Source of the DNA: a virus
Strand: one strand, 5' to 3'
DNA: 59,951 nucleotides
Virus record (IMG/VR): IMGVR_UViG_3300035683_000005
Location: 1 to 59,951 of that record
Shown: one piece after another, positions 1 through 59,951 of the stretch
How the letters are laid out: every line of letters starts with the position of its first letter
Position numbering within the stretch: position 1 is the first letter of the stretch
The notes under the pieces: model-generated
Seen by the model: only the letters and a program-made list of their open reading frames with translations
What the model was told of the DNA's origin: nothing
Database searches by the model: none
Program-made: the position numbers and the translations under genes

Positions 1-127
1 CCCCACACCAACCCCACCAACCAAGGACCAGCAGATGCGTACCGTAAACAACCTCACTGAATCGGACATCGTTCGTTTGGCAAAGGCGCTGAAGAAGGCT
101 GGCTGCAAGCCCACAAAGGACTACACG
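1..127. repeat. Terminal direct repeat copy 1, identical to 59825-59951. It marks circular closure, giving a genome unit of 59824 bp.
   Basis: Read directly: the 127 nt ccccacaccaaccccaccaacc...cccacaaaggactacacg occur verbatim at both window ends. Confidence 0.95.
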
Positions 128-214
128 GCAGCGTTCGGCAACGGACAAGAAAAGCATGCAACGAGCATCGCTGCAGTCAGCGCCAAGGCTGACGCGGTTC
201 TGGCCAACTTCTGA
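35..214 (+). CDS. Hypothetical small early protein, 59 aa (MRTVNNLTESDIVRLAKALKKAGCKPTKDY...)
   Basis: ATG at 35 follows the CA-rich leader and ccaagga RBS shared by other early genes. TGA at 212-214. It is below the 60-aa cut-off of the ORF track. Its 5' part is duplicated at 59858-59951. Confidence 0.55.
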   Translation: MRTVNNLTESDIVRLAKALKKAGCKPTKDYTAAFGNGQEKHATSIAAVSAKADAVLANF

Positions 215-226
215 AGGAGCTGAGCA

Positions 227-499
227 ATGCCGATCATGTCGCCGAGAAATCCAGGCTGGACGGCCAGCCGCAACGAGCTGCTGGAGATGCTGGACCTGCC
301 GAAGAGGCTGCCACCCGAAGGTCGGATGCACGACATCTGGAGCCGACAGGGCTACTTCGTTCGGCTTCTGCCGCAGGGTCGGAAGACGAAGGGCCGACGG
401 ATGGAGCATCGGCTCCAGGTGCAGTGCAACGAGTGTCGCGAGTGGTTCAGCGCGGGCCGCCTGGCACAGCACGAGGCAAGCTGCGGGCGGCAGAGCTGA
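227..499 (+). CDS. Hypothetical protein, 90 aa, with a C-terminal CxxC...HxxxC zinc-finger-like motif
   Basis: ORF track. AAGGAG lies upstream of the ATG. The motif CNECREWFSAGRLAQHEASC is present. Confidence 0.65.
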   Translation: MPIMSPRNPGWTASRNELLEMLDLPKRLPPEGRMHDIWSRQGYFVRLLPQGRKTKGRRMEHRLQVQCNECREWFSAGRLAQHEASCGRQS

Positions 500-584
500 G
501 CCGAAACCCCCGCAAGGGGGTCTGCGAGCGGATGGCTACCGCCGCACTGATGAGGCAAGCCAACACACCGACAAGGAGCAGACC

Positions 585-863
585 ATGTCACAACACGCAC
601 CGGACTGCAACTGCTCGGACTGCACCGACAGCGAGCAGACCGAGATCACAATCGCGATGACGTTCAGCGTCCTGGTTGGCGGACATGTCCGACCGCCGCT
701 GGATCAGATCGGTGAGGAGATTATGGCGGCGCTCGAAGAGCTGAGCAGGTGCAACTACGAGACGCTGAACGGCTACTTCAAGATCAAGGAGTATGAGCAC
801 CTCGATCTGATGGATGGCGAAGAACCTGCGGTAGCAGACTACGAAATACAGGAGTTGACGTAA
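585..863 (+). CDS. Hypothetical acidic protein, 92 aa
   Basis: Internal ATG of ORF 156..863, preceded by acaaggagcagacc. The longer N-terminal extension overlaps gene 227..499 and is Arg/Cys-rich noise. Confidence 0.65.
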   Translation: MSQHAPDCNCSDCTDSEQTEITIAMTFSVLVGGHVRPPLDQIGEEIMAALEELSRCNYETLNGYFKIKEYEHLDLMDGEEPAVADYEIQELT

Positions 864-895
864 CGACCTCTTTGGGACGGGGCCCTCCGGGGCCC

Positions 896-924
896 TTGAC
901 CCAAGGGGGGCAGGGTACTATATT
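896..924 (+). promoter_or_regulatory. Sigma70-type promoter, TTGACC-N17-TATATT
   Basis: -35 at 896-901 and -10 at 919-924 with exact 17-nt spacing. Member of the repeated promoter family. A GGGCCC/GGGCCC hairpin abuts the -35. Confidence 0.75.
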
Positions 925-981
925 ACATTGTAGCGGGGCCACTAAGGGCACCGCACCCACACCACCAGCAGGAGCACCACA

Positions 982-1527
982 ATGCCGACCACCACCCAGG
1001 TATCCGACGCCCACATGGCCCGTGCACTCGCCGTGCTCAGCCAGAAGCCCGACATGCTGATCGACGAGGCCCTCGAGCGGTCGGCGAACGTGTCGATCGA
1101 CCCCGCACTGCTGGCGGGCGACCCCGAGCCCACCCTCGAGGAGCTGTGGCAGGCGGCATTCGAAGCGGCAGTCGCCGAGGGCAAAACCCCCGAGGAGGCG
1201 GAGGAAATCGCCGACGACCTGCACCCCCTGGGCTCGATCGACGAGGGCACGGAGGAGCAGCCGGTGAACAGCCTGGTCGCCAACCGAGCGAAGAGCGAGG
1301 TGCAGAAGCCGGTGGCGGTGGTTCACGGGATCGTGGCGGCGAACCCCACCATGCGGCGGAAGGAGCTGCAGGCCCTGTGCGAGGCGGCGGGCGTGAACAA
1401 GTGGACCGCACGCACGCAGATCCAGGTGGCACTCGCCAACGCCAAGCAGAACAACGTGGCCGCAGCGTCGAGCACCGCCCACATCATCGAGGACGTCGAC
1501 TACAGCCAGGGGCCCTGCGCGGACTGA
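982..1527 (+). CDS. Hypothetical early protein, 181 aa. Divergent member of the repeated C-terminal module family (...RRKELQALCEAAGVNKWTARTQIQ...).
   Basis: ORF track. It is the first gene after promoter 896-924. RBS gcaggagc. Confidence 0.7.
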   Translation: MPTTTQVSDAHMARALAVLSQKPDMLIDEALERSANVSIDPALLAGDPEPTLEELWQAAFEAAVAEGKTPEEAEEIADDLHPLGSIDEGTEEQPVNSLVANRAKSEVQKPVAVVHGIVAANPTMRRKELQALCEAAGVNKWTARTQIQVALANAKQNNVAAASSTAHIIEDVDYSQGPCAD

Positions 1528-1537
1528 GGCCACACAA

Positions 1538-1566
1538 GGGGGCCGGCCCGCAGTGGGCTGGCCCCC
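1538..1566 (+). terminator. GC-rich 12-bp hairpin after gene 982..1527, a possible terminator without a U-tract
   Basis: gggggccggccc (1538-1549) pairs with gggctggccccc (1555-1566), including one G-U pair. The loop is 5 nt. Confidence 0.35.
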
Positions 1567-1589
1567 GCCACCCCTACCCAACTGATCCC

Positions 1590-1736
1590 GTGGCACGGTA
1601 CACCCGGCGCATTAACCCCAAGCGGCTGAAGAAGCTGAAGGCGGAAGCCAAGCGGCCCGCTCAGATCGTCTGGGGGCTAGTGTTTCTGGTCTGGTTCGCC
1701 TTCTTCTGCTACCATCTCTACCAGATACTGACATGA
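1590..1736 (+). CDS. Possible small membrane protein, 48 aa (…IVWGLVFLVWFAFFCYHLYQILT)
   Basis: GTG at 1590 in the frame of ORF 1146..1736. Hydrophobic C-terminal helix. The stop overlaps the next ATG (ATGA at 1733-1736). No clear RBS. Confidence 0.35.
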   Translation: MARYTRRINPKRLKKLKAEAKRPAQIVWGLVFLVWFAFFCYHLYQILT

Positions 1737-2020
1737 AAACCATCGTCATCACGATCCAGCACACGTACTTCTTCGAAGACGACGAGCTAACGGCCACGGA
1801 CGTGGCCGAGCTCGACAAGCAGGGGATCCTCGAGATGCTGGACGAGGACGTGCGCAACGACGGCATCTACAACGCCCCAGACACTCACGTCGTCACGGGC
1901 TGGGAGCTAAAGTGCGAACCCGGCAAGAGCGCTGCGAACCACGTCTTCGAACAGTTGCAAGCGTGGTTCGCACCGTCCGAAGACCTCGCGCCCGAGGGCC
2001 AGTTCGACGGACCCCTCTAA
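1733..2020 (+). CDS. Hypothetical acidic protein, 95 aa
   Basis: ORF track. ATGA and TAATG coupling to its neighbours. Confidence 0.65.
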   Translation: MKTIVITIQHTYFFEDDELTATDVAELDKQGILEMLDEDVRNDGIYNAPDTHVVTGWELKCEPGKSAANHVFEQLQAWFAPSEDLAPEGQFDGPL

Positions 2021-2205
2021 TGGCACAGGTACGCATCAAGGTCGAGGGTGATAAGGGGAGCTACACGGCTTCGACCATCGGCAAGGTCGCCAAGGGCGAC
2101 GGTCGACGAGAAGCCGTGTCCACAACGGGCAAGACAGCCACCCAGGCGGAGCGAAAGCTGAAGCGTGCGCTCACGCGGCTGGGCCACATCGCACACAGGG
2201 TCTGA
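2020..2205 (+). CDS. Hypothetical basic protein, 61 aa
   Basis: ATG at 2020 overlaps the previous TAA (TAATG). Same frame as ORF 1912..2205. Confidence 0.6.
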   Translation: MAQVRIKVEGDKGSYTASTIGKVAKGDGRREAVSTTGKTATQAERKLKRALTRLGHIAHRV

Positions 2206-2207
2206 TC

Positions 2208-2396
2208 ATGGCGAAGTCTGATTTCGGCGTGCTTGCCGACGTCATCATGCGGCCTTCGGAACCGTATCGGAATCCCTGCATCGGCTGCGACAAGCACGTG
2301 CCGTACGGCAACATCTGCGAAACGTGCGTCGCGGCGATCGACGCAGCTCGGTCTAGTACGGACAGAACGCTACCCGATCTGCTGAAAGGAAGCTGA
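2208..2396 (+). CDS. Hypothetical zinc-ribbon protein, 62 aa (CIGC...CETC)
   Basis: ORF track. Two CxxC pairs. Confidence 0.6.
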   Translation: MAKSDFGVLADVIMRPSEPYRNPCIGCDKHVPYGNICETCVAAIDAARSSTDRTLPDLLKGS

Positions 2397-2398
2397 CA

Positions 2399-2599
2399 AT
2401 GTGCCACGTAGCCGACGCGTCGCAGTGCGACAAGCCCTTCGCGCCCGGCGACCCGCTGTACGACGCCTCTATCCGTACAACCGCAGGGATCATCTGGGGC
2501 AGCATCTGCCAAGACTGCTTCATCCAATTTGGAGTCGGACTCAGCACTGGTCAGGGGCAGAAGTACGCCGCAGGTAATCACACGAGGCTCGCAGGCTAA
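2399..2599 (+). CDS. Hypothetical protein, 66 aa
   Basis: ORF track. Its stop overlaps the convergent stop of the minus-strand terS (CTAA at 2596-2599). Confidence 0.55.
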   Translation: MCHVADASQCDKPFAPGDPLYDASIRTTAGIIWGSICQDCFIQFGVGLSTGQGQKYAAGNHTRLAG

Positions 2600-3180
2600 C
2601 CCTCCTCCCCACTTCCGAGCGCCGGCTGCTCTCCCAGGGGCGCCGGCGCTCCGCCGTGGCTCACGACGAAGTTGATGGTCATGTGGACAGCCACCGCCCC
2701 GCTCAGACCCACGTCCAGTCCCTCTTTGAAGATACCGTGCGCCTTGCCAAGGTCACGCAGCGCTGCCTGCGGGTCGAAGAACTCCACCTTCGGGTTGCCG
2801 TTCGAGTCAAAGCTGAAGGATTTGATGAGGTGTCTGCGCTCCATGACAGCATCTGGATCGAGCCGAAGCTGACCGTTCGGACCCTGTGTCACAACTTCGC
2901 CGATGTCGCCTTCTGCGATCTTTGTGATCCGCGCGAGCACCTCGTTCTTGCCCATCGTCAGCTCCGCGAGTCTCGCCTCAATTGCCGCTCGGATGTGCGG
3001 CTTCCAACGAAGCGCTCGCCCGTACGACTCGTCGGCGAACCCGACCGCCTTGCCAGAGGCCGTTGGGTTCAGCGTCTCACCGCTCCACTTGCCGGTGCAG
3101 TAGTCTTCGACGAAGCGACGTTGCCTATCGCTTGCAAGCGCCTGGTACGCCTCCTCGCGGATGGTCAACTCTTTGCTCAT
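2596..3180 (-). CDS. terS: Terminase small subunit (Terminase_2 / P27-like)
   Basis: N-terminal RQRRFVEDYC...NPTASGKAVGF...YGRALRWKPHIRAAIEARL and C-terminal AALRDLGKAHGIF match the family pattern as I recall it. RBS ggaggagc. Confidence 0.7.
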   Translation of the reverse strand: MSKELTIREEAYQALASDRQRRFVEDYCTGKWSGETLNPTASGKAVGFADESYGRALRWKPHIRAAIEARLAELTMGKNEVLARITKIAEGDIGEVVTQGPNGQLRLDPDAVMERRHLIKSFSFDSNGNPKVEFFDPQAALRDLGKAHGIFKEGLDVGLSGAVAVHMTINFVVSHGGAPAPLGEQPALGSGEEG

Positions 3181-3268
3181 GCTCCTCCTCTGCCCAACGG
3201 CGGCGTTTCAGTGAAGTTGTCTGCGCGGGGCGCTCCCGTTACCCGGGAAACACAGTGAGTACGCAGAA

Positions 3269-3297
3269 ATCTGACGTGTGCCGGCACAGATTGTCAA
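3269..3297 (-). promoter_or_regulatory. Candidate promoter for terS, TTGACA-N17-TCAGAT, with the 12-bp palindrome TGTGCCGGCACA in the spacer
   Basis: Minus-strand -35 is the reverse complement of 3292-3297. The weak -10 is the reverse complement of 3269-3274. A perfect palindrome lies at 3277-3288. Confidence 0.35.
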
Positions 3298-3716
3298 GGG
3301 TCCGCCTTACTCAGCTCGAACCGTGCCCTCTGCTCGAAGTAGACTCTGAAATCTAGCCAGCTCAGATTCATGGTCATGCGTACCACAATCGGACCCACCT
3401 TGATGGGCAGATATGTGCGTACGTTCCAAGGTCCGAAGTTCTGCCGGTAGATCAGAACGGGTAGCTGCCCAGGCTTTGCGGCGTTCATGCACTGCCGCCA
3501 CCACGACGGTAGACCGCTCAGATTCTCAACCCGCTTTACCTCGCACGCCAGCCAGGGGAGTCCACGTAGGTCCGAACCTCCTTCCTGCGACTGCAAGACG
3601 TTCCGCTGCAATACCGGGGCGGGCACTCCGATATCGGCAGCCACCTTATCGAGCACGTCCTGGAGCAGGTCGCGTACCTGTAGCTCACCCTTCGCACCCT
3701 TCTGCTTGACGTCCAT
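3294..3716 (-). CDS. PD-(D/E)XK nuclease, putative Holliday-junction resolvase
   Basis: 140 aa. Contains KGAKGELQVRDLL ... LACEVKR, the GxxGE ... E-x-K pattern of Hjc-like phage resolvases. Confidence 0.5.
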   Translation of the reverse strand: MDVKQKGAKGELQVRDLLQDVLDKVAADIGVPAPVLQRNVLQSQEGGSDLRGLPWLACEVKRVENLSGLPSWWRQCMNAAKPGQLPVLIYRQNFGPWNVRTYLPIKVGPIVVRMTMNLSWLDFRVYFEQRARFELSKADP

Positions 3717-3957
3717 CGGACTCTCCTTTTCGGCGGTTTAATCCATCACGAAAACCCGTAAGTGCCCTTGCCACAACAAGTTACGTAAATTATATAAGTA
3801 GTATAAAGGTATAAAGGGGGTACAGTGGTACTGTTGTTCTGTTGGAGTTGCCCCCTTGAGTACCCTTTGCACCGGCCCCAAACCCCCCCTTATACTTCAT
3901 AACCTTGTAACCCCTTGTAGCGTGGGGGTTTAACCCCGTATGGCACCCCTATACCCG
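3717..3957. other. AT-rich, repeat-bearing intergenic region. Candidate replication origin and/or internal promoter.
   Basis: Local AT-rich tract ttacgtaaattatataagtagtataaaggtataaaggggg, including the direct repeat GTATAAAG x2. Repeated CCTTGTA and CCCCTT motifs. It lies directly downstream of the primase-helicase gene. Confidence 0.4.
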
Positions 3958-6381
3958 TTATACAGGCACGAAAAACGCTTGCTGAGTCGTGTCGAAATCC
4001 TTCTTGAGCTGCCCCTTGTCCATCTCGACTAGTCTGCCAGTGCGTACGAAATCCTTCAGCGTCTCTTGGAGTGCTATCCGCGCCCCCAGGCGGTGCTTTC
4101 TGAATGCCGACAGGTTCGCTGCGCGGCGCTGAATGTAGACGTAAGGCACCACTCGCTTCGAGTGCATGGCCCGAGTCACTCCATACGTCTCGAGTTCCGC
4201 GAATGGCCTCGTCAGGTAATCCTGCACAATGCGCTCAAGGTCGGCCGCCTGCTTTGAATCGCCTTCACCAACATCACCTGTGGCAAACCGATTCGAGATG
4301 TTTTGCGCGTCGGCTTTCACCAACTCGATGGCCCACACCGCTTCTTCAAGGGTAACGCAAGGCGCATGGGGCCGATCCGCCGCGGCAAGCATACCACACA
4401 GCCGCAGCGCCTTCAGGTGTGCGCGGTTCCAAAGCTGGCGCACCCCGTCGTTGCTACCAGAGCGGATGTGTTCGTCGCAGTACAGGTCGAAGGCGTCTAA
4501 CGTCATCTGCGCATCCGCGGTCATGTCCACGTTGGCCCAGGCGTTGTTCGCCTGCATCTGAAGGCAGGTGGTCAGCAGTTCTGCAAAGCGGTTCACCATC
4601 CACTCGGGCGGGGCGGCAAATGCAGCGCGATTCCGGTCCGGACGTTTCCCGCGGTACTCGATGATAAGGAACCGCGGGATCAGACCATCGGCAATGTGTT
4701 GCAGTGACAGTCCACTGTAAAACGTCTCGGGGGTGCTTTCGCCAAGCAGAGTTACGGCGGGGCTTTCAACAGGTTCGGTGTTCTTCGCAGTGTCTGCGTA
4801 CGCGCTCGGTCGGAGCATGGCACCACGGCCGCTCTTCGTATACAAGTCGAGCATTACTCGTCGCATCATCCGCGTCAGTGCGTTGTCCTCGGTTTCAGTC
4901 ATGCTTTGCAGCATCAGACCGAATTCGCCAAGGATGCTTACGAAGCACCTCTGTTTGTTGACAGCGCGCAGCATACCCTGGCCGCTTGAGAACACCGCCG
5001 GGCCGATGAATTCGTCGACGAGTGGTACTTGCATGCGCACGGCTGACACCAGCCGGTCGATTCCGCTTGTTCCTCCTTCCTTGCCTACACCCGTATCCGC
5101 CAGCACGATCATGTACTGGTTCAGTCCGCTCCCGCTGATGTTGAATTGCCGTCCGACCACACCCGAACACAGTGCAATTGCGGCGGCGACGCTTATCTCA
5201 AGCACCGGGCGGTGGGCCGTGGCGTAAATATACCGTGCTACGTCGCCCACGAACCCCGGTGGCACCTGGAAACCCGTGTCTGTGGGGGGTGGTACGGGTA
5301 GGGTACCGGAAGGGTTTACAGGGGAATTTCGCGGTAGACTACTATCACCCGCCCGGTTAGCGTAGCCCACATCAGCCACACCAGGAAGCAGAGCATTACC
5401 CAGGCGAGAACCATCAGGAAGAGCACGAAAATCCAGGACAGGAGGAATCGGATGGTGGCCATTGCCGTTCGCCTCTAGGAAAGCAGGTTGTTGAGCAGGT
5501 AGAGCGCCAACCGCATGACGATCAGCAGCCACGTCAGCGCTCCCGTTAAGCACAGGAGCAGGTAAACCAGTTCGCGTCTGTTCATGGGGCGTCTCCAGTT
5601 GGCTGAAGTCGATGATGTCAGGCTGGTTGGACCGGATTTTACGCAGGCAGCGGTCAAGGTAGTCGTCGCGCAGCGCCTTATCGCGCTTCCCAAGCCGCGA
5701 CATCCGAAACAACCGCTTCACCTGTTCGTTCGAGGGTGTATAGAAGGCGAGGATAGCCAGCAATGCAAAGTCTGCTTCGCTTTGGCTAGGCCATTCGCCT
5801 TCCCACTGCCCGTTGCAGAGCCGAGTGAACTTGTCGCCGTTTGCCGCCTCGGCGGCCATCTCTACCACGTCGGCGTCTTCTGCGATGGCGTCGTACTCCA
5901 CAAGGTCCGTCTCAGCCACGCCGTTCTGCATCTCGTCCCACAGCTGCGTCAGAAGCTCCTGGCAGTCCACAATGGGCACGTCCCGTAGCGTCCGCCCCGT
6001 GCAGATCATGTACCGGGATTCTGAGTACACCTCAACACGGTCCCGCTTCACACCCTGCGGCACCGACCCCCGACATATGATGTGGACTCCTTTTCCGCTC
6101 TGTGAAAGTTCGGCGTAGGTATCGAACAACTCGTAGATTCGCGTGTGGCGCGCTACTTGATCGGGTGACTGCGGTGAATCGAGATCGATAAGCGTATACG
6201 GATCTTTCGCCGTGAGCACGAAGCCGACGTGCGGTAGACCCGTAGCCAGCGCCTCGTCATACGTTCCCCAGGTCATGGAGTTGTTGACACTGGCGCGGAA
6301 ACCGCTCCTCGGACTGATCGGTTCCTTATCGTCCCCCGCCGCTACCCACTGCTTCAGCGCACGGAGCTCGGCGGGGATCAT
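3958..6381 (-). CDS. Bifunctional primase-polymerase / helicase: PrimPol N-terminal domain, PriCT-like segment and a DUF3987/D5-like ATPase
   Basis: 807 aa. N-terminal ...HVGFVLTAKDPYTLIDLDSP. PriCT-like GDKFTRLCNGQWEGEWPSQSEADFALLAILAFYT. Walker A ADTGVGKEGGTS. Confidence 0.75.
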   Translation of the reverse strand: MIPAELRALKQWVAAGDDKEPISPRSGFRASVNNSMTWGTYDEALATGLPHVGFVLTAKDPYTLIDLDSPQSPDQVARHTRIYELFDTYAELSQSGKGVHIICRGSVPQGVKRDRVEVYSESRYMICTGRTLRDVPIVDCQELLTQLWDEMQNGVAETDLVEYDAIAEDADVVEMAAEAANGDKFTRLCNGQWEGEWPSQSEADFALLAILAFYTPSNEQVKRLFRMSRLGKRDKALRDDYLDRCLRKIRSNQPDIIDFSQLETPHEQTRTGLPAPVLNGSADVAADRHAVGALPAQQPAFLEANGNGHHPIPPVLDFRALPDGSRLGNALLPGVADVGYANRAGDSSLPRNSPVNPSGTLPVPPPTDTGFQVPPGFVGDVARYIYATAHRPVLEISVAAAIALCSGVVGRQFNISGSGLNQYMIVLADTGVGKEGGTSGIDRLVSAVRMQVPLVDEFIGPAVFSSGQGMLRAVNKQRCFVSILGEFGLMLQSMTETEDNALTRMMRRVMLDLYTKSGRGAMLRPSAYADTAKNTEPVESPAVTLLGESTPETFYSGLSLQHIADGLIPRFLIIEYRGKRPDRNRAAFAAPPEWMVNRFAELLTTCLQMQANNAWANVDMTADAQMTLDAFDLYCDEHIRSGSNDGVRQLWNRAHLKALRLCGMLAAADRPHAPCVTLEEAVWAIELVKADAQNISNRFATGDVGEGDSKQAADLERIVQDYLTRPFAELETYGVTRAMHSKRVVPYVYIQRRAANLSAFRKHRLGARIALQETLKDFVRTGRLVEMDKGQLKKDFDTTQQAFFVPV

Positions 6382-6626
6382 GCTGCCGTTGCATCCTCGA
6401 TAAGCGGCTCGCCGGTCAGATACTCGTAGAGGACCTGGACGTTGTTGACGGACGGGTTGCGGATCTTCCCGCTCTTGAACTTACGCAGCCACGGGAATGT
6501 GATCCCCTTTTCAGAGATGGCTGCGAAAACGGCGGGGAGCGACTCTTTGTTCCGGCAGTGCTCATCCAGCAGCTGCCGCGTCCGTTGCATCAGACTCTGC
6601 TCGGGTACAACCTCCGTGTTATTCAT
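6378..6626 (-). CDS. Small putative DNA-binding (HTH-like) protein, 82 aa
   Basis: Internal ATG (MNNTEVVPEQ...) preceded by aaggagctgaaagtg. First gene of the minus-strand replication operon. ATGA coupling to the primase gene. Confidence 0.5.
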   Translation of the reverse strand: MNNTEVVPEQSLMQRTRQLLDEHCRNKESLPAVFAAISEKGITFPWLRKFKSGKIRNPSVNNVQVLYEYLTGEPLIEDATAA

Positions 6627-6663
6627 CACTTTCAGCTCCTTGGGGTGGACGTTGTTACCCTGT

Positions 6664-6692
6664 AGTATAACCCCCCCGGCCCTGGCACACAA
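6664..6692 (-). promoter_or_regulatory. Promoter, TTGTGT-N17-TATACT, minus strand
   Basis: The -10 is the reverse complement of 6664-6669 and the -35 of 6687-6692, with a 17-nt spacer. It is divergent from promoter 6705-6733. Confidence 0.6.
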
Positions 6693-6704
6693 CCCTAAAG
6701 GGGG

Positions 6705-6733
6705 TTGACTTTATTACCCTGTTGCCCTACATT
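6705..6733 (+). promoter_or_regulatory. Promoter, TTGACT-N17-TACATT
   Basis: -35 at 6705-6710, -10 at 6728-6733, 17-nt spacer. Confidence 0.7.
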
Positions 6734-6775
6734 GGGTGTAGGTTACTCAACGGTCCACACAACCAAGGAGCAGAC

Positions 6776-6958
6776 ATGTCCACCAGTTTCCTGATCGGCA
6801 AAATCGAGCGCGGGGCGACGCAGGCAGTGGCTCACAACCTCCAGGCTTCTGGATCTATCTGCAAGTGGTGGCTCTTCGTTATGAACCTGAAGCACCACGC
6901 GTTTAAGCAGTTCAACAAGACTGTTTCTGCCGAACTTCGTCGCCGACTGGAGGACTAG
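6776..6958 (+). CDS. Hypothetical protein, 60 aa
   Basis: Internal ATG of ORF 6722..6958, preceded by caaccaaggagcagac. Confidence 0.6.
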   Translation: MSTSFLIGKIERGATQAVAHNLQASGSICKWWLFVMNLKHHAFKQFNKTVSAELRRRLED

Positions 6959-6961
6959 GCC

Positions 6962-8518
6962 ATGATGTTTTCGCCACAACAGGCCGCCGCGATTGAGTTC
7001 GCGCGTTCCGGCAAGGGCAGCGGACTCGTGGTCGCTGTCGCTGGTGCAGGTAAGACGACGACTTTGGTCGAGATGTGCAAGGTGAGCAACGCGAAGAACA
7101 TCGCCTTTGCTGCCTATAACAAGGCGATCGCAGCCGAGATCGGCACCAAGCTCGAAGCGGCGGGACTGAAGGCACCCCGTGTTCGTTCCGGCACCTTTCA
7201 TTCCTTCGGCTTCTCGAACTGGCGCCAGGCCGCGCCCAAGGTGCGGGTCGACAAGAACGATGAAAAGACCAAGCACCTCCTCGAGCAGCGCAAGGTACCC
7301 GACGAGTTCCACCCGTTCGTCAGCCGACTCGTGTCCTTGGCGAAGCAGCGCGCTTTCGGCGTGTTGATCCAGACTGACGACTATCGTGCCTGGGTGGACA
7401 CCGTCGCGCATTTCGATCTGGACGATCTACTCCCGGCCGACCCCAGCCAGACTGCCGAACAGCTGCGCAAGCAGGTACAGGCTGGGATCGCCCACGCCTG
7501 GCATGTGTTGCACGCCAGCACTCAGATGGACTACAATGTCGTCAACTTCGACGACATGATCTACGCACCGCTTGTGCATGGTGCGCGGGTTTGGCCGAAC
7601 GATCTTGTGCTTGTCGACGAGGCACAGGACACCAATCCCGCCCGCCGCGCGCTCGCAAAGATGATGCTTCGGCCGGGTGGTCGGCTGATTGCGGTGGGCG
7701 ACCCACATCAGGCCATCTACGGGTTCACGGGCGCGGACAACGATTCGTTGGAGATCATCCGCCGCGAGTTCAACTGCACTATTCTACCACTGACCGTTAC
7801 GTACCGCTGCCCGAAAGCGGTGGTGGAACACGCCCACCAGTGGGTTGAACACATCACCGCTGCGGACACGGCCCCCGAGGGTGTGGTCCGTACGATGAAG
7901 GACGACGAGTTTCGGAAGCTGACAGGCGCGGAACTCGGGTGGCAGGACGTCGTTATCTGCCGCAACACCCAACCGCTCGTAGAACTCGCCTTCGATTTGA
8001 TTCGCCGTCGTATTCCCTGCCATATCGAGGGTCGGGACATCGGTGCCGGACTGATCGCTTTCACGAAGAAGTGGAAGAGCGTGACGACGGTCGGCGCGCT
8101 TCGGATCCAGATCGACGACCACCTCGACCGCGAAACCGAGCGGCTGATGTCGAAGGGTCAGGAGCAGAAAGCGGACAACCTGGCGGACAAGGTTGCCACA
8201 CTGCACGTGATCATGGAGGATCTTGCCGATGACGCGCCGCTGTCCGAGGTCGCTAGAATCATCGAGACGTTGTTCGAAGACACGGAACCCGGTGAGGCGC
8301 CGAAGAACGTGACGCTTTGCACAGCGCACCGATCTAAGGGGCGGGAATGGGTGCGGGTGTACCTGCTTGGGCGTAACGTCTTCATGCCCAGCCCCTACGC
8401 GCGCCAGCAATGGCAGGCGGAGCAAGAGGATAACCTCTGCTATGTTTCCGTTACGCGCGCCATGCAGGAGCTCGTGGAGGTGTGGGTTGATCCACGGAAG
8501 TACGGTCGCCGGCGGTAA
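6962..8518 (+). CDS. UvrD/Rep-family (SF1) DNA helicase
   Basis: Walker A VAGAGKTTT. Motif II LVLVDEAQD. C-terminal TAHRSKGREW. Confidence 0.85.
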   Translation: MMFSPQQAAAIEFARSGKGSGLVVAVAGAGKTTTLVEMCKVSNAKNIAFAAYNKAIAAEIGTKLEAAGLKAPRVRSGTFHSFGFSNWRQAAPKVRVDKNDEKTKHLLEQRKVPDEFHPFVSRLVSLAKQRAFGVLIQTDDYRAWVDTVAHFDLDDLLPADPSQTAEQLRKQVQAGIAHAWHVLHASTQMDYNVVNFDDMIYAPLVHGARVWPNDLVLVDEAQDTNPARRALAKMMLRPGGRLIAVGDPHQAIYGFTGADNDSLEIIRREFNCTILPLTVTYRCPKAVVEHAHQWVEHITAADTAPEGVVRTMKDDEFRKLTGAELGWQDVVICRNTQPLVELAFDLIRRRIPCHIEGRDIGAGLIAFTKKWKSVTTVGALRIQIDDHLDRETERLMSKGQEQKADNLADKVATLHVIMEDLADDAPLSEVARIIETLFEDTEPGEAPKNVTLCTAHRSKGREWVRVYLLGRNVFMPSPYARQQWQAEQEDNLCYVSVTRAMQELVEVWVDPRKYGRRR

Positions 8519-8521
8519 ACC

Positions 8522-8550
8522 TTGACGTGTGGGGTACGGTGCCCTATATT
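8522..8550 (+). promoter_or_regulatory. Promoter, TTGACG-N17-TATATT
   Basis: -35 at 8522-8527, -10 at 8545-8550. Confidence 0.75.
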
Positions 8551-8597
8551 ACACTGTCGGGCACCGTACCCCCTAACACACCAGCAAGGAGCGGCAA

Positions 8598-8837
8598 ATG
8601 CTTACGAAGGAGCAGCGCGCGGCGCGCCATGTCCTGGCGAAGATGTTCAGGTTGATGCAGTCCGACGAAGACTTCGGCAGCGTGGTTGGGCACGGCATCG
8701 CGTACCTCCGGGAGCACGCCGCCCCCTACCCGGCATTCGAAGCGATGCAGGGCGTAGACGAGCACGTTGTCTACAAGGAGGCTCGGATTTTGATGCAGAA
8801 TGTTGCCGACGACCTTCAGAACCAGGCGGAGGCGTGA
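8598..8837 (+). CDS. Hypothetical protein, 79 aa
   Basis: ORF track. RBS agcaaggagcggcaa. Confidence 0.65.
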   Translation: MLTKEQRAARHVLAKMFRLMQSDEDFGSVVGHGIAYLREHAAPYPAFEAMQGVDEHVVYKEARILMQNVADDLQNQAEA

Positions 8838-8838
8838 C

Positions 8839-9336
8839 ATGAACCCGTCCCAGCGTCGCGCGATCCGACAGATCCTGCGTTTCTACCGCGACCGAAACAG
8901 TGACAATTTCAGCACGCGTATCAAGATCGCGTCGTGGCACGGTTCGACACTATATGTGAAGGTCTGGACGCGCTGGGACGGGGGTAAGGACCGTGTTGGA
9001 TCGACTATGGAAAGCAGCGCCACATTTGTGATTGGCAAGCGTGGAGGCATCAAGGTGCTGACCGCATTCGGCTGCCGCGGATCTGAAGATCAACATGTCG
9101 CGTTCATGCTTGGAGCCCGTACCAGCTACGGCACCACCGCCCTGAAGCATAGGCCCAGCTCTTATCGTGGCAAGGGGAAGACGCGGAAGGTGTGGGACAT
9201 CGCAGACGCGATGCCAGGTGCTAGTCGTAAAGAAGTGCTTGAAGCGTGTGCTGACCACAACATTAATCCCAACACGGCGGCTACACAGTACGCGGCCTGG
9301 AAGCGCCTCGAAAAGGCGTGCGGGAGGGCGAAATAG
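8839..9336 (+). CDS. Hypothetical protein, 165 aa, carrying the repeated C-terminal module (KVWDIADAM...RKEVLEACADHNINPNTAATQYAAWKR)
   Basis: ATG at 8839 directly after the previous TGA, in the frame of ORF 8800..9336. Confidence 0.65.
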   Translation: MNPSQRRAIRQILRFYRDRNSDNFSTRIKIASWHGSTLYVKVWTRWDGGKDRVGSTMESSATFVIGKRGGIKVLTAFGCRGSEDQHVAFMLGARTSYGTTALKHRPSSYRGKGKTRKVWDIADAMPGASRKEVLEACADHNINPNTAATQYAAWKRLEKACGRAK

Positions 9337-9337
9337 A

Positions 9338-9604
9338 ATGCCGCTCGTTAGCCCCGAGGCGCCCACCGTCACTCTGCTTGCCACCTATGGCGTAATCGCG
9401 CACATGAATGGTGAGTTGAACGGGTGGACGGGTGCGCTGGAAGCCTACTTCTACGAAAACCTCGAAACCTTCGGAATCGAGATCAAATCGGAAAACGCGC
9501 GGAACGTAGTTGTCGACATGGCGGCACAGGTGGCACGTTCGCGCATCGTCGTGATCAGCGTACACCAAGGTCTGCCGCTCTCACCCGAGCTACTGGAGGA
9601 ATGA
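9338..9604 (+). CDS. Hypothetical protein, 88 aa
   Basis: Internal ATG (MPLVSPEAP...) of ORF 9167..9604, starting 1 nt after the previous stop. Confidence 0.6.
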   Translation: MPLVSPEAPTVTLLATYGVIAHMNGELNGWTGALEAYFYENLETFGIEIKSENARNVVVDMAAQVARSRIVVISVHQGLPLSPELLEE

Positions 9605-9786
9605 TGGCACGCATCGATTTGCAGCTTAATGAAGCAGAGGTAAAGAAGATTGTGATCGACTACTACGCATCCAAGGGCAAGCGCGTACAAAACGTTAGTG
9701 TCCGTTACGATCGTCCGCCGAATGCAACACAGTTCGATCCCGGTACCGGGCTAAGCATAACTGTCCATATGGAAGGAGAAATCTGA
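9601..9786 (+). CDS. Hypothetical protein, 61 aa
   Basis: ATGA overlap with the previous gene, in the frame of ORF 9424..9786. Confidence 0.6.
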   Translation: MMARIDLQLNEAEVKKIVIDYYASKGKRVQNVSVRYDRPPNATQFDPGTGLSITVHMEGEI

Positions 9787-10049
9787 TGTACATCACCAGT
9801 TTCACAGTCGTGGGATCTGTTCCCTTCCCCATCGACATGCTCAGGCGGCGGAACTGTTATCCATCAAACGGCGACTCCTGCATCGCAATCGCAAACTCGC
9901 TGAACTCTGATACATACGAGCCAAGCACGCAGTACATCGTGAACCTCGAGTTTGCACATTTGACGAAAGATCCACGCCTCTTCTGCGACGATGATTGGCG
10001 CAGCTTTGGCTGGGGCTGGCGTGGTGAGGTTGTAACGCGGAAGGTCTAA
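9786..10049 (+). CDS. Hypothetical protein, 87 aa
   Basis: ORF track. TGATG coupling. Confidence 0.55.
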   Translation: MYITSFTVVGSVPFPIDMLRRRNCYPSNGDSCIAIANSLNSDTYEPSTQYIVNLEFAHLTKDPRLFCDDDWRSFGWGWRGEVVTRKV

Positions 10050-10090
10050 CGGCTTGTTTTGACGCCGTTGCCGACGGGTACGTAAGGGGG

Positions 10091-10119
10091 TTGACAATCG
10101 GGTTGTGCCGGGTTACTTT
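10091..10119 (+). promoter_or_regulatory. Promoter, TTGACA-N17-TACTTT
   Basis: -35 at 10091-10096, -10 at 10114-10119. Confidence 0.6.
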
Positions 10120-10160
10120 GTACGTAGGGCATACAGTACACCCTAGCAAACGAGTTACAC

Positions 10161-10418
10161 GTGCCAAGTCTTACGCACGCCACCACGCCGGTCCATCTGT
10201 TCGATGCCGAGGGAAAGGCGAACCATCACGACCAGCAGGTACGCCGGATCGAAGCGTTGCTGAAAAGCGCGCTGCCAGACGAACGCCGCCAGTCCCTGCA
10301 AGCTGATCTGCTTCGCCACGCTCGCACTGCCCACCTGCTGCGCAACCCGGTACCCGGCAATCCCAAGTCGCAGATGAGGTCGTACGTTCGCCTCGACAAA
10401 TACTTCTTCAATGGCTAA
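10161..10418 (+). CDS. Hypothetical protein, 85 aa
   Basis: ORF track, GTG start. Weak RBS. Confidence 0.5.
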   Translation: MPSLTHATTPVHLFDAEGKANHHDQQVRRIEALLKSALPDERRQSLQADLLRHARTAHLLRNPVPGNPKSQMRSYVRLDKYFFNG

Positions 10419-10608
10419 TCTGCTTTCTCAAGAGAGTCTGCCCGTAATAGTGCCCCCACGCGGGGTCCTCTATTACGGCAGCGACGAAGCGTTTTGGCGG
10501 AGCATCAATGAGGTTCTTGAGGACACACGGCGTTGGCTTGATGGCATCAAGCGGGAAGCCGAATTCGCCGCTGCCCGCTGGGAAGACGACGGCGGCTCAA
10601 CCGTCTGA
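10411..10608 (+). CDS. Hypothetical protein, 65 aa
   Basis: ORF track. Overlaps the previous stop by 8 nt. Confidence 0.55.
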   Translation: MANLLSQESLPVIVPPRGVLYYGSDEAFWRSINEVLEDTRRWLDGIKREAEFAAARWEDDGGSTV

Positions 10609-10618
10609 GGAGGGTACG

Positions 10619-11068
10619 GTGGAAAACGCGATAGAGGAGCCCGTTCTGACGTACTTCGAAACCGTCCAGCAGTGGGCGGAGCTTCGGCAGCAAATCCGTG
10701 TACTCCAAGAGAAGGAGAAGGCTTATCGTGAGCAGCTGTTCAAGGGTACCTTTCGCGATCCCCGGGAGGGCGCGAACACGTACGCGCTGCCCGACAACGA
10801 CGTTTTCCCCGCGGGGACGCGCATCGTCGGCACCTACAAGCTGAACCGCACCGTCGACGAGGAGAAGTGGAACGCGCTGCTCGACGACCCCGACAATCCA
10901 CTGCCCGAGGAGATCGCGGCCGAGGTCATCGAATGGAAGCCCGAGCTGCGTCTCAAACAGTACCGCGAGCTGCCGGAGGAGATCCGTAAGCGAGTGGAGA
11001 CAGCGATCATCGTGAAGCCCGGACTCCCCGACCTGGAAGTCAAGCCGCCCAAGCATGAGGAAGCCTGA
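10619..11068 (+). CDS. Gp157-like coiled-coil protein, 149 aa. This is the usual partner upstream of Sak4-type ATPases.
   Basis: GTG at 10619, 5 nt after GAGGAGG. The synteny Gp157-like / AAA_24 / DUF669 is a known module in siphoviruses. Confidence 0.5.
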   Translation: MENAIEEPVLTYFETVQQWAELRQQIRVLQEKEKAYREQLFKGTFRDPREGANTYALPDNDVFPAGTRIVGTYKLNRTVDEEKWNALLDDPDNPLPEEIAAEVIEWKPELRLKQYRELPEEIRKRVETAIIVKPGLPDLEVKPPKHEEA

Positions 11069-11775
11069 TGGCTGTCCAGTGGACGACGACGCGACAAGCC
11101 GCGCAGATCAATGGGGTGAAGGTGCTGATCCACGGCAAGGCAGGTGTCGGCAAGACGCCGCTTGCCGCGACGGCCCCAAACCCGATCATCATCGCTTCGG
11201 AACCCGGTTTGGTGTCGCTCAACCAGCACGAGATTCCGACGGCCATCGTCAAATCAGTCGAGGACTTCGACGATGCCTACAAGTATATCGCGCATAGCCC
11301 GGATGCGCGCGCCCGGTTCCAAACTGTCTTCATGGACAGCGGAACGGAGCTTGCCGAAGTGTGTCTGACCGCGGAGAAGAAGAAAAGCAAGGACCCGCGC
11401 AAGGCATACGGCGAGATGCAGGACAAGATCATGGACCGCTTTCGTTGGTTTCGTGATCTGGACGGCTACAACGTCTGCATCATCTGCAAGGGCGACCGGG
11501 TGAAGGACGACATGACGGGGGGCTTCATCTACGGCCCAATGATGCCAGGCCAGCAGCTCGGAAAGCAGCTGCCGTTCCTGTTCGATATCATCCTCAGCAT
11601 GGAGGTGTGGAAGGACCCTGCTACGAACATAGTACACTCGTATCTGCGCAGCCAACGGGACCACCAGTACGAGGCGCGCGATCGGTCGGGTACGCTGGCT
11701 CCCTTCGAGCCGCCCAACCTGACCGACATCTTCAACAAAGTGATGAGAGGAGAACGACATGTCGCTCGGCAGTGA
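11068..11775 (+). CDS. RecA-fold ATPase, AAA_24 / Sak4-like recombination protein
   Basis: Walker A LIHGKAGVGKTPLA. Walker B-like TVFMDSGTE. TGATG coupling. Confidence 0.75.
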   Translation: MAVQWTTTRQAAQINGVKVLIHGKAGVGKTPLAATAPNPIIIASEPGLVSLNQHEIPTAIVKSVEDFDDAYKYIAHSPDARARFQTVFMDSGTELAEVCLTAEKKKSKDPRKAYGEMQDKIMDRFRWFRDLDGYNVCIICKGDRVKDDMTGGFIYGPMMPGQQLGKQLPFLFDIILSMEVWKDPATNIVHSYLRSQRDHQYEARDRSGTLAPFEPPNLTDIFNKVMRGERHVARQ

Positions 11776-12484
11776 ACTTGGCTACGTGTTCGACGCAACA
11801 CTGATCGAACCCGCCGTGCCTTCGGAGCCGGTGCCCGCAGGCTGGTACCCGGTCGTGCTGACGACTGCGCAGAACAAGCAGGCGCGGGGCAATGATCAGC
11901 ACTACTACATGCAGCTGGACTTCTCCGTGATCGACGGTCCACACAAGGGCCGCATCCTCACGGAGCGTCTGAATCTGTGGAACAGCAACGCCACAACGGT
12001 GGAGCTCGCGCAGCGGACGCTGTCCGCGATCTGCCACGCGACCGGCGTGATGCGCATCCAGAGCGGCCAGGAGCTCGCCGGCATCCCGCTGATGGTCCGC
12101 GCCATCCGCGAGGAGCCCGACGCCGCCAAGGGCCGTACCAGCCCGCAGAACGCGATCCGCGGGTACGACAAGGCAGGTTCGCAGACCCCGGCCTGGGCGG
12201 CGGCCGGTGGCCCCGGCGCACCGACGTTCACCCCGCCGGGCCAGGCCGCACCGCCCCCGGCCGCGCCCAGCTTCGCGCCGCCTCCCGCCGCGTCTCCTCC
12301 CACGGCACCGCCTGCCGCCGCACCCCCGGCAGCTCCCCCCGCTGCGCCCCCCACGCCGCCAGTCGGCACGGGCGCGCCGCCTCCGGGACCCGGACCCGCC
12401 GGTGCCGCCCCACCCTGGGGTGGCGCGCCGCCGGCGGCACCGGGTACGCCCCCGGCCGCCCCGCCCTGGGCGACGCAGCAGTAG
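11759..12484 (+). CDS. DUF669-type phage single-stranded DNA-binding protein with a long Pro/Ala-rich C-terminal tail
   Basis: Sits directly after the Sak4-like gene. N-terminal 130 aa are globular. About the last 100 aa are low-complexity P/A. Confidence 0.6.
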
Positions 12485-12548
12485 CGGGCAGTTCGGCCGG
12501 GTACGCGGGGTGCGTACCCGGCACATTCACCACTTAGGGATTCGACCG

Positions 12549-12764
12549 ATGATGAAGCAGGGAACCGTGAAGTGGTTTAACGAGACCAAGGGATTCGGGT
12601 TCATCACCCCGAACGACGGATCGCGCGACGTCTTCGTGCACCACACCGCGATCCAGAAGCAGGGATTCCGTACGCTGGCTGAGGGGGAGCCGGTGCAGTT
12701 CGAGGAGGTCGCCGGCAACGGTGGCAAGGGGCCCGCGGCGGAGAACGTGCAGAGCTTGAAGTAG
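12549..12764 (+). CDS. csp: Cold-shock protein, CspA family, 71 aa
   Basis: [35 protein letters not shown] carries the RNP1 (KGFGFI) and RNP2 (VFVHH) motifs. Internal ATG of ORF 12207..12764. Confidence 0.9.
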
Positions 12765-12768
12765 CAGG

Positions 12769-12866
12769 TGGCGGGTAAGCTCCAACGCCACGTCAAGGCA
12801 GCGGAGAAGGGCGCGGCTTGAGTGTCCAGAGCTGCTAGCGGGGGTTCGATCCCCCCGCCCCGCCAT
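12769..12866 (+). ncRNA. tRNA-like structure with a 7-bp acceptor helix and a 7-bp T-stem carrying a canonical TTCGATC loop. It has no recognisable D or anticodon arms.
   Basis: TGGCGGG (12769-12775) pairs perfectly with CCCGCCA (12859-12865). GCGGGGG (12838-12844), loop TTCGATC, CCCCCGC (12852-12858). It starts 5 nt after the csp stop. Confidence 0.45.
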
Positions 12867-12893
12867 TGTGGACATCGACAAGGAGGAACGCAG

Positions 12894-13121
12894 ATGCCTG
12901 TTCCCGTAGTGAGCAAGAATCACTCAGTTGGCAACCAGACGTATATCGGCGAGGTCCAGATCGTCCTGTGCCCACAGTGCATCGGACACGGTCGTGTCGT
13001 CGTCGAGATTACCGCCGGTAGCATTAGCGTGAAGCAAGAAGAGCTTTGTGCGTACTGCCGCGGTGAGCGCGTTGTCGAGTCGAGGATTCACCACCAGTAT
13101 TGCATCGGAGCGGATAAGTGA
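12894..13121 (+). CDS. DnaJ-type zinc-finger (CxxCxGxG) protein, 75 aa
   Basis: CPQCIGHG and CAYCRGER motifs. ATG preceded by acaaggaggaacgcag. Confidence 0.65.
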   Translation: MPVPVVSKNHSVGNQTYIGEVQIVLCPQCIGHGRVVVEITAGSISVKQEELCAYCRGERVVESRIHHQYCIGADK

Positions 13122-13309
13122 ACGCCGAAAAGTTTCTTGAGGCTCTTGAGGCTTACATCGATCAGAAGGTAAACGAGGGTGTTGAGCGCGTTCTGGATCA
13201 GGTAGTGCCACCCGACGAACGCGGCATTTCCCTTGGATACCGCCGGGACAGATTCGATCCGTACGAGGACATGCGCAAGGCCTTGCTCGAAGATAGCGAG
13301 GGAGTGTGA
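13118..13309 (+). CDS. Hypothetical protein, 63 aa
   Basis: ORF track. GTGA coupling. Confidence 0.5.
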   Translation: MNAEKFLEALEAYIDQKVNEGVERVLDQVVPPDERGISLGYRRDRFDPYEDMRKALLEDSEGV

Positions 13310-13680
13310 TCTCTCCCGAGCTGACACCGCAGGCGCCCTATATCAAGCATCAGCACCGCAGGCTGCCGGAGAGCGTGCGTAAGGAGATTGCTGCGCGTAT
13401 TCGCCATGTCTTCTACCGCAAGGCGATTATTCGGAAAGGGCCGGACGGCAGCGCGTTTCAGGATTACCAGACCTGGGCCGAAGTGATTGGTGATATGATG
13501 ATCAGTGAAACGCAGCTGCGGAGCTACCGTAATGGGCAGGCTGTTCCCACACTGGCGATCCTGTACGAGCTTTGTCGGGTAAGCGGGTTCAGTCCAAATT
13601 GGTTCATGGGCTTCGTTCCAATTGATTCCGAGGGTACACATGTACGGCCAACAGACTTCAATGATTTGAAGCATAAATGA
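13306..13680 (+). CDS. XRE-type helix-turn-helix protein, 124 aa
   Basis: ISETQLRSYRNGQAVPTLAILYELCRVSGFSPNWF resembles the HTH_3 pattern. Confidence 0.55.
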   Translation: MISPELTPQAPYIKHQHRRLPESVRKEIAARIRHVFYRKAIIRKGPDGSAFQDYQTWAEVIGDMMISETQLRSYRNGQAVPTLAILYELCRVSGFSPNWFMGFVPIDSEGTHVRPTDFNDLKHK

Positions 13681-14495
13681 ATAGAACACTAACGCAGCTT
13701 GCAATCGACCGGCGTATCGAAGAGGCGCAGAATGACGATTTTCGCATGCATCTCGGTGCATCGATCATCGGACGCGAGTGTGCGCGTGAAATCTGGTATA
13801 GCTTCCACTGGGCGAAGAAAGTTCGGCACAAGGCGCGGCAGTTGCGCCTTTTCGACAGGGGCAATCTTGAAGAAGAGCGGTTTGTCAACTGGCTGCGTGC
13901 CGCCGGTGTGTTTGTTGAGGATCGGAACGTTGCGACGGGCAAACAGCACCAGATCAGTGACCACGGTGGTCACTTCGGTGGATCAAAAGATGCACACCTG
14001 CGTTATGTGCCTGACTGGCCGACGGACGAATGGCTGCTCGGTGAGTTCAAGACACACAACGAGAAGTCATTCAAAGAACTCGTAAAGCTCGGCGTCAAGA
14101 AGGCAAAATTCGAGCATTATGTTCAGATGCAGGTCTACATGCTCAAGAGCGGTATGCCGGCGGCGTTATACATGGCGATCAACAAGAACGACGATGACAT
14201 GTATGTCGAACTTGTCGAGTTCGACATTGTCGTCGCGACCATGTATCTGGATAGAGCTGGTCAGATTATCGCCGCACGAGAGCCTCCCGCGCGTATCAGC
14301 GAGAATCCGGGATGGTATAAATGTCAATGGTGCGACTTCCTCGCAATCTGCCATAGCGGAAAGCCAATGGCGCACAACTGCCGCACATGTGTCAACGCAG
14401 TGCCGGTCGACGGCGGCTGGCACTGCACCCGCTATAACTACCCGCTGAACGAAACCGATCAGAAGCGGGGTTGCACTACACACACCCCCTATTGA
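13677..14495 (+). CDS. PD-(D/E)XK exonuclease of the Cas4/RecB type with Fe-S cluster cysteines
   Basis: EFK core (LLGEFKTHNEK). Cysteine pattern: C (GRECAREIWY) ... CQWCDFLAIC = C-x2-C-x5-C. Confidence 0.7.
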   Translation: MNRTLTQLAIDRRIEEAQNDDFRMHLGASIIGRECAREIWYSFHWAKKVRHKARQLRLFDRGNLEEERFVNWLRAAGVFVEDRNVATGKQHQISDHGGHFGGSKDAHLRYVPDWPTDEWLLGEFKTHNEKSFKELVKLGVKKAKFEHYVQMQVYMLKSGMPAALYMAINKNDDDMYVELVEFDIVVATMYLDRAGQIIAAREPPARISENPGWYKCQWCDFLAICHSGKPMAHNCRTCVNAVPVDGGWHCTRYNYPLNETDQKRGCTTHTPY

Positions 14496-14498
14496 TCC

Positions 14499-16319
14499 AT
14501 GCGCTGTTCATGTTGTGGCAAGATTCCTTACAACTCACTAGAGGAAGCAGAAGCATCCGCGGCGAAGCACCCTTACAGAGTTGAGGCGTACTTTAAACCC
14601 GCCTGCGGTTCATGGCATCTGACAGGTAGCCAGTTTGAACGGGCGAAACGCAACCGAGCGTTCTACATGACGAAGAAGATCCAGCTACGCGATTACCAAG
14701 TTGCGGCAGTAGACGCACTGTTTAAGTACTTCGCCGAGCATACCGGCAACCCTGTTGTGGCGATGCCAACGGGTACGGGGAAGAGCTTGGTGATAGCAGA
14801 GTTCATTCGTCGCGCCTGTCAGACTTACCCAACCACTCGGGTAATGATGCTGACTCACGTGAAGGAACTGATACAGCAGGATATGAGGGCGCTGATCAGT
14901 GTTTGGCCGAGCGCACCGGCAGGTGTTTACAGCGCGGGTTTGAGGCGTCGTGAGGCATCGCGTATTACATTCGCCGGCATCCAGTCGGTTTACACGCGGC
15001 CGCAATTGTTCGGCTTTATCGATCTGATACTGATTGATGAATGCCATTTGGTGAGTGGCAAAGATTCTACTTCTTATCGTCAATTCATCAACGAGCTGAA
15101 GAAGACTAACCCCGCGCTAAAGGTTATTGGCTTTTCTGCAACTCCATATCGGCTCGGCCAAGGTATGCTCACCGACCCGGGCGGTCTTTTCACGGACATC
15201 TGCTTTGATCTCACTTCACGTGACTCGTTCAACTGGATGATCGCACAGGGTTGGGTCTCCAAACTAATCCCAAAGCATACGCGCAACGAGCTCGATGTCC
15301 ACAATGTGCGCGTTCACGGCGGTGAGTTCGTTCTGGCCGAGTTGCAAGCTGCCATCGATAGGATGGAAGTGACGCGCCGCGCCCTTGAAGAAGCTGTTCA
15401 GTTGGCGGAAGGTCGACGCCACTGGCTTGTCTTCGCTACAGGGATTGACCACGCGGAGCACGTGGCAGACGAGCTGGAGCACTTGGGCATTTCTGCCGCA
15501 TCTGTTCACTCCAAGATGTCGGATGGTGTGCGCGATGAACGCCGCGCAGATTTTGAGTCAGGAAAGCTGCGCGCACTGGTCAATAACAATGTGCTAACGA
15601 CGGGTTACGACTTCCCGAAGATCGACTGTATCATAATGCTGCGCCCGACAGCGTCGCCCGGGCTCTGGGTGCAGATGCTCGGCCGCGGCACCCGTCCGGT
15701 GTACCCGGATGATTTCGACGTGAATAACGCCACTGTTCTGGACAGAACCGCCTCTCTCCTGAAGCACGATTGTCTTGTGCTCGACTTTGCGGGCAATACC
15801 GCGCGCCTGGGGCCGATCAACGATCCTGTAATTCCAAAGCGGAAGGGCAAAGGCCCGCCAGGTATCGCGCCAGTACGGCTCTGCGGCGCCTGTGGTTGCT
15901 ATAGCCATGCTGCCGCGGCACACTGTGAGGTATGCGGAGCGGAGTTCCCCCGCAAAGTCAAGATTGAAACAAGCGCTTCTCAAATGGAGCTCGTCGCTGG
16001 GCCTCTGCCGGTTATCGAGAAGATGCCCGTTTCACAGGTGATTTACAGACTCCACCAGAAAGAGGGAAAACCGGCAACGTTGCGTGTGGACTACTATAGC
16101 GGTGTGCGTAGGTTCAGCGAGTATATTTCGATCGAGCACAACGGCTATGCCGGGCATCAGGCACGAAAGTGGTGGGCGATGCGCGCTCCAATGCAATGGG
16201 GATTTCCCAAGACCGCGGAGGAGGCATTAACTGCCGTCAACTGGCTGAAGGTACCCGCTACAATCAGTGTTGAAACCTCGAAGAAGTACCCGGGGATAGC
16301 GAACTATGAATTCGAGTGA
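14499..16319 (+). CDS. Superfamily 2 DEAD/DEAH-box (DECH) DNA helicase with a C-terminal zinc ribbon
   Basis: MPTGTGKS, LILIDECH, SATP and QMLGRGTRP motifs. CGACGC...CEVCG ribbon. Confidence 0.85.
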   Translation: MRCSCCGKIPYNSLEEAEASAAKHPYRVEAYFKPACGSWHLTGSQFERAKRNRAFYMTKKIQLRDYQVAAVDALFKYFAEHTGNPVVAMPTGTGKSLVIAEFIRRACQTYPTTRVMMLTHVKELIQQDMRALISVWPSAPAGVYSAGLRRREASRITFAGIQSVYTRPQLFGFIDLILIDECHLVSGKDSTSYRQFINELKKTNPALKVIGFSATPYRLGQGMLTDPGGLFTDICFDLTSRDSFNWMIAQGWVSKLIPKHTRNELDVHNVRVHGGEFVLAELQAAIDRMEVTRRALEEAVQLAEGRRHWLVFATGIDHAEHVADELEHLGISAASVHSKMSDGVRDERRADFESGKLRALVNNNVLTTGYDFPKIDCIIMLRPTASPGLWVQMLGRGTRPVYPDDFDVNNATVLDRTASLLKHDCLVLDFAGNTARLGPINDPVIPKRKGKGPPGIAPVRLCGACGCYSHAAAAHCEVCGAEFPRKVKIETSASQMELVAGPLPVIEKMPVSQVIYRLHQKEGKPATLRVDYYSGVRRFSEYISIEHNGYAGHQARKWWAMRAPMQWGFPKTAEEALTAVNWLKVPATISVETSKKYPGIANYEFE

Positions 16320-16698
16320 TCACTCTGTCGAGGCCTTTCGCTACGCCTTTGAGCGCGAGTACGGCACCGATCCAGGACAGGATGAAGATTTCGTCGTTTA
16401 CCGTGGCATCAGAGTGACGTACTCGTCACGGGGCGACAGTGCGCATACTCACGGTCCGGATGTCATATCCGATATCAGTGGCGACGGGTACTGGCAGGGG
16501 CCTGACGATGATGTCACGTGGGAGCGTGCCGAATGGCGGCTCTTTTGCCCGACCTGTAACAACGTCCTTGACACAACCGACGCTGGCGTTAAATTCGTAG
16601 GCAAGGGGTACGTGCGTTGGACCGGTCTCATCTGCGGTTGCTGCGGTCACTCACACACCATTGAAGCGGTAAGGGGCAGCTTGTATGCTCAGAAATGA
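16306..16698 (+). CDS. Hypothetical zinc-ribbon protein, 130 aa (CPTCNN...CGCCGH)
   Basis: ORF track. Confidence 0.55.
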   Translation: MNSSDHSVEAFRYAFEREYGTDPGQDEDFVVYRGIRVTYSSRGDSAHTHGPDVISDISGDGYWQGPDDDVTWERAEWRLFCPTCNNVLDTTDAGVKFVGKGYVRWTGLICGCCGHSHTIEAVRGSLYAQK

Positions 16699-16954
16699 TC
16701 TTCCGGTACTGCCGAACCGCCCGATACCTCAGTTCGCGGCGGCGCTTCCTGACAGTCAGATTGTAGCGCGTCTGACAAAGCAGCTGCACGCGAACAGACT
16801 GATCCACAGCTGTATGACGTGCATCCACTTTGCAGAGCATGGCGTTGGTCAGACTGTCCCACCCGAGACGTGTGTGCTTTACAATCAGCGTCCGCCCGCC
16901 CGTGTGATTGCGTACGGGTGTCTGAGCTGGCTCGACGACGACTTGCCCTTTTAA
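16685..16954 (+). CDS. Hypothetical protein, 89 aa
   Basis: ORF track. Confidence 0.5.
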
Positions 16955-16962
16955 CAACCCCC

Positions 16963-16991
16963 TTGACGGGGGTGCCGGGTTGCGTTATACT
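16963..16991 (+). promoter_or_regulatory. Promoter, TTGACG-N17-TATACT
   Basis: -35 at 16963-16968, -10 at 16986-16991. Confidence 0.75.
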
Positions 16992-17033
16992 ACTGTCAGG
17001 GTAATAACGTCCACCGTCAAGGGGCAAACCACA

Positions 17034-17756
17034 ATGTCATCAGAATCTGCGAAGTGGGCAGCTGTTATTCAACAGCTGATCGCCAAGGCGCGCAGCACGG
17101 AGAACGAATTCGAGGCCGAGGCATTTCTGAACAAGGCCAACGAGCTGATGGAGAAGTACCAAATCGAGATCGCTGACTTGCACCCCGAGGAGGATGAGGT
17201 CGTCTTCCACGAGGGGGTCACCTTCTCGGCTTCTTCGCACGACTGGATGTGGGAGCTCTACAGGGCCGTCGGTGCCTACTACGGGTGCGAAAGCGTCCGG
17301 GAGGCCTTCTACAAGGCTGGGCAGAAGGGTGATCACCGGCTCCACTACCAGCAGACGCTGATGGGCCGCAAGTCAGCGATCCTCACCACGAACCTCATGT
17401 ACGAGTACCTGAAGGCCGAGGTCGGGCGCCACGGGCGGCGCATTTCGCAGATCACTGGTCTGAGCCCCGCCGCGCAGTCCCGTCGGGTGGGCGCGTCGCT
17501 GGTCGCCCGCATCTTCCGGATCATACCGCAGAAGAACGAAGCCAGGACCGGGGTCGCCCAAGAGCACGCACTCATCACCTTTGACGCCGTGAAGAAGCTG
17601 AAGGAAGAGCGGTACCCCGCCCTCGAAACAATCAAGAAGGGAGCCCGGAAGACGGACAAGCACTCGAGAGAGGCGGCCATGTCCATTAACCTGAACCTCC
17701 AGGCTAAGGGCGGCCACAAGCTGCACCAGATTGGCGGTGGAACGGGCGATTATTAA
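17034..17756 (+). CDS. DUF2786-like protein, 240 aa
   Basis: N-terminal [33 protein letters not shown] matches the DUF2786 pattern as I recall it. Internal ATG of ORF 16980..17756. Confidence 0.55.
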
Positions 17757-17771
17757 GGTTTTTGGTCCCCC

Positions 17772-17800
17772 TTGACAGTACCGTATAGGGGGGTTACATT
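17772..17800 (+). promoter_or_regulatory. Promoter, TTGACA-N17-TACATT
   Basis: -35 at 17772-17777, -10 at 17795-17800. Confidence 0.7.
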
Positions 17801-17843
17801 AGGGTCAGGCATACGGCAACCGGCAAACAACCAAGGGGCACAG

Positions 17844-18347
17844 ATGGCAACCGAACAGACCGAGATCCCAGCCGCCGAAGAAGCACCGGGCGTGCGTCGC
17901 TTCGAGCGGTCGGAGCTTCAGTCCATCCAGATGGGGGTGCTGTTCCCCATCGCTGAGATGATGAAGATCCACCGCTACGCGGAACTGACGCGTGCTGCGC
18001 TGGTCGAGAAGATTTATGTCATCCAGCACCTGCACCCGAAGGCGATGGAAGCGTTGATCGAAAAACTCGCGAAAATCGAGGACAACCAGCGCCGCAGGCT
18101 TGCGGAAGACGCTCCAAAGACGGTACGGGTGGCGGCCGACGGTACTGAGGTGCCGGTGAAACCACGGGAAAAGAGCGCGGCAGACAGCCCGGTGAAGCGC
18201 GTGTGGGCCATCTGCAATTCGATGCCGAACGCTGCCCGCAAGCACATCATCACCAAGTGCATCGAGCAGGGTGTCAACCCGAACACCGCCGCCACACAGT
18301 ACGCCGCGTGGAAGCGGGACCGGGCGGCAAATGCCGTGGGTGCGTAA
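17844..18347 (+). CDS. Hypothetical protein, 167 aa, carrying the repeated C-terminal module (KRVWAICNSM...RKHIITKCIEQGVNPNTAATQYAAWKR)
   Basis: ATG preceded by caaccaaggggcacag, in the frame of ORF 17772..18347. Confidence 0.65.
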   Translation: MATEQTEIPAAEEAPGVRRFERSELQSIQMGVLFPIAEMMKIHRYAELTRAALVEKIYVIQHLHPKAMEALIEKLAKIEDNQRRRLAEDAPKTVRVAADGTEVPVKPREKSAADSPVKRVWAICNSMPNAARKHIITKCIEQGVNPNTAATQYAAWKRDRAANAVGA

Positions 18348-18442
18348 CTGGCACCTGGTTTTACCCACCTAGCACCCCATACAACGTGCGGGGGCAGGGT
18401 GCCCGGTAGGGGAGTAAGGGTACGTGAAAACGGTGCGTTATA

Positions 18443-18515
18443 AGGGGTTTGGTGTAGTGGCCTATCACGCCTGCCTTTGGAGCAGGAAACACGGGTTCGA
18501 ATCCCGTAGCCCCAA
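18443..18515 (+). tRNA. tRNA-Gln (anticodon UUG)
   Basis: Hand-folded cloverleaf. Acceptor aggggtt/agcccca with an A1-A72 mismatch. D arm gtgt-agtggccta-tcac. Anticodon arm cctgc-cTTTGga-gcagg. T arm acggg-ttcgaat-cccgt. Confidence 0.8.
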
Positions 18516-18571
18516 TGTGCCGCCGGGGGCATAAGCCCGGATCTGACAAACCCTGTACGATGGAGCGACCG

Positions 18572-18763
18572 ATGACCGGCAAGGAGCTGATCCAGCAGAT
18601 CAAGGACAACAACGCGGAGGGCAAGGAGATCCTCATGCAGGACGCGGAGGGGGCGTACTTCCCCATCAGCATGGTCGAGTCCGACCCCTTCGGCGACAAG
18701 ACCTTCGCGCTGATCCCCGAGGAGGAGCAGTTCGACGAGGACAGCGTCGAGGACGAGGAGTAG
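18572..18763 (+). CDS. Hypothetical highly acidic protein, 63 aa
   Basis: ATG preceded by gatggagcgaccg, in the frame of ORF 18515..18763. C-terminus EEEQFDEDSVEDEE. Confidence 0.55.
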   Translation: MTGKELIQQIKDNNAEGKEILMQDAEGAYFPISMVESDPFGDKTFALIPEEEQFDEDSVEDEE

Positions 18764-18810
18764 CCGGTCGAGGTTCGGGTGAACGCGACTCCCTTGAGCT
18801 GAGATCGGTG

Positions 18811-18918
18811 GTGCGTGTGGTGTAGCGGCAACACGGTTCCGAGGCCAGGAGCCCTCCTGCTAGCGGAGCAAGTGCGATAGGTACAGTTCAGCCGCAGGTT
18901 CGAATCCTGCCACGTATC
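18811..18918 (+). tRNA. Atypical 108-nt tRNA-like gene. Acceptor, D arm and T arm are canonical, with about 35 extra nt in the anticodon/variable region. Possible intron-containing, suppressor-like or pseudo tRNA.
   Basis: Acceptor gtgcgtg/cacgtat with 2 G-U pairs. D arm gtgt-agcggca-acac. T arm gcagg-ttcgaat-cctgc. The central 58 nt offer alternative hairpins, one with the 7-nt loop UGCUAGC. Confidence 0.45.
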
Positions 18919-19038
18919 ATGCCCATGTCAGGGGGCTTGAAGACCCGACGAGTAGCACCAGACGGCAGAGATCCCTTGACCTGGGTGTGACGCGCCCCGC
19001 CCCGGTCCTATCTTCAAGGGCGCACGACAACACAAGGA

Positions 19039-19581
19039 ATGACGCACATGGCACAAGGTGCACGCAAGCCCGGACGGGCGGGTTCCGCCCCTACCACCGA
19101 GACGACGTCGAACACGGAGCCCGCTGCGGCGACGGCCGAGAACACCCCTGCCTCCGAGACCACCGCCACCGCTCCGGTGACGGAGTCGGCCCCGACGGCC
19201 ACCGAGCCGACACCGGCCCCCGCGGCCGAACCCGCCCAGCCGGCGCCGCCGGCCGCCGCGACGAAGCCGGCCAGGGACCAGAAGAACGGGATCACGCGCC
19301 CCGCCGGGAACACCGCGACCGGTCGGGTGTGGGCCATCGCCGACGAGCTGACCACCACCAAGCGCGCTGCCGAGGGTGCCAACGGCGACGAGCGCGCGGG
19401 TCGCAAGGAGGTGATCGACGCTTTCACCGCCGAGGGCGGGAACCAGTCGACCGGCGCCACGCAGTTCGGCCGCTGGCTGCGCTACAACGGGTTCACCGAG
19501 GCGCGCGCCGGTGCTGCCCAGCCCGCCGCGGCGCAGCCCGCGCCCGCGACGGTGGAACCCGCCGAGGCGGTCGAGGCGTAG
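19039..19581 (+). CDS. Hypothetical protein, 180 aa. Ala/Thr/Pro-rich N-terminus plus the repeated module (RVWAIADEL...RKEVIDAFTAEGGNQSTGATQFGRW).
   Basis: ORF track. RBS acaaggaatgacgcac. Confidence 0.65.
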   Translation: MTHMAQGARKPGRAGSAPTTETTSNTEPAAATAENTPASETTATAPVTESAPTATEPTPAPAAEPAQPAPPAAATKPARDQKNGITRPAGNTATGRVWAIADELTTTKRAAEGANGDERAGRKEVIDAFTAEGGNQSTGATQFGRWLRYNGFTEARAGAAQPAAAQPAPATVEPAEAVEA

Positions 19582-19602
19582 TCCACAACGGTCGCCGAAG
19601 TT

Positions 19603-19635
19603 CGAGGGCGGGGGTACGCACCCCCGCCCTTCGTG
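19603..19635 (+). terminator. GC-rich hairpin after gene 19039..19581, a possible terminator
   Basis: agggcggggg-tacgca-cccccgccct, followed by tcgtgtc. Confidence 0.4.
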
Positions 19636-19658
19636 TCTACCTCAACGACCATCCGAAC

Positions 19659-20417
19659 ATGGAAGTTCTGAACAACCAGCCTCCGATGGGTACCGACCGG
19701 CACGCATTGGGGCAGCTAAAGGTTCACAGCTACTTCCCGACGATCCAGGGCGAAGGTATCTTCGCGGGACAAGCTGCGTTCTTCATTCGGCTGATGGGCT
19801 GCAATCTGCAATGCCCAGGATGCGACACCGAGTACACCACGGACGCTCCGCTCTTGCTGTATCCCCGCGCCGTTGTTGAGCTCCTCGAAACGGCCGGTCG
19901 CCACTACGGCGACTTGGTCGTCATCACCGGCGGCGAACCCTTCCGTCAGAACATCACGCCGGCGGTTCTGGAACTCGTGGAACACGGCTACCACGTTCAA
20001 ATCGAAACCAACGGCACGCTCTACCTCGAGAACTTTCCGAAGAGCGAGGAAGTCACGATCGTCTGCAGCCCAAAAACCGCACGGATTAACCCCGTTTTGG
20101 CCGCCCGTGTGGACGCTTTCAAATACGTGATTCAGGCAGGCCACGTTGCGGACGATGGTCTTCCGACGGACGCGCTCTACAACCTCGCCGGCATTGGGCG
20201 TGATCCCGTACGTACGGGTCGCATTGCACGTCGGGTTGCACGGCCGCCGGACGAGTGGGAGGGTCCTGTCTACGTTCAACCGATGGATGAGAAGGACGAT
20301 GTAAAGAACCTGAACAACTTGCGGGAGGCGGCGCGTACCGTGATGAACGGTAGCCCGCGCGACGAGCTGCTCTACGTCCTTGGTACGCAGATGCACAAGG
20401 ACATCGGGCTGCCCTGA
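19659..20417 (+). CDS. queE: 7-carboxy-7-deazaguanine synthase (radical SAM QueE)
   Basis: TIQGEGIFAGQAAFFIRLMGCNLQCPGCDTEY is the QueE CxxxCxxC radical-SAM signature. Internal ATG of ORF 18987..20417. Confidence 0.85.
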   Translation: MEVLNNQPPMGTDRHALGQLKVHSYFPTIQGEGIFAGQAAFFIRLMGCNLQCPGCDTEYTTDAPLLLYPRAVVELLETAGRHYGDLVVITGGEPFRQNITPAVLELVEHGYHVQIETNGTLYLENFPKSEEVTIVCSPKTARINPVLAARVDAFKYVIQAGHVADDGLPTDALYNLAGIGRDPVRTGRIARRVARPPDEWEGPVYVQPMDEKDDVKNLNNLREAARTVMNGSPRDELLYVLGTQMHKDIGLP

Positions 20418-20623
20418 TGCTGGACCTCAGCATTAAGCAGCTTGTTACCGTTCGGAATTACATCGTCGAAGGCATAAACGCTGTGAAGCCTTGGACGGAG
20501 TTGCCGGCGGAGCACCAGATGGGGTCGCCCGAGCGGCTCGCCTACCTGGAGGAGTTGTTGTCTCAGGTTGATGAAGAACTTGAACTAAAAAGGGCACACG
20601 CATGTCAAGCGGAACAATCCTAA
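20417..20623 (+). CDS. Hypothetical protein, 68 aa, inside the deazaguanine cluster
   Basis: ORF track. TGATG coupling to queE. Confidence 0.5.
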   Translation: MLDLSIKQLVTVRNYIVEGINAVKPWTELPAEHQMGSPERLAYLEELLSQVDEELELKRAHACQAEQS

Positions 20624-21486
20624 TTCTGTCCGGCGGGCAGGATTCGACGACGGTGCTGTTCTACGCTCGTCAGCAATACTCGGACAGCCCCGTTCACGCC
20701 ATCACCTTCGACTACGGACAACGCCACTCACGCGAGATCGACGCCGCCAGGATCGTTGCGCGGTTGGCTGGAGTGGCGTCGCACGAGGTTCTCGAACTCC
20801 CCCTCGACATCCTCAAGGGCACATCGCCGCTGATCTCGCAAGAACCTCTCGAGCAGTACGCTGACCACAGATCGCTCCCAGGCGGTCTAGAGAAGACGTT
20901 CGTGCCCATGCGGAACCAGCTTTTCCTCACGGTCGCCTTCAACCGCGCGGTGTGTCTCGGCGCACGACGCATCCTGATCGGCGTTTCGCAGGAGGACTAC
21001 GGCGGCTATCCGGACTGCCGTAGGGAGTTCGTCAAGTGGGCCGAGCGGGCTTCAAACATCGGTCTCGGTCTCACACAGCTCAGCACTCCCGCCCAAGGTT
21101 ACATCGAGGTGGAGACACCGCTCATGTCGCTCAGCAAGGCGGAATCGGTGGAGCTTGCGCTCAAGCTACCTGGGTGCTACGAGGCACTCGCGTTCAGTCA
21201 CACGAGCTACGACGGCGAGTACCCACCGCTCGGCAAGGACCACGCGACGCTGTTGAGGGCTAAGGGCTTCGAGGAGGCGAACGTCCCCGATCCACTTATC
21301 CTGCGTGCGGTCTACGAAAACCGCATGCAGCTGCCGAACAGCCCTACCTATAGGCAGAACCCGGACATCGCCGACTTCTACGGGCGTGTCGCCGAAGCGG
21401 TGGACAGAGAGCGGGCGTATCGGCGCCGGGAAGCGGAACAAGGGCAGTTTCCCGCCTACGAGAAGCGCGGCAGGGAGGGTGTCTGA
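20602..21486 (+). CDS. queC: QueC-like 7-cyano-7-deazaguanine synthase homolog. Atypical: the Zn-binding cysteines are absent and there is a C-terminal extension of about 60 aa.
   Basis: LSGGQDSTT, FVPMRN and GGYPDCR motifs are present. The region that aligns with the canonical TCYxG...CGxCxxC reads SHTSYDGEYPPLGKDHATLL. Confidence 0.8.
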   Translation: MSSGTILILSGGQDSTTVLFYARQQYSDSPVHAITFDYGQRHSREIDAARIVARLAGVASHEVLELPLDILKGTSPLISQEPLEQYADHRSLPGGLEKTFVPMRNQLFLTVAFNRAVCLGARRILIGVSQEDYGGYPDCRREFVKWAERASNIGLGLTQLSTPAQGYIEVETPLMSLSKAESVELALKLPGCYEALAFSHTSYDGEYPPLGKDHATLLRAKGFEEANVPDPLILRAVYENRMQLPNSPTYRQNPDIADFYGRVAEAVDRERAYRRREAEQGQFPAYEKRGREGV

Positions 21487-21983
21487 TGTATACAGTCGAG
21501 CGGTACCACGACATTAGTGCCGGCCACCGCGTCGTCGGCGGGGGCAAGTGCGAGAACCTGCACGGCCACAACTACCGGATCTACTTCACTGTCGCGCCAG
21601 AGTCGCGCGGTGTGGTTGAAGTTGTGCGTGACGATGGTCGCTCACACGAGAGTATCTACCATCCGCCGAAGAGACAGCTCGACGACCGGGGCATGGTGAT
21701 CGACTTCGGCGTTGTGAAGACGACACTGTGTGACTGGCTCGAAGAGGTATGGGACCACAAGATGCTGCTGTGGGAGGAAGACCCGATGTGCTTCGCCATC
21801 CACGCGGTGGCTCCCGAGGCGGTTGTCGAGGTCGCATTCAACCCCACCGCGGAGAACATGGCACGCTACCTCGTCGAAGTGGTCGGCCCTCTGCGCCTGA
21901 AGGGGACAGGGGTTCGGCTTGTCAGGGTGCGGGTGGAGGAGACCCGCAAATGCTCTGCAACCTTCGCCCTGCCGGGGTACTGA
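21486..21983 (+). CDS. queD: 6-carboxytetrahydropterin synthase (QueD / PTPS family)
   Basis: KCENLHGHNY is the CxxxHGH motif. 165 aa. TGATG coupling on both sides. Confidence 0.85.
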   Translation: MYTVERYHDISAGHRVVGGGKCENLHGHNYRIYFTVAPESRGVVEVVRDDGRSHESIYHPPKRQLDDRGMVIDFGVVKTTLCDWLEEVWDHKMLLWEEDPMCFAIHAVAPEAVVEVAFNPTAENMARYLVEVVGPLRLKGTGVRLVRVRVEETRKCSATFALPGY

Positions 21984-22888
21984 TGGAGAAAACGAAGCTC
22001 ACGCATGGTGAGGTTGGCGGCCTCGTCGGTGATCTACTACAGAAGTTCGGTGCACTGAATCTGAGGGGTCCGGGTGTCTCAGTGTATGCCGTTCCCCGCG
22101 GCGGGGTGCCCGTGGCGTACCTGCTTGCCGGGCGCGCCCCGGGACTCCGCGTCGTCGACGATCCGATGATCGCCCATGTATTCGTCGACGACATCATCGA
22201 CTCCGGCCGGACACGCGATCGCTACCAGACAACGTATCAGAAGCCGTTTCTCGCCCTCGTGGACAAGCTGGGCGATCCGGCTCACGCGCAGATGGGCTGG
22301 GTGGTGTTCCCCTGGGAACTGTGCGAGGACGGCGCGGACGAGAACATCGAAGAGAACATCGTACGGATTCTCGAGTTCATCGGCGAAGATCCGTCGAGAG
22401 AAGGACTTCATGACACTCCCAAGCGTGTTGCGGCGGCATGGCTGGAGTGGACGTCCGGGTATCGGGTTGACCCGCAAGAACTGATCCGCTGCTTTAGCGA
22501 CGGTGGTGAGGGTTACGACGAGATGGTTCTCGTGCGACAAATTCCGTTCTACAGTCATTGCGAGCACCACATGGCGCCATTCTTCGGCACCGTCGATGTG
22601 GCGTACATCCCAAACGGCAGGATCATTGGTTTATCCAAGATCCCGCGCATCGTTGAGGTGTTCGCGCGTCGCCTTCAAGTTCAGGAGCGCTTAACCGCTC
22701 AGATCGCGATGGCCCTGATGAAGGGACTTGAACCGAAGGGAGTGGCCGTTTCGATCCGTGCTCGTCACCTCTGCATGGAAAGTCGGGGTGTCCACAAGCA
22801 GGGGAGCGACACGGTCACCAACGTGCTTCTCGGTGTCTTTCGCGTGTCGCCACCCGCTCGGGCGGAGTTCATGTCGGCAATCGGCTGA
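21983..22888 (+). CDS. folE: Fusion protein: N-terminal type I phosphoribosyltransferase-like domain plus GTP cyclohydrolase I (FolE)
   Basis: N-terminus VYAVPRGGVPVAYLLA...HVFVDDIIDSGRTRDRY is the PRPP-binding loop. C-terminus FYSHCEHHMAPFFG and QVQERLTAQIA are GCH-I motifs. ATG at 21983 overlaps the queD TGA. Confidence 0.8.
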   Translation: MEKTKLTHGEVGGLVGDLLQKFGALNLRGPGVSVYAVPRGGVPVAYLLAGRAPGLRVVDDPMIAHVFVDDIIDSGRTRDRYQTTYQKPFLALVDKLGDPAHAQMGWVVFPWELCEDGADENIEENIVRILEFIGEDPSREGLHDTPKRVAAAWLEWTSGYRVDPQELIRCFSDGGEGYDEMVLVRQIPFYSHCEHHMAPFFGTVDVAYIPNGRIIGLSKIPRIVEVFARRLQVQERLTAQIAMALMKGLEPKGVAVSIRARHLCMESRGVHKQGSDTVTNVLLGVFRVSPPARAEFMSAIG

Positions 22889-22913
22889 CGGTACCCCGCC
22901 GGGGTTGGCCCCC

Positions 22914-22942
22914 TTGACAGGCAGGCCCCGGCGGGGTATACT
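22914..22942 (+). promoter_or_regulatory. Promoter, TTGACA-N17-TATACT
   Basis: -35 at 22914-22919, -10 at 22937-22942. Confidence 0.75.
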
Positions 22943-22964
22943 ATAGGGGGTATACTATAGGGGG
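22937..22964 (+). repeat. Tandem duplication, 2 x 14 bp, of the -10 block (TATACTATAGGGGG)
   Basis: Read directly: tatactataggggg tatactataggggg. Confidence 0.9.
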
Positions 22965-22998
22965 TGTACGTTGTGATCCTTCAGTAAGCGGAGAGTGC

Positions 22999-23298
22999 AT
23001 GCCATACAACAAGCGCGACCGTGAAACAGCCCCCTTCCGGGATACGCCGGACAGCGTGCAATTCGGACTCTTGTACGACATTGCCGAACTCGAACGGAAC
23101 ATCGTTTCGCTGACAGAGAGCGAAGCTGAACTGCTCGATCGTTTGCGTGGGGTGCGTAAAACGCGCGACAACACTGCGGACAGGATGTACGCGCTTGAGA
23201 GCGCCGTAGACGCTTACGATCGTGCCAAGTACGAGATGAAGCACGATCTCCACTGGCCCCAACAGCGGTATCAGCGGAGGCGAAATGAAACCTGGTGA
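22999..23298 (+). CDS. Hypothetical coiled-coil protein, 99 aa
   Basis: ORF track. RBS gcggagagtgc. Confidence 0.6.
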   Translation: MPYNKRDRETAPFRDTPDSVQFGLLYDIAELERNIVSLTESEAELLDRLRGVRKTRDNTADRMYALESAVDAYDRAKYEMKHDLHWPQQRYQRRRNETW

Positions 23299-23614
23299 TC
23301 GTGTCAGACTAACGGTTGACCTAATCGAGGTCGCTACTGGCGACCATCCTGATTTACTCGTTGCGCCGCGGGGTACAGTAGGCCGATTGGTTCCCCGTTT
23401 TGCTCAGTTCTTCGCGTACTACGTGGAGATTCAAACAACCGCGCGCGGTTATCCGCTGGAAGTGGTTGGAGTCCACTCGCACGAAATTCAATCAGTTGAG
23501 ATTGTGCCCTACACGCCGAAAATTGTCTTCTTCGAGCCAGTGGATCCCGACTACATCGTAGCACGCGTCGAGCACTGCCGGCGATCGATTCTCCGCCTCT
23601 TCAATCAGATCTAG
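23285..23614 (+). CDS. Hypothetical protein, 109 aa
   Basis: ORF track. Confidence 0.55.
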   Translation: MKPGDRVRLTVDLIEVATGDHPDLLVAPRGTVGRLVPRFAQFFAYYVEIQTTARGYPLEVVGVHSHEIQSVEIVPYTPKIVFFEPVDPDYIVARVEHCRRSILRLFNQI

Positions 23615-23616
23615 CT

Positions 23617-24549
23617 GTGAGGATCTATCTGGCCGCCATGATGCAGAATGGCTTCCATCAGGGTAGCCAGGCTTATCTGCGCCTTACGGAGCGGGAACGG
23701 GAAGTTGTGGACTCTGTGAAGTACCGCCTCGACTCTTATCACTATATCGGCAATGAGCGGATCGCTACGCGCATTCGGTCTACTGGTCTACGTATCTTCC
23801 TCGACTCGGGAGCATTCTCCGCCTACACCCAAGGCATCACCGTCGATGTTCGGCAATACTGCTCCTATATCCACGATTACAAGGATATCCTCGAGACCGT
23901 TGAGCTGGAGAACGGTACTGTTCTTCTTCTTGCATCGGTACTTGACGCGATCGGTGATCCGACAGGTACGTGGTACAATCAGAAGCGAATGGAAGACATG
24001 GGGGTCCGCGCGCTCCCCTGCTATCACTACGGGGAGCCTCCAGAAGTCCTTCAATACTACGCGGCGAATTACGAGTACATCACGATCGGTGGGATGGTTC
24101 CAATCTCCACCCCCCAGCTGAAGATTTGGCTAGATGGGGTGTGGGGCAAATACCTCACAAACCCGGACGGCACACCCAAGGTGAAGGTTCACGGCTTCGG
24201 CTTGACGTCTGTGCAGCTGATGGCGCGATATCCCTGGTTCTCTGTAGACTCCTCTTCGTGGGTGCAGTCTGGCGGTATCGGCAATATCTTTTTGCCACAA
24301 TTCGGAATGATCGCGGTATCGGAGTTTAGCCCAAACCGGAAAGAGCCCGGGAAGCACATTGACAACATGCCGGAGCCCCAGCAACAAGCTTTGCTCCGAA
24401 TTGTTGAATCAATGGGCTTTGATGTTGAACGACTGCGCAAGGAGCACCTGAGTCGCAAGGTGTTCAACATCGCCACGTATACGGGCATCATGGAAGAGGC
24501 CGTTCACCAGAACAAGCGTTTTCGCCAACTCCAACCCACGTTCTTCTGA
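23617..24549 (+). CDS. dpdA: DpdA-type DNA 7-deazaguanine transglycosylase (TGT superfamily)
   Basis: 310 aa, GTG start. IFLDSGAFSAY, YITIGGMVP and HGFGLT segments resemble phage DpdA as I recall it. Sits in a cluster with queCDE and folE. Confidence 0.75.
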   Translation: MRIYLAAMMQNGFHQGSQAYLRLTEREREVVDSVKYRLDSYHYIGNERIATRIRSTGLRIFLDSGAFSAYTQGITVDVRQYCSYIHDYKDILETVELENGTVLLLASVLDAIGDPTGTWYNQKRMEDMGVRALPCYHYGEPPEVLQYYAANYEYITIGGMVPISTPQLKIWLDGVWGKYLTNPDGTPKVKVHGFGLTSVQLMARYPWFSVDSSSWVQSGGIGNIFLPQFGMIAVSEFSPNRKEPGKHIDNMPEPQQQALLRIVESMGFDVERLRKEHLSRKVFNIATYTGIMEEAVHQNKRFRQLQPTFF

Positions 24550-24788
24550 TGACATACCGCCGATTCTTAGACGAGTGCCGCATCCGTGTCGAAGGCTTCG
24601 TGGCATGGGTAAAGTTCGTAGACGCCGAACTTGTGCGACGCAACCAACTCCGTGTGTTGTGCTGTAGTTCTTTTGAGTATCAGCTTGCCCGCGCATACAG
24701 CGAGGAGCACGGAATCACCACTGCCGACCTCGTGGCAATGGCGTCTCGGGAGCGCCGCCCCTGGCGCGAGAACCTGGAGCTGTACTGA
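24549..24788 (+). CDS. Hypothetical protein, 79 aa
   Basis: ORF track. TGATG coupling. Confidence 0.55.
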   Translation: MTYRRFLDECRIRVEGFVAWVKFVDAELVRRNQLRVLCCSSFEYQLARAYSEEHGITTADLVAMASRERRPWRENLELY

Positions 24789-25195
24789 TGCGTATTCTGT
24801 TCACGGGCGACCGCAATTACACAGACGGCACATTTGTCGCCGACACACTTGCAGAACTTGAGCGCCTTTGTGGTCAACCGTCCGAAGTTTTCATCGCCAT
24901 TGTGGGTAGGGCGCGTGGACTGGACACTCTTGCAGAGCACCATGCTACACTGCGAGGCTGGCAGATAGAACCTTACCCCGCAGATTGGGCACAGTACGGG
25001 CGAGCGGCTGGCCCGATCCGCAACCAGCAAATGCTCGATGCCCGGCCCGCCTGCTGTCTAGCATTTCACGACAATTTCGAATCCTCACGGGGAACGCTTG
25101 ACATGGTCAACCGCTGCCGAAAGATCGGACTACCCACCGCCCTGTATGGGCACCGGCAGCTTCTGAAGCAGTGGAATTGGGGCACCAATGCTTGA
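24788..25195 (+). CDS. SLOG-fold / DUF2493-like protein, 135 aa
   Basis: MRILFTGDRNY...ADWAQYGRAAGPIRNQQML resembles the DUF2493 pattern. Confidence 0.5.
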   Translation: MRILFTGDRNYTDGTFVADTLAELERLCGQPSEVFIAIVGRARGLDTLAEHHATLRGWQIEPYPADWAQYGRAAGPIRNQQMLDARPACCLAFHDNFESSRGTLDMVNRCRKIGLPTALYGHRQLLKQWNWGTNA

Positions 25196-26150
25196 AACGC
25201 TTAAGTTCGTTCGTGGTGCGGTTGCGACCAAAGATTTCCAGCCTGCGCTGACTCACTTCCGCATCAAAGATGGCCGCGTCATGGGCTATAACGGCACGAT
25301 TGCGCTTTCTAGCCCAATTGCACTAGACGTAAATGCATCGCCGAAGGCTGTGCCGTTCGTCAAGGCGATTGAGCGGTGTCAGAACGCGACAACCGTCGTA
25401 CACATGACTCCAGCCGGCCGCATTTCATTGAAGTCAGGCAAATTCAAAGTCATCATCGAGTGCTGTGAAGAGAGTGAGGTAATGGACGCGATCGTACCCG
25501 AAGGCGAAATGATGCCAACACCCGCCACCTTTGTGGAGACATTGAAGCTGCTCGACCGGTTCGTATGCACTGATGCAACACCGGACAGACGTTGGTCGAA
25601 CGGCATTTTGCTACGGGGCCAGTCTGCGTACGCCACAAGCAATATCGTGATTGTTGAGAAGTGGCTGGGTCAGCAGCTGCCCTTTGAGGTGAATATTCCT
25701 GGACCTGCTGTAAAAGAAATCTTGCGCATAGGTCTTGAGCCTGTTGGTATCCAGATCGGAGAACGGTCGATTACGATGCACTATCCCGGTGAGCGGTGGT
25801 TGCGTGCTCAGATGTGGGACGTGCAGTGGCCTGACCTCAGTGTATATCTCGATCAGTCCGGCGAATTTGAGCCCTTTCCGCCAGAGCTCTTTGATGCAGC
25901 CGAGACTCTGAAGCCCTTCTACGACATAGAGGGCAGGCTCTTCTTTCGCGGCGACAGAGTGTCCACAAGTGCGGACGAAGGGGCGGGGGGTTCAATCGAG
26001 ATGTCGGGTGTGCCTCTGCGCGGTGCCTTCCACCACGTTCATCTGCTTTCCCTCAAGGGTGTTGCAGACACGATAGACTTCACCAAGCGCCCTGCGCCCT
26101 TCCGCGGAAATCTGTTGAGGGGTGTCATTCTACCCATGCACGACGAATAG
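25188..26150 (+). CDS. DNA polymerase III beta sliding-clamp-like protein
   Basis: 320 aa. N-terminus LKFVRGAVATKDFQPALTHFRI resembles DnaN-like phage clamps. Neighbourhood includes polA. Confidence 0.5.
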   Translation: MLETLKFVRGAVATKDFQPALTHFRIKDGRVMGYNGTIALSSPIALDVNASPKAVPFVKAIERCQNATTVVHMTPAGRISLKSGKFKVIIECCEESEVMDAIVPEGEMMPTPATFVETLKLLDRFVCTDATPDRRWSNGILLRGQSAYATSNIVIVEKWLGQQLPFEVNIPGPAVKEILRIGLEPVGIQIGERSITMHYPGERWLRAQMWDVQWPDLSVYLDQSGEFEPFPPELFDAAETLKPFYDIEGRLFFRGDRVSTSADEGAGGSIEMSGVPLRGAFHHVHLLSLKGVADTIDFTKRPAPFRGNLLRGVILPMHDE

Positions 26151-26158
26151 GAGCGGAT

Positions 26159-26440
26159 ATGTTCAAGGGCAAAACCGAAGACATCGCGCAGCGTGTAACC
26201 GCCGCAGCGGTGAACCGGCCGGGGTCTGTTCACGTTATCTTCACCCGGCACTGGCCCTGGGAGGCACGGCTCGTGCGCATGATGATGGACCGTGGTGGGG
26301 GTGCCTACAGGGCCACATCAAAGCAGATCAGCTATCCGAATGGATCGACGATTACCTTCCATCACGTTGACAACCAGGAGAACGCACTTCGCGGCCGCGA
26401 CGTGACCGGGATCGTCTGGGAGGACGATGCCACTGACTGA
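26159..26440 (+). CDS. Hypothetical protein, 93 aa
   Basis: ORF track. RBS aggagcggat. Confidence 0.6.
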   Translation: MFKGKTEDIAQRVTAAAVNRPGSVHVIFTRHWPWEARLVRMMMDRGGGAYRATSKQISYPNGSTITFHHVDNQENALRGRDVTGIVWEDDATD

Positions 26441-26618
26441 TTTTCCAACCCGCCGTGTTCGTTCAAGAGGCGTGGGCTCCTACGGTCCCCGTCTTGGTTG
26501 GCGCATTCGCTTGTCTTTGGACTGTGGGCATACGGTTGAACGCCGCTATGATCAGTCACACCCACACGAGCGTGCACGGTGCGAATTTTGCCCATCATTG
26601 ACGCATGCCACGGACTGA
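26427..26618 (+). CDS. Hypothetical protein, 63 aa
   Basis: ORF track. Overlaps both neighbours by 14 nt. Confidence 0.45.
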   Translation: MPLTDFPTRRVRSRGVGSYGPRLGWRIRLSLDCGHTVERRYDQSHPHERARCEFCPSLTHATD

Positions 26619-28647
26619 TTCAGTCGGACTCTTCTGGCAGGACGTAGCACGGGCAAAGGGAAACCGTGTAGCGCGTGTGATGCCGCCGATCCCGGATACG
26701 GGTTGGGTGCCGCCGACTACGTTCCCTAACCTGGCGGGTGCCAGGGCACTTTCGTTCGACGTCGAAACCAAGGACCCCGAACTAAAGAAACGGGGCCCTG
26801 GCTGGGCACGTGGCAAGGGCCATTTGTGTGGCCTGGCGGTGGGTACAGACGACGGGGGGCGGTGGTACTTTCCGATGCGCCACGAAGTCGAGAAAGACCA
26901 AAACCTTGATCCGGATCACGTACTGGCGTGGGCGCGCGACACATTAGGCAATCCACGCCAGCCGAAGATCGGCGCGAATATCACGTACGACATCGGTTGG
27001 CTGAAGGAAGAAGGAGTTGAGGTACGGGGTCCGCTCTACGACGTACAGTTTGCGGAGGCGTTACTAGATGAAAGGGCACGAGTCAACCTCGAAGAACTCG
27101 GACAACGCTACCTCGGGCAAGGTAAGCAGAGCAACCTTCTTTACGAGTGGTGCGCCGCTTATTACGGGGGTCGTTCAACCGCAAACGATCAAGGCGGAAA
27201 TATCCATCGCGCTCCTCCGCGGCTGGTGGGGCCGTACGCGGAAAGTGATGTCGATATTCCGTTCCGCGTTCTAGACAAGCAGTGGCCGCTGCTGGTTCAG
27301 CAGAATTTGCACGCACTCTTTACAATGGAGTGCGAACTTATTCCACTGATGATAGCAATGCGGTTCGCGGGTGTGCGCGTGGACTACGACCGCGCTCAGC
27401 ACCTGCACGATGAAATGCTCGGACTTCGCGACCAGTCAGAAAGGGAGGTCTATAGCGGACCGTCCGTAAAACAGATAGACGCAGAAATTCGTGGTATAGT
27501 CGGGTTTGAGGTGAACACCGACGCCTCAGCAAGCATCGCGCGCGCATTCGATACTCTGGGGCTGCGTTATGGCCGCACGGAAAAAGGCGCACCGAGCTTC
27601 CGTGCTGGCTTCCTCGAGACCGTACAACACCCCCTCGCCGAACTGATCCTGCGTCGTAAGCGGTTGAAGAAGCTGATCGGTACGTTCCTCAAGGGTTATA
27701 TTCTTGACTCACACGTGAATGGCCGGCTCTTCGGTCAGTTCCATCAGTTGCGGGCGAGCGGTAAGGGGGCCAGGTCCGGTCGGTACTCGTCCAGCACGCC
27801 GAATCTTCAGAATATTCCGAGCAGGTCCGTGTTGGGCAAAATTATCAGAACAATCTTTATTCCAGATATCGGGCACAAGCAGTGGCGGAAAAAGGACTAC
27901 AGCCAAATCGAGTACCGCGGACTCGCGCACTACGCTGTCGGACCCGGTGCCGATGATGTGCGGGCACGCTACCTGGCTGATCCGAGAACAGATTTCCACA
28001 AGATGGTGCACGGTATCATTCTTGCGCAGACAGGGCAGGATCTCGACCGCGCGTATGTGAAGAACACGAATTTCGGCACAGTCTATGGGATGGGGGTGGC
28101 GAAGTTGGCGGTGCAGCTTGGCATCCCGTTTGTGCTCGCAAAACAAGTCTACGAGACAATCCATGGCGCCGCGCCTTTTATGAAGGCGACTATGGACGAG
28201 ACTATGATCGAAGCGCAGAGGACAGGCTACATTACTACCATCCTCGGCCGTCGGTCGCGGTTCGACCTATGGGTGCCGTTCGATTGGGAGGAGCGGCAGA
28301 ACGCGTGGCCGCTGCCGTACGAGCAAGCTATCACACGCTACCGCGATCCGGTTCGTGCATATCTCCACAAGGCGCTCAACCGGCGGTTGCAGGGCTCGGC
28401 AGCTGACCTGATCAAAGCCGCGATGTTGCAGTGTTGGAAGGACGGTGTCTTCGACTATGTGGGGGTGCCTCGGTTGACGGTTCACGACGAGCTGGACTTC
28501 AGCGACGCCGGACTCCAATACTCAGAAGAAGCGTTCGCGCATATCAACAGGGTCATGGAGAACGCGATCCAGTTCCGTGTGCCAATCATGGTCGAAGAGG
28601 AAGTTGGTCCGAATTGGGGTGAGGTGAAGAAACTCAAGGCAGCTTAA
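26605..28647 (+). CDS. polA: Family A DNA polymerase (Pol I-like) with a 3'-5' exonuclease domain
   Basis: ExoI LSFDVET. Motif A DYSQIEYRGLAH. Motif B RAYVKNTNFGTVYGMG. Motif C TVHDELDF. Confidence 0.9.
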   Translation: MPRTDSVGLFWQDVARAKGNRVARVMPPIPDTGWVPPTTFPNLAGARALSFDVETKDPELKKRGPGWARGKGHLCGLAVGTDDGGRWYFPMRHEVEKDQNLDPDHVLAWARDTLGNPRQPKIGANITYDIGWLKEEGVEVRGPLYDVQFAEALLDERARVNLEELGQRYLGQGKQSNLLYEWCAAYYGGRSTANDQGGNIHRAPPRLVGPYAESDVDIPFRVLDKQWPLLVQQNLHALFTMECELIPLMIAMRFAGVRVDYDRAQHLHDEMLGLRDQSEREVYSGPSVKQIDAEIRGIVGFEVNTDASASIARAFDTLGLRYGRTEKGAPSFRAGFLETVQHPLAELILRRKRLKKLIGTFLKGYILDSHVNGRLFGQFHQLRASGKGARSGRYSSSTPNLQNIPSRSVLGKIIRTIFIPDIGHKQWRKKDYSQIEYRGLAHYAVGPGADDVRARYLADPRTDFHKMVHGIILAQTGQDLDRAYVKNTNFGTVYGMGVAKLAVQLGIPFVLAKQVYETIHGAAPFMKATMDETMIEAQRTGYITTILGRRSRFDLWVPFDWEERQNAWPLPYEQAITRYRDPVRAYLHKALNRRLQGSAADLIKAAMLQCWKDGVFDYVGVPRLTVHDELDFSDAGLQYSEEAFAHINRVMENAIQFRVPIMVEEEVGPNWGEVKKLKAA

Positions 28648-28659
28648 CCGGAGCGACAA

Positions 28660-29280
28660 ATGAAGATCGGAACAAAGAGCGTACTTCTCGGGGCACACTG
28701 CTTCTTTTTGCACCCGTGGTTCGTTGCCTGGGCGTGGTGGCAGTTGTATGGATTTCCGCGCGACCCACGTCTATGGGTTGCCTTCTTCGTTCACGATATC
28801 GGCTATTGGGGCAAGCCGAACATGGACGGCCCGGAAGGCGAATCGCACCCGATTGTAGGCGGCAACATTATGCGCCGACTCTTTGATGAAACGTGGTGGT
28901 TATCTGAGTTCATGAATCGCAGATGGGGCCAGTTACCGCCAGGACCTCACGTCGACAGTTGGGGATCTTGGACTGCACTGCATTCACGGTACTACGCGAA
29001 TAGCGTCGGCGCCGGATTCTCGCCGCTGTGCGTAGCCGACAAACAGGCTATTGCACTCACGCCCGGATGGCTCTTCACCCCCCTTGCTTGGGCCACCGGA
29101 GAGCTCAAGGAGTACGCGGAGAAGAAACGCGACTACCATCCGGAAGACACTTCACCATGGAGCTACGAAGACGTGCGCGCCTTTTGTCGCAAATGGGTCG
29201 CAGAACACAAGGACAAGCACAAGGACGGCTGGATGGGTACCGGAGCACTCACTACAATGAAGCAAAGGGGCGAGGAATGA
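28660..29280 (+). CDS. Hypothetical protein, possibly HD-type phosphohydrolase-like, 206 aa
   Basis: H...HD pattern (FFLHP...AFFVHDIGYWGKP...ESHP). RBS ggagcgacaa. Confidence 0.35.
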   Translation: MKIGTKSVLLGAHCFFLHPWFVAWAWWQLYGFPRDPRLWVAFFVHDIGYWGKPNMDGPEGESHPIVGGNIMRRLFDETWWLSEFMNRRWGQLPPGPHVDSWGSWTALHSRYYANSVGAGFSPLCVADKQAIALTPGWLFTPLAWATGELKEYAEKKRDYHPEDTSPWSYEDVRAFCRKWVAEHKDKHKDGWMGTGALTTMKQRGEE

Positions 29281-29975
29281 CAGACATGCGCAATCGGATC
29301 CAGGCTGTTCTCGACATCCATCTGAACGGTTACGTCATCACACGTTCGCCGAGCGACCTACTCACAGACATCCTGTCGGCCGTCCGGGAAGGATCGGATG
29401 GTGGCATACGGCTCGCGAGTGGGCAGTCGGCACTGCAGATGTGGGTGATGGATCTGACAATCATGCAGCAGTCCGTTCTGATCAGCGCGGTGCGCGGAGC
29501 CGACGGTACGGAGAAGTTCCACCGTTACAAGATGCTCCTCCGCTGGTACCGGCGCTGCGTGCTGGTTTCGGCGATGGACGGCCGTACGCTCTTGACGCCG
29601 GACGAGCCGGGCGGAGGCTCCTTCACGGGCCCGAGTACGAAGATGCCGAGCGAGAATCCCGGTCGGATGCACGTCTACACGCCGGAAGAGCCAGCGCACT
29701 GGTCCGTGCGGATGCAGCCGCATGTGGACGATTTCATGCGGTCGCGTGACGACCTCCCTTCGCACTACTGGACGCACTGCATGCACGCCTTCGAGATTCT
29801 CGGCTACAAGCACCCAAACCCCGAAATCCGCGCTTTCTGGCACGCGATCTACATCCGCATGGTTCATGCGATGCACCTCTGGCCGGAGTTGGAGTGGCAA
29901 ATGGATCAGCGGCTTGGCGACACGGTCGCGGGTTGGAAGGCGCGGGAGGACTCCGCCGGCAGCTGCTCGGAGTAG
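29277..29975 (+). CDS. Hypothetical protein, 232 aa
   Basis: ATGA coupling. Internal ATG (MTDMRNRIQ...) of ORF 29028..29975. Confidence 0.6.
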   Translation: MTDMRNRIQAVLDIHLNGYVITRSPSDLLTDILSAVREGSDGGIRLASGQSALQMWVMDLTIMQQSVLISAVRGADGTEKFHRYKMLLRWYRRCVLVSAMDGRTLLTPDEPGGGSFTGPSTKMPSENPGRMHVYTPEEPAHWSVRMQPHVDDFMRSRDDLPSHYWTHCMHAFEILGYKHPNPEIRAFWHAIYIRMVHAMHLWPELEWQMDQRLGDTVAGWKAREDSAGSCSE

Positions 29976-29979
29976 GGCC

Positions 29980-30342
29980 ATGATGAGCAGACAAGAAGCG
30001 ATAAACGCATTCTTTGCGCGTGCGGCGCAGGAACGTGAGAAGGCTGTGCGGAAGTATGGTGAGATCGCGCTGCTCCCTGGTGGCGACCCCGACCGTGACA
30101 TCTTCGACTACACGCTCAACGAGTGCGTTGGTCTGCTGAGATACGCGGAGATGATGGAGAACCGCGTGAAGGCAAGCCAGTCACAGCTCGGCCGTGATGC
30201 TTCGGTGGCGACGATGGGCGTTACGGTGATTGGTGAGAGGCTGCGTGGCATGGCAACGGAGTGCGGTGTACGTATCCTGCTGTTGCGCGATCTAATGCAG
30301 CAGCACCACATCGAACTTGGTGAACCGGAGAATCCCTCATGA
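29980..30342 (+). CDS. Hypothetical protein, 120 aa
   Basis: Internal ATG (MMSRQEAINAFF...) of ORF 29722..30342. Confidence 0.55.
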   Translation: MMSRQEAINAFFARAAQEREKAVRKYGEIALLPGGDPDRDIFDYTLNECVGLLRYAEMMENRVKASQSQLGRDASVATMGVTVIGERLRGMATECGVRILLLRDLMQQHHIELGEPENPS

Positions 30343-31181
30343 AGGAGATCGCTGCCCGTATGGTGCTGGACAGCATCAGCTCGGCCGGAATTCGCCTTTC
30401 GACGGTGATGCTGACAATGCCCCGGATGATCCTTGCAGAACTGAACACGCACCGCGCTCTCACACGAAACAGCGGGAGCCTGCGTGCGATTCCGGGCAGC
30501 CGGCTAATCTCGGCAGTACGCGAGGATCCCTTCATTCCCCAACACTGGACAACTGCACGGAAGGGGATGCAGGGCGGCCCTGCGATCACCGATCCCGACC
30601 TCATCGAAGAGTGCCGACAGGCCTGGCTCACCGCCCGTGACGATGCCGTCCGCCACGCGCTGCACCTTCTCGACCTGGGTCTCCACAAGCAGGTTGCGAA
30701 CCGGGTGCTGGAGCCGTACCTCTGGCACACCGCACTGATTTCCTTCACCGAATCCGGCAACTTCTTGGCGCTGCGCGACCACCCCGACGCAGAGCCGCAC
30801 TTCGCGGACCTCGCAGCCTGCATCGTCGGCGCGCTGGAGCGGTCGAAGCCCGTGAAGCGGGGAGTTGGCGAGTGGCACCTGCCCTTCACGGAGAACGTCA
30901 ATCCTGAGATCCCGCTCGAGGTGCGCATCAAGATTAGCACCGCGCGCTGTGCCCGTGTTTCTTACGTGACACCTGACGGATCGATCGCTACCGTACCGGA
31001 AGACCTGGCTCTCTACCGTCGGCTTCACACACCGGGGCACTGGTCGCCTTTTGAGCACCCGGCGCGCGCGATGCTGGATCCTCGCTGGAGCGGGAACTTT
31101 TATGGCTGGTTCCAGCATCGGAAGGAGTTCCCCGGAGAGAACCGGAGTCACCGGGCTGGTCAGACGCACACCCGCCCGTAA
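30339..31181 (+). CDS. thyX: Flavin-dependent thymidylate synthase (ThyX-like)
   Basis: ELNTHRALTRNSGSLRAIP resembles the ThyX RHRxxSxxxxSxR signature, in the phage variant with THR. 280 aa. Confidence 0.65.
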   Translation: MKEIAARMVLDSISSAGIRLSTVMLTMPRMILAELNTHRALTRNSGSLRAIPGSRLISAVREDPFIPQHWTTARKGMQGGPAITDPDLIEECRQAWLTARDDAVRHALHLLDLGLHKQVANRVLEPYLWHTALISFTESGNFLALRDHPDAEPHFADLAACIVGALERSKPVKRGVGEWHLPFTENVNPEIPLEVRIKISTARCARVSYVTPDGSIATVPEDLALYRRLHTPGHWSPFEHPARAMLDPRWSGNFYGWFQHRKEFPGENRSHRAGQTHTRP

Positions 31182-31190
31182 CCAGGGGCC

Positions 31191-31219
31191 TTGACAGGTA
31201 ACCGGCTGGGTACTATATT
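31191..31219 (+). promoter_or_regulatory. Promoter, TTGACA-N17-TATATT
   Basis: -35 at 31191-31196, -10 at 31214-31219. Confidence 0.75.
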
Positions 31220-31364
31220 ACATGGTAGGTAACGGGGGTGCCGGGTTGGGCGGGGTAGGATTGTACGGCACCCCCGTTCGTGCGGTTAGCATTGCCCTGG
31301 CGGGAAAAATTCCTTTCGCGCGGGGTGGGGGGACGGTAGGTGAAACAGGGGCGGACAAGCAGCC

Positions 31365-31793
31365 ATGTACAGCGAAGAACTGATCCGGGCGTTGGAGAAC
31401 TCGAGTCCGCAGGAGTACGAAAACGACTCACAAGACCTCGAGGATGCTGAAGCGAGCGGGCTTACAGTCGTATATGCGGACCTGAATACCCTGCAACTCG
31501 ACATCGACAGCATCGAGGACTACGCGCACTACCTGAAGAACACGCACCGCCTGATCCAGCTCGGCTACTTCAAGAGCACGGACGAGCTGACACTCGCGAC
31601 GGAAGAGTGGCGGAGCAGGAACGGCAAGTGGCACGTGCAGATTCACCTGCGGTCGAACATCGAGACGGAAGAGCGGATCATGTTGCAGGCGCTTCTCGGA
31701 AGCGATCGGGTTCGGGAGTTTTGCAATCTGCGGCGTTACCGGGCGGGCGTTCCTTCGAACGAGTGCATTCGCCTGTTCCGTCCGGGGCTTTGA
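31365..31793 (+). CDS. Hypothetical protein, 142 aa
   Basis: ORF track. Confidence 0.6.
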   Translation: MYSEELIRALENSSPQEYENDSQDLEDAEASGLTVVYADLNTLQLDIDSIEDYAHYLKNTHRLIQLGYFKSTDELTLATEEWRSRNGKWHVQIHLRSNIETEERIMLQALLGSDRVREFCNLRRYRAGVPSNECIRLFRPGL

Positions 31794-32056
31794 TGGCACA
31801 GACAAAGGGCGGTCAGATCCAGAAGAAGGTCGACGAGCTGGTGGGCAAGATGCCACTACAGTTGATCGAGGCGCTGCGGGAAGAGTTCAAAACGGAATAC
31901 TCGGCAGTCTACAGCGTGGAACTGGAGCGAATGGTCGCCAAGCGCAACACGGGCGACGGCGCCCTGAGCATCGAGGAAGACGAGTTCGTCCGCGTGTGGC
32001 AGAAGGGCTACAGCGCCGCGATTCATGTGGTCACAGGCGCTGTGAAGCAAAAATGA
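31793..32056 (+). CDS. Hypothetical protein, 87 aa
   Basis: TGATG coupling. Internal ATG (MAQTKGGQ...) of ORF 31607..32056. Confidence 0.6.
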   Translation: MAQTKGGQIQKKVDELVGKMPLQLIEALREEFKTEYSAVYSVELERMVAKRNTGDGALSIEEDEFVRVWQKGYSAAIHVVTGAVKQK

Positions 32057-32261
32057 AGAAGGGCGGTCCACCCACTGGAAGAAAGCCGAACATGACCCCG
32101 CCAGGACACTTAGCCGCAGCTTGTGCGGGTTGTGCTCCTGCCCCTTGCGAAGCTGCTCCGGGACGCGGCACGGCTGACTGGTGTGGTTGGACCGCCCCTT
32201 TCCAACTTCTGACGGTACACAACGTATCGTCAGATTTTCCCCAACGCAAGGAGAAGATACC

Positions 32262-32480
32262 ATGTCCGCAACCACCACGAAGCTCCGCCTGCACCGTGAG
32301 ACGGTCCGCAACCTCACTTCTCCACCGGTGGTGTTCGTGCGTCGCCCGAAGGCAGACTTCTCGGCCCGCAACTGCGAGCAGACATCGCCCTCGATGGAGT
32401 ACAGCTGCTACATGAGCTGCGCGGAGACGGTGTACATGAACTGCAACCCCAGCGTGGAGTACACCTGCGACACGCTTTGA
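32262..32480 (+). CDS. Cys-rich small peptide, 72 aa, with a leader-like N-terminus (KLRLHRETVRNLT). Possible RiPP or bacteriocin-type precursor.
   Basis: ATG preceded by caaggagaagatacc. The core SARNCEQTSPSMEYSCYMSCAETVYMNCNPSVEYTCDTL has 5 Cys and repeated xEYxC units. Confidence 0.55.
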   Translation: MSATTTKLRLHRETVRNLTSPPVVFVRRPKADFSARNCEQTSPSMEYSCYMSCAETVYMNCNPSVEYTCDTL

Positions 32481-32516
32481 GCGTGTCCACTTGGCGAACA
32501 ACGTAGTCGTTTAGAA

Positions 32517-32554
32517 GATGCCGAAGGCCGCCTTACCAGCGCGCCTTCGGCATC
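32517..32554. terminator. 12-bp perfect hairpin between convergent genes; its 3' arm lies in the endolysin coding end
   Basis: gatgccgaaggc (32517-32528) pairs with gccttcggcatc (32543-32554). Confidence 0.45.
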
Positions 32555-33213
32555 CTGCTGAACTCCTCGCCTGCCTTGAAGCCGAGTGCCTCAAGCTGGG
32601 TCTCCGTCAGGTAGCTCCAGTCACCGTCGTGCCTGTAGTTCGTCACGACGACGTGCTCGTTGAGCTGGTTCGACCACACGCGGGTGCCAGGGGGGATCGC
32701 GAATGGGGCGTCCGCGTCGTGCCGGAAACGGCTGAGCACAGCGTAGACCTTGTCGCCGGGGCAGGTCCGCTTCATCCAGTCGCGATGACCCGTGACCTTG
32801 TACCCCTTGTCGATCTCCCCCAACTCCAGCCCCACACGGATCAGACCGCGCACCGCCTCGATCATCGCCGTGCCGGGAGTCGTCACCTGGCCGTCGATCA
32901 GCAGACAGATTCCGATCGAGTCCGCGTTCGCCGGCCCCGCGTGGGCACCACGGTACTGCCAGCCCCGCCCCTCGTAGATCCTTCCCGACGGAGCGACCCC
33001 GAAGTTGTAGCCGATCCCGTCCCACCCATGCGTCTCGACGTGATACTTCTCGACGCTCTTCCAGGCCGCGACCTCTTGCGCGTCGGTCGCGTTCTCCGAC
33101 AGAGCCGGACGGTAGCTGTTGTGGATCACTACGTTGCGCTCGGCACCAGGATCGAGAGACCCCGTGCCGCCCTTGGCACCCCATGCGGAGCGCCTGGTGA
33201 TCTCGATGCTCAC
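32533..33213 (-). CDS. Endolysin: N-acetylmuramoyl-L-alanine amidase (PGRP / Amidase_2 fold)
   Basis: VIHNSY..., YHVETHGWDGIGYNF, GAHAGPANADSIGI and GHRDW...CPG motifs. Confidence 0.85.
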   Translation of the reverse strand: MSIEITRRSAWGAKGGTGSLDPGAERNVVIHNSYRPALSENATDAQEVAAWKSVEKYHVETHGWDGIGYNFGVAPSGRIYEGRGWQYRGAHAGPANADSIGICLLIDGQVTTPGTAMIEAVRGLIRVGLELGEIDKGYKVTGHRDWMKRTCPGDKVYAVLSRFRHDADAPFAIPPGTRVWSNQLNEHVVVTNYRHDGDWSYLTETQLEALGFKAGEEFSRMPKARW

Positions 33214-33443
33214 TTTCCCTCCTGTATGATACGCCGGCGTTGCTGACGCAGGCTAATGAGATTGGGGATGTAGAAGATCAGTGCGAACACCTGGATGGCG
33301 TTCAGAACGAAGTTTGCGAACGACATTAGCCAGGTCTTCTCTTCGTTGACCGCGAACCAGCTATAGACTACGATCGCCAGAAGAGACGGAACTACCACCG
33401 TCACCACCACCCGCTGCACCGCGTTCAGGTTCGGAAACTGCAT
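33210..33443 (-). CDS. Small two-TM membrane protein, 77 aa (holin, antiholin or spanin-like lysis accessory)
   Basis: Strong RBS gaggaggtgctg before the ATG. Two hydrophobic helices. ATGA coupling to the endolysin. Confidence 0.6.
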   Translation of the reverse strand: MQFPNLNAVQRVVVTVVVPSLLAIVVYSWFAVNEEKTWLMSFANFVLNAIQVFALIFYIPNLISLRQQRRRIIQEGK

Positions 33444-34029
33444 CAGCACCTCCTCGGTTTGGGTTATCCACAACCATCCCGTAAGGATCACGGGTAGGAC
33501 TCGCCTTGTCGTACCAGCGCCTATCCATCGATCTGGGCTTATCTCCCTCGTCCAACGCAGCAATCTGGATCTTATCGATGGTGCGCACAAGCCACAAGAC
33601 CAGAGGCATGTCCTGGTAGACCAGAAGGATGTTTTGCAGCACCTTTTGTGTCTGATAACCGAACACGCCGACGACAACCGCCTTCGTCGTATACCGCTTT
33701 ATCTCCAAGCCGAGGAGTTCAGAAGGCTCGGACATCCAGTACCACGCGATGTCGACAGCGAATCCGACAGCGGGTAGACACAGTAGTACAGACTTCCGCA
33801 GCCAGAACTTTGCGAGGTCCACCCATTCGAAGTCATCTCTTGGATCTGGGCTGAGTCTGGATATTGCAACGCACGTGAAAAGCTCTACTACCATGCCGCA
33901 GAGGATTAGAACAAGAAATCCCACATTACTGCGGCCAAATACACCAACTACGCTGTCCCATGACCACGGAAGCAGAACCGCGATGGAGCCAGCCGTGATG
34001 ATTGTTTCCTTATTAAGCATGAGCTCCAC
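33361..34029 (-). CDS. Multi-TM membrane protein, putative holin, 222 aa
   Basis: Three to four hydrophobic segments. Sits directly upstream of the endolysin cassette. Confidence 0.5.
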   Translation of the reverse strand: MELMLNKETIITAGSIAVLLPWSWDSVVGVFGRSNVGFLVLILCGMVVELFTCVAISRLSPDPRDDFEWVDLAKFWLRKSVLLCLPAVGFAVDIAWYWMSEPSELLGLEIKRYTTKAVVVGVFGYQTQKVLQNILLVYQDMPLVLWLVRTIDKIQIAALDEGDKPRSMDRRWYDKASPTRDPYGMVVDNPNRGGADAVSEPERGAAGGGDGGSSVSSGDRSL

Positions 34030-34092
34030 CGCAGTGAGTGGTCAAATATCGCGACCGTTTCTGTCCGTTCTTGCCACACATCGTTCAGCGAG

Positions 34093-34911
34093 TCACGGCT
34101 GCCGCGATGGTGGCGGATTGGTTGACGCAGGTTCCACAGCGGCGGAGGATGCAAGTCGCTTTTCGAGCTGATTGATGCGCTCTAGAAGTTGTGCGACAAT
34201 TGTGTCCAACCCGTGAACCCCCGCAATAGCTAAACTGGCAACAGCCATCGGGTTCACACCTTCGTCTGTCGTGCGGGCCCACTGCGGTAGCTCTTCAATC
34301 GTAACGCCTACATGTCGATGGGGAACACGCGCGCTTGAGTTCGCGGGTAGGTAGCCCGGATCATCGTTGTAGGTGTACGCATAAACGGGCAGCTTCCGAA
34401 TGGACGCCAACGCCTCCGCGCCCCCAATACGCCGTTCGATCTTCTTTTCAACCGCCCGCGAAGTTTGAATTACCCCGTTTACTGCGTAGACGACGCTATA
34501 CCGTCTGGCGTGTTCGCCTAGAGACCAGGTATTGTCGGCCTCCGGTACCAACTTCTGTGTTGCGACTACGCCGTTACCCACAATCAACGCTGGAGAATTG
34601 GCGGCCCCTCCCATGATGGTTACCTGCGCTGAAACATCGCTGCGTACGTAAGCTTGCCCTCCCGAAAGTAGCAGTCCGAAACCCCGCGACAATACTTGAA
34701 ATTCGTTGCCTACACCCCCAGCTAGGTTTACCATCCCCGGAAAGCTGATAGGCGTTTTGTTGAAAATTTGAGTACGCAGCTGATCGATCGTGGCTTTGCG
34801 CGTATCGCCGCCCGCCTCATCAACCATCAGGACAGCGTTGTCTGTCAGGTTTGCCGCGATGATCGCGGTCATGCCAGTGATCGAGGTGATCGCCATGCTA
34901 CAGCTCCTCAA
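34093..34911 (-). CDS. Tail fibre/spike protein with a C-terminal intramolecular chaperone (Peptidase_S74-like) domain
   Basis: C-terminal ...KLPVYAYTYNDDPG...HVGVTIEELPQW...VNPMAVASLAIAGVHGLDTIVAQLLERINQLEKRL is typical of S74 chaperone domains. Confidence 0.65.
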   Translation of the reverse strand: MRSCSMAITSITGMTAIIAANLTDNAVLMVDEAGGDTRKATIDQLRTQIFNKTPISFPGMVNLAGGVGNEFQVLSRGFGLLLSGGQAYVRSDVSAQVTIMGGAANSPALIVGNGVVATQKLVPEADNTWSLGEHARRYSVVYAVNGVIQTSRAVEKKIERRIGGAEALASIRKLPVYAYTYNDDPGYLPANSSARVPHRHVGVTIEELPQWARTTDEGVNPMAVASLAIAGVHGLDTIVAQLLERINQLEKRLASSAAVEPASTNPPPSRQP

Positions 34912-35719
34912 ACAGTTGGAACGCGGTGTTGCCCGCGGTCACATAAGGGAACTCGATTGGCGTGAGTGTACGCATGACGCAGAGAAACGACCGCCTGTAC
35001 CAATGAACCGCATCTTCAGGATCGAAAACGAAGAACATCTGCTGACTCGTTCCAGCGCGCCATTGCATGTCGAATCCACGCACAAGCGCTTCGTCTTCGG
35101 GGAGCTGTGCAATTTCAAACTCGAAGTGACGGCGACGGGGACGGTCCCTGTAGAAAGCACTGCCACCCTCCGTTGGAATACGCTCTGTCTCAGTTTCGAA
35201 GGCAATTCGTGCTCCGTTTGCCATGTTCACAGACGGCTGCCAGCCGACAGCGATTACAAGACGTGCGACATCGATGTATCCCTTGGCATTCATTGGATCA
35301 ACGATGTCAAAACGCCAGTAGCGCGCGTTCACCGGCACGGCTGCGACACGGAGGAAGGTGGGGGTGCCTTCAAAGGTGTCCACAGTATGGCCGGCTGGAA
35401 ACGCTGTGACGTTGCCGCTGTCGTACACTGGAGCACCAAATGCTCCCGGGGCGTTGCTGGCGCGTGCGCGGACCGTCCCGACCGTGCTGATATTCGGAAG
35501 CAGCAGAGCAATGACCATCACAGACCGCTGAGTGCCCAAGTCAACATCGAACGTTGTCGCTCCGACATCCGCGCTCGTAGAGCGTGCGACCTTTGAAAGG
35601 TCTCTGTCCTGCATGTTGGCGAGGGGGAGTCCAGCTGCCCACGCTCCTCCCGTAATCAGGGGAGCGTAAATGCGGCTCTTATCGCTTACAATCGGCCAGC
35701 CAAAAACGCAGTTGCTCAT
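34898..35719 (-). CDS. Tail/baseplate structural protein, 273 aa
   Basis: ORF track. Position within the tail-tip gene block. Confidence 0.55.
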   Translation of the reverse strand: MSNCVFGWPIVSDKSRIYAPLITGGAWAAGLPLANMQDRDLSKVARSTSADVGATTFDVDLGTQRSVMVIALLLPNISTVGTVRARASNAPGAFGAPVYDSGNVTAFPAGHTVDTFEGTPTFLRVAAVPVNARYWRFDIVDPMNAKGYIDVARLVIAVGWQPSVNMANGARIAFETETERIPTEGGSAFYRDRPRRRHFEFEIAQLPEDEALVRGFDMQWRAGTSQQMFFVFDPEDAVHWYRRSFLCVMRTLTPIEFPYVTAGNTAFQLFEEL

Positions 35720-35784
35720 TTCTTTACGGTCAGTTTCTGTTCCCCCTTAAACATACCCGGTGCGCACCTAGAACGTCAACGGTT

Positions 35785-36891
35785 CTAAACCTTCTTGATG
35801 TGTAGGTGCGCGATCTTTGATGCGTCCACCTGTGAATCGATACTTCCCAATCGGATATTCAGGACGGTGCCGGACATCGCAACTGTGATGGGTGTGTTCA
35901 TCGAGGGCCAGTCCGACATATTGCGCGTTACGCCGGATGCGTCGATAAACTGTTCACCACCAGATCCAATGGGTTGTACAATCAGCGCACGACTCGTCGA
36001 TCCGTCTAGGATCTCTGCGCGAAGATAACCTTGACCGAAGCTGACGTCGCCGAATGCAAGACGCAGTTCGTAGTTGCCGGCCGCCGGTAGATCAATGCGA
36101 AAAACAGCATCGACACCGGTGTTGAGTTTTTGATTCATGCCGGCAAAGCGCCTGTCCACACTACCATTGCGGTCGCGACCACTGCTGGGCGGGGTAGTCC
36201 AACCAAAGGTTACGCCGCTACGTGTCACCGGGTATGTATCCGCAATACAAAATGTCTCATTTGAACCGTCTACGACAAATTCTTCTGTCGCGCGAAAGTT
36301 AATCTTCTTTTCCCAGACCTCTGCCGTAACCACTGTGATTTGGCATGTGGCGGTTTTACCTTCGCAAGTCGCCGTAATCGTCACACTTCCCTCGACGACA
36401 GCGACGCCGAGGGTAAACGACATCGACATCCAGCCACCGTCGTTCAGACTTTCGTCCTGTGGCCATATTTCCGGGAACGGCTCATCGAGCAAACCGGAAA
36501 CTACCGTGGAGACGTATCGGCCGCGTGCTGTGCTCCAGCCCCCGGCATTGGATACATCACCCCGATACACTTCCCAGTCACCCTCTTGCTTCACCCACGC
36601 CCACATAACTACCGGACCATCTGGAATAGCGGGATTGGTGCCAGTAAGGACAGTTACCTTGCCGCTGGATCCCGGGGGCAGGTCAAAAACATGCACTAAA
36701 ACAGACGCAGAGGGGTCGAGTTCAGTTCCTCCGACGCACACAGCCATCTTCCCTGGACCCTCGTTCTTCCACACGCTAGCACTTTCGAGCACGCGCCCAG
36801 CCCCGTCAGGAAGAGTAAGGGCGTGTCCGCGGCATTCAAAGAAAGAGCCTGTCTCTGGGCCCTGGTTAGGTTGCCCGTACTCAGTGGCCAC
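35785..36891 (-). CDS. Tail-tip / putative receptor-binding protein, 368 aa
   Basis: ORF track. Beta-rich sequence. Position after the large tail protein. Confidence 0.55.
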   Translation of the reverse strand: MATEYGQPNQGPETGSFFECRGHALTLPDGAGRVLESASVWKNEGPGKMAVCVGGTELDPSASVLVHVFDLPPGSSGKVTVLTGTNPAIPDGPVVMWAWVKQEGDWEVYRGDVSNAGGWSTARGRYVSTVVSGLLDEPFPEIWPQDESLNDGGWMSMSFTLGVAVVEGSVTITATCEGKTATCQITVVTAEVWEKKINFRATEEFVVDGSNETFCIADTYPVTRSGVTFGWTTPPSSGRDRNGSVDRRFAGMNQKLNTGVDAVFRIDLPAAGNYELRLAFGDVSFGQGYLRAEILDGSTSRALIVQPIGSGGEQFIDASGVTRNMSDWPSMNTPITVAMSGTVLNIRLGSIDSQVDASKIAHLHIKKV

Positions 36892-36894
36892 GGA

Positions 36895-39603
36895 TCACGC
36901 TCCAATACGCTGTGTGGATGCCGCAACGCGGCCAAGATAGCGGTATTCATTGCCGGGCGTGTTCACCGTTTGCAACTGCTGTCCGAAGCGGAGGGTGTTG
37001 TAATAGTGAAGAGCTGTTGGGAAGAACATGACACCAAAATACTCCCGGATCAAAACGCCATCGACCCAAAGCCGGTAGATGCCATCGGCAACACCGTGCG
37101 CGCTGTTCGGTTGAATTTGTTCTTCGATCCGGTACCGGCGCGCTTCTTCAAAAGTGAACACATCCCACTCGACAATACCTTGATAAGATTGCGAGACAAT
37201 GTCGTAGTAGTTCTGACGAATTCGAAGCTTGTAGCCGAAAAGAGTCAAGAGCGTTGCACAGCGACCCTGATCATCGCTATCGCGCTCTGCCGTGTGGTAA
37301 GTGAGTTTTCTCTGGTCGCTTGAACCACTCGTTCCTGCCGCCCATGTTCCTAGATTGATGTAAAACCTTGTAAAGAGTGACGGATCGCCAGCCTTAAGCC
37401 AACCGCGATCCGCTAAGCTATAAATTAGAGCTATGTTTAGATCGGCCCCCGTCGGTGATGCGTAATGTAGGCGTGCCACGTTCCCCCAAGCAGGATCGAG
37501 CGAATCGGGCATGATCACGGGGGTGCCGCCGTAAGATCCGAGAGGAGCAATATTCCCGTTTGCGAATGTTGCGTCGAAGATGTCGGGTGCGGGGTAACTA
37601 CCGCCACCGGGCAACGGCGCGGGAGGACTCGTCTTTGCAACTGCGGTAACAAGACCAGTGTCGCTAACCGTGGCAATCAACGGATTCGACGTGCTCCAAA
37701 CGATTGTACGCCCGTTGAGAATGTTACCTTGGACGTCGCGCGGAATAACGGCAAGCTGTAAAGTTTCGCTGACTTCAAGCGTTCCGCTCGAAGGCAGAAC
37801 CTCCAGCGAATCGACAGCAGCGGGCCGCGGTGGCGGGGGCGGTTTCACGGGTGGCGCGGCAGCTTGCGAGCCGCTGTTCGTCACTACGTAAACGCCCGCA
37901 TTTGTGACAAGGAGAAGTCCTTCGCGCGTAGCAACGTTTTCGCGTCCGGACGCACTCCCCCACACGTTGAGCATTAGACGCCCAGCCTTCGCGTCCGTTT
38001 CTACACCGAGAATCACAAACGGGGTACCCTCAGAGCTACCAACGATGTTCAGCCCATACCGATCATGGTCAATGTTGACGATGTTACCGAGATCGAGCAT
38101 GCTTGTTTCGTCTGTCAGACGCATCAAAAGCTCAAACCGATCCTTACGAGAGCTATAGAGCCCCAGCCGTCTATTCGTCTCTGCAGCCGCATCGTCTGCA
38201 TAAACATAGAGTGACGTGCGAATTACTTCAGGTGAAAGGAGGTGCCGTTCCTGCACACTTACGTCCGTTACTTCAAAGTCACGCCACTCGCTGCCGATCT
38301 GCGCGCGGCGGACTGGAGCAACACTTGCGGCAACATCAGTCGTCTGAACAGCATAGTTTCGACCCCACCTGATCACCTGGCGGTAGACAGGCAGTCCGCC
38401 ACCCGGATCGTTGGTACGCAACTGATCGAGAGGTTTCAAGAGATTCGGAGCACGGACTGTCATTTTTGCCAGCCCGCGTGCAGGAGCAATGAACTGCTGG
38501 ATGCGGAAGACACCCTCGCGGTCAACCCCCCACCAGGCACCTGCAGTATCCGCGACAATGTCGCAGACATCACCGATCATTGTCTCCGTGCTTGTCCAGA
38601 AACCCAGCGGGGCGGAGTTTACTTCGTCGAGCTTGTTTAAATCACTCTGTGAAACATCACCAGAGACTTTGATCATGTCGCCGGCGCTAGTCACAACAGT
38701 GTCGCCAGCACTCGTCGCAAGAGTGAGCTGAGCGATATTCGCCGTCCACGCATTCACGACTCGCGCGCGACCGATTAACTGCTCGAAGATTCTAGCCGCT
38801 GTTCTTTGCGATGCGTCCGATCCCTGAGTGACATCGGCAGTAACCAGTCCGTCAGGCATGGATCCGAGTCGAAAGTAGCCGCCTGCTGGCCAGGCACGGA
38901 AGGCCCCGCCAAGAGGAGCGTTCGCCTCCATTTCAGCCTGGCTGCCGTAATCGGGTCCTTTTGCCAGCGGTGCGCCGCGATCGTAGACCGCGTCAACCAT
39001 GTGGACAGCACCGTCGTTGACCTGATAGATCAAGCGTGCGGTATTGACACAAGGCGGATCGATGTTGCGGACAATGCCGTAGCAAAGCGGCTTTGGCTTT
39101 CCGCGTAGGTCTGACTCTGTGCCTTCAAGGCCATTAGGAAGGATATTGTCGCCCCGGTACTTGACGGGTTGCAGCGCGACGTTCATCTCCGCCTGCTTGT
39201 CTCGCAAGGCGATGGTGACGGTGCTGGCACCGGCCGTCGGAGGCTGCATTGTTCCAATCAGAACAACGCTGAAATCTGTGGGATAGCGAGGATTCTCCTT
39301 TTCGGTCCGCCAAGCAACGATTCGACGGCCGTCTAGACCCAACCGCTGGATGTAGTCAAGCGCCCCGTCATTGTTGACAAGAATGAGCTCTCCAAAGCCA
39401 ATCGTCGAGCGCCCGGTTGTGGCACCGCGGGAGAACATATGCCGCGAGACGTTAATCGGTTGATCAATACGGGGTTCGTAATGGGCATTCGGTACAGTAT
39501 CCGTGGGCTCCGTGATATAACCCCGCGTGGAGAACCGCAGCGTGCGCACGCGGGCAAGCTGCGGATCCCAAGCGTCGATGTCTACGAGGTAGAGCTCCTT
39601 CAC
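36895..39603 (-). CDS. Large tail-tip protein with a Big_2 Ig-like domain and a C-terminal lectin/LamG-like domain
   Basis: Big_2-like LQLAVIPRDVQGNILNGRTIVWSTSNPLIATVSDTGLVTAVA. The likely start is GTG at 39603, overlapping the TMP stop as GTGA. The ORF track extends to TTG at 39621. Confidence 0.7.
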   Translation of the reverse strand: MKELYLVDIDAWDPQLARVRTLRFSTRGYITEPTDTVPNAHYEPRIDQPINVSRHMFSRGATTGRSTIGFGELILVNNDGALDYIQRLGLDGRRIVAWRTEKENPRYPTDFSVVLIGTMQPPTAGASTVTIALRDKQAEMNVALQPVKYRGDNILPNGLEGTESDLRGKPKPLCYGIVRNIDPPCVNTARLIYQVNDGAVHMVDAVYDRGAPLAKGPDYGSQAEMEANAPLGGAFRAWPAGGYFRLGSMPDGLVTADVTQGSDASQRTAARIFEQLIGRARVVNAWTANIAQLTLATSAGDTVVTSAGDMIKVSGDVSQSDLNKLDEVNSAPLGFWTSTETMIGDVCDIVADTAGAWWGVDREGVFRIQQFIAPARGLAKMTVRAPNLLKPLDQLRTNDPGGGLPVYRQVIRWGRNYAVQTTDVAASVAPVRRAQIGSEWRDFEVTDVSVQERHLLSPEVIRTSLYVYADDAAAETNRRLGLYSSRKDRFELLMRLTDETSMLDLGNIVNIDHDRYGLNIVGSSEGTPFVILGVETDAKAGRLMLNVWGSASGRENVATREGLLLVTNAGVYVVTNSGSQAAAPPVKPPPPPRPAAVDSLEVLPSSGTLEVSETLQLAVIPRDVQGNILNGRTIVWSTSNPLIATVSDTGLVTAVAKTSPPAPLPGGGSYPAPDIFDATFANGNIAPLGSYGGTPVIMPDSLDPAWGNVARLHYASPTGADLNIALIYSLADRGWLKAGDPSLFTRFYINLGTWAAGTSGSSDQRKLTYHTAERDSDDQGRCATLLTLFGYKLRIRQNYYDIVSQSYQGIVEWDVFTFEEARRYRIEEQIQPNSAHGVADGIYRLWVDGVLIREYFGVMFFPTALHYYNTLRFGQQLQTVNTPGNEYRYLGRVAASTQRIGA

Positions 39604-42600
39604 GAGAGTGTGCGAGTCCAAGTTGAAGACATCGTCTCCGTCTGACGGCGCACTTCGCCGCTCAGCGACTCAACGCCACGGTTTGTCCCCTCTGTGTTGC
39701 TGATGATTCGGTTATTGCCCTCCTGCTGAATCCCGACAAGCGCACGCAGGTGCCCATTCTGCTCGCGCAGCTGACCGTTCATCTCTTCGAGGTGAACAAA
39801 CGGGTCGCGCGGATCACCAGGCCGCCCCGACCACGGATTCGTCGGAGGCGGTGGCGGCGGTGGCGGAGGCGGCGGCGGCGGGGGCGGCTCCGGGATTTGA
39901 GTCTTGCCGTTGATCGACTCCAAAATCTGCCGAATCAGTTCAAGCTGGTTGAGCTGATGCTGTGAGATTTCACGGATGTCAACCTCGACGTCGATCAAAG
40001 GATCGAAACCTTCGCTCAACATCGCGAGAACTCGCGCCGTCTCCGTCTTTAGCGTCTGCTCCGCAACGCTTGTTCCACTGCGAACTGCTTCGATCTGCGC
40101 CTGGTAGCCGGAAACCGTCGCTGCGAGCTGGTTGTTGAGCGCCGCAATACGTGCCTCCGAATCCGCTGCAACCGCTGCCCGTAGTGCGTCAATTGCCGAA
40201 AGTTGCGCATCGCGCTGTTCCTTTATTGCGTCGCGTTGTGCTTGCAGTGCACCGAGTTGCTGATCCATTGCAGTCCGCGTGGCGTCGCGGATCGCTTCCA
40301 AACGCTCGACTTCAACTCGTGAGGTCTCCTTGACGGCGTCGAGCTGCGACTCGAGGACTTGAATCTGGTCCGCAGTGTTCTCTCGGAGTAGATCGCGCTG
40401 TATTTCAAGCGCCGAGAGCTGTCGCTCAACCCCCTCGGTATACTCACGACGCTGGGCGTTCATGGCATCGATCTGAATACGGCCCGTCGTTTCGTTCGCG
40501 TCCTTTTGAGCATCGAGACTGTCGAGGAGTTCCTCGAGAGTGGTCAGCTGACCTGTTAGCAGCTCGACCTCACGCTCTTGGGTACTCAGTGACTTACCAT
40601 ACTGCTCACTGATCTCCGTCAATTGTGCATGAACAGTCTCGAACACGCGCACGTATTCGGGGTTACTCGCAAACATCGTGCGCGCGGCCTCAAGCAGGTT
40701 TTGCGCGGCACTTGGCAAATCGCTTGCGGCCGCTGAATCACCTTGGCGCGCGAGCCGTAGTAGAGCACTGAACTGTTGCTGTGCCTCGTTGAGAATTGCC
40801 TCGGGACTCAGCGGCGTTACGCCGCGATTGAGCACAAGGTTGCCCAGGTACCCGCGCAGGGTGTCCACAACGCGGCGGGTCTCGTTTGTGCCGCGCTCCG
40901 CTTCTTGCAGCTGCTCTCGGGCGACCCCCAGCGCGGCCCTTGCAGATTCAATTTGCGCGTCCAGGTACGCTTCGATCGCGTCGTACTGTGCGCGTAGGGC
41001 GCGCTCCTGTGACTCGTACCCTTCGATCTGCACGTCCATTTGTGCGCGCAGCGCGTCCGTCTGCGCCTGAAGCGCACGTTGCTCGAGATCGCGTGTACGC
41101 CGTGTCTCGTCGATTTGCGTGCGAAGGGCGCGTTCTTGAATATCAGAGGCGCGTTTGACGCCATCGATTTGTTCACGAATTAAATCTTCCTGGGCCCCAT
41201 AGGTATCCCGTACAAGACGCGCTTGACGCTCGAGTTCGTTGTCCTCACGATCGTAGCGTTCCCGAATAGCGTCGCGCTCACCCTGGAGCTGCCTGTCGGC
41301 AGCCCGCGCAGACTCTTCGACAGCGCGGATCTGTGCTTGGACACTGGCTTGGAGACCCTGGAGTTCCGACTCAAGACGGGAGACCTCGGCCTCGCGTGCC
41401 GACCTGGCGCGCTCGGCCTCAAGCGAAAGGAGCTCAAGTGCGTGTACCTCACCGAGAGTACCGATTGCAGCGGGCGTGTATCCAGAGGCGCGCGCGTTTG
41501 CCATCTCACGGCGCTGGGACAGCAGCACCTCGAGCTGCCTAGCCTCTTCCTCTAGGCCGACAGCCCGTAGGCGCCGAACCATCAGGTCCTGGCGGAAAGC
41601 AACCTCTGCCAAACGCATTTGCTCTGCGCGGTATGCCCGTTCTGCCTCGAGAAGCTCGCTTGTGGCCTGCACCAGCTCGGGATTCGTTTCGCCCCACTTT
41701 TCCAGCGCTTCTTGGAGCTCCCGCTGCTGACCAATCACGAAAGCGAGTTCGTCCGCCTCGCGCGACAGTCCTTGCGCGCGTAGCGCACGAACCGCAAGAT
41801 CCTCCTGATACTGGACCCGCTCACGCTCACGCTCTGCGCGCTCCTTTTCTGCACGCTCGGCTTGTTCGCGGCGTAACGCTTCCATCTCCTCCGTTTGCAG
41901 CCGCTGAAGACGTGCAAGCTGCTGCGTTGTGAGGATTCCGTCCTTGCGAGCTTGGTTGAGCTCGTTGATGTGGCGAAACTCCAGAGCGCGTAGCTCGGCT
42001 TGCTCGGTGAGCCCGCGCGCCTCTAGTTCGCGGAGTTCGATGTTTTGTTCAAATTCACGCCGATACTGCGAGGCACGCTCTAGCTCTTCGCGATGGGCCT
42101 TGGCGGCCTTTGTGGCGCCAAAAAATCCCCCCACAAGCCCAGCCAACCCCCCCACCAGCGCGCCGGCCGCCGTGCCAATGCCAGGTAGGAGAAACGTACC
42201 GACAGCCGCCCCGGCCCCGGCCCCAGCCAGGGCCCCACCGGCGGCCCCAACGCCGCGATTCGTCGTCAAAGAACCTACCGCGCCGCCAGCGATGTAGCCG
42301 ATCCCAGCCGCCGCGAGGAACGGGATAAGTTGAGCAGTCCAAGACTTTGCCGCACTGACGGTGATGCCCTCGATCTCAACGGGGATCGCCCCGCCAGCCA
42401 CGCTCGGTATTGCCGATTGAACGGCTCCGGCAACAGCGGCTCCGGCAGATTGCGCAGCGACACTACCTACACCCGTTGCAGTAGCAGCCGCCAGCGCGCC
42501 CGCAATGGACGCTCCCCACTTCCGCATGAAGGCGTCGGTCACTACCTCCGTAAGCAGAGAAGACAGCATTTCGCGAGCAGCACTGAAGAGATCCGAGAAA

Positions 42601-44342
42601 GTTTGGATACCGCCGTCGAGAATGCTGCGGAAGGTTTCCTTGAAAACATTGCGAATGTCGTCGCTGAAACGCTTCAGAACTGCCGACGTCTCCGCGATCC
42701 GGCGTTCTACCTCAATAGTGCGGAGCGCCTCGTCTAACACACCGCCAGTCAGGTTGCGCCGCGCTTCAAGGGCCTGGTTTCCTGCCTCGATCCGGATACG
42801 CAGGCGGTCATGTGCGATTCCGGTCACACTTGCCAATTCGGCCTCTTGTTGCATCTGCCGTACGCGGTCCGAGCTGCCCTGGCGAACCTCCAACAGCCGC
42901 GCGGCAGCAAGCGCCTCGTTTTGAAGCTCTTGCGCACGAGTTACGGCTGTTGTCGTCTCCGCCAGCAGCGCATTTGCGTCGGATTGACCGATGACGGCTG
43001 TGGCTACCGCTTCGGCGACCTTCGCGCGCACTTCCTCCATGTCATTTGTTGCGCCGTACTGAATGCGCAACTGCTCTTGAGCCATGCCTTGAAGGTGCGC
43101 CAGCGCAAGCTCCTGCTGGGCCTGACGAACGCGCTCGGCATTCTCCGCACGCATGTCCATCATAAAGCGTAACCGGCGCTTCTCAGATGCGGTAAGTTCA
43201 TCCACAGCAGCAGTGGCGGTGCCGATCTTACCGTCCAATACGCTCAGGTCGCCCGACCACTTCTCTGTCGCCTCAGAGATTTCCTCCTGGAGCTTCTTGT
43301 AGGCCAGGAACCCTGCACCGGCTGCGACCACAACCGCGACCGCACCGACAACACCCCTGCCCATCAAGGACATTAGCGCCATCGCGTCAGCTGCGGTACG
43401 AATTGTTCTTGCGAGTTGAAGGAAACCGTAAACGGTTTGTGACGCGGTGATCAAGGTCGTGTAAACACCGGCTGCGCGCGTAACAATGTTGTACGTGATG
43501 AAAGCGGCCGTGGCTGCACCGATGCCCGACGCGAGTTTACCGAGGTTGTTCGCGATCCAAAGAATCTTCTCCGCAAGAGCCTGACCCGCACCACTTGCCT
43601 GACTCATTGCACCGATCATAAATTCGAAATTGTTCTTCAGAATAGTCAAGGATTGCCCAATTGTCACCGGCATTCTCTGAAATCGTTCGTCGATTACGTC
43701 CGCCATATCAAGCATGGCGTTCACAACCACGTCCGATGTCAGCTTCCCTTCGCGTGACATCTTGCGCAGCTCGCCGATAGTGACCCCGAGCGACTGCGCG
43801 ATCATGCGCATCACTTCCGGGATGTTTTCGGAAACACTGCGGAACTCGTCGCCGGCTAGGCGGCCGCTTGAGAGGGCCTGACTGAGCTGAATTACACCGG
43901 CGGTCGCTTCGCGCTGGGAGGAGTTACCTACGATCAGCGCCTTGTTCGTCGCCTCGGTAAACTTGAGCATATCCCGGTGGGAGATGCCAAGCGTCTCGGC
44001 GTTGCGCGCTACTCGCAGATAGAGAGTGGACGTTGCTTCGAGGGCACTGCGGGTGTCGTTCGCGATCCTCAGGATCTCAAACTGGACAGCTCGCGACTGT
44101 TCTGTGCTGGTTGTGACGAGGTTGATGCGGCCCGCAAGGAGAGTCCAAGCGTCCGCATACTCGATAACCTCGCGAAAACCAAGCACCAGCCCCAGCGCGT
44201 TGAGTGCGTGCTGAAGCTGGTTTGCCATCCGCTCGGTTTGTGTACCTGCACGCGTGGCCCGACCCGCCGCTCCGGTAAACCGATCCAGAGCGGCGATCGC
44301 CCCGGTGGCGATTACAGTCAGACCCAGCGTCGCGATATCCAC
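39600..44342 (-). CDS. Tail tape measure protein, 1580 aa
   Basis: Size, long coiled-coil repeats, Gly/Ala-rich TM-like segment, and position after the frameshifted chaperones. Confidence 0.9.
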   Translation of the reverse strand: MDIATLGLTVIATGAIAALDRFTGAAGRATRAGTQTERMANQLQHALNALGLVLGFREVIEYADAWTLLAGRINLVTTSTEQSRAVQFEILRIANDTRSALEATSTLYLRVARNAETLGISHRDMLKFTEATNKALIVGNSSQREATAGVIQLSQALSSGRLAGDEFRSVSENIPEVMRMIAQSLGVTIGELRKMSREGKLTSDVVVNAMLDMADVIDERFQRMPVTIGQSLTILKNNFEFMIGAMSQASGAGQALAEKILWIANNLGKLASGIGAATAAFITYNIVTRAAGVYTTLITASQTVYGFLQLARTIRTAADAMALMSLMGRGVVGAVAVVVAAGAGFLAYKKLQEEISEATEKWSGDLSVLDGKIGTATAAVDELTASEKRRLRFMMDMRAENAERVRQAQQELALAHLQGMAQEQLRIQYGATNDMEEVRAKVAEAVATAVIGQSDANALLAETTTAVTRAQELQNEALAAARLLEVRQGSSDRVRQMQQEAELASVTGIAHDRLRIRIEAGNQALEARRNLTGGVLDEALRTIEVERRIAETSAVLKRFSDDIRNVFKETFRSILDGGIQTFSDLFSAAREMLSSLLTEVVTDAFMRKWGASIAGALAAATATGVGSVAAQSAGAAVAGAVQSAIPSVAGGAIPVEIEGITVSAAKSWTAQLIPFLAAAGIGYIAGGAVGSLTTNRGVGAAGGALAGAGAGAAVGTFLLPGIGTAAGALVGGLAGLVGGFFGATKAAKAHREELERASQYRREFEQNIELRELEARGLTEQAELRALEFRHINELNQARKDGILTTQQLARLQRLQTEEMEALRREQAERAEKERAERERERVQYQEDLAVRALRAQGLSREADELAFVIGQQRELQEALEKWGETNPELVQATSELLEAERAYRAEQMRLAEVAFRQDLMVRRLRAVGLEEEARQLEVLLSQRREMANARASGYTPAAIGTLGEVHALELLSLEAERARSAREAEVSRLESELQGLQASVQAQIRAVEESARAADRQLQGERDAIRERYDREDNELERQARLVRDTYGAQEDLIREQIDGVKRASDIQERALRTQIDETRRTRDLEQRALQAQTDALRAQMDVQIEGYESQERALRAQYDAIEAYLDAQIESARAALGVAREQLQEAERGTNETRRVVDTLRGYLGNLVLNRGVTPLSPEAILNEAQQQFSALLRLARQGDSAAASDLPSAAQNLLEAARTMFASNPEYVRVFETVHAQLTEISEQYGKSLSTQEREVELLTGQLTTLEELLDSLDAQKDANETTGRIQIDAMNAQRREYTEGVERQLSALEIQRDLLRENTADQIQVLESQLDAVKETSRVEVERLEAIRDATRTAMDQQLGALQAQRDAIKEQRDAQLSAIDALRAAVAADSEARIAALNNQLAATVSGYQAQIEAVRSGTSVAEQTLKTETARVLAMLSEGFDPLIDVEVDIREISQHQLNQLELIRQILESINGKTQIPEPPPPPPPPPPPPPPPTNPWSGRPGDPRDPFVHLEEMNGQLREQNGHLRALVGIQQEGNNRIISNTEGTNRGVESLSGEVRRQTETMSSTWTRTLS

Positions 44343-44343
44343 T

Positions 44344-44943
44344 TTATTCCTCGATTAGCAGAACCGGTTCCCGCTTTCGTGTAGGCCAGGCGTGCCCCTG
44401 TGAGCGTTCCTTTTCGGCCAACCGGGACTCTTCCGAATCTACCTCCTTCTTTTCCTCATCAGGTTGGCGTAGCGCGGCGTCGATCAAGATCAGTGCGTTC
44501 ACCTCGTGCGGTGCCAACACTATCTGCGTAAGCCGCATCCAACTTTCGATTTCTTGGTAGCTGAGCGGAGCAACGCCGGCCATCCCGACCCCGCTCCGCC
44601 CGTACAGCGCGTACGCCATCTCAACGAGGTACACCAGCTCCGTCGGACACTCCGGCACACTCTCCAACCGCTTCTGCGCTGACAGACTGCCCGCCTTGGC
44701 CGCTGCCTCGTAATGCTGCCTGTAGCTCGTGCCGTTCTTGTCCCGCTTCTCGAGCTGCGCCTGCGCCCTGACGTGGTCTAGAGCTTGCTCGAGGAGCTCG
44801 CGAAAAAACGGTCGTGCTCGTGCATGGCGCCGAACAGCAGGTCCACCAGCCAGGGCGCGCTCTCGAGGATCATACGCGCGTTGTCCGGCCGGAAGTCGAC
44901 GGGTGTGTTGTTGCTGACGATACCCTGCCAGCCCGTCGAACAC
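44344..44943 (-). CDS. -1 frame extension ORF of the tail assembly chaperone (T part of a G-T fusion)
   Basis: Overlaps the 3' end of 44778..45212 in the -1 frame. Its reading frame is entered at the slippery site 44802-44808. Confidence 0.7.
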   Translation of the reverse strand: MFDGLAGYRQQQHTRRLPAGQRAYDPRERALAGGPAVRRHARARPFFRELLEQALDHVRAQAQLEKRDKNGTSYRQHYEAAAKAGSLSAQKRLESVPECPTELVYLVEMAYALYGRSGVGMAGVAPLSYQEIESWMRLTQIVLAPHEVNALILIDAALRQPDEEKKEVDSEESRLAEKERSQGHAWPTRKREPVLLIEE

Positions 44944-45212
44944 GCAACGATCCGGGTGATGTTGTCCTCCATCAGAGCAGCACCCGTGAGGCTACTTGCC
45001 TTCAGCTTACGCGTGCGCAGCTGTTTGTCGATGTTCCGGTACCGCTGCCCGTGGGCACCCGTGATGTACCACAGTACGGGCTGCGAGTCGTCCGAACCGT
45101 CGGGGGCGTAGTAGAGGGGCTTCTCGTCGGCACCGACGAGGTGGACGGCTGTGGCCTCGTCTTCTTTGGAAGCGAGGCGAAGCTGGAAGTCGAGGTCGAA
45201 TCCGTTGGACAT
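44778..45212 (-). CDS. Tail assembly chaperone (gpG-like), 144 aa
   Basis: Internal ATG (MSNGFDLDF...) preceded by aaggggagc. Sits immediately upstream of the TMP and carries a frameshift site. Confidence 0.75.
   Translation of the reverse strand: MSNGFDLDFQLRLASKEDEATAVHLVGADEKPLYYAPDGSDDSQPVLWYITGAHGQRYRNIDKQLRTRKLKASSLTGAALMEDNITRIVACSTGWQGIVSNNTPVDFRPDNARMILESAPWLVDLLFGAMHEHDRFFASSSSKL
44802..44808 (-). promoter_or_regulatory. Programmed -1 ribosomal frameshift slippery heptamer, T TTT TTC
   Basis: Minus strand reads CGT TTT TTC GCG in frame 0 (..DRFFAS..) and CCG TTT TTT CGC in frame -1 (..RPFFRE..). Confidence 0.75.
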
Positions 45213-45372
45213 GGGGCGTGCTCCCCTTAAGGTGTATGTGTGCCGCACCCGCGACCGCTGCACGCCCCAGCTATGCCCACCGAGTCTCCTCGCGAGAACA
45301 TACCAGGAACGGCCGCAGATGCGACACGACTTCGGCTTATTCTTTACACATCGGCGTGCGCGATGCGTCCTA

Positions 45373-45654
45373 CTACTTGCTGACTCCCTCGGGTACGACC
45401 CGGGGTGCCTGCTCGGGCGTTGTGAGCTCGCTGCGCAGCTTCTCGCCCACGAGTGTCCAGAACGGCTCGTCCGTCTTGATGTCGACGTCGTTCTGGTGCT
45501 TGACCGACTTGACGTCGACCGGCTTCTTATCCGGCCCGTAGCGGACGTCGAGGATCTTGAACCGAGATTCGCCCGAGCCGAGCACACCAGTGACGCTCGC
45601 CTTGTGCTTGTCGCCGCGCTTGTCGTAGAAATTGACGCTGTCGCCGATCTTCAT
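45373..45654 (-). CDS. Hypothetical protein, 93 aa, in the tail module
   Basis: ATG preceded by ggaggtgatcgag. Internal start of ORF 45373..46152. Confidence 0.6.
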   Translation of the reverse strand: MKIGDSVNFYDKRGDKHKASVTGVLGSGESRFKILDVRYGPDKKPVDVKSVKHQNDVDIKTDEPFWTLVGEKLRSELTTPEQAPRVVPEGVSK

Positions 45655-45686
45655 CTCGATCACCTCCGAAAGTTGATGTAGACCGT

Positions 45687-46928
45687 TTACGCGGCGCTGC
45701 TGAACACGTTCACGGCCGTCGAGTCGTAACCCGTCGAGGCAGCGCGACGGCCCGCGGAGATGTTCAGGGTCTCGATCTTCGGACCGTTCCCGCCCACCGC
45801 CGGAGCATCTGCCGTGGTGAACTTGACACGCGGCAGGAAGAGTCCCAGGGCGCCGAGCGGAGCCGTTCCGGGCTCCACCAGCAGCGCACCCAGCTCGAAG
45901 AGTGTCTCGTTCTCGAACATCTGGAGGCGCGTGAAATCCTCCCGAATGCCGTTCATGGTGCCGCTGATGGTCAGGTCTCCGTCGTAGACGTCCGGGGTCA
46001 CCTGCGCACCGAGTGTCGCCTGTCCCGTGGTCTCGATGGCGAGGTTGATGTCCAGCCCCGTGAAACGCGTGACCTCCTGACCGTTGAAGCGGATCGCGCC
46101 GTCCGCCGAAACCAGCGACTCGCCGTCCGTCACGCTGGGGTTCGTGAACCACGGACTGGTGCCGATCTGCAGCGGGATGCGGTTCTTGCCGACGAAGGTG
46201 TACGAGAACGTCGCGATGGCGTCCGGTCGCAGGCTGATCGTCATGCCGCTCAGCCGGCAGCCTACGAAGAGCTCGGAGCTGTCGATGTCGACGTCGTACT
46301 GCTCGATCGTGTACGAGTGCCGACCCGGATCGAGCGGCGACACCAGCTTCTTCAGCACGGTCACTGTCCAGTTAGCAGTGGCGGCCGCGTCCGCAACGAG
46401 CGGAGCTGAGGCCGCCTTGGGGCCGATCCCAGCCACGGTGATCACGGTCGCGGTGAGACCCACGACACGCAGCCGGAGGTTGTTGTTTGCCGGATTGGGG
46501 TGCCCCCCCAGGGTGAAAACGTCGCCCATCCGCAGACCGACACCACGCCATTCGCCGCCACTCGCGTTGATGGTGGTCGCCGTCGTCGTGATTGTCGCGC
46601 CCGCCATGCCGGCTGGCGCGATCGCGAGAGCCGGCACGAACGTTGTGCGCATGATCGACTCGAACAGCAGGTCTGTGCCGCCGCCCAGGGTGATCTCGGA
46701 ATTGAACGTTCCGCCGACACTGCGGTTGCCAGCGCGCCCGATCGGACGGATGCGGTCACGGCGGCGCTCGTTGGACTGGATGCTCGTACGGGCCAGGGTC
46801 AATCCAGGGCTGTCCACAATGCGGAGCTGCGTGGCCCCGGCGCCACTGGCGGCCGGCGTGCCGAACGGCTCCGCCGGGTCTTCTCGTCTCAGAGAGACGA
46901 GTACGTTACTTGCGGTCTGGTCGGGCAT
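45687..46928 (-). CDS. Major tail tube protein, 413 aa
   Basis: Position between the head-tail connector genes and the chaperones. Beta-rich Gly/Thr/Ala composition. Confidence 0.65.
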   Translation of the reverse strand: MPDQTASNVLVSLRREDPAEPFGTPAASGAGATQLRIVDSPGLTLARTSIQSNERRRDRIRPIGRAGNRSVGGTFNSEITLGGGTDLLFESIMRTTFVPALAIAPAGMAGATITTTATTINASGGEWRGVGLRMGDVFTLGGHPNPANNNLRLRVVGLTATVITVAGIGPKAASAPLVADAAATANWTVTVLKKLVSPLDPGRHSYTIEQYDVDIDSSELFVGCRLSGMTISLRPDAIATFSYTFVGKNRIPLQIGTSPWFTNPSVTDGESLVSADGAIRFNGQEVTRFTGLDINLAIETTGQATLGAQVTPDVYDGDLTISGTMNGIREDFTRLQMFENETLFELGALLVEPGTAPLGALGLFLPRVKFTTADAPAVGGNGPKIETLNISAGRRAASTGYDSTAVNVFSSAA

Positions 46929-46943
46929 TTGGATCTCCTCGTT

Positions 46944-47591
46944 CTAAGTGTTCCGGAACCGCACCGCCAGAGGAATCGTGATGACGACCAGGGCGTGACT
47001 CGCCTCCTCAGGCAAGACCTCGCCCTTGTACGGGGCAGGGTCGATCTTTACCCGCAGCAGATAACCGTCGGGTATTTGCAGCCAGGAACCCGGCTTGAAC
47101 AGTTTCAGAATCGCGTCAGAGACACGATGCAGCGCCCCGGACCCCCGACCAGACAGACCGTAGAGCTTTAGCACGTATGACGGTTCCGCGTCGAACTCTG
47201 CGTTCGGAGCAACCGTGATGCGGCCGACACCGCCAGGCAGATAATTTTCATCAACGTACCAGCGCCCGTCCTCCGGCTTGAAAGCGACGTTTTCCCAGGC
47301 GCGCAAAGCAGGCAGTTCAACAAGCAGCCCGCGCAACGCCTCAGCTTCCGGTATCCGACCACCCTCGATAAAGAGCGCCGCCGCCGTAACGACACGCACA
47401 ACGCAAGGATCACGATGGTCAAATCCGACCGGTCGCACCTCCATCCCAGGAAAGAACCCGTCTTCGATGAACGAACCCTCCGCACGGACGAAACCATCGG
47501 GCGTCGCGCTGAAGAGCCCGACCGTTGAAAGCACCTCTAGGGTGAGAAGGTGCGCGCGGAGTCTGAGCAGAGCATTCAGGTGGTCAATCAT
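46944..47591 (-). CDS. Tail terminator / tail completion-like protein, 215 aa
   Basis: Synteny only. Confidence 0.45.
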   Translation of the reverse strand: MIDHLNALLRLRAHLLTLEVLSTVGLFSATPDGFVRAEGSFIEDGFFPGMEVRPVGFDHRDPCVVRVVTAAALFIEGGRIPEAEALRGLLVELPALRAWENVAFKPEDGRWYVDENYLPGGVGRITVAPNAEFDAEPSYVLKLYGLSGRGSGALHRVSDAILKLFKPGSWLQIPDGYLLRVKIDPAPYKGEVLPEEASHALVVITIPLAVRFRNT

Positions 47592-48033
47592 AGCTGACGC
47601 CGATGTCCGTCGGTACGCCAGGTGCGAAACGGCCGCGAGTGCGCTGTGTGGTCATGCGAATCCGTCCGCTGTAGGAGTCGCTGCTCTTCACCTTCGCCAG
47701 CTCGTAGGCCACAATTCGGCGCCACCCGTTCCGCGTCAGCTTGACACTGTGGAATCCTCCAACGCGTGATCGTAGCACCGCACCGCGACGGTTGTCTTCG
47801 ATGATCGGTGCATACTCAGCAGTGCTGTGAATTCGCGTTGTGCGTAAACCACGACGCTCCATCCTCCAACTCTTGAGCAGCTTACCCGACCGAACCGGCT
47901 GACCCGGAGCACCCGTCACCGGACTCCCCGTTCGAATCGAAGTGAAGACGTGTTGAATACATGCCTCGTGCAGACGTGCTTCGCGCGATAGTACGCGCGC
48001 GATGAACTGGCCCATTTCGGCTGCAAAGCTCAC
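47584..48033 (-). CDS. HK97 gp10-like head-tail joining protein, 149 aa
   Basis: Synteny, plus AEYAPIIEDN...G resembling the gp10 family pattern. Confidence 0.5.
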   Translation of the reverse strand: MSFAAEMGQFIARVLSREARLHEACIQHVFTSIRTGSPVTGAPGQPVRSGKLLKSWRMERRGLRTTRIHSTAEYAPIIEDNRRGAVLRSRVGGFHSVKLTRNGWRRIVAYELAKVKSSDSYSGRIRMTTQRTRGRFAPGVPTDIGVSYD

Positions 48034-48404
48034 GCGATCACCACCCGTGCTGCCAAAGCTGTTCCCGTCGGACGAAGGGGACGAACACCTTTCACAGTTT
48101 TACGCTCACCCGCCCATTCCACAGCGCTGCTAAGCTCCGGCACTTCGCCGAGCGTATCCGGTACGAAGAGCAGAACAGTCGATCCCTCCACGATTAGTTC
48201 GCCGACGCGATACTCCGAAATGAAGTCTTCACGCAAGAGTGTAGTTTCGATGGCAAGACCCGTAACCTCGATATGATCAGGTTCGCTAACCTGCGCTGTT
48301 GCAGCGTCGTAGCCACTGTCTCGTGTCAACGCGAATCTCACCGCCGGTGCCCCTTTCGCACGCAGCTTTTTCAAAAGGCGGCGGTGACGCGTTTCAATCC
48401 ACAT
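48030..48404 (-). CDS. Head-tail connector protein, 124 aa
   Basis: Synteny. Overlapping start and stop codons. Confidence 0.45.
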   Translation of the reverse strand: MWIETRHRRLLKKLRAKGAPAVRFALTRDSGYDAATAQVSEPDHIEVTGLAIETTLLREDFISEYRVGELIVEGSTVLLFVPDTLGEVPELSSAVEWAGERKTVKGVRPLRPTGTALAARVVIA

Positions 48405-48850
48405 TAGAAGTCGTATACAGTATGCACGGAACGGCTTTGGGGTGTGGTTGGTTGCAACCGCCGAGCGGTCTTCATCTGCATGTCTTCGAACTCAGCTAGG
48501 TACGTCCGCGATCGTTCGCGGAAATCGTCGCGCTGGTCCTTTGCAAAAGATCGGCTCCCCAACACCTCGACCTGATCATCCTCGCTGTTGGGACGCGCTG
48601 ACATCAGCAGCAGCGCGGCTTCGAACGCACGATGCAGCGACCAGGCCACGACCGCCTTGTCGGGATCTGCAAGCACAACTCCGTTGATCTTCTCGTAGCC
48701 TTGATCAATGTAAACCTGGAGTCGTACTTCCAGCTTGGTCCGCGGCGGATCCCGTGGCGGCTGCTCGTCTACGGGATCCGCCTCCTCTTCAGGGAAGAAG
48801 GCGTACTCGAGCGGACCCACCGGAGCGAGGAGGTCGCGGGTGGTGATCAC
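48404..48850 (-). CDS. Head-tail adaptor-like protein, 148 aa
   Basis: Synteny. Confidence 0.45.
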   Translation of the reverse strand: MITTRDLLAPVGPLEYAFFPEEEADPVDEQPPRDPPRTKLEVRLQVYIDQGYEKINGVVLADPDKAVVAWSLHRAFEAALLLMSARPNSEDDQVEVLGSRSFAKDQRDDFRERSRTYLAEFEDMQMKTARRLQPTTPQSRSVHTVYDF

Positions 48851-49329
48851 GCGTCGGCCAGGCGCGCACGGATCTGCTGCAGCATCGCCTCGCCAACGCC
48901 GCTGATCGCCAGCAGGTCGGAATCGGCAGCAGCACGGACCTTGTTCGCGGTGTTGAAGCCCTTGGCCATCAGCAGCATGCGACCCGGGAAGCCACCCGGA
49001 AGCTCGCGGTCCCCCTCGCCGTTCGCCGCCGTTCCCTCGCCGGAGATGAGCAGCGCACCGTGTGCCGTCGCCGGATCTACGGGTGCCGCCGCCTGGCCGG
49101 CCACGAAGTCCTGCTGGCGGTTCGGCTGAAGCTGCGTGACCGGGATGGTGACGCCCGGAACCGGTGTCGTTCTCGTCGACTTCCAGGGTCCCTTGATCAG
49201 CTTCCTGCCCTTGAGGCTGTCCAGCTCTTCCTGTGTCGCCTCGGCCGCGAGACCGATCACGTCCCGCTCCACGTTGGGGTGGAACGCGGCGCGGCGCAGA
49301 CGGACGGTCTTGAGGATCTCGGTCGCCAT
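48847..49329 (-). CDS. Hypothetical head-module protein, 160 aa, with a C-terminal helix-hairpin-helix motif
   Basis: LLAISGVGEAMLQQIRARL resembles an HhH motif. Sits directly after the capsid gene. Confidence 0.5.
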   Translation of the reverse strand: MATEILKTVRLRRAAFHPNVERDVIGLAAEATQEELDSLKGRKLIKGPWKSTRTTPVPGVTIPVTQLQPNRQQDFVAGQAAAPVDPATAHGALLISGEGTAANGEGDRELPGGFPGRMLLMAKGFNTANKVRAAADSDLLAISGVGEAMLQQIRARLADA

Positions 49330-49375
49330 GCTCTACTCCGGGGTGGTGGTTGAAAAATCGCGCGCCGGCTTCGGT

Positions 49376-50440
49376 TCAGACTCCCGCGTCCAGCACCCAC
49401 ATGTCGTCCTCGCGGGGATCCGGCATGGGGTTGACTTGACCCTCCACCGTGAAGTCGCGGCCCATCCCCGCGACCTCGTGGTAGACGGTCTGCCCACGGA
49501 TGTCGATGCCCGCATCGTCGACGACGTTGGTGATGTCGTAGGCGCGTAGAACCGGGGCGAAAGCCGACCGACCGATCCGTTGCCCGGCCGGCACGGTGGC
49601 GATCCGGTGTTCGGGCCAGGTCTTCATCTTGATGCGCGTCACGCCGCCGTCGACGAACACCTCGACGGTGTTCTCGATGGTGATGAAGCGGAAGGGAGTA
49701 CCGAGCCGCTGGCTGATGAGGGCCTCGACCTGCGGGATCGTCGGCTCGAGACCCGACTGCGCACCGGGCATGGGGTTGGGCGCCGCCGCGACGATGGTGT
49801 CCCGCGTCGCCATGCGGGACACGGTGCCGAGGATCGGCCCGTTCTGCTCCAGACCCTCCCGCAGCCAGGCGACGAACTCCTCGTAAGCGTTCACCGACGG
49901 GTCGTTGAAGGGGGTTGCGGCGGTCTGGTACCTGCCCGGATGGAACTCGTAGTCGACCTCGTAGGTCTGCCCGGTCTCCGGGTCCATGATCGTGATGACG
50001 CCGAGCGCCCAGGCCTGCATGACCTCCAGCTCGAAACGTCGGTAGTTCGCGTCCACCAGCCGGCGCGTGCGCTGCGGCACCCTCACACCGATGATCTCGC
50101 GGAAGATGTCCATCCGGCCGCGGACCTCGTTGAGGATGTCGTTGATCTCCTTCTCCTCGATGCGGAAGTACGCCTCGATCGGGATCCACTGCATCTCCTT
50201 CCGGGGCGGCGTGACCATCGGGATGTAGCGGCCGCGCGCGTTCCACTGGCGCCGGTCCGAGCTGATGCGGACGTTGACGTTGCCCAGGCTGTCGAGCTTG
50301 GTCTGGTCGACGTCCTCACGCGGCATGAAGATGTCCCACAGGAGTGCCCCGTTGTCGTTGGGGCTGATCGTCTGCGCCAGCACCGTGAGCCCCGCCGGCG
50401 TCAGCCGCTCCTCCTCACTCATCCAGGTGAAATCCGGCAT
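49376..50440 (-). CDS. Major capsid protein (lambda gpE-like family), 354 aa
   Basis: Size and order of scaffold, decoration, capsid. Sits behind the strong promoter 51789-51817. Confidence 0.7.
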   Translation of the reverse strand: MPDFTWMSEEERLTPAGLTVLAQTISPNDNGALLWDIFMPREDVDQTKLDSLGNVNVRISSDRRQWNARGRYIPMVTPPRKEMQWIPIEAYFRIEEKEINDILNEVRGRMDIFREIIGVRVPQRTRRLVDANYRRFELEVMQAWALGVITIMDPETGQTYEVDYEFHPGRYQTAATPFNDPSVNAYEEFVAWLREGLEQNGPILGTVSRMATRDTIVAAAPNPMPGAQSGLEPTIPQVEALISQRLGTPFRFITIENTVEVFVDGGVTRIKMKTWPEHRIATVPAGQRIGRSAFAPVLRAYDITNVVDDAGIDIRGQTVYHEVAGMGRDFTVEGQVNPMPDPREDDMWVLDAGV

Positions 50441-50484
50441 GGCTCCCTTCCTGTTATAGATGACCGATCAGACGCGTAGTTGCG

Positions 50485-50913
50485 TCAGTAGACGAAGACG
50501 ACCACGCCGCCGCCCGGAGCGTTCGACGCCGCGAGCTCGCCGGGCGAAAGCGGGCGCCCGAGCGTGTCCTCGAGGATCGCCCTGTTGATCTGGCAGATCG
50601 TGGCGACCGTAATGGGCGCTTCGTCCGCAGCGAGGAGCTCGGGCGCGGTGTTACCGGTCGCGATCTTGACCGGCTCGACGACGCAGCCGTAGAGCGCCTC
50701 CCCCGGGGTCGCGACCGCGCTCGCCAGACGGCCGTTCCGCATCAGCGGGACCTGCGGCTTGAGCCAACCCCGCGAGTCGACCTCCTTGTTGGTCAGGTAC
50801 TGCGGATCGACCTTGACCACGGCGGTGAAGTTGACCGGCCCCTTGAAAGCGTTGGGATGGATCTCGCCGCCACCGGCAAGCGGCTTCACATACATGTGCG
50901 GGGTTCCCGACAT
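50485..50913 (-). CDS. Head decoration protein-like, 142 aa
   Basis: Position between the scaffold and the E-type capsid gene. Small beta-rich protein. Confidence 0.5.
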   Translation of the reverse strand: MSGTPHMYVKPLAGGGEIHPNAFKGPVNFTAVVKVDPQYLTNKEVDSRGWLKPQVPLMRNGRLASAVATPGEALYGCVVEPVKIATGNTAPELLAADEAPITVATICQINRAILEDTLGRPLSPGELAASNAPGGGVVVFVY

Positions 50914-50944
50914 CGGTGTATCCCTCGTGTGCGGGTTGAATAGC

Positions 50945-51733
50945 TCAGCGCGCCGCCGGCGACATATTCAGCCGCTCGAACAGATCGCGGCTCTTGGGGG
51001 TGTTGCTGCTCTCCTCCACCGCGGGCCTGCCCTTCCCCTGCTCCTCCTCCCTGATCTTCTGCCAGGTGTTCTTGCCGCTGTTGGCGGCTGCACCCGATCC
51101 GGTTCCGCCCTGCGGAGCGAAGTTGAGGGGCTGACCACTGCTGGCGGCCCGCCCACCCTTGACTGGAGCCGGCGGATCGGCAGGACGCAGGCCCTTGAGC
51201 GCTGGCACCTTCTTGAGGGCGGCCTCGTAGTCCATCTCCTTCTCGTCGTTCCCGGCGAGCGTCAGGTAGCCGACCTTGCCGTCGACCTCCTTGCCCTTGC
51301 CGTCCTTCACCTTCCCGTCGCGGACCTCGAACTTGGCGTCCTTGAGGTCGGGGAGCGCCACGAGCATGTCGACGGCGTCCGGGTGGATGCCGACGACCTC
51401 GGCGAAGGCGAGGGCAGACTCCTTGAGCTTGACGATCTTGAGGTCCTCCTCCGCTTTGGCACCGGCGCTGACGATCTTCTTCAGGTCCGCCGGCTTGGGG
51501 TTGATCTCGCGGTAGGCCGCCAGGTCGTCGGCATCCGTCTTGGGCACGATGACGAAGCCGGTCTTCGGCACCTGATTCTCGAGGTCGGTGATGCGGCGTG
51601 TGGCGGTGTCCCGCTCGCCCTCAATCTTCTGGATGTTGCGGAGGATCTCAGCGGGCGATGAACCGTAGAGGCTGAGAGCTGAACGGTATCCGCCGAGGGC
51701 GTCCAATTCGGACTGCGGGACGTTGTCGGGCAT
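50945..51733 (-). CDS. Head scaffolding protein, 262 aa
   Basis: Charged coiled-coil composition. Sits immediately upstream of the decoration and capsid genes. Confidence 0.6.
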   Translation of the reverse strand: MPDNVPQSELDALGGYRSALSLYGSSPAEILRNIQKIEGERDTATRRITDLENQVPKTGFVIVPKTDADDLAAYREINPKPADLKKIVSAGAKAEEDLKIVKLKESALAFAEVVGIHPDAVDMLVALPDLKDAKFEVRDGKVKDGKGKEVDGKVGYLTLAGNDEKEMDYEAALKKVPALKGLRPADPPAPVKGGRAASSGQPLNFAPQGGTGSGAAANSGKNTWQKIREEEQGKGRPAVEESSNTPKSRDLFERLNMSPAAR

Positions 51734-51788
51734 GAGAAGAGCCTCTTTGGCTGGTGTGGGAGCCTGGCGTGATCAGGTCGTAGTGTGG

Positions 51789-51817
51789 AATATAAAGGTG
51801 CGCACAAAAAAGCACAA
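51789..51817 (-). promoter_or_regulatory. Promoter, TTGTGC-N17-TATATT, for the scaffold-capsid-tail operon
   Basis: The -10 is the reverse complement of 51789-51794 and the -35 of 51812-51817. Confidence 0.6.
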
Positions 51818-51850
51818 TAGGCAGAAAACCGGGGAGGTTTTCTGCCTATT
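51805..51850 (-). terminator. Rho-independent terminator: 15-bp perfect hairpin plus a T6 tract
   Basis: aataggcagaaaacc (51816-51830) pairs with ggttttctgcctatt (51836-51850). The minus strand continues gtgcttttttg. Confidence 0.85.
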
Positions 51851-51956
51851 GCGCCCGCCGCAGAGGGGGCCGCTTACGGTTCCATACGCCTGTCAGATAT
51901 AGAATGCGTGTGCTCGGGGCACACACCCGTTCGCTGGCCTTCCCCTCATTGCGCGG

Positions 51957-52214
51957 CTACTCTGTTTCGTCGGGGTAGTACCCGGGATCCGGCAACTCGG
52001 GGCTCGGCAGCCCCTCGTAGTACGTGGTCTCCTGCTCGGGCGCCGGGGCGGGCAGACCCTCGTAGTAGGTCACGTCGGACTCCGGAGCGTCGTTGGATCT
52101 GTCGGACATGCTCTCTTCCTCGTTTTCGGGGAACCGTTGTCCACACACAGGACAACGGGTGGCCGTGGTGTCTATGGTGCTAGCACACACGGGGCACGTG
52201 GTGTAGCGTTTCAT
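51957..52214 (-). CDS. Zinc-ribbon protein, 85 aa, with a repeated TYYEGLP acidic tail
   Basis: CPVC...CPVC. ATGA coupling. Internal start of ORF 51957..52430. Confidence 0.6.
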   Translation of the reverse strand: MKRYTTCPVCASTIDTTATRCPVCGQRFPENEEESMSDRSNDAPESDVTYYEGLPAPAPEQETTYYEGLPSPELPDPGYYPDETE

Positions 52215-52381
52215 TTTCTGCGGCGCCCACCCTTGCGGGGCCTGGAGAAACGCCAATGTTCTTCGGGGTGCCGGCAGTGGCACGACAGCTGCTTGACCTT
52301 CATCTGCCCAATGCCGCGCGGAGTCAGCTTCAGGGCACCCCGGCACTTCTTGCAACGGCCGCGCAAGCGCTTTTGCATCAT
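52211..52381 (-). CDS. Arg/Lys/Cys-rich small protein, 56 aa
   Basis: CKKC...CHC. ATGA coupling at both ends. Confidence 0.45.
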   Translation of the reverse strand: MMQKRLRGRCKKCRGALKLTPRGIGQMKVKQLSCHCRHPEEHWRFSRPRKGGRRRK

Positions 52382-52590
52382 GCGGATTCCTCGGTGTTGT
52401 TGGGGAAGACTGTGAACGTACCCTCCGCAATGGCGATCCCCAAAGTCGCCATCATCAGAACACGCTTGTCGCCGTACTTCTCGCACCACGCTTGCCAGAC
52501 ATCGTCTGACCTGTCTCCGCACAGGTGGCGCAGTTGTGCCTTCAAGCTTACCTCTTGCATCTGACGATACCGATCCGCCGTTCCGTTCAT
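52378..52590 (-). CDS. Hypothetical protein, 70 aa
   Basis: ORF track. Confidence 0.55.
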   Translation of the reverse strand: MNGTADRYRQMQEVSLKAQLRHLCGDRSDDVWQAWCEKYGDKRVLMMATLGIAIAEGTFTVFPNNTEESA

Positions 52591-52593
52591 TGG

Positions 52594-53337
52594 TCAGTAC
52601 CCGGCGAAGTAGTCGCGAAGCCAGTCGCTCACAACCTCGGACGCCCAATCCAGGTGGTCTTCCGCAAGAAGCTCACCCGTCACGTCATACCTCAGTTCGT
52701 CCCATTCCATGTCGGACGAACCAGACTCAGGATCATACCCTCCGTCCCGGTATCCGACAATACGCACGGCAATGTTCAGATACTCTGCTCCGACCTCACA
52801 TCCGTAGGTACCGTGCTCCATCTCATGCGCAGGAACGGTCTTGGTGGGGAGCTGCTTGCACTTCGTACAGAAGATGTCGCCGGTTTTGCCCTCCATCCAC
52901 TCGTGCATCGACTTACTTTCGAGTTCCAAATCCGCGACGAGGTAGTCCGGCTGTCGCGGGTATCCGTGAACAGCCAGGTTATGGAACCGCTCCTCTTCGG
53001 GCGATTCACAGTAGTGGCTACATTCGTCGAACATACAGAGCCTGTCGTGCCAGAGGCAGTGATAACCGAAAGCGTCATGAGCGAGATTCTTCAGCTCGCG
53101 AAGTTCGAGCATGCCGAGTGTCCAGCCGTTACCGGCGCGTGCGCTCGGATTGTGGTAGACGCTGTCGATCATCATCAACAGCCAGGTGCGCGTGAAGGAC
53201 TGCGGGGTGTTCCGGAGACGAACGGGCAGCTCGTTGATGCGGCCAATCCACTGCTCGTCCTCCCAGGCCCACGCTTGGTGATCCTGGAAGTACTGAGCGA
53301 TGCTTGCTGCCAGTTGGGGGTTGAGCGGATAAGACAT
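52594..53337 (-). CDS. Cys/His-rich hypothetical protein, 247 aa, containing HEMEH
   Basis: ORF track. First gene after promoter 53380-53408. Confidence 0.6.
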   Translation of the reverse strand: MSYPLNPQLAASIAQYFQDHQAWAWEDEQWIGRINELPVRLRNTPQSFTRTWLLMMIDSVYHNPSARAGNGWTLGMLELRELKNLAHDAFGYHCLWHDRLCMFDECSHYCESPEEERFHNLAVHGYPRQPDYLVADLELESKSMHEWMEGKTGDIFCTKCKQLPTKTVPAHEMEHGTYGCEVGAEYLNIAVRIVGYRDGGYDPESGSSDMEWDELRYDVTGELLAEDHLDWASEVVSDWLRDYFAGY

Positions 53338-53379
53338 GGGCGGTGGTACTGGTTGGGGTGTGCCGTGCTACACAGTACC

Positions 53380-53408
53380 AATATACGCCACCCGTACCCT
53401 ATTGTCAA
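53380..53408 (-). promoter_or_regulatory. Promoter, TTGACA-N17-TATATT, minus strand, internal to the late block
   Basis: The -35 is the reverse complement of 53403-53408 and the -10 of 53380-53385. Confidence 0.7.
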
Positions 53409-53424
53409 CCCCCTACTTTATCCC

Positions 53425-53607
53425 TCACTCCTTGGTGACGCCCACGCGACGACGTGGCAGTGCCGCGGTCAGCGAGTCGTTGGAGAGCTGAATGGGTGGG
53501 ATCATCTTGCCCGAGATGTTCCGCCCATTGCGGCGAAGGACGTGCCCGGTGTCGTCCCGGGGCCGCGGAATGGTGTCGAACACGAATACGAATGCCAGGA
53601 TAATCAC
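53425..53607 (-). CDS. Small hydrophobic-N-terminus protein, 60 aa
   Basis: ORF track. Confidence 0.45.
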   Translation of the reverse strand: MIILAFVFVFDTIPRPRDDTGHVLRRNGRNISGKMIPPIQLSNDSLTAALPRRRVGVTKE

Positions 53608-54041
53608 AGCTCTTCCTCCTTCTCAGGGTGCAGATGGTGCATGAGGCAGTGCTCAAGGTCGGTCGTGGTCCGCTCGATCGCTTTCCGCGCCTCCTCCTCG
53701 GCCCACTTCGCCAGCGGCGTCCCTTCCGCCTCACACGCTTCGAGGAGCGCAGTGAACACCGTGAAGAGGTGATTTGTCGAACAATGCAGGATCTCGTGCA
53801 TGACGTACTGCGAGCGCTCGGCCGGCGGAACGCGGACCCAGCCCGGTCCGACGATCACATGGCCCGAACGGTACTCTTCGGTGACAACGACGCTGAGCGT
53901 CATGTTGTCGTCGTTGTCCTGATAGACGACAAGCAGATGGTCGACCCATGCGGGAATGAGCCAGAACCATTCCCGCATGCCCGCGCGTACTTCCTCGAAG
54001 AGGTGATCCGGGCAGCTGTCTTTCTTGAGTCGAAATTTCAC
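53604..54041 (-). CDS. Hypothetical protein, 145 aa, with an HExxH (HEILH) motif; a possible metallopeptidase
   Basis: ORF track. The motif YVMHEILHCSTNH is present. Confidence 0.55.
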   Translation of the reverse strand: MKFRLKKDSCPDHLFEEVRAGMREWFWLIPAWVDHLLVVYQDNDDNMTLSVVVTEEYRSGHVIVGPGWVRVPPAERSQYVMHEILHCSTNHLFTVFTALLEACEAEGTPLAKWAEEEARKAIERTTTDLEHCLMHHLHPEKEEEL

Positions 54042-54235
54042 AGATCCTCCTGTCGCACAATGTAGAGGTTGCCGCTACCGTCACGCACATCACCAATCCA
54101 GAAAACGACACAGATGAGACCTCCGTCTGGATCCAAGCGGACATAATCGCCGAGCTGAGGTGGACCCCGCCACAAGTTCACCTCGTAGATGTTACCCAGG
54201 TACACCAGATAGATCGATTTACTTGGGAGGTGCAT
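54038..54235 (-). CDS. Hypothetical protein, 65 aa
   Basis: Internal ATG (MHLPSKSIY...). Overlaps the portal 3' end by 17 nt. Confidence 0.5.
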   Translation of the reverse strand: MHLPSKSIYLVYLGNIYEVNLWRGPPQLGDYVRLDPDGGLICVVFWIGDVRDGSGNLYIVRQEDL

Positions 54236-56033
54236 CGGTCGGCTTCGGTGCATCAGGCTTCGGCACCAGCACATCCACGATCGCCTTCGGTACCCGGAGT
54301 CGCTCCAAGAGGCTGCGGATTGAGATCGTGGTGAACAGCGCCGCAAGCGGTACCACCTTCTCCATCATACGGATCGAGTACGACGTACCCGAACGAATGC
54401 GCTTGGCCTCTGCCACAGTGTCTTCCACCCCGAGTCCGGCCTGGGTGGTCTCCTCGGACAGAAGACCCATCTCGTAGGCATCCATGTCCACACGCGCGGC
54501 GTCCGGAGATCGTGGACCGGGGTTCACGTGCTGCTCGACTGTCACACGCACGTAGTCCGTGAAGTAACCAACCTCGTCCGCAATAATCTCGGCCAATACG
54601 AGCGCCGCCGTGAGGAGGTTGCGCAACATCCCCTCCTCCGGCACGCGGCGCTTGTTCAGGTCCTTGCCGAATGCAGCTCGCGCCTGCTCGTAGGCGATAC
54701 CACTGAGCTGCACCCCGCTCTCACCACCGAGATGCCCCTGTGAGAACATGCGCAGAATACGGTTGCGGATCTTGTCGGCTGCGTTCAGGTAGGGCCCGGG
54801 ATCGACCGGATCTTCGAGCACCACCTGCACAGTCTCGTATCCGGTGACGTCTCCCTTCTCGTTCTTCTTGGGCAGACCAACCAGCTCGGTGGTCGTGCTC
54901 GCGCCGAGGGTGCGTTCGGTCGGAATGACCAGCCAGGTCTTGCCAACCTCATCGTCGTCCAGGAATGCACCCTCCGGAATCTCGTCACCGTCCTCGTACG
55001 GAACGCGCCGCCCTTGCGGCTTCGTGTTGCCCAGATAGCGCCCGCGAAATGCGGCCGTCTCCCCCATGCGAGTCGGAATGGTGCTGAGGAAGTTCAGCTG
55101 GCGCTGGGAACGGAGCACAGGGTCGGTGAGTATCGACTCCGTGACCATCTCGGCGAAGAGAAGGTACCCTGCCAACGGCAGTTTGACGTTGTATCCCGTC
55201 TTATCCGGATCGCTGTAGACGACGCGCAAGTACGTGACTGCTTCCTCGTCTAACCCCTCCCGATCAGGATCGAGGTAGACCAGTTCTGCCTTCTTGTACG
55301 TCTTCCGTGTCGCCCCGACCCCCGTGGTCTCCTCCGACAAGTAAATCGCGCACCTGTCCTGCGTTTCTGAGTCGGTGTAGACCCCGCACTCGTCCGGCTC
55401 CGGAGCGTTGACGTGAATGCATGACATCGCACGACGGATGCGGTCTGCGGGTGTGTCACCGCCCTGGACGTTACGGATGAAAACTTCACCCTCTGGGTTG
55501 CGGGCCATGAAACGAAGAGGAATCCACAAGCGCATCGCCGCAAACCCCGCCCAGGCCGATGTCTTGAGTCGGCTGTGCACGAGCTCCTGGAGCCCGCGCT
55601 TGTCCCACCAGTCCGTGATGATGTCGTCCGCCTCGGTGATGCGATTCACCACCTCGGGATCTTGCGGTTCTCCCTCCGGTGGGCTAACAATACCGTCGCA
55701 CCCGACCTGGGCCTCCATGAAGGCGTCGGCGATGTTTGACAGCCCCGTTCCGATCACATCGTCTGGGGCGTATTGCTGCTCAACCTTCTCGCTGCCTGCG
55801 TCGCCCGGCCCGATCCACTGGCTCTTCGACGAAACGAGTCCCCGCACAACATCGCGCACAGGTACGTCCGTCCGCGACCTCGACTTCTGGAGATGGTCCC
55901 TCTCCACCGCGTAGGCGTGAAGCACGCCGTAGTTGCCGGGAAGCCGAGACTTGAGCGCGTTTTCCGCGTCTCCATACTCCCACTCACTGAAAGGCGCCAG
56001 CTTCAGCGGAATCAGGTTTTCGAGAGTTGCCAT
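54219..56033 (-). CDS. Portal protein, 604 aa
   Basis: ATG at 56033, 1 nt after the terL stop. Size and position immediately downstream of terL. Confidence 0.7.
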   Translation of the reverse strand: MATLENLIPLKLAPFSEWEYGDAENALKSRLPGNYGVLHAYAVERDHLQKSRSRTDVPVRDVVRGLVSSKSQWIGPGDAGSEKVEQQYAPDDVIGTGLSNIADAFMEAQVGCDGIVSPPEGEPQDPEVVNRITEADDIITDWWDKRGLQELVHSRLKTSAWAGFAAMRLWIPLRFMARNPEGEVFIRNVQGGDTPADRIRRAMSCIHVNAPEPDECGVYTDSETQDRCAIYLSEETTGVGATRKTYKKAELVYLDPDREGLDEEAVTYLRVVYSDPDKTGYNVKLPLAGYLLFAEMVTESILTDPVLRSQRQLNFLSTIPTRMGETAAFRGRYLGNTKPQGRRVPYEDGDEIPEGAFLDDDEVGKTWLVIPTERTLGASTTTELVGLPKKNEKGDVTGYETVQVVLEDPVDPGPYLNAADKIRNRILRMFSQGHLGGESGVQLSGIAYEQARAAFGKDLNKRRVPEEGMLRNLLTAALVLAEIIADEVGYFTDYVRVTVEQHVNPGPRSPDAARVDMDAYEMGLLSEETTQAGLGVEDTVAEAKRIRSGTSYSIRMMEKVVPLAALFTTISIRSLLERLRVPKAIVDVLVPKPDAPKPTDAPPK

Positions 56034-56034
56034 T

Positions 56035-57252
56035 TCAGTTCGGCGAGGTGTAGGTGGTCCCGCTGTACCCGGTCGCCTTCTTCCGGGCACGAATCATCGG
56101 CGCCAGCGCGTAGCGGATCGCGTCGGGGACGTGGTTGTGTTTGTCGACAACTTCCGGCAGGATCACACTCGAATCGTTTTTGTCGACCTTGAACGAGTAC
56201 AGGCGGAATTCCATGGCCGCGTGGGTACACCTCGGGTGGATGACAATTTCCTCGTAGGCACGCAGATAAGCAATGCCATCGTCCACCGAGCCGGGCCATT
56301 TCACCGCGGCCTGTATACGGGGGAACCCGTGTTGCTTGTGGTACGAAATAGACTCGGGGCGAGAACTGTCTGCGCGTATGACGTGTCTGTGCGCATTTGG
56401 TACGTCGCGCAGCCAAACCTCACGCGACTTGTGAAGATCGAGTCCGACGTTCCAAGACTCACGCTCTACGTACAGTTTCCTCCGATTTGTCCACAAGCGT
56501 ACGAGTGCGGACGGATCGTTTGCGAAGCCGAAGTCGAGCCCGTGATATGGACCCTGCCACCCAGGCTGCGGTTCGAAGCTCTCGACGTGCCACTTGTGAC
56601 GGAAAATCTGCGCGTCAGACGCCTTCCGAGTGTTCCCGCCCCACACCCAATCCGCGGCATCTTGATCAACCCGGTAGAGGTAGTCCTTCTCGATACGCAG
56701 GATCTCCGGGAACCACGGATTGTCCTCCCAGCCTACCTTCTTGACGAACGAATTTGGCGGCGTGTTGATGACAAAACGCTGGAACGTCGCATCCTCCGGT
56801 AGATCCGGATTGAAGTTGATCCAAATCTCGGAGCCCGCCTTACGAATCGTGGGGATCAGAATGTTCCAGGAATCTTCGCTAACGTGTTCGGCCTCTTCCA
56901 CCCAACAAACGTCAATACCTTCGATCGACTTGATCTTGGTGGTATTGTGGTGAAGACCTTCAAAGAGGAAGACGGTTCCGTTGGTGTGACGGATTTCACG
57001 CTGTGTGATCGTGTAGCCCGGAAGCTTCAGCTCAACGATTTGGTCAGATAAGAGTCGGTGTACGGAGTCTTGAATTGAACGTTGGAGCTGACGAGTACAG
57101 AGAATCCGCGTCGGGTTCGTCATGCCACGAATTAACAGAATGCGCGCCACTGACCACGACCGCCCAGCTCCACGACCGCCGTAGAGCACCTTATAGCGGT
57201 AGGGGGACCACATCGGTTGTGTGAACTCAGGCAGCGAGCATTCTAGATTCAC
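56035..57252 (-). CDS. terL: Terminase large subunit, 405 aa
   Basis: Walker A VLYGGRGAGRSWS. Walker B-like CWVEEAEH. C-terminal nuclease region. GTG start overlapping the upstream TGA. Confidence 0.85.
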   Translation of the reverse strand: MNLECSLPEFTQPMWSPYRYKVLYGGRGAGRSWSVARILLIRGMTNPTRILCTRQLQRSIQDSVHRLLSDQIVELKLPGYTITQREIRHTNGTVFLFEGLHHNTTKIKSIEGIDVCWVEEAEHVSEDSWNILIPTIRKAGSEIWINFNPDLPEDATFQRFVINTPPNSFVKKVGWEDNPWFPEILRIEKDYLYRVDQDAADWVWGGNTRKASDAQIFRHKWHVESFEPQPGWQGPYHGLDFGFANDPSALVRLWTNRRKLYVERESWNVGLDLHKSREVWLRDVPNAHRHVIRADSSRPESISYHKQHGFPRIQAAVKWPGSVDDGIAYLRAYEEIVIHPRCTHAAMEFRLYSFKVDKNDSSVILPEVVDKHNHVPDAIRYALAPMIRARKKATGYSGTTYTSPN

Positions 57253-57422
57253 CGTTGATCCTTTTTCTTCGCGGTACGCTTCTTGAGCGCCGTGGCCCGC
57301 TCCTTTAAAGCTGTCTTTGCCTCTTCCCTGGACCGGTAGAAGGCAGCGGAGAGGCGGGACGGGTCGTCTCCTGGCCGCCGACGCGCGATTTTCTCAAGTA
57401 CCTTCCATGGGTCTACTGCCAT
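57249..57422 (-). CDS. Small basic protein, 57 aa, the first gene of the late operon
   Basis: ATG (reverse complement of 57420-57422) to TGA (reverse complement of 57249-57251), read by hand: MAVDPWKVLEKIARRRPGDD...KKKDQR. GTGA coupling to terL. Below the ORF-track cut-off. Confidence 0.5.
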   Translation of the reverse strand: MAVDPWKVLEKIARRRPGDDPSRLSAAFYRSREEAKTALKERATALKKRTAKKKDQR

Positions 57423-57662
57423 GATTCAGATTTTGCTAAAAAGTGAGTTGCTACAAAATCCGGTTTGGGACTCCTCCCCACCCGTGGAAAATCAGACAGG
57501 GCGGGGGTTGACGTCAAGGGTGTACTATAGGGGGTGTAAGATAGGGAACGGCAGGAAAACCAACGAGCAACCAACGGGGCCTCAGCGCTGTCCACTTTTT
57601 AGGACACTTTTTTGCAGTTAGGGGGTCAATTATTAAGATTTTGCCGCTTCTGCTTTTACCCC

Positions 57663-57691
57663 TTGCCTAATCGGTAGCAGGGTATTATATT
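57663..57691 (+). promoter_or_regulatory. Promoter, TTGCCT-N17-TATATT
   Basis: -35 at 57663-57668, -10 at 57686-57691. Paralogous to promoter 57978-58006. Confidence 0.65.
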
Positions 57692-57773
57692 ACACTTGTA
57701 AGTAAAGCAGGGCAGTACACCGGGGGGCAGGGCAGGGGGCCCACCCCACCACACCACAAGCAAGGGGCACACC

Positions 57774-57938
57774 ATGTACGCACAGCACATTTTCGGCAGC
57801 AGCCTTAACGGGCTTACGGCAGTAACCCGGCAGGGGCGCAGGGTGGTGGTTTTGCAGGTGGTCGGTAACTACGCACAGGTGGCCCAGGGCAACACCCCGG
57901 TGTGGCTGGCGGCCGAGCAGCTGGTGGTGGCGCTGTAG
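57774..57938 (+). CDS. Hypothetical small protein, 54 aa
   Basis: ATG preceded by caaggggcacacc. Read by hand: MYAQHIFGSSLNGLTAVTRQGRRVVVLQ... Confidence 0.5.
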   Translation: MYAQHIFGSSLNGLTAVTRQGRRVVVLQVVGNYAQVAQGNTPVWLAAEQLVVAL

Positions 57939-57977
57939 CAGGTACGGGTGCAGCTGGGTAAAACTGGCTGCTACCCC

Positions 57978-58006
57978 TTGTGTAAACGGCAGCAGGGTAG
58001 TATATT
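57978..58006 (+). promoter_or_regulatory. Promoter, TTGTGT-N17-TATATT
   Basis: -35 at 57978-57983, -10 at 58001-58006. Confidence 0.65.
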
Positions 58007-58265
58007 ATACGGGTAGGGCAGGCGGGCAGGGCAGGCGGGCAGGTTAACCGGGCCCAAGGGGCACCGGGGCATGTTTTACAACTTGGGTTAATGGGCGGGG
58101 GGCTGGGCCCCCCACTGGCAGGGGGTGTACACCCACCGTAGCGGGCGGGGGTACACCCGTACGGCCGGCCCCCCTGGCACTACCGCCAGGGGGTACCAAG
58201 GCCCCCCAGCGGGGCCACCAACACCCCCGCCACCCTGGCGGGGGGTAACTACCAAGGGGCACACA

Positions 58266-58796
58266 ATGGCAAAGCACAACGAGCAGCAGGCCGGCACCGC
58301 AGTGGTGCTGGTGCGCACCGAGGGGGCCACCGAAACCCCCGAACTGGCAGCGGCCCTGGCAAGCATGGCCGGGGCCACCGCACCGCGGCGCCGCAGCAAG
58401 CTGGCGGCTACGGCCTGGGCGGTCGACCTGGGCGGCAAGCGGCTGCTGGCAGGCCGCGCCAAGCGGCGGGCCAAGGGTGGCGACGATGGGCTGGCGGCCG
58501 CCAAGGCCGAGCTGGCCGCACTACTGAAGCGGGTAGCAGAGTTGCAGGAGCTGGTAGCCGAGAAGCAAAACCACTACCTCTGGACCAGCAAACCCGCCAG
58601 CCCCTGCAGGCTGGTACGAGAAATCTTCCTGGCAAAGGCCTGGGAAGCCCAGAGGCTGCCGGTACGGGGCACGGTACTGAAGGCATGCACCAACGCAGGG
58701 ATCGCGGAGAACACAGCCAAAACCCAATACCAGCTGAACCGCAAGCGGTGGCTGGCGGGCGAGCTGACACTCGAGGACGCGGTTGCCGAAGCGTAG
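58266..58796 (+). CDS. Hypothetical protein, 176 aa, with the repeated module (...VLKACTNAGIAENTAKTQYQLNRKRW)
   Basis: ATG preceded by ccaaggggcacaca. Internal start of ORF 58125..58796. Confidence 0.6.
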   Translation: MAKHNEQQAGTAVVLVRTEGATETPELAAALASMAGATAPRRRSKLAATAWAVDLGGKRLLAGRAKRRAKGGDDGLAAAKAELAALLKRVAELQELVAEKQNHYLWTSKPASPCRLVREIFLAKAWEAQRLPVRGTVLKACTNAGIAENTAKTQYQLNRKRWLAGELTLEDAVAEA

Positions 58797-58886
58797 CAGA
58801 CCGGGGTGGGGCGGGTGATACTGCCCCACCCCCGTGCCTACCCGAACGGGTAGGCGGTAGGGCAACACGAACCACGGAGCAGAATA

Positions 58887-59057
58887 ATGTCGACTCACAC
58901 GAAAGTCGCGCAGGGAAGCGGATGGTACGTTCAGCGCCACTGGTGGGCGGAGGGACCTCGCTACCTCTTCATCGGTCTGAACGGCCAGCAGAATCAGTGG
59001 GTCAGCCGAGAATGGGTCGCGCGGGTACGCGCTCAAGGCGCCAAGGTGGGCAGATGA
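58887..59057 (+). CDS. Hypothetical Trp-rich small protein, 56 aa
   Basis: ATG preceded by cacggagcagaata. Read by hand: MSTHTKVAQGSGWYVQRHWWAEGPRYLF... Confidence 0.5.
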   Translation: MSTHTKVAQGSGWYVQRHWWAEGPRYLFIGLNGQQNQWVSREWVARVRAQGAKVGR

Positions 59058-59302
59058 GGTCGCCGCGCTGGTGGGGCGGCGAGAAGCCGAAGGTGGAACA
59101 CGACGAGGTCGGCGGCTGCATGGCGACCGTGACCACAAGTGGGGTGGAGCTGCACCACTACGACAGCGGAACGCGCTGGAAGCTCGACCGCATGACGCTA
59201 CCGGCCGCAAAGCGGGCGCTGAAGCGGTTGAAGGAGAACGAGCAGAAGATGCGACCGAGCTGGCTGCGGGCGGAAGGCTACAAGCAGGTGGTGCCGCTGT
59301 AG
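59054..59302 (+). CDS. Hypothetical protein, 82 aa
   Basis: ATGA coupling. Internal start of ORF 58685..59302. Confidence 0.55.
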   Translation: MRSPRWWGGEKPKVEHDEVGGCMATVTTSGVELHHYDSGTRWKLDRMTLPAAKRALKRLKENEQKMRPSWLRAEGYKQVVPL

Positions 59303-59361
59303 GTCGGGTCGGGGGCGGGGCGGGTGCCCCACCCCAAGTACACAAACCAAGGAGCTGAACC

Positions 59362-59781
59362 ATGAAAGTATGCGTCGCGACACTGCGGATCCCCAGCACG
59401 ATTCAGATCGGGGACGACGCGGAAGACACGATGAACCCACTCGCTAACCTCGAAGAGGAGCTGAGCACGGAAGGGTTCGAGCGGGGCGTCGAGTTCGAAG
59501 CGAACTACAATGTCGAACCGAACGAGCTGCGGTGCTACGACTGGCGCTGCTCGAGGATCGCGACACGGTGGCTCGAAGAGCTGCTCGTCGAAGACGCGAC
59601 GGACGACGACCTGATCTACCGGGACGAGATGGTGAACGAGCTCGTCAGGATGTCTGCTCAGGCGGAGTGCGACGAAGAGCTGTTCGACAAGGTGCACGAA
59701 GCAATCCGGGACAGCATCGACATCAGCAACCTGCGGCGGATGGCGAAGCTGAACGGGGCGGATGCGGCAATGGGTACTTGA
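59362..59781 (+). CDS. Hypothetical strongly acidic early protein, 139 aa
   Basis: ORF track. RBS ccaaggagctgaacc. Confidence 0.65.
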   Translation: MKVCVATLRIPSTIQIGDDAEDTMNPLANLEEELSTEGFERGVEFEANYNVEPNELRCYDWRCSRIATRWLEELLVEDATDDDLIYRDEMVNELVRMSAQAECDEELFDKVHEAIRDSIDISNLRRMAKLNGADAAMGT

Positions 59782-59806
59782 CAGGGCGGGCGAGTAGAGC
59801 GATATT
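59778..59806 (+). promoter_or_regulatory. Promoter, TTGACA-N17-GATATT, driving the gene that spans the circular junction
   Basis: -35 at 59778-59783, -10 at 59801-59806. A 10-bp hairpin ggtgtggggc/gccccacacc follows. Confidence 0.65.
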
Positions 59807-59824
59807 GGTGGTGTGGGGCAGGGG

Positions 59825-59951
59825 CCCCACACCAACCCCACCAACCAAGGACCAGCAGATGCGTACCGTAAACAACCTCACTGAATCGGACATCGTTCGT
59901 TTGGCAAAGGCGCTGAAGAAGGCTGGCTGCAAGCCCACAAAGGACTACACG
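59825..59951. repeat. Terminal direct repeat copy 2, identical to 1-127
   Basis: Read directly. Confidence 0.95.

Follow-up and report, generated by a model that had tools for sequence, protein, structure and literature searches.

Gene content and setting of the locus

The window analysed here, a metagenome contig of 59,951 nt, carries between positions 19,659 and 24,549, on the + strand and in this order, queE, queC, queD, a folE gene whose product has a phosphoribosyltransferase (PRT)-like N-terminal domain, and dpdA, each of them supported by a profile HMM, a tblastn match or a structure model (Table 1). An earlier note had read this region as five preQ0-pathway-type genes within about 5 kb, forming a complete 7-deazaguanine DNA-modification module of folE, queD, queE and queC with dpdA. 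All five are present at those positions on the + strand, the Pfam, NCBIfam and PHROG families recovered for QueC, QueD, QueE and FolE agree with those calls, and the core reading is upheld by the HMMs, tblastn and structure models. The arrangement queE-queC-queD-folE-dpdA-clamp(-polA) is common to 66 of 88 related loci, and it has been described as conserved in the Queuovirinae (PMC10484667). Order and neighbours (sliding clamp, PolA) are those of the Queuovirinae-type siphophages CAjan, 9g and iggy, and the clamp/PolA neighbourhood matches the annotation of iggy, CAjan, VpKK5 and a Stenotrophomonas phage. At the nucleotide level, the 4.9-kb module has no match anywhere in INPHARED. The module is a new member of an already known five-gene kit, and the kit itself is ordinary.

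Table 1. Features of the module and its surroundings (window coordinates)
Feature	Position	Strand	Description
GC-rich hairpin	19606..19629	+	10-bp stem GGGCGGGGGT/ACCCCCGCCC, loop ACGC; read from sequence
queE	19659..20417	+	Radical-SAM 7-carboxy-7-deazaguanine (CDG) synthase, 252 aa; motif CNLQCPGC (CxxxCxxC)
orf68	20417..20623	+	ORFan; overlaps queE stop and queC start
queC	20602..21486	+	7-cyano-7-deazaguanine (preQ0) synthase, 294 aa; Cys-less (zinc-site-less) phage clade
queD	21486..21983	+	6-carboxytetrahydropterin synthase, 165 aa; CENLHGH; start overlaps queC stop
PRT-like::folE	21983..22888	+	Fusion gene
PRT-like N-terminal domain	21983..22327	+	Trimmed 6-oxopurine phosphoribosyltransferase-like fold, ~115 aa
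folE catalytic domain	22328..22888	+	GTP cyclohydrolase I (FolE type IA); CEHH, QERLT
Sigma-70-like promoter match	22914..22942	+	TTGACA-17-TATACT, 11/12; consensus scan, pattern match only
orf99	22999..23298	+	Coiled-coil-like ORFan; sole match sub-threshold Pfam APG6_N (0.0026)
orf109	23285..23614	+	ORFan; ends 3 nt ahead of dpdA
dpdA	23617..24549	+	Phage DpdA1-type DNA guanine transglycosylase, 310 aa; GTG start
orf79	24549..24788	+	ORFan; overlaps dpdA stop
SLOG-family (YAcAr/DUF2493) protein	24788..25195	+	Nucleotide-binding protein; Pfam YAcAr 1.3e-12, PHROG 289 2.2e-25
Sliding clamp	25188..26150	+	Right-hand neighbour; homologs in 85 of 88 related loci, same order
Small ORFs	within 25188..28647	+	Between clamp and PolA
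Family-A DNA polymerase (PolA)	26605..28647	+	Homologs in 43 of 88 related loci, same order

The GC-rich hairpin, located 25 nt past the upstream gene's stop and 30 nt ahead of queE, is a possible terminator or attenuator at the left edge of the module; its weak T-tract kept it from being called in a terminator scan. The 110 nt that separate folE from orf99 contain the sigma-70-like match, a candidate promoter that may begin a second transcription unit. On the right, the SLOG-family protein probably lies outside the module; homologs occur in 7 of the 88 related loci, and the iggy copy is situated between the clamp and PolA genes.

The earlier identification of a radical-SAM QueE was borne out by Pfam Radical_SAM (4.3e-10), by PHROG 2076 'QueE-like' (1.8e-46) and by five QueE models as the top NCBIfam matches (1e-20 to 1e-16, each under its trusted cut-off), and its identity to the QueE of CAjan is 44% (E 8e-61). 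A longer ORF, 18987–20417, was rejected as queE, being a read-through artefact; the sensible start is at 19659. The CENLHGH motif that had suggested QueD was likewise found, with matches to Pfam PTPS (4.5e-22), PHROG 2389 (2.2e-45) and, under its cut-off, TIGR03367 (2.8e-17); a CxxxHGH signature marks QueD, as opposed to the LxxxHRHxF of DpdL (PMC10516641). The position of QueE and QueD under the NCBIfam equivalog cut-offs was counted against the best explanation.

The proposed TGT-superfamily protein of the DpdA type was placed by PHROG 887 (2.4e-68) and tblastn; it has no Pfam match, and the NCBIfam bacterial DpdA model gives a weak one (4.6e-4). Full-length tblastn identity to phage DpdA proteins (9g, CAjan, iggy and others) is 45–53%, with E values down to 5e-100; the 9g protein stands at 48% (3e-89) and that of Variovorax phage VPv64 at 53%. 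FLDSGAFS, SVLDAIGD, LPCYH, TIGGMVP, HGFGLT and RYPWFSVDSSSW were recognised as motifs, and alignment with the experimentally studied enzymes of CAjan and iggy, phages in which dPreQ0 has been measured (PMC6884629, PMC10484667), yielded 75 invariant columns, with all invariant motifs present. This enzyme bears on the idea that the module is auxiliary metabolic, boosting the preQ0/queuosine-tRNA supply of the host and leaving phage DNA unmodified. Such a role has been suggested as possible for phages with preQ0 genes but without DpdA (PMC6884629); here, the cluster itself contains a full-length DpdA1 that keeps every conserved motif and is placed next to replication genes, and 9g DpdA modified DNA but failed to complement E. 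coli tgt (PMC6884629), which makes the idea scarcely credible.

A QueC without zinc cysteines and the predicted product

The assignment of QueC, already made in the earlier note, is supported by Pfam QueC (8.2e-49) and by a TIGR00364 score above the cut-off (157.9 against 150.3), and its AF2 model (pLDDT 88) has the QueC structures 2PG3 and 3BL5 as top PDB folds (target-normalised TM 0.74–0.83). Aligned with these two structures, the protein has S, L, D and T at the positions of the four zinc cysteines. The protein retains SGGQDS, YGQRHSRE, VPMRN, YPDC and Y203, so that all catalytic motifs defined by mutagenesis of canonical QueC are kept, bar the zinc cysteines (PMC13329287), and it carries a conserved C-terminal extension (PDPLILRA...). 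The QueC had been called atypical, which is correct as to the lost cysteines but not as to uniqueness: the Cys-less type accounts for 120 of the 120 best homologs in a large protein database and is carried by roughly half of the 88 related loci; this large clade includes the dPreQ0 phage iggy, whose QueC is 47% identical and shares the Cys-less motif. No description of a zinc-less QueC was found in the literature checked.

Loss of all four ligands of a zinc motif that is the family hallmark, zinc being needed for function (PMC13329287), would fit dADG instead of dPreQ0 as the product, if QueC halted at the amide, like the proposed Campylobacter-phage QueC*, and DpdA inserted ADG. We regard this as unlikely, since QueC keeps all motifs that face substrate and ATP as well as the essential Tyr of the former zinc region, the DpdA groups with preQ0-inserting DpdA1 enzymes, and iggy, with a likewise Cys-less QueC, has strictly dPreQ0 in its DNA (PMC10484667). 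The iggy host encodes its own QueC, so the dPreQ0 of iggy is no proof that the phage QueC makes the nitrile.

The reported absence of queF, gat-queC and arcS agrees with a Pfam scan of 36 other non-structural ORFs outside the module, in which no QueF, GATase, ArcS, DUF3109, formyltransferase or methyltransferase and no dpdM/N or methylase domain appeared; the module proteins themselves contain no tailoring domain in Pfam, NCBIfam or PHROG. This supports the earlier expectation of dPreQ0 or dADG and, with no enzyme for downstream tailoring among these proteins, gene content points to dPreQ0 as the most likely end product.

Combining the enzyme homologies found here with the activities of the established pathway, FolE would convert GTP into dihydroneopterin triphosphate, QueD would yield 6-carboxytetrahydropterin, the radical-SAM QueE would rearrange the latter into CDG, and QueC would turn CDG into the nitrile preQ0 by way of the amide ADG, consuming two ATP and ammonia. 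Once the phage DNA has been replicated, the DpdA1-type transglycosylase would replace guanine with preQ0 at short sequence motifs of the double strand and, judging from CAjan, Rosebush and iggy, perhaps at about 15–30% of G; the resulting dPreQ0-DNA would be resistant to many restriction enzymes.

The PRT-like domain of FolE and the interleaved ORFs

The catalytic part of FolE matches Pfam GTP_cyclohydroI over residues 123–301 (6.9e-73) and TIGR00063 (226.1 against a cut-off of 181.6), in agreement with its earlier recognition as GTP cyclohydrolase I from CEHH and QERLT. The gene starts at ATG 21983, overlapping the queD stop (ATGA), and its N-terminal PRT-like domain displays PRGG, VDDIIDSGRT, K95, W106 and FPWE, residues conserved in 80% or more of 134 family members and including an invariant Lys. 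The best profile and fold match of this domain is XGPRT of E. coli and Yersinia (Gpt; PDB 1A95, 5XTK): a profile of six homologs matches XGPRT end to end (E 1.3e-5), and the top Foldseek PDB matches (AF2 pLDDT 85) are all XGPRT/HGXPRT, with TM about 0.6. Common to both are a PPi loop with RGG, a PRPP motif of the form DDxxDxGxT and a C-terminal WxxxPW, whose first Trp presumably stacks on the base in XGPRT and has a retained equivalent here. In contrast to XGPRT (152 aa, around 20% identity), the domain is FolE-fused, measures about 115 aa, lacks a catalytic flexible-loop segment of roughly 17 residues and about 9 hood residues, and scores below the Pfam PF00156 threshold (12.8 against 26.3 bits).

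Exhaustive HMMER searches assembled a family of 472 clusters, standalone or fused to FolE or FolE2, occurring always in deazaguanine clusters; the standalone copies are located between queC/queD and folE, and the fusion to FolE2, which is non-homologous to FolE, is in a separate cluster. The domain occurs in 44 of the 88 related loci and the PRT::FolE fusion in 43, with 34 cultured-phage records of the fusion. As the domain accompanies QueC, Gat-QueC and Cys-less QueC alike, an upstream, supply-side role is indicated, and the fusion does not track the end product. In the literature checked, no description of a purine-salvage-like FolE domain was found.

We propose that the XGPRT-like domain could bind a 6-oxopurine and PRPP and turn guanine set free by DpdA into GMP, which would replenish the GTP pool drawn on by FolE. 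If so, the exchange would be pulled forward and the guanine-to-preQ0 loop closed. An Asp aligned to XGPRT Asp92, which we take to contact purine N7, is conserved and would favour true purines as the base. Against salvage, conversion of GMP into GTP, the FolE substrate, takes two kinase steps; the domain is dispensable, because DpdA1 phages without it (9g, CAjan, iggy) modify DNA well; and it may bind its ligand only, as the flexible loop is absent and the score is below the PF00156 threshold.

A non-enzymatic sensor or regulator that tunes FolE on binding guanine, GMP, PRPP or (p)ppGpp is possible though doubtful. The PRT fold also occurs in regulators such as PurR and PyrR, the deleted loop, shortened hood and sub-threshold Pfam score would suit one, and fusion to two GTP cyclohydrolase folds suits regulation as well as substrate supply. 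However, across 134 representatives conservation is 80% or higher for the PPi loop (RGG), for the PRPP motif and its acidic pair, and for Lys95, Trp106 and the putative catalytic Asp. Of the 150 best family members, more than 100 stand alone, an unusual form for a purely allosteric module.

The fused FolE, the atypical QueC and the interleaved orphan ORFs had also been taken to leave room for a new derivative. A small ORF or the PRT domain would then be the tailoring enzyme, the latter for example as a ToyH-like preQ0/CDG phosphoribosyltransferase opening a nucleotide-level branch. In toyocamycin biosynthesis, the 6-oxopurine-type PRT ToyH acts on preQ0, and the base specificity of the domain is not readable from sequence alone. 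The fusion and the four uncharacterised ORFs, which overlap or abut module genes, are real (orf68 is also among the gene calls of the public assembly), but their hint of tailoring is weakened. The ORFs (68–109 aa) have no enzyme-family match and no homologs across the 88 related loci; orf68, orf109 and orf79 match no Pfam, NCBIfam or PHROG family, and orf109 retrieved itself only from 5.8 billion proteins. We propose that they are lineage-specific passengers. The PRT domain, for its part, is fused to the first pathway enzyme, not the last, occurs with all three QueC types, and its conserved Asp would favour true purines. Since Cys-less QueC and PRT::FolE are widespread and the small ORFs lack homologs in the 88 related loci, a new 7-deazaguanine derivative is unlikely, and we give it only a slight chance. 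Overall, the locus is probably a replication-module-embedded 7-deazaguanine cassette of a Queuovirinae-like siphophage with dPreQ0 DNA, in which salvage by the PRT-like domain is a proposed part.

Comparison with known systems

The module proteins have their closest cultured relatives in Stenotrophomonas phage vB_SM_ytsc_ply2008005c, Variovorax phage VPv64 and Pseudomonas phages PSASB_03 and Baskent_P4_1, with full-length identities of 61% (QueC), 53% (DpdA) and 52% (PRT::FolE). They combine Cys-less QueC with the PRT::FolE fusion, as the window does, although the fusion protein is annotated as GTP cyclohydrolase only; their genomes are 42–43 kb, against about 60 kb here, and the interleaved ORFans are absent. 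No DNA-modification analysis of these phages was found in the literature.

Pseudomonas phage iggy (Iggyvirus, Queuovirinae-related; PMC10484667) has the same order, queE-(small orf)-queC-queD-folE-dpdA-(small orf)-clamp-polA, a DpdA 45–46% identical to that of the window, a SLOG homolog and a QueC of the same type with a PDPLVLRA extension; its DNA contains 16.5% dPreQ0, in GA motifs (PMC10484667). Unlike the window, it has a FolE without the PRT-like domain and a QueC with about 100 additional C-terminal residues; there is no nucleotide-level similarity, nor are the small ORFs related.

Escherichia phage CAjan (Seuratvirus) and Enterobacteria phage 9g (Nonagvirus) share the five functions, their order and the clamp/PolA placement, and their DpdA proteins are 44–48% identical to that of the window. 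Genetic and MS evidence has shown that both DpdA1 enzymes insert preQ0 into DNA (PMC6884629, PMC7544227). CAjan differs in retaining the Cys4 zinc site of QueC and in having a YhhQ-like transporter, 9g in having a Gat-QueC that leads to dG+, and both in a FolE without the PRT domain.

Gene content and setting of the module

The five preQ0/DpdA genes that an earlier note had read from the sequence, namely queE, queC, queD, a folE fused to a phosphoribosyltransferase-like (PRT-like) domain and dpdA, were all recovered at the same place by profile HMMs, PHROG and tblastn. They are crowded on the + strand within 4.9 kb (19659-24549), with stops and starts that overlap or abut; queC sits between queE and queD, and folE begins at an ATG (21983) overlapping the queD stop. 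A 476-aa ORF spanning 18987-20417 was rejected as a gene, being a high-GC read-through artefact.

Features of the deazaguanine module and its surroundings
Feature	Position	Strand	Evidence or remark
Helicase	14499-16319		
258-aa protein	16980-17756	+	between helicase and module; DUF2786 1.1e-10, weak DUF7168
191-aa protein	17772-18347	+	~50-aa C-terminal domain in common with the 180-aa protein
tRNA-Gln	18443-18515	+	anticodon TTG
180-aa protein	19039-19581	+	Ala/Pro/Thr/Glu-rich low-complexity N-terminus
GC-rich hairpin	19606-19629		between upstream gene and queE
queE	19659-20417	+	Radical_SAM 4.3e-10; PHROG 2076 "QueE-like" 1.8e-46
queC	20602-21486	+	Pfam QueC 8.2e-49; TIGR00364 157.9, above cut-off 150.3
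queD	21486-21983	+	PTPS 4.5e-22; PHROG 2389 2.2e-45
folE	21983-22888	+	GTP_cyclohydroI (PF01227) 6.9e-73, residues 123-301; TIGR00063 226.1, above cut-off 181.6
Promoter match	22914-22942	+	TTGACA-17-TATACT, near-consensus sigma-70 type
dpdA	23617-24549	+	PHROG 887 2.4e-68; tblastn against phage records
SLOG-family protein	24788-25195	+	between dpdA and clamp; Pfam YAcAr 1.3e-12; PHROG 289
Sliding clamp	25188-26150		3' of the deazaguanine genes
Family-A polymerase	26605-28647		after the clamp

The top five NCBIfam models for QueE were all QueE models, each scoring under its equivalog cut-off (best 74.3 bits, cut-offs 200-300), and the radical-SAM cysteine triad is present as CNLQCPGC. QueD scored 62.9 with TIGR03367, under the cut-off of 89.25, and carries CENLHGH, an instance of the CxxxHGH catalytic/zinc motif that marks QueD, as LxxxHRHxF marks the DpdL decarboxylase (PMC10516641).

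The placement of the fifth gene in the DpdA family, on which the proposal of a modification module had been staked, was upheld by PHROG 887. The tblastn search matched its product to 231 phage records, with 45-53% full-length identity to relatives that include CAjan-type phages, others and 9g (48% identity over 100% of the length, E 3e-89). Alignment with the experimentally studied proteins of CAjan and iggy (44-45% identity) revealed 75 invariant columns, including the motifs FLDSGAFS, SVLDxIGD, HGFGxT and RYPWxSxDSSSW, and two residues, D63 of FLDSGAFS and D211 of SVDSSSW, are unchanged in nine of nine DpdA1 sequences. We take (F/V)LDSGAF to correspond to the DSGGFQ motif of TGT, and D63 and D211 to be equivalents of the TGT catalytic aspartates; this equivalence rests on motif knowledge, since PDB sequence searches with DpdA, both as a single sequence and as a nine-sequence profile, yielded no meaningful match. 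The Pfam TGT model (PF01702) did not match DpdA even at E<=10, and the bacterial DpdA model NF041059 gave 19.1 bits against a cut-off of 200, scores consistent with the published clustering of phage DpdA apart from both TGT and bacterial DpdA (PMC6884629). All the sequence hallmarks of DpdA1 are present: full-length homology, the Asp motifs and the co-encoded folE, queD, queE and queC. We conclude that the locus holds a genuine DpdA1-type 7-deazaguanine DNA-modification module, complete and typical of its kind, carried by an uncultivated phage of a new lineage.

The window spans nearly all of a metagenome contig of 59,965 bp (GCA_034691575.1, JAXMNH011931054.1), identified by an exact match to its QueC protein; DpdA had no exact match on record. 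The window has the layout of a tailed phage, with long minus-strand ORFs downstream and lysis, tail and small-terminase Pfam matches among the ORFs scanned. Megablast of the 4.9-kb module against 50,697 phage records returned no nucleotide-level match. The order helicase...queE-queC-queD-folE-dpdA-clamp-polA is the same in iggy, CAjan, VpKK5, a Stenotrophomonas phage, Me-ZS1, RHEph04 and Erebus, and 66 of 88 related loci have the module genes in this order. Of the 88, 80 are IMG/VR contigs fetched by an alignment-based scan with DpdA (an exact-peptide scan of IMG/VR with the same protein gave no match). The iggy study described this order as conserved across Queuovirinae, with inserted hypothetical genes allowed (PMC10484667). 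By gene order beside the clamp and PolA, the module is of Queuovirinae type, an assignment that says nothing on the phage's own taxonomy. This roughly 60% GC, 60-kb uncultivated lineage joins the phages predicted to swap guanine for dPreQ0; its module leaves existing knowledge of the deazaguanine system unchanged, and it helps to predict resistance to restriction and Cas9, as well as sequencing artefacts, in metagenomic phages.

Several neighbouring features were also recorded. The tRNA-Gln gene just 5' of the module is the sole tRNA of the window. The ~50-aa C-terminal domain common to the 191- and 180-aa proteins recurs 5' of queE in 61 of the 88 loci, often in two to three copies per locus, and in iggy and CAjan the genes just upstream of queE bear the annotation putative transcriptional activator. 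The SLOG protein, a nucleotide-binding fold adjoining the base-exchange enzyme, has a homolog between clamp and PolA in iggy, and its family occurs in seven of the 88 loci. Among the other ORFs (1-36891 and 58125-59781), Pfam identified a cold-shock domain, a UvrD-type helicase, AAA_24, DUF669, a PDDEXK nuclease, an NrS-1-polymerase-like helix bundle, an amidase_2 endolysin, a small terminase and a weak ThyX. Finally, the promoter match lies in the module's sole sizeable intergenic gap, between folE and the ORFan orf99; judging by this strong promoter-like pattern alone, transcription of dpdA and the two ORFans before it may be separate from that of the biosynthetic genes.

Predicted end product and interleaved ORFans

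Among 36 non-structural ORFs outside the module, Pfam detected no QueF, glutamine amidotransferase, ArcS, DUF3109 (DpdM), formyltransferase (DpdN) or methyltransferase, and tailoring domains were likewise absent from the module proteins in Pfam, NCBIfam and PHROG scans, which agrees with the earlier reading that queF, gat-queC and arcS are missing. In the published scheme, QueC together with DpdA1 leads to dPreQ0 and Gat-QueC to dG+ (PMC6884629, PMC10484667, PMC10516641); dPreQ0 accounts for about 32% of G in CAjan, about 28% in Rosebush and 16.5% in iggy (PMC6884629, PMC10484667, PMC10516641). Because no tailoring enzyme was found and the scheme assigns this product to QueC and DpdA1, dPreQ0 is the expected modification, and we regard it as the probable product. 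The narrowing of the product to dPreQ0 or dADG was therefore sound, with dPreQ0 favoured and dADG an improbable, minor alternative. As regards ADG synthesis, the QueC* gene proposed as ADG synthase in Campylobacter phages was absent from the first 50 kb of CP220 (FN667788), and the main text of PMC10516641 gives no diagnostic motif for it.

A new 7-deazaguanine derivative, for which the atypical QueC, the fused FolE and the interleaved ORFans had seemed to leave room, is very unlikely: the QueC and PRT features are family-wide, and the four ORFans (orf68, orf99, orf109 and orf79) have no relatives among the 88 loci, as judged by blastp against their ORFs. None of the four belongs to a Pfam, NCBIfam or PHROG family, a sub-threshold coiled-coil match being the single hit, and orf109 searched against 5.8 billion proteins finds itself alone. 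Since the relatives also carry small, unrelated genes at the same module junctions, the ORFan positions look like tolerated insertion slots and not conserved parts of the module.

The PRT-like domain of FolE

Residues 1 to ~115 of FolE form a small domain containing PRGG, VDDIIDSGRT, an invariant K95 and WVVFPWE; the PRPP motif (VDDIIDSGRT) and the PPi loop (PRGG) are kept in at least 80% of 134 family representatives. A six-sequence profile of the domain aligns end to end with xanthine-guanine phosphoribosyltransferase (XGPRT; E 1.3e-5), with ~17 residues of the flexible catalytic loop (beta2-beta3) and ~9 of the hood gone. Its PF00156 score, 12.8 bits, lies under the gathering threshold of 26.3. 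The AF2 model (pLDDT 85) displays the PRT core fold, and the top 47 Foldseek matches in the PDB were all purine PRTs, nearly all of them 6-oxopurine XGPRT/HGXPRT, at TM 0.5-0.6. The best viral structural match (BFVD) was M4T1R9, a 'phosphoribosyl transferase' of Cellulophaga phage phiST (E 5.6e-5, TM 0.66); phiST swaps G for 7-deazaguanine via a different DpdA family (PMC10516641).

An exhaustive HMMER search of 1.84 billion representatives delimited a family of 472 clusters. Among its best 150 members, about two thirds are proteins consisting of the domain by itself, and FolE fusions of roughly 300 aa make up about a quarter; two of the three standalone genes examined are located between queC/queD and folE. 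Of the 88 related loci, 44 encode the domain, 43 of them as a FolE fusion, and it is also present in 34 cultured-phage records (NP1, PaMx25, Quinobequin-P09, VpKK5 and others), where the genes bearing it are labelled just "GTP cyclohydrolase" in every annotated record. Thus, the fused FolE singled out in the earlier note is a real PRT-like fusion, but a family-wide one that is independent of QueC type. Because the domain is found with all three types of QueC, namely those lacking the zinc-binding cysteines (Cys-less), those keeping them (Cys4) and Gat-QueC, it tracks the GTP cyclohydrolase step and was rejected as a determinant of the end product. No paper was found that describes a PRT and FolE fusion in a phage deazaguanine context, and the key phage deazaguanine papers searched do not contain the term 'phosphoribosyl'.

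Variants of this arrangement were observed among the relatives. Three homologs (P0014, P0050 and P0063) have an intein inserted in the fusion, ~70 residues past the start of the FolE catalytic domain; in some of them the intein comes with an HNH endonuclease. A 564-aa protein (P0044; L095:2967-4661) joins a PRT-like domain to the non-homologous FolE2 (PF02649) within a queC-queD-queE cluster. Erebus carries a nucleoside 2-deoxyribosyltransferase-like gene (PF05014/DUF4406; L008:6379-6765) in the queD-folE slot used elsewhere by the PRT-like gene, and Me-ZS1 a 133-aa gene between queC and queD (L006:6516-6917). Both were rejected as PRT-like homologs, as no blastp similarity was detected; the Erebus protein belongs to another Pfam family and the Me-ZS1 protein has no Pfam match. 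These loci may reflect a recurring 'purine salvage' accessory slot.

Our preferred, unproven reading of the PRT-like domain is guanine salvage: guanine released by DpdA would be joined to PRPP to give GMP and then GTP for FolE, which would remove the by-product of the exchange and refill the precursor pool. An Asp aligned with XGPRT Asp92 is conserved in the domain; we take Asp92 to contact purine N7, in which case the conserved Asp would fit a true purine. A purely ligand-sensing role, to which the loss of the catalytic loop and a Pfam score under threshold lend support, is a possibility of rather low probability in our estimate. Judged by sequence, a ToyH-like action on preQ0 is conceivable as well. 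The presence of the domain points to some handling of the guanine by-product, or of the GTP supply, by these phages. In the most far-reaching reading, the PRT-like domain would be an unrecognised sixth component of the system, an active, loop-less guanine PRT that recycles DpdA-excised guanine to GTP for preQ0, and the Cys-less QueC clade found beside it would be a zinc-independent preQ0 synthase; this joint proposal is tentative and, taken whole, somewhat doubtful. If true, the base swap would form a closed cycle from guanine to preQ0.

A QueC clade lacking the zinc cysteines

The window QueC keeps its SGGxDS phosphate-binding loop (SGGQDS, residues 10-15), and the pocket motifs Y38-G-Q-R-H-S-R-E45, V101-P-M-R-N105 and Y136-P-D-C139, together with the essential Tyr of the TCY region (Y203 in HTSYDG), are invariant in the QueC alignment. 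The four zinc cysteines of 3BL5 and 2PG3 are replaced by Ser, Leu, Asp and Thr, so that the C(x)8CxxCxxC motif is missing, with the other Cluster 1 QueC (PF06508) features present. A 2026 family study regards this zinc site as a family hallmark that is required for function, and found by mutagenesis that YxQxHxxE, VPxRN, YPDC and the zinc-region Tyr are essential (PMC13329287). The AF2 model (pLDDT 88, confident also across residues 200-280) best matches 2PG3 and 3BL5, at TM 0.74-0.83 relative to the target. With the catalytic residues kept and the zinc site lost, the role of zinc in QueC becomes directly testable.

QueC was thus rightly called atypical in that the zinc cysteines are truly lost; it is not unique, belonging to a large phage clade. 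Roughly half of the 88 loci carry a Cys-less QueC, and the cysteines are lost in all of the best 120 homologs from the 5.8-billion-protein set. No description of this clade was found in the deazaguanine and QueC literature searched. Neither the zinc-less QueC clade nor the accessory PRT-like domain is peculiar to the window: each is a family-wide feature that seems undescribed so far in the literature searched, and each is cheaply testable.

The QueC proteins of CAjan, VpKK5 and Rosebush keep the four cysteines, whereas that of the window lacks them. The motif HT(S/A/G)YDGxYPP...H(A/S)xLLRAKGF...PDPL is common to the QueC of the window, the Stenotrophomonas phage and iggy. Iggy falls short of proof that such an enzyme makes preQ0, because Pseudomonas has its own queC (PMC6884629); with a QueC that is Cys-less like that of the window and DNA that is "strictly" dPreQ0-modified (PMC10484667), it is nevertheless the best available evidence that Cys-less QueC still delivers preQ0.

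Follow-up and report, generated by a model that had tools for sequence, protein, structure and literature searches.

A viral gene at positions 21983–22888 (+ strand, stop codon included) of a 59,951-nucleotide stretch of DNA, here called the window, encodes a 301-amino-acid protein in which a phosphoribosyltransferase (PRT)-like domain precedes GTP cyclohydrolase I (FolE). On the evidence of the open reading frame, Pfam, TIGR00063 and an AF2 model, we confirmed that the PRT-fold/FolE fusion gene is genuine and that its start at 21983 is right. Residues 1–112 (21983–22318, + strand) belong to the xanthine-guanine PRT lineage, of which they are a minimal version: a type I PRT domain that resembles XGPRT but has no loop II, as recognized by AF2, Foldseek, profile and BFVD comparisons. 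As to function, we infer, with a probability of roughly 45%, that the domain acts as a 6-oxopurine PRT returning guanine, including guanine released by DpdA, to FolE’s GTP pool.

All five 7-deazaguanine cluster genes (FolE, QueD, QueE, QueC and DpdA) lay together at 19.7–24.5 kb of the window, and all were on the + strand. The radical SAM gene queE (19686–20417, start approximate; PF04055, PF13353) was followed by a queC without a Gat domain (20602–21486; PF06508, E = 8e-49) and by queD of the PTPS family (21486–21983; PF01242, E = 4.5e-22), whose stop codon shares a base with the fusion gene’s start codon. A dpdA-like gene, encoding the DNA guanine transglycosylase that would supply the free guanine, was found at 23617–24549 (phrog_887, E = 2.4e-68). 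Just 3' of the folE stop we observed a sigma-70-like promoter on the + strand, TTGACA-17-TATACT (22914–22942; 11 of 12 matches); the window held four sigma-70-like sites versus 0.04 expected. From its sequence, this predicted promoter appears to mark a boundary, where the que operon ends and the dpdA module starts.

The initial annotation had placed the start at 21983, with TGATG coupling to queD and a product of 301 residues, and the sequence bore this out. The ATG at 21983–21985 and the queD stop TGA (21981–21983) have one A in common, the fusion gene’s own stop codon is 22886–22888, and the consensus of the homologues starts at residue 3. The mechanical ORF start, an ATG at 21749, was rejected: it lies inside queD in another frame, and the homologues begin at 21983. 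One might suppose that the fusion is an annotation artefact, with FolE translated only from an internal codon and the 110 codons before it left untranslated or belonging to another gene. In-frame ATG and GTG codons are available at residues 93–108, and the GenBank record of phage PaMx25 lists a folE of 191 aa next to a distinct ‘hypothetical protein’ that overlaps it. However, that hypothetical protein is in a different frame, and the real PaMx25 ORF is 297 aa; the PaMx25 folE is thus truncated in GenBank, an annotation that we correct here. The internal start codons fell within conserved predicted strands, and no SD-like sequence was found upstream of them. Across the N-terminal domain, GC by codon position was of the coding type (0.73/0.42/0.74), resembling that of the neighbouring genes, and the other two frames were interrupted by stops. 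The frame itself is open, and it is conserved at the protein level across hundreds of relatives (40–50% identity) with invariant motifs; the PRT and FolE parts formed one ORF in 77 of 80 IMG/VR loci. The single-ORF loci, the coding-type GC and the conserved strands ruled out an internal start yielding FolE alone as the main product, and we regard the artefact explanation as extremely improbable. The start at 21983 was kept, and no true start downstream of the PRT-like region emerged.

Residues 122–301 (22346–22885, + strand) were assigned to GTP cyclohydrolase I (FolE, type IA). Pfam GTP_cyclohydroI (PF01227) matched residues 122–300 (E = 6.9e-73; 244 bits, cut-off 27), the TIGR00063 folE equivalog model scored 226.2 bits (cut-off 181.6), and the zinc and catalytic residues C193, H195, H196, H262 and C264 were invariant among 97 relatives. 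By sequence, the last 180 residues form an ordinary GTP cyclohydrolase I that is catalytically complete and opens the preQ0 pathway (GTP to H2NTP), in agreement with the earlier description of this part as a normal GCH-I. A short, acidic linker at residues 113–121 (22319–22345, + strand) separates the two domains; it is variable in the alignment and is the lowest pLDDT block (82) of the N-terminal half. The full-length two-domain AF2 model had a pLDDT of 94.0 and a pTM of 0.83.

Type I PRTase features had been proposed for the first 110 or so residues on the strength of two strings, both of which are present in the 301-aa protein (VYAVPRGGVPVAYLLA at residues 34–49, HVFVDDIIDSGRTRDRY at residues 65–81). 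Structure prediction, which the initial annotation had put forward as a check, was run on residues 1–120 and gave a PRT fold (pLDDT 95.7), with the alpha/beta core and parallel sheet known from solved type I PRTs. In a Foldseek comparison of this model with the PDB, the 47 best matches were all purine PRTs (TM ~0.69, E down to 8e-6), and the 44 matches at E ≤ 1e-3 were all PRTs (TMq ~0.69); they included Pyrococcus horikoshii 1vdm (the best), E. coli and Yersinia XGPRT, and Sulfolobus HGXPRT and APRT. The top BFVD match was the phiST ‘phosphoribosyl transferase’. Sequence matches of the single domain were weaker. Searched against PDB sequences, it returned noise only; its PHROG match, to phrog_8995 ‘phosphoribosyl transferase’, was weak (E = 3e-5, single sequence); and it scored 13 bits both with PF00156, under the gathering cut-off of 26.3, and with the XGPRT/XPRT equivalog NF006613 of NCBIfam, under the cut-off of 138. 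Assignment therefore needed a profile and a structure model. A profile of 21 domain sequences matched XGPRT of Yersinia and E. coli over the whole domain (E = 5e-9) in PDB sequences, and sub-threshold PF00156 matches occurred in 12 of the 21 family members (best E = 1.6e-5). The domain was also bridged to Gpt by tblastn with Immutovirus gp211, which matched both the N-terminal domains of Queuovirinae (2e-6) and E. coli gpt (5e-5).

Residue conservation was counted among 97 relatives with a mean identity of 44%. The PPi-binding loop I, P38-R39-G40-G41 (22094–22105, + strand), was invariant (97/97) and aligns with S36-R37-G38-G39 of E. coli XGPRT. The PRPP-binding motif, H65–T77 (HVFVDDIIDSGRT; 22175–22213, + strand), reads V66-F-V-D69-D70-I-I-D73-S-G75-R-T77 and contains two adjacent acidic residues, D69 and D70, the putative catalytic residue D73 and, in the 5'-phosphate loop, G75 and T77. 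D69, D70, G75 and T77 were present in all 97 relatives and D73 in 96, and these five residues were invariant across aligned phage, archaeal and E. coli PRTs. K95 (22265–22267, + strand) is a lysine in 83 of the 97. The C-terminal signature W106-V-V-F-P-W-E112 (22298–22318, + strand) aligns with W134-IEQ-P-W-D of XGPRT (W106 in 95/97; F109 in 96/97; P110, W111 and E112 in 97/97), and is common to the phiST, Brevundimonas, Immutovirus and Thermogladius PRTs. K95, W106 and D73 align with K115, W134 and D92 of XGPRT. From the XGPRT structures we take K115 to be the 6-oxo ligand and W134 to be the purine-stacking residue; D92 is presumably catalytic, acting on N7-H in 6-oxopurine PRTs. These residue roles reportedly go back to Vos et al. 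1997/1998.

The domain departs from XGPRT at the loop II site, where a short link, R55–A64 (22148–22174, + strand), connects strand 56–58 to the strand of the PRPP motif and XGPRT has about 20 residues more. The RGG-to-DD spacing was 29–31 residues in most of 248 family members versus 51 in E. coli XGPRT. Spacing counts and alignment gaps showed that the whole family has lost the flexible loop II, the segment that shuts the active site, and the alignments showed that part of the hood is likewise missing family-wide. Because of these losses the domain is not a standard XGPRT, and its activity is not to be assumed; loop deletions in HPRTs strongly lower kcat. The earlier claim of a guanine or xanthine PRTase thus held for the closest kin, which are guanine/xanthine PRTs by both fold and profile, and failed in so far as it implied a standard enzyme.

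The missing loop II and hood part would also suit a domain that no longer turns over and instead binds a guanine nucleotide, PRPP or (p)ppGpp in its old active site, the ligand tuning FolE activity or decamer assembly to the purine state of the host. The active sites of HPRT and XGPRT are known (p)ppGpp-binding sites (PMC6783271), and the high pTM (0.83) of the two-domain model suggests fixed packing of the domain on FolE. In standalone relatives, FPWE is still followed by a copy of FolE’s first helix, possibly serving for docking. Against such a role, the residues of the chemistry (R39 of the PPi loop, D69, D70 and D73) are near-invariant, and loop-bearing, competent-looking relatives occupy similar genomic places in phiST, Brevundimonas phages and BUCT-ZZ01. 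Loopless free genes also exist, in Immutovirus and, in one case, beside transketolase in a bacterial MAG, where regulation of FolE makes less sense. We consider a purely ligand-binding domain quite unlikely.

A search for the same architecture in other genomes, likewise put forward in the initial annotation, found the fusion in GenBank (34 phage records) and in IMG/VR (77 of 80 loci). The 34 records were among 407 FolE-encoding GenBank phage records, so that most FolE phages are without the domain; they belong to Queuovirinae such as PaMx25, NP1 and VpKK5, and carry only the label ‘GTP cyclohydrolase’. The IMG/VR fusions were inside QueE/QueC/QueD/DpdA clusters, and a DpdA homologue was within 8 kb of the fusion gene in 67 of the 80 loci. 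QueC was present in 52 of the scored fusion clusters and missing from 25, and the base-site motifs were essentially alike in the two groups. The fusion is the rule in Queuovirinae-like phages and is merely unannotated. The initial annotation knew of no description of it in deazaguanine clusters; we found no paper describing it, but in the databases it is common.

Other arrangements of the two parts were also seen. One relative had the PRT fused to FolE2 (PF02649, E = 5e-59) at the same cluster position, and another had it as a separate gene overlapping folE by 4 nt. A PRT gene immediately precedes folE in Immutovirus and immediately follows it in Brevundimonas phages; in two lineages, the PA5oct-like phages and BUCT-ZZ01, the PRT gene adjoined queE rather than folE. 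XGPRT-like genes of GenBank phages occurred in the 7-deazaguanine clusters or genomes of seven phage lineages, six of them with free-standing genes. By tblastn with the window DpdA and Immutovirus DpdA3, no DpdA was found in the stretches examined of the Brevundimonas, PA5oct-like and BUCT-ZZ01 loci. Some standalone relatives lay in replication modules around which no que genes were seen. Many short ‘standalone’ relatives proved to be contig-end fragments of the fusion; L002 was a frame-split fusion, and L001 was a remnant next to both an HNH ORF and another fusion that is intact. Genuine separate PRT genes also exist among the short relatives. An exhaustive profile search with the N-terminal domain gave 1,740 relatives, versus four from a word-indexed protein search, and the loopless mini-PRTs form a family spanning at least 1,700 sequence clusters, none of whose members has been characterised. 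A search of genome contigs with a four-sequence alignment and narrow patterns gave only five loci; under these narrow patterns, cellular occurrence of the domain looks rare.

In the proposed recycling, the N-terminal domain would convert a free 6-oxopurine (guanine, possibly xanthine) and PRPP to GMP or XMP, and host GMP kinase and nucleoside-diphosphate kinase would then regenerate GTP for FolE. DpdA would take one guanine out of DNA for each 7-deazaguanine put in, and the domain would clear the guanine thus set free; to judge from the tRNA transglycosylases, this guanine would otherwise compete with the base being inserted. Excised guanine would in this way be recycled into the precursor of its own replacement base. 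Two kinase steps (GMP to GDP to GTP) stand between the two reactions, so the fusion would be unable to channel guanine to FolE; it would offer co-expression and fixed stoichiometry at the pathway entry. In favour of salvage are the ligand-site residues (PRGG, D69, D70, D73, G75, T77, K95, W106 and PWE) kept at 44% mean identity, and the purine PRTs found as kin by fold and profile, with Yersinia and E. coli XGPRT matching end to end. The repeated linkage to a GTP-consuming step (FolE fusion, FolE2 fusion, 4-nt overlap, adjoining folE) and the occurrence of the fusion regardless of end product (QueC-plus and QueC-minus clusters) also favour it. The recycling idea is plausible and is indirectly supported by the gene distribution: XGPRT-like genes occur in 7-deazaguanine phages of seven lineages, among them all three groups (CP220, phiST and immuto_2-6A) reported as fully G-replaced, and a DpdA homologue is within 8 kb in 67 of 80 loci. 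Counting against it are the family-wide loss of loop II and the scores far under the cut-offs of PF00156 and the NCBIfam XPRT model, the lack of any channelling gain over two host kinase steps, and the restriction of the domain to 34 of 407 FolE phage records. The PRT gene beside queE in two lineages and the standalone relatives without que genes in view weigh in the same direction, and hosts such as Pseudomonas and Vibrio have purine PRTs of their own.

A documented alternative substrate had not been considered when guanine or xanthine was first proposed. The domain, together with its free-standing kin in phiST, CP220, Immutovirus and other phages, may join the ribose 5-phosphate of PRPP to preQ0, CDG or a related 7-deazaguanine base; such a reaction would supply the phage with 7-deazaguanine nucleotides and might open a pre-replicative route into DNA, beside or instead of DpdA. 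The precedent is TubE, a purine-PRT homologue from a FolE/QueD/QueE-type cluster that uses CDG and PRPP in vitro; it acts in tubercidin synthesis, and ToyH has been proposed for the same step in toyocamycin (PMC6112128). PF00156 genes are signature genes of the toyocamycin and tubercidin clusters (bioRxiv 2026.04.15.718813). The phage PRT genes are within que clusters and adjoin queE in PA5oct-like phages and BUCT-ZZ01, a folE-PRT pair of a Brevundimonas phage adjoins dNMP kinase and ribonucleotide reductase genes, and in phiST a reductase gene is about 1.3 kb from the PRT gene. Moreover, a free-standing XGPRT-like gene is carried by all three groups (CP220, phiST and immuto_2-6A) reported as having 100% of G replaced (PMC10516641).

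Several observations made us judge a deazaguanine base unlikely nonetheless. The nearest characterised kin by fold and profile are guanine/xanthine enzymes, and D73, which aligns with the Asp that acts on N7-H in 6-oxopurine PRTs, was kept in 96 of 97 relatives, yet 7-deazapurines have no N7. The base-site motifs were unchanged between QueC-plus and QueC-minus clusters, which are expected to make different bases. DpdA, which works with the free base, is also encoded in 67 of 80 loci, and a nucleotide route would only duplicate its task. Fusion is preferentially to the enzyme that opens the pathway rather than to the one that ends it, and no dedicated kinase or reductase was found in the window by Pfam and PHROG domain searches. 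If the domain did act on a deazaguanine base, an unrecognised nucleotide-level route would exist; DNA could be loaded from the nucleotide pool, which would explain 100% replacement in DpdA3 phages and contradict the current view of all 7-deazaguanine DNA modification as post-replicative.

If guanine salvage is correct, the pathway would close into a cycle, the guanine taken out of DNA being remade into the base that takes its place, and the clearing of free guanine could be what permits complete substitution. The published phage 7-deazaguanine pathway consists of FolE, QueD, QueE, QueC, DpdA and tailoring enzymes, with no purine-salvage step. Neither Hutinet 2019 nor Cui 2023 uses the word ‘phosphoribosyl’ in its main text. 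Our literature search found no paper mentioning the PRT domain or its fusion to FolE, and none combining deazaguanine, phage, phosphoribosyltransferase and DpdA. A PRT of the XGPRT lineage is a recurrent partner of the pathway, being fused to FolE, once fused to FolE2, and free in six other lineages.

Among known systems, XGPRT (E. coli, Yersinia pestis; PDB 1A95, 4JLS, 5XTK) shares with the domain the type I PRT fold, the SRGG/PRGG PPi loop, the hhhhDDxxD[ST]GxT PRPP motif, the lysine after strand 5 and the W-x3-P-W-[DE] C-terminal motif, and it aligns from the first to the last domain residue. In contrast, the domain is about 28 residues shorter, being without the flexible loop II of about 20 residues and about 10 hood residues; it has only ~20% identity to XGPRT, scores far below the NCBIfam equivalog cut-off, and is FolE-fused and viral. 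The best Foldseek match was archaeal, P. horikoshii PH0095 (PDB 1VDM), and the Thermogladius homologue L094 has the exact KWVVFPWE ending and DDVVDSGRT motif of the domain; the archaeal purine PRTs differ in keeping loop II, in their length (150–175 aa) and in being free-standing cellular enzymes. Type IA FolE (TIGR00063, PF01227) is matched above the curated cut-off with all zinc and catalytic residues kept, whereas the extra 120-residue N-terminal PRT-fold domain is outside the Pfam, NCBIfam and PHROG FolE models.

Free-standing phage kin are phiST gp064 (Cellulophaga), immuto_2-6A gp211 (Flavobacterium), MaInes XPRT (Brevundimonas), the Campylobacter CP220 PRT, the Synechococcus BUCT-ZZ01 XGPRT and the PA5oct-like gpt. 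Mutual tblastn and fold matches place them in one lineage with the domain, in the same 7-deazaguanine setting. Several share the W[IVL][IV][FY]PW[ED] ending, which the PA5oct-like gpt is without; gp211 is also loopless and directly upstream of folE, the phiST, Brevundimonas and BUCT-ZZ01 PRTs keep loop II, and the CP220 PRT is of intermediate length. Unlike the FolE-fused domain, some are beside queE or ribonucleotide reductase genes.

TubE/ToyH, a purine-PRT homologue co-encoded with GTP cyclohydrolase I, QueD-like and QueE-like genes (PMC6112128), is a mechanistic precedent for a PRT in a 7-deazapurine pathway; it differs in its 194-aa length, its place in Streptomyces secondary metabolism, its 7-deazapurine base substrate (CDG) and in being unfused to FolE. 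Gat-QueC is likewise an accessory catalytic domain on a core preQ0-pathway enzyme in the same phage subfamily (PMC10516641), and the queC of PaMx25 is 466 aa long. The literature describes Gat-QueC, whose step (G+ formation) ends the pathway, whereas PRT-FolE, for which we found no description, stands at the pathway entry.

The fusion gene occupies 21983–22888 on the plus strand, running from an ATG at 21983–21985 to a stop codon at 22886–22888, and translates to 301 residues. The start and its TGATG coupling were as initially annotated, the A of the ATG doubling as the last base of the TGA that ends queD, the gene before it; the 301 aa length and both quoted N-terminal strings were likewise present in the translation. 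An ATG at 21749, taken from a mechanical ORF list, was rejected as the start: it falls within queD, out of frame with that gene, and the extension was missing from relatives. An internal start yielding only FolE (GTP cyclohydrolase I) had also been raised. Sequence evidence argued against it: the N-domain (residues 1–112) and FolE (residues 122–300) formed one ORF in 77 of 80 related IMG/VR viral loci, with the frame open and conserved; codon-position GC (0.73/0.42/0.74) matched that of neighbouring genes, with stops in the other frames; and the in-frame internal starts, none of which had an SD-like sequence before it, fell within conserved strands. A full-length model (pLDDT 94, pTM 0.83) placed a nine-residue linker between the domains. 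We concluded that the two are in all likelihood translated as one protein, and that an annotation artefact, with the fusion not a real gene product, is very improbable. In Pseudomonas phage PaMx25 (JQ067084.3, 3880–4810; locus L004), the GenBank annotation cuts folE to 191 aa, and the ‘hypothetical protein’ PaMx25_38 is a spurious overlapping ORF in another frame; the real ORF is a 297 aa fusion of a phosphoribosyltransferase (PRT) domain to FolE at 3917–4810.

The C-terminal part proved to be the normal GTP cyclohydrolase I first described. Residues 122–300 matched Pfam GTP_cyclohydroI (E = 6.9e-73) and exceeded the cut-off of the curated NCBIfam folE equivalog (226 versus 181.6 bits), and the CEHH and HLC metal/catalytic residues did not vary among 97 relatives, all of which marks it, by sequence, as a complete FolE.

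As a single sequence, the N-domain scored 13 bits against both PF00156 (cut-off 26.3) and the XPRT equivalog (cut-off 138), a PDB sequence search with the domain alone returned only noise, and PHROGs gave a weak ‘phosphoribosyl transferase’ match (E = 3e-5). An AlphaFold2 model of residues 1–120, built from an alignment of 100 sequences, had a mean pLDDT of 95.7 and a purine-PRT fold, bearing out the type I PRTase features noted in the first ~110 aa. Its best 47 PDB fold matches were without exception purine PRTs (TM ~0.69), including P. horikoshii 1VDM, E. coli and Yersinia xanthine-guanine PRT (XGPRT), and Sulfolobus HGXPRT and APRT; among predicted viral structures, the best match was a Cellulophaga phage phiST protein labelled ‘phosphoribosyl transferase’. 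When 21 N-domains were combined into a profile, it matched XGPRT chains end to end (E = 5e-9). Because the structure model and profile matches were clear, the PRT fold was established, with Gpt-type XGPRT as the nearest characterised lineage.

Mean identity to the window protein over the 97 full-length relatives was 44% for the N-domain and 63% for FolE. Residues P38-R39-G40-G41, D69, D70, G75, T77, P110, W111 and E112 were present in all 97, D73 and F109 in 96, W106 in 95 and K95 in 83. The aligned XGPRT counterparts are the SRGG PPi loop, the DDxxDTGGT PRPP loop, K115 and W134-x3-P-W-D; for K115, W134 and D92 of XGPRT we assume the functional roles assigned from its crystal structures. Missing relative to XGPRT were ~10 hood residues and the ~20 residues of flexible loop II, which follow the second core strand and lead into the PRPP strand; the RGG-to-DD spacing was 29–31 residues in the majority of 248 family members versus 51 in E. 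coli XGPRT. The N-domain thus reads as an XGPRT-lineage PRT fold that has kept its predicted PRPP, PPi and 6-oxopurine site residues and lost loop II. That loss is the chief reason why PRT activity cannot be assumed; even so, with the site residues kept, we consider it quite improbable that the domain is a non-catalytic ligand sensor on FolE.

The same architecture was found widely in phages. A tblastn search with the N-domain matched 34 GenBank phage records (hosts Pseudomonas, Vibrio, Stenotrophomonas, Variovorax, Xanthomonas and Sphingomonas), ~8% of the 407 with a FolE match, and in every annotated one the match fell under a ‘GTP cyclohydrolase’ gene. The two of these records that were inspected are of Queuovirinae phages. 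A large protein collection held more than 100 full-length relatives of ~300 aa (52–65% identity), and an exhaustive profile search of clusters built at 50% identity returned 1,740 at E ≤ 1e-3 and 415 at E ≤ 1e-10. A pattern-limited scan of the genomes of 185,579 species found five loci only, one of them a phage-sized MAG contig.

Among the best 150 cluster representatives, the N-domain was joined to a short FolE, to an E. coli-type long FolE, to an intein-interrupted FolE and, in one case, to the other cyclohydrolase type, FolE2 (PF02649, E = 5e-59). This last locus reads QueC-x-QueD-x-QueE-[PRT-FolE2], its fusion occupying the place equivalent to that in the window (QueE-x-QueC-QueD-[PRT-FolE]-...-DpdA). 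Free-standing forms of ~145–160 aa retained a copy of the first FolE helix, and one lineage had a separate 156 aa PRT-like gene overlapping a 206 aa folE by 4 nt. By tblastn with the window proteins, the 80 loci contained FolE in 78, QueE in 77, DpdA in 67, QueC in 55 and QueD in 52; five of the 13 DpdA-negative loci stop ≤1.6 kb downstream of the match. Base-site motifs were near-identical in clusters with and without QueC. One QueC-less locus (L033, 6990–12640) carried QueD, QueE, PRT-FolE, two unknown genes, a group-1 glycosyltransferase and a DpdA-like gene, and its product might be a CDG-derived or a glycosylated 7-deazaguanine. On these gene orders, the PRT domain is tightly and repeatedly linked to both GTP cyclohydrolase types and to DpdA-containing 7-deazaguanine clusters.

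Several variant loci were also seen. Protein P0247 (264 aa) joins a PRT-like domain to a segment resembling the C-terminal half of the window DpdA (blastp E = 1e-8), and could be a genuine PRT-DpdA fusion or a gene-calling artefact. Two PRT-FolE proteins (P0125, 583 aa; P0162, 582 aa) contain, by eye, a ~280 aa intein-like insert adjoining the catalytic Cys of the FolE CEHH motif. Locus L001 (3760–5577) holds a 147 aa PRT-domain remnant, an ORF at 3947–4675 with an HNH-like motif (by eye) and a second, complete 305 aa PRT-FolE, an arrangement suggestive of a homing-endonuclease insertion accompanied by partial duplication. In two phage replication modules (L098, 5085–8608; L095, 5150–7000), standalone PRT-like genes of 146–153 aa are flanked by a Cas4-like exonuclease and a helicase, with no que genes in view nearby; L098 has, in addition, a gene for a protein with a PF18909 dGTP diphosphohydrolase N-domain. 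Loopless mini-PRTs of 127–130 aa occur outside que clusters (L092, 5917–6300; L091, 1215–2068), one adjoining a transketolase subunit gene (by eye) in a bacterial MAG, the other beside a putative nucleoside 2-deoxyribosyltransferase gene (by eye) on a 3.5-kb contig assigned to Prochlorococcus.

Three further queries, phiST gp064, Immutovirus gp211 and E. coli Gpt, were run against GenBank phages. The sequence used for the last of these was taken as essentially correct because it was 98% identical over 152 aa to two small ‘phage’ records. XGPRT-like genes were free-standing in Cellulophaga phages phiST, phi13:1 and phi19:2; loopless (gp211) and immediately 5′ of folE in the QueD-QueE-...-FolE-...-DpdA cluster of Flavobacterium immuto phages; directly after folE, beside dNMP kinase and ribonucleotide reductase genes and 7–10 kb from QueC/QueD/QueE, in Brevundimonas phages; present in 15 Campylobacter Firehammervirus records; immediately 5′ of queE in PA5oct-like jumbo phages; and arranged as QueE-XGPRT-x-QueD-FolE in Synechococcus phage BUCT-ZZ01. 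Other matches were E. coli-like gpt genes in tiny records, two unannotated ‘Bacteriophage sp.’ records and one Salmonella genome record. Several of the phage PRT proteins, not all, share a W[IVL][IV][FY]PW[ED] ending. Loop II was kept in phiST, Brevundimonas phages and BUCT-ZZ01, shortened in CP220, and gone in Immutovirus and the fused forms. G is completely replaced in CP220, phiST and immuto_2-6A (Cui et al. 2023, PMC10516641), and all three of these groups encode an XGPRT-like PRT.

We favor, at a probability of about 0.45, a reading in which the N-domain uses PRPP to turn guanine or xanthine into GMP or XMP, which host kinases would carry to GTP for FolE. DpdA frees one guanine for each base it inserts. 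In TGT enzymes, the covalent intermediate of enzyme and nucleic acid can take free guanine back up; removing and reusing this guanine would drive the exchange and halve net G-nucleotide demand. We propose that this is why the salvage gene is tied to deazaguanine phages and present in all fully substituted ones, and, with guanine/xanthine as substrate, why base-site residues are independent of end product. Counted against recycling were the loss of loop II, family scores below threshold, the PRTs already in the host and the lack of the domain in most FolE-encoding phages. A PRT resembling TubE/ToyH of tubercidin/toyocamycin biosynthesis, with a 7-deazaguanine base as substrate, has a demonstrated precedent (PMC6112128) and fits the Brevundimonas and phiST genes near kinase or ribonucleotide reductase genes; however, a conserved Asp presumably directed at N7, the co-occurrence of DpdA and the constant base-site motifs make it unlikely. 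Functions outside these readings we rate as rather unlikely. The guanine recycling suggested in the initial annotation is a reasonable hypothesis; that annotation took no account of loop loss or of the TubE precedent.

Elsewhere in the window, a near-consensus sigma-70-type promoter (TTGACA-17-TATACT, 11/12; region 22892–22942) lies 26 nt past the folE stop, its −10 box overlapping the 3′ arm of a perfect 13-nt inverted repeat (22892–22904 and 22926–22938). Four TTGACA-N17-TATACT-type sites were found versus 0.04 expected, the others being at 16963–16991, 31191–31219 and, on the minus strand, 53380–53408. Just 3′ of dpdA, overlapping the clamp gene start, a plus-strand gene (24788–25195) encodes a 135 aa SLOG-family protein (PF10686 YAcAr, E = 1e-12; phrog_289). 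SLOG/LOG proteins bind or cleave nucleotides, and this one may be part of the same base/nucleotide economy. Upstream of queE, two small plus-strand proteins (17838–18347 and 19039–19581) have a C-terminal motif in common, RVWAI...G-N-x-T-x-ATQ...W (BLASTP E = 3e-7); the second, rich in Ala, Pro and Thr, overlaps a long GTG-started mechanical ORF containing queE. The 68 aa plus-strand ORF between queE and queC (20417–20623) had no family match, and a 68 aa gene holds the equivalent position in L001 (2845–3051).

The initial annotation knew of no such fusion in deazaguanine clusters, and we likewise found no description: ‘phosphoribosyl’ is absent from the main texts of Hutinet 2019 and Cui 2023 (PMC10516641), and a wider literature search, mostly outside subscription journals so that absence is not proof, returned no paper joining deazaguanine, phage, phosphoribosyltransferase and DpdA. 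A Campylobacter phage F379 gene is labelled ‘purine phosphoribosyltransferase / queuosine biosynthesis protein’ in GenBank; therefore, an annotator had already noticed a link. For the DNA hypermodification field the finding is moderately surprising, and guanine balance and full substitution in these phages become directly testable questions. The union of an XGPRT-lineage domain with FolE is a widespread combination, apparently undescribed, in which each part is of a known kind.

Follow-up and report, generated by a model that had tools for sequence, protein, structure and literature searches.

A lone gene for a lanthipeptide precursor-like peptide at the end of the plus-strand genes of a probably lytic phage

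The last plus-strand gene of virus record IMGVR_UViG_3300035683_000005 encodes a 72-aa peptide whose leader is of the kind found in a class I lanthipeptide precursor family, on a phage genome that codes for none of the corresponding enzymes. The window, meaning the whole stretch of DNA that was analyzed, is the complete 59,951-bp record, which has direct terminal repeats and a GC content of ~60%. We give about an even chance to the reading that the open reading frame (ORF) is a captured, diverged LanA-type precursor dependent on host enzymes.

The phage genome codes for a primase, helicases, DNA polymerase I, ThyX, a preQ0 DNA-modification module, the large terminase, and tail genes. A tyrosine integrase had no match in the 59,951-bp genome, and for this reason the phage is probably lytic. 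Its replication genes resembled those of siphophages of Pseudomonas, Stenotrophomonas, and Xanthomonas at 40–45% identity, and its major-capsid-size protein had no match among cultured phages. An initial annotation of this DNA had described the peptide gene as an orphan at a strand switch before a convergent lysis cassette, and the gene map agrees: 32262..32480 (+) is the final plus-strand gene, the 3' end of an Amidase_2 endolysin gene lies opposite, and beyond the endolysin on the minus strand come holin-like and then tail-fibre genes. We treat the endolysin as the context of the peptide gene only and claim no functional tie between the two. The features of the gene and its convergent neighbor are as follows.

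32248 to 32253, plus strand: Shine-Dalgarno sequence AAGGAG, 8 nt before the ATG
32262 to 32480, plus strand: gene of the 72-aa precursor-like peptide (P0001), coordinates with the stop codon, from the ORF and its codon statistics
32262 to 32369, plus strand: leader-like part, residues 1–36, from the leader profile and the family alignment
32280 to 32315, plus strand: leader motif K7–L18, KLRLHRETVRNL
32370 to 32477, plus strand: core-like part, residues 37–72, with five Cys, nine Ser/Thr, and in-frame internal repeats
32533 to 33213, minus strand: endolysin (N-acetylmuramoyl-L-alanine amidase), the convergent neighbor (phrog_1493, 2.5e-31; Amidase_2, 1.3e-17)

The ORF is very probably a real gene. 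Its translation is the one first proposed, and the strong ribosome-binding site that had been claimed for it was found as AAGGAG at 8 nt from the start codon. Third-codon-position GC was 0.86, the same as in the neighboring endolysin gene, and the codon log-odds were +0.198 per codon, the top value of the six frames. The control for coding consisted of 119 ORFs of 50–120 aa that are read in a different frame within confident genes and are thus spurious by construction; the codon score of the peptide gene was attained by 4.2% of them and its third-position GC by 2.5%, and none of the 119 attained both. The overlapping frame 32053..32415, named initially as the fallback real gene, scored −0.316 per codon, and its GC was higher at the second codon position (0.73) than at the third (0.51), the signature of a wrong frame; by codon statistics it is non-coding. 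Antisense ORFs over the peptide gene had negative codon scores, and a longer version starting from a GTG at 32181 was rejected, as it adds 27 codons with a negative score.

Within the leader-like part, the motif residues L8, L10, R12, and L18 form LxLx[KR]x5L with Arg replacing Lys, and V23 and V26 preserve the hydrophobic spacing of the bacterial family described below. The phage peptide has V-R-R-P where that family has V-x-G-G, with R28-P29 aligned to the double glycine, and it starts with MSATTT, not with the Lys-rich stretch typical of the family. The five Cys residues previously noticed in repeated C-terminal units are C38, C49, C53, C61, and C69, all within the last 39 residues, and the repeats proved to be in frame at the DNA level: an 18-nt repeat matches at 16/18 positions with a spacing of 60 nt (MEYSCY/VEYTCD), and a 12-nt repeat matches at 11/12 positions with a spacing of 24 nt (YMSC/YMNC). 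The core contains three [ST]-x4-C units (S44–C49, T56–C61, and S64–C69) and is rich in Tyr, Met, and Glu; CxxC pairs were absent from the peptide. The Atlas model of the peptide was disordered (pLDDT 0.24), with no predicted fold, as would usually be expected for precursors.

Class I LanA peptides of Bacteroidetes carry LxLxKx5L in place of FxLD, and many of them end in GG and have a C39 protease in the cluster (PMC7268733). The motif of the phage peptide had been described initially as a recurrent leader of ribosomally synthesized natural products (RiPPs), which fits both that published motif and the dozens of Cys-rich peptides that we located beside LanB, LanC, and C39-ABC genes. These came from a pattern scan in which K-L-x-L-x-[KRQ..]-E-T-[ILV..]-x-N-L was back-translated with CTN leucines and run over one genome per species for 185,579 species; it found at least 120 bacterial places, against ~35 expected by chance on our own estimate. 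At 60 of the 80 loci listed there were 69 distinct peptides of 47–86 aa with at least three Cys. Their consensus reads M-K-K-x-x-K-K-L-x-L-x-[KR]-E-T-L-R-N-L-x-x-x-E-L-x-x-V-x-G-G and is followed by a Cys/Thr/Ser/Gly-rich core. The leader ends in G[GAS] in 62 of the 69, a few members are without GG, and Arg occupies the Lys position of the motif in 28 of the 69.

After clustering of the 273 neighboring ORFs, the top recurrent neighbors in the listed loci were a C39-peptidase ABC transporter (8 loci), LanB (7 loci), and LanC (7 + 4 loci). Among the listed loci, the leaders closest to that of the phage were those of L052 (KLELNRETVRNLTSDD), flanked by LanT and LanB, and of L053, which has two LanC genes downstream. 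Most bacterial members among the listed loci had no enzyme within 4 kb; all four tested genomes with family peptides code for LanB somewhere, and a genome with a chance match was without LanB. Given the LanB, LanC, and C39 neighbors and the presence of LanB elsewhere in genomes with distant precursors, the family is, as judged from gene content, one of class I lanthipeptide precursors that often work in trans.

Approximately 52 of the 60 listed loci were labelled Acidobacteriota (30 of them Thermoanaerobaculia) and the rest Bacteroidota, Actinomycetota, Myxococcota, and others, a spread biased by the codon choice of the pattern, which favors GC-rich genomes, and drawn from 80 listed loci out of at least 120 places. 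The Bacteroidota and Myxococcota named in the initial annotation were thus present, but in this codon-biased scan the family was mainly one of Acidobacteriota. Several other properties of the family were observed. It is expanded in some Acidobacteriota (G004, G184, G240, G274, and G123), with 14 to at least 20 matches each, while most of the sampled Acidobacteriota had no match, and one locus (L103) has four tandem precursor genes. A subtype without GG (KLxLNQETLxNL...) occurs in Ca. Angelobacter/Terriglobia (L036, L045, L047, L088, and L109), where its surroundings are housekeeping genes and no maturase is encoded within 4 kb.

A leader HMM of the 69 peptides, run over 1,154 six-frame segments, gave the phage frame 30.3 bits (E 1.3e-8) and the next frame 7.3 bits. 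Most of the 30.3 bits are circular, since the pattern that fetched the family came from the phage peptide itself. The independent test lies in the columns that the pattern left free. Those that fitted were a Met placed 6 residues ahead of the motif, as is the mode in the family, H11, R16 (49/69), T19 (the commonest residue), and V26 (35/69). The summed log-odds of the free columns were attained by 4e-4 of random peptides, and those of the seven columns in or just after the motif by 5e-5. By this sequence comparison, the phage ORF probably belongs to the leader family. In common with class I precursors, it has the motif near the N-terminus, a core with Cys and Ser/Thr, and a length between 45 and 90 aa, its 72 residues also falling inside the family range of 47–86. 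It departs from them in having no GG, GA, or GS at the leader end and no LanB and LanC in the same genome. For double-glycine export through C39, the hydrophobic residues at −4 and −7 (V26 and V23) are present and the G-G/A/S at −2/−1 is missing. A recent capture of the leader from bacteria was rejected, as no bacterial leader exceeded 33 of 45 nt in DNA identity.

LanB (PF04738), LanC (PF05147), and C39 (PF03412) had no match anywhere in the complete 59,951-bp phage genome, which extends the earlier remark that no maturase is adjacent to the gene. The sole radical SAM protein of the genome, encoded at 18987..20417, was considered as a peptide maturase and rejected, since it is QueE of the preQ0 DNA-modification module. 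Complex prediction for the peptide, in which the L052 LanB N-terminal domain served as a stand-in, gave a score of 0.47, compared to 0.00 for the best control. Of 80 solved complexes, 58 reached the mark used, as did 2 of 110 mismatches; at scores of 0.60 or below, only 7 of the 80 and both mismatches did so. The runs shared at least 27% of their contacts, and the pLDDT of the partner was at least 34. The prediction gives weak support to binding of the leader by LanB. A solved complex of NisB with the NisA leader exists, so the pass may be a memory of that fold.

Searches with the whole peptide returned little. A word-indexed search of 5.8 billion proteins found the peptide itself only, and in tblastn no match among 50,697 phage records had an E below 6. 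Three repeat-rich proteins came back from an exhaustive HMMER search of 1.84 billion representatives; two exceed 5,000 aa, and their many short repeats sum against residues 20–50. We judged these matches spurious. The search of TIGRFAM and RiPP-precursor models that had been recommended produced no curated match: NCBIfam and Pfam hmmscan of the peptide found none, and neither did TIGR04149 (GG_sam_targ_CFB, the radical-SAM-targeted GG peptides of Bacteroidota) at the peptide ORF, its single match in the genome lying elsewhere (8331–8387) at 12.7 bits, under the 25-bit cut-off. In PHROGs, residues 23–70 matched phrog_8826 (function unknown) marginally, with an E of 0.0095, and an Atlas lead from the peptide to a Lant_leader_dom cluster scored only 0.83. 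The core had no relative in the protein searches. Homologues of the peptide were also absent from 20 ThyX-related viral loci (35–47% identity), and a synteny search of viral contigs found no relatives of the endolysin. Because no whole-length homologue was found, the case for the peptide draws nothing from conservation or selection.

The signals around the gene that may bear on its expression are listed below.

31191 to 31219, plus strand: sigma70-type promoter, a perfect copy of the phage's own (TTGACA-N17-TATATT), the nearest upstream of the peptide gene
32054 to 32204, plus strand: structured spacer with a long imperfect stem, 22-nt arms at 32054–32075 and 32183–32204 (I1), from the inverted repeat and folding
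32208 to 32234, plus strand: hairpin of ~10–11 bp followed by AUUUU (I4), ~27 nt before the ATG, from the fold and inverted repeat
32470 to 32486, plus strand: small 7-bp hairpin over the stop codon, with no U-run, from the fold
32517 to 32554, not assigned to a strand: perfect 12-bp inverted repeat (I2) between the convergent genes, over the last codons of the endolysin (z −4.4)

Promoter sites with up to two mismatches numbered 12, compared to 0.94 expected, and none of them lies in 32057–32261. Since the promoter at 31191..31219 is the nearest one upstream, transcription of 31365..31793, 31796..32056, and the peptide gene probably starts there. A 205-nt spacer separates the upstream gene from the peptide gene, and the region 32050–32265 folds at −88.6 kcal/mol (z −4.64), with none of 200 shuffles equally stable; Rfam had no match for the spacer RNA. 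The hairpin at 32208..32234 is possibly an attenuator or partial terminator. In addition, 32245–32256 is complementary to 32138–32149 (I3, 83%), a pairing that could mask the ribosome site, and the whole of 32054..32234 may act as an attenuator or translational switch by which expression is gated. Because a hairpin with a U-run stands between the promoter and the gene, expression of the peptide may be low. As to the terminator-like hairpin said to follow the gene, hairpins are indeed present there, but both 3' hairpins are without a U-run on the plus strand and a terminator scan called nothing at either; the larger, at 32517..32554, looks more like a terminator serving mainly the minus strand.

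Two strict patterns scanned over 2.9 million viral contigs recovered three further lone precursors, in records G001, G002, and G003.

G001, 6291 to 6521, plus strand: precursor L029, MKLTLHRETIRNLTG..., 76 aa, immediately upstream of terminase genes, from the pattern scan
G002, 3031 to 3228, minus strand: precursor L030, MKLTLNQETLRNLNQ..., 65 aa, five Cys, no GG, from the pattern scan
G003, about 12668 to 12910 (L153, about 1331 to 1576), minus strand: precursor MRRLTLSRETLRNLTESSLRRVVGG..., GG kept, from the pattern scan

The G002 peptide resembles the GG-less subtype of Ca. Angelobacter, with a P-T-F stretch common to both. G003 is complete at 64.7 kb, has direct terminal repeats, and codes for an integrase; its precursor lies among tail and membrane-protein genes. 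LanB, LanC, and C39 had no match in any of the three records. A helicase is all that our phage has in common with G003, and it shares nothing with those portions of G001 and G002 that were compared; this scarcity of shared genes points to independent captures of the precursor. A looser DNA pattern gave 39 places in viral contigs and no new true case beyond L153 and L025; the other places were unlike these peptides, which, at the level of the pattern, shows the apparent true cases to be specific.

The leader family also bears on the likely host. In a codon-free check, the profile of the family alignment (A1) was run against 301 sampled genomes per phylum and matched 17/301 Acidobacteriota (16/300 without the unpublished genome G160) compared to 0/301 Pseudomonadota, and on account of these counts the family points from Pseudomonadota towards Acidobacteriota-like hosts. 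A contrary cue comes from the replication genes, which resemble those of phages of Pseudomonadota, the phylum in whose 301 sampled genomes the family had no match. A terminase search of 401 Acidobacteriota genomes was not informative, giving only matches of 43% identity in three genomes.

The gene is coding by its codon statistics, it bears a leader of the class I type, and its phage is without the enzymes. Because the phage encodes no dehydratase, cyclase, or leader peptidase, we infer a host-dependent mechanism, and with it the binding, modification, release, and biological effect of the peptide. During infection, host enzymes of the LanB/LanC type would bind the peptide through its leader, Ser and Thr would be dehydrated, and Cys would add to them to form thioether rings in the core. 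As the double glycine is replaced by R-P, C39 would neither cut nor export the product, which might then act inside the cell or leave at phage lysis, the lysis genes adjoining the peptide gene. A secreted bacteriocin, as raised in the initial annotation, is for the same missing cut and export site not the simple reading. Several points count against a host-dependent precursor: there is no whole-length homologue and no matching curated leader model, the GG and the Lys-rich N-terminus are missing, and the profile is partly circular.

Some of these same points would suit an ordinary, unmodified small phage protein, Cys-rich and perhaps disulfide- or metal-bound, in which the leader-like N-terminus is a relic of capture or a coincidence. 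The ORF is an ORFan without homologues, the phage genome has no maturase, the GG is lost and the N-terminus atypical, and the weak PHROG match over residues 23–70 (phrog_8826, E 0.0095) is to a family of unknown function. We nevertheless consider this account unlikely, as the leader match stands far above other frames of the genome and reaches into pattern-free columns, the peptide has neither CxxC pairs nor a predicted fold (pLDDT 0.24), and three unrelated viral records show this architecture again. Chance is more improbable still as an explanation. An open frame arising in GC-rich DNA between convergent transcription units would have no homologues, and the codon score and third-position GC are each reached by a few spurious ORFs (4.2% and 2.5%); yet none of the 119 reaches both, AAGGAG lies at the ideal distance, the distance from the ATG to the leader match is exactly the one usual in the family, and every overlapping frame scores lower. 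We regard the absence of a gene here as the least probable of the readings.

Two further alternatives concern what a precursor-like gene does. It might be a captured host precursor in decay, drifting without a present function after losing the GG and the Lys-rich start; the missing leader features, the terminator-like hairpin upstream, and the best bacterial DNA match of 33 of 45 nt, meaning that capture was not recent, would all agree with this. Drift is expected to erode codon bias, however, and here the third-position GC is as high as in the endolysin (0.86 in both), the ribosome site is strong, and the frame is intact, so that we place little weight on decay. Alternatively, the peptide could be a decoy or jammer whose enzyme-binding leader half occupies host lanthipeptide enzymes or regulators and blocks host lanthipeptides (e.g., anti-phage ones) without yielding a useful product. 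The canonical N-terminal half of the leader with GG changed to R-P, the position of the gene in a plus-strand operon of early/middle type on a phage without an integrase match, and a weak LanB docking signal that suits binding as well as processing would favor this, and intracellular class I lanthipeptides are reported to defend Streptomyces against phages (bioRxiv 10.1101/2024.06.26.600839; PMC12360287). A pure decoy would have no use, however, for a Cys/Ser/Thr core of 36 residues whose in-frame repeats are maintained, and outside Actinobacteria no anti-phage lanthipeptides are known so far; we hold this reading to be improbable. Equally doubtful in our estimation is the broader proposal that the phage wields a cut-site-less mimic of a host lanthipeptide precursor as an intracellular weapon, either as a LanB/LanC decoy or as a modified peptide that serves the phage (e.g., by excluding other phages).

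Read as a captured, host-dependent precursor, the peptide can be set beside known systems. It shares with the LxLxKx5L LanA peptides of Bacteroidetes (pinensin group; Walker et al. 2020, PMC7268733) its L8-x-L10-x-R12-x5-L18, its shortness, and a Cys/Ser/Thr-rich C-terminal core, and its nearest bacterial look-alikes lie beside LanB, LanC, and C39-ABC genes. Unlike them, it is phage-encoded, is without GG, has Arg for Lys, matches no curated model, and has no LanB or LanC adjacent or genome-wide. The Cys-rich peptides of Acidobacteriota (L052, L053, and L037; MKKxxKKLxLx[KR]ETLRNL..LxxVxGG) are alike in the motif, the Met offset, and total length, and also in the Arg before N-L, the Thr after it, and hydrophobic residues at two later leader positions; they differ from the phage peptide with its R-P for G-G, its MSATTT start, and its relative-less, Tyr/Met/Glu-rich repeat core.

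In the literature searched, the peptide systems described for phages are entire clusters carried by temperate phages, e.g., sublancin on SPbeta (bioRxiv 10.1101/2020.10.01.322628). These likewise place a ribosomal peptide precursor on a phage genome, but they bring modifying enzymes, a transporter, and immunity and act as a prophage, whereas here the precursor is alone and there is no integrase match. The 'lanthiphages' of Actinobacteria (bioRxiv 10.1101/2024.06.26.600839) are comparable in that class I-type peptides take part in phage–host conflict and act inside the cell. They are, however, host-encoded defence clusters with their own enzymes and with other leaders and cores. The prochlorosins are many scattered precursors on a cyanobacterial chromosome that are served by one class II enzyme, ProcM, and carry a Nif11/NHLP leader. 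They offer a parallel for precursors lying far from their enzyme with a leader recognized in trans, as for most bacterial members listed here, which have no enzyme within 4 kb, although the enzyme class, the leader, and the chromosomal rather than phage location all differ. A metagenome study of RiPPs and phages excluded viral contigs from its RiPP set (PMC11118758), and our search of the literature found no paper on lone RiPP precursors in phage genomes. On the reading given here, a probably lytic phage would carry, by itself, a LanA-type precursor that has no cut site.

RiPPs are normally found via their enzymes, and precursors travelling alone are therefore missed. If the reading of a captured precursor is correct, a lone precursor on a phage with no integrase match would mean that phages borrow host peptide-modifying enzymes, a new kind of auxiliary gene with a possible bearing on bacterial competition, phage–phage exclusion, and escape from chemical defence. 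If the intracellular weapon were real, the recurrence of lone precursors in unrelated phages would amount to a general, undescribed exploitation of host peptide-modifying enzymes. All of this goes beyond the sequence likeness of the phage peptide and is what we infer from it. The leader also brings to light a very large group of lanthipeptide precursors in Acidobacteriota that has hardly been described; some genomes have 19 to at least 20 copies.

Other observations were made on the surroundings of the gene. The two plus-strand genes at 31365..31793 and 31796..32056 encode 142 aa and 86 aa, respectively, and are probably co-transcribed with the peptide gene; they had no Pfam or PHROG match and no relative in G001, G002, or G003. 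Upstream of the endolysin, two membrane-protein ORFs (33210..34029, minus strand) overlap by ~80 nt. Neither had a Pfam or PHROG match, and no spanin was recognized there. One of them, starting near 33443, is likely a two-helix holin, and the other (33361..34029) encodes a multi-helix protein of 222 aa. Near the left end of the genome, Rfam matched a type II hammerhead ribozyme at 499..564 on the plus strand, with 37.7 bits against a gathering threshold of 37 and an E of 4e-4.
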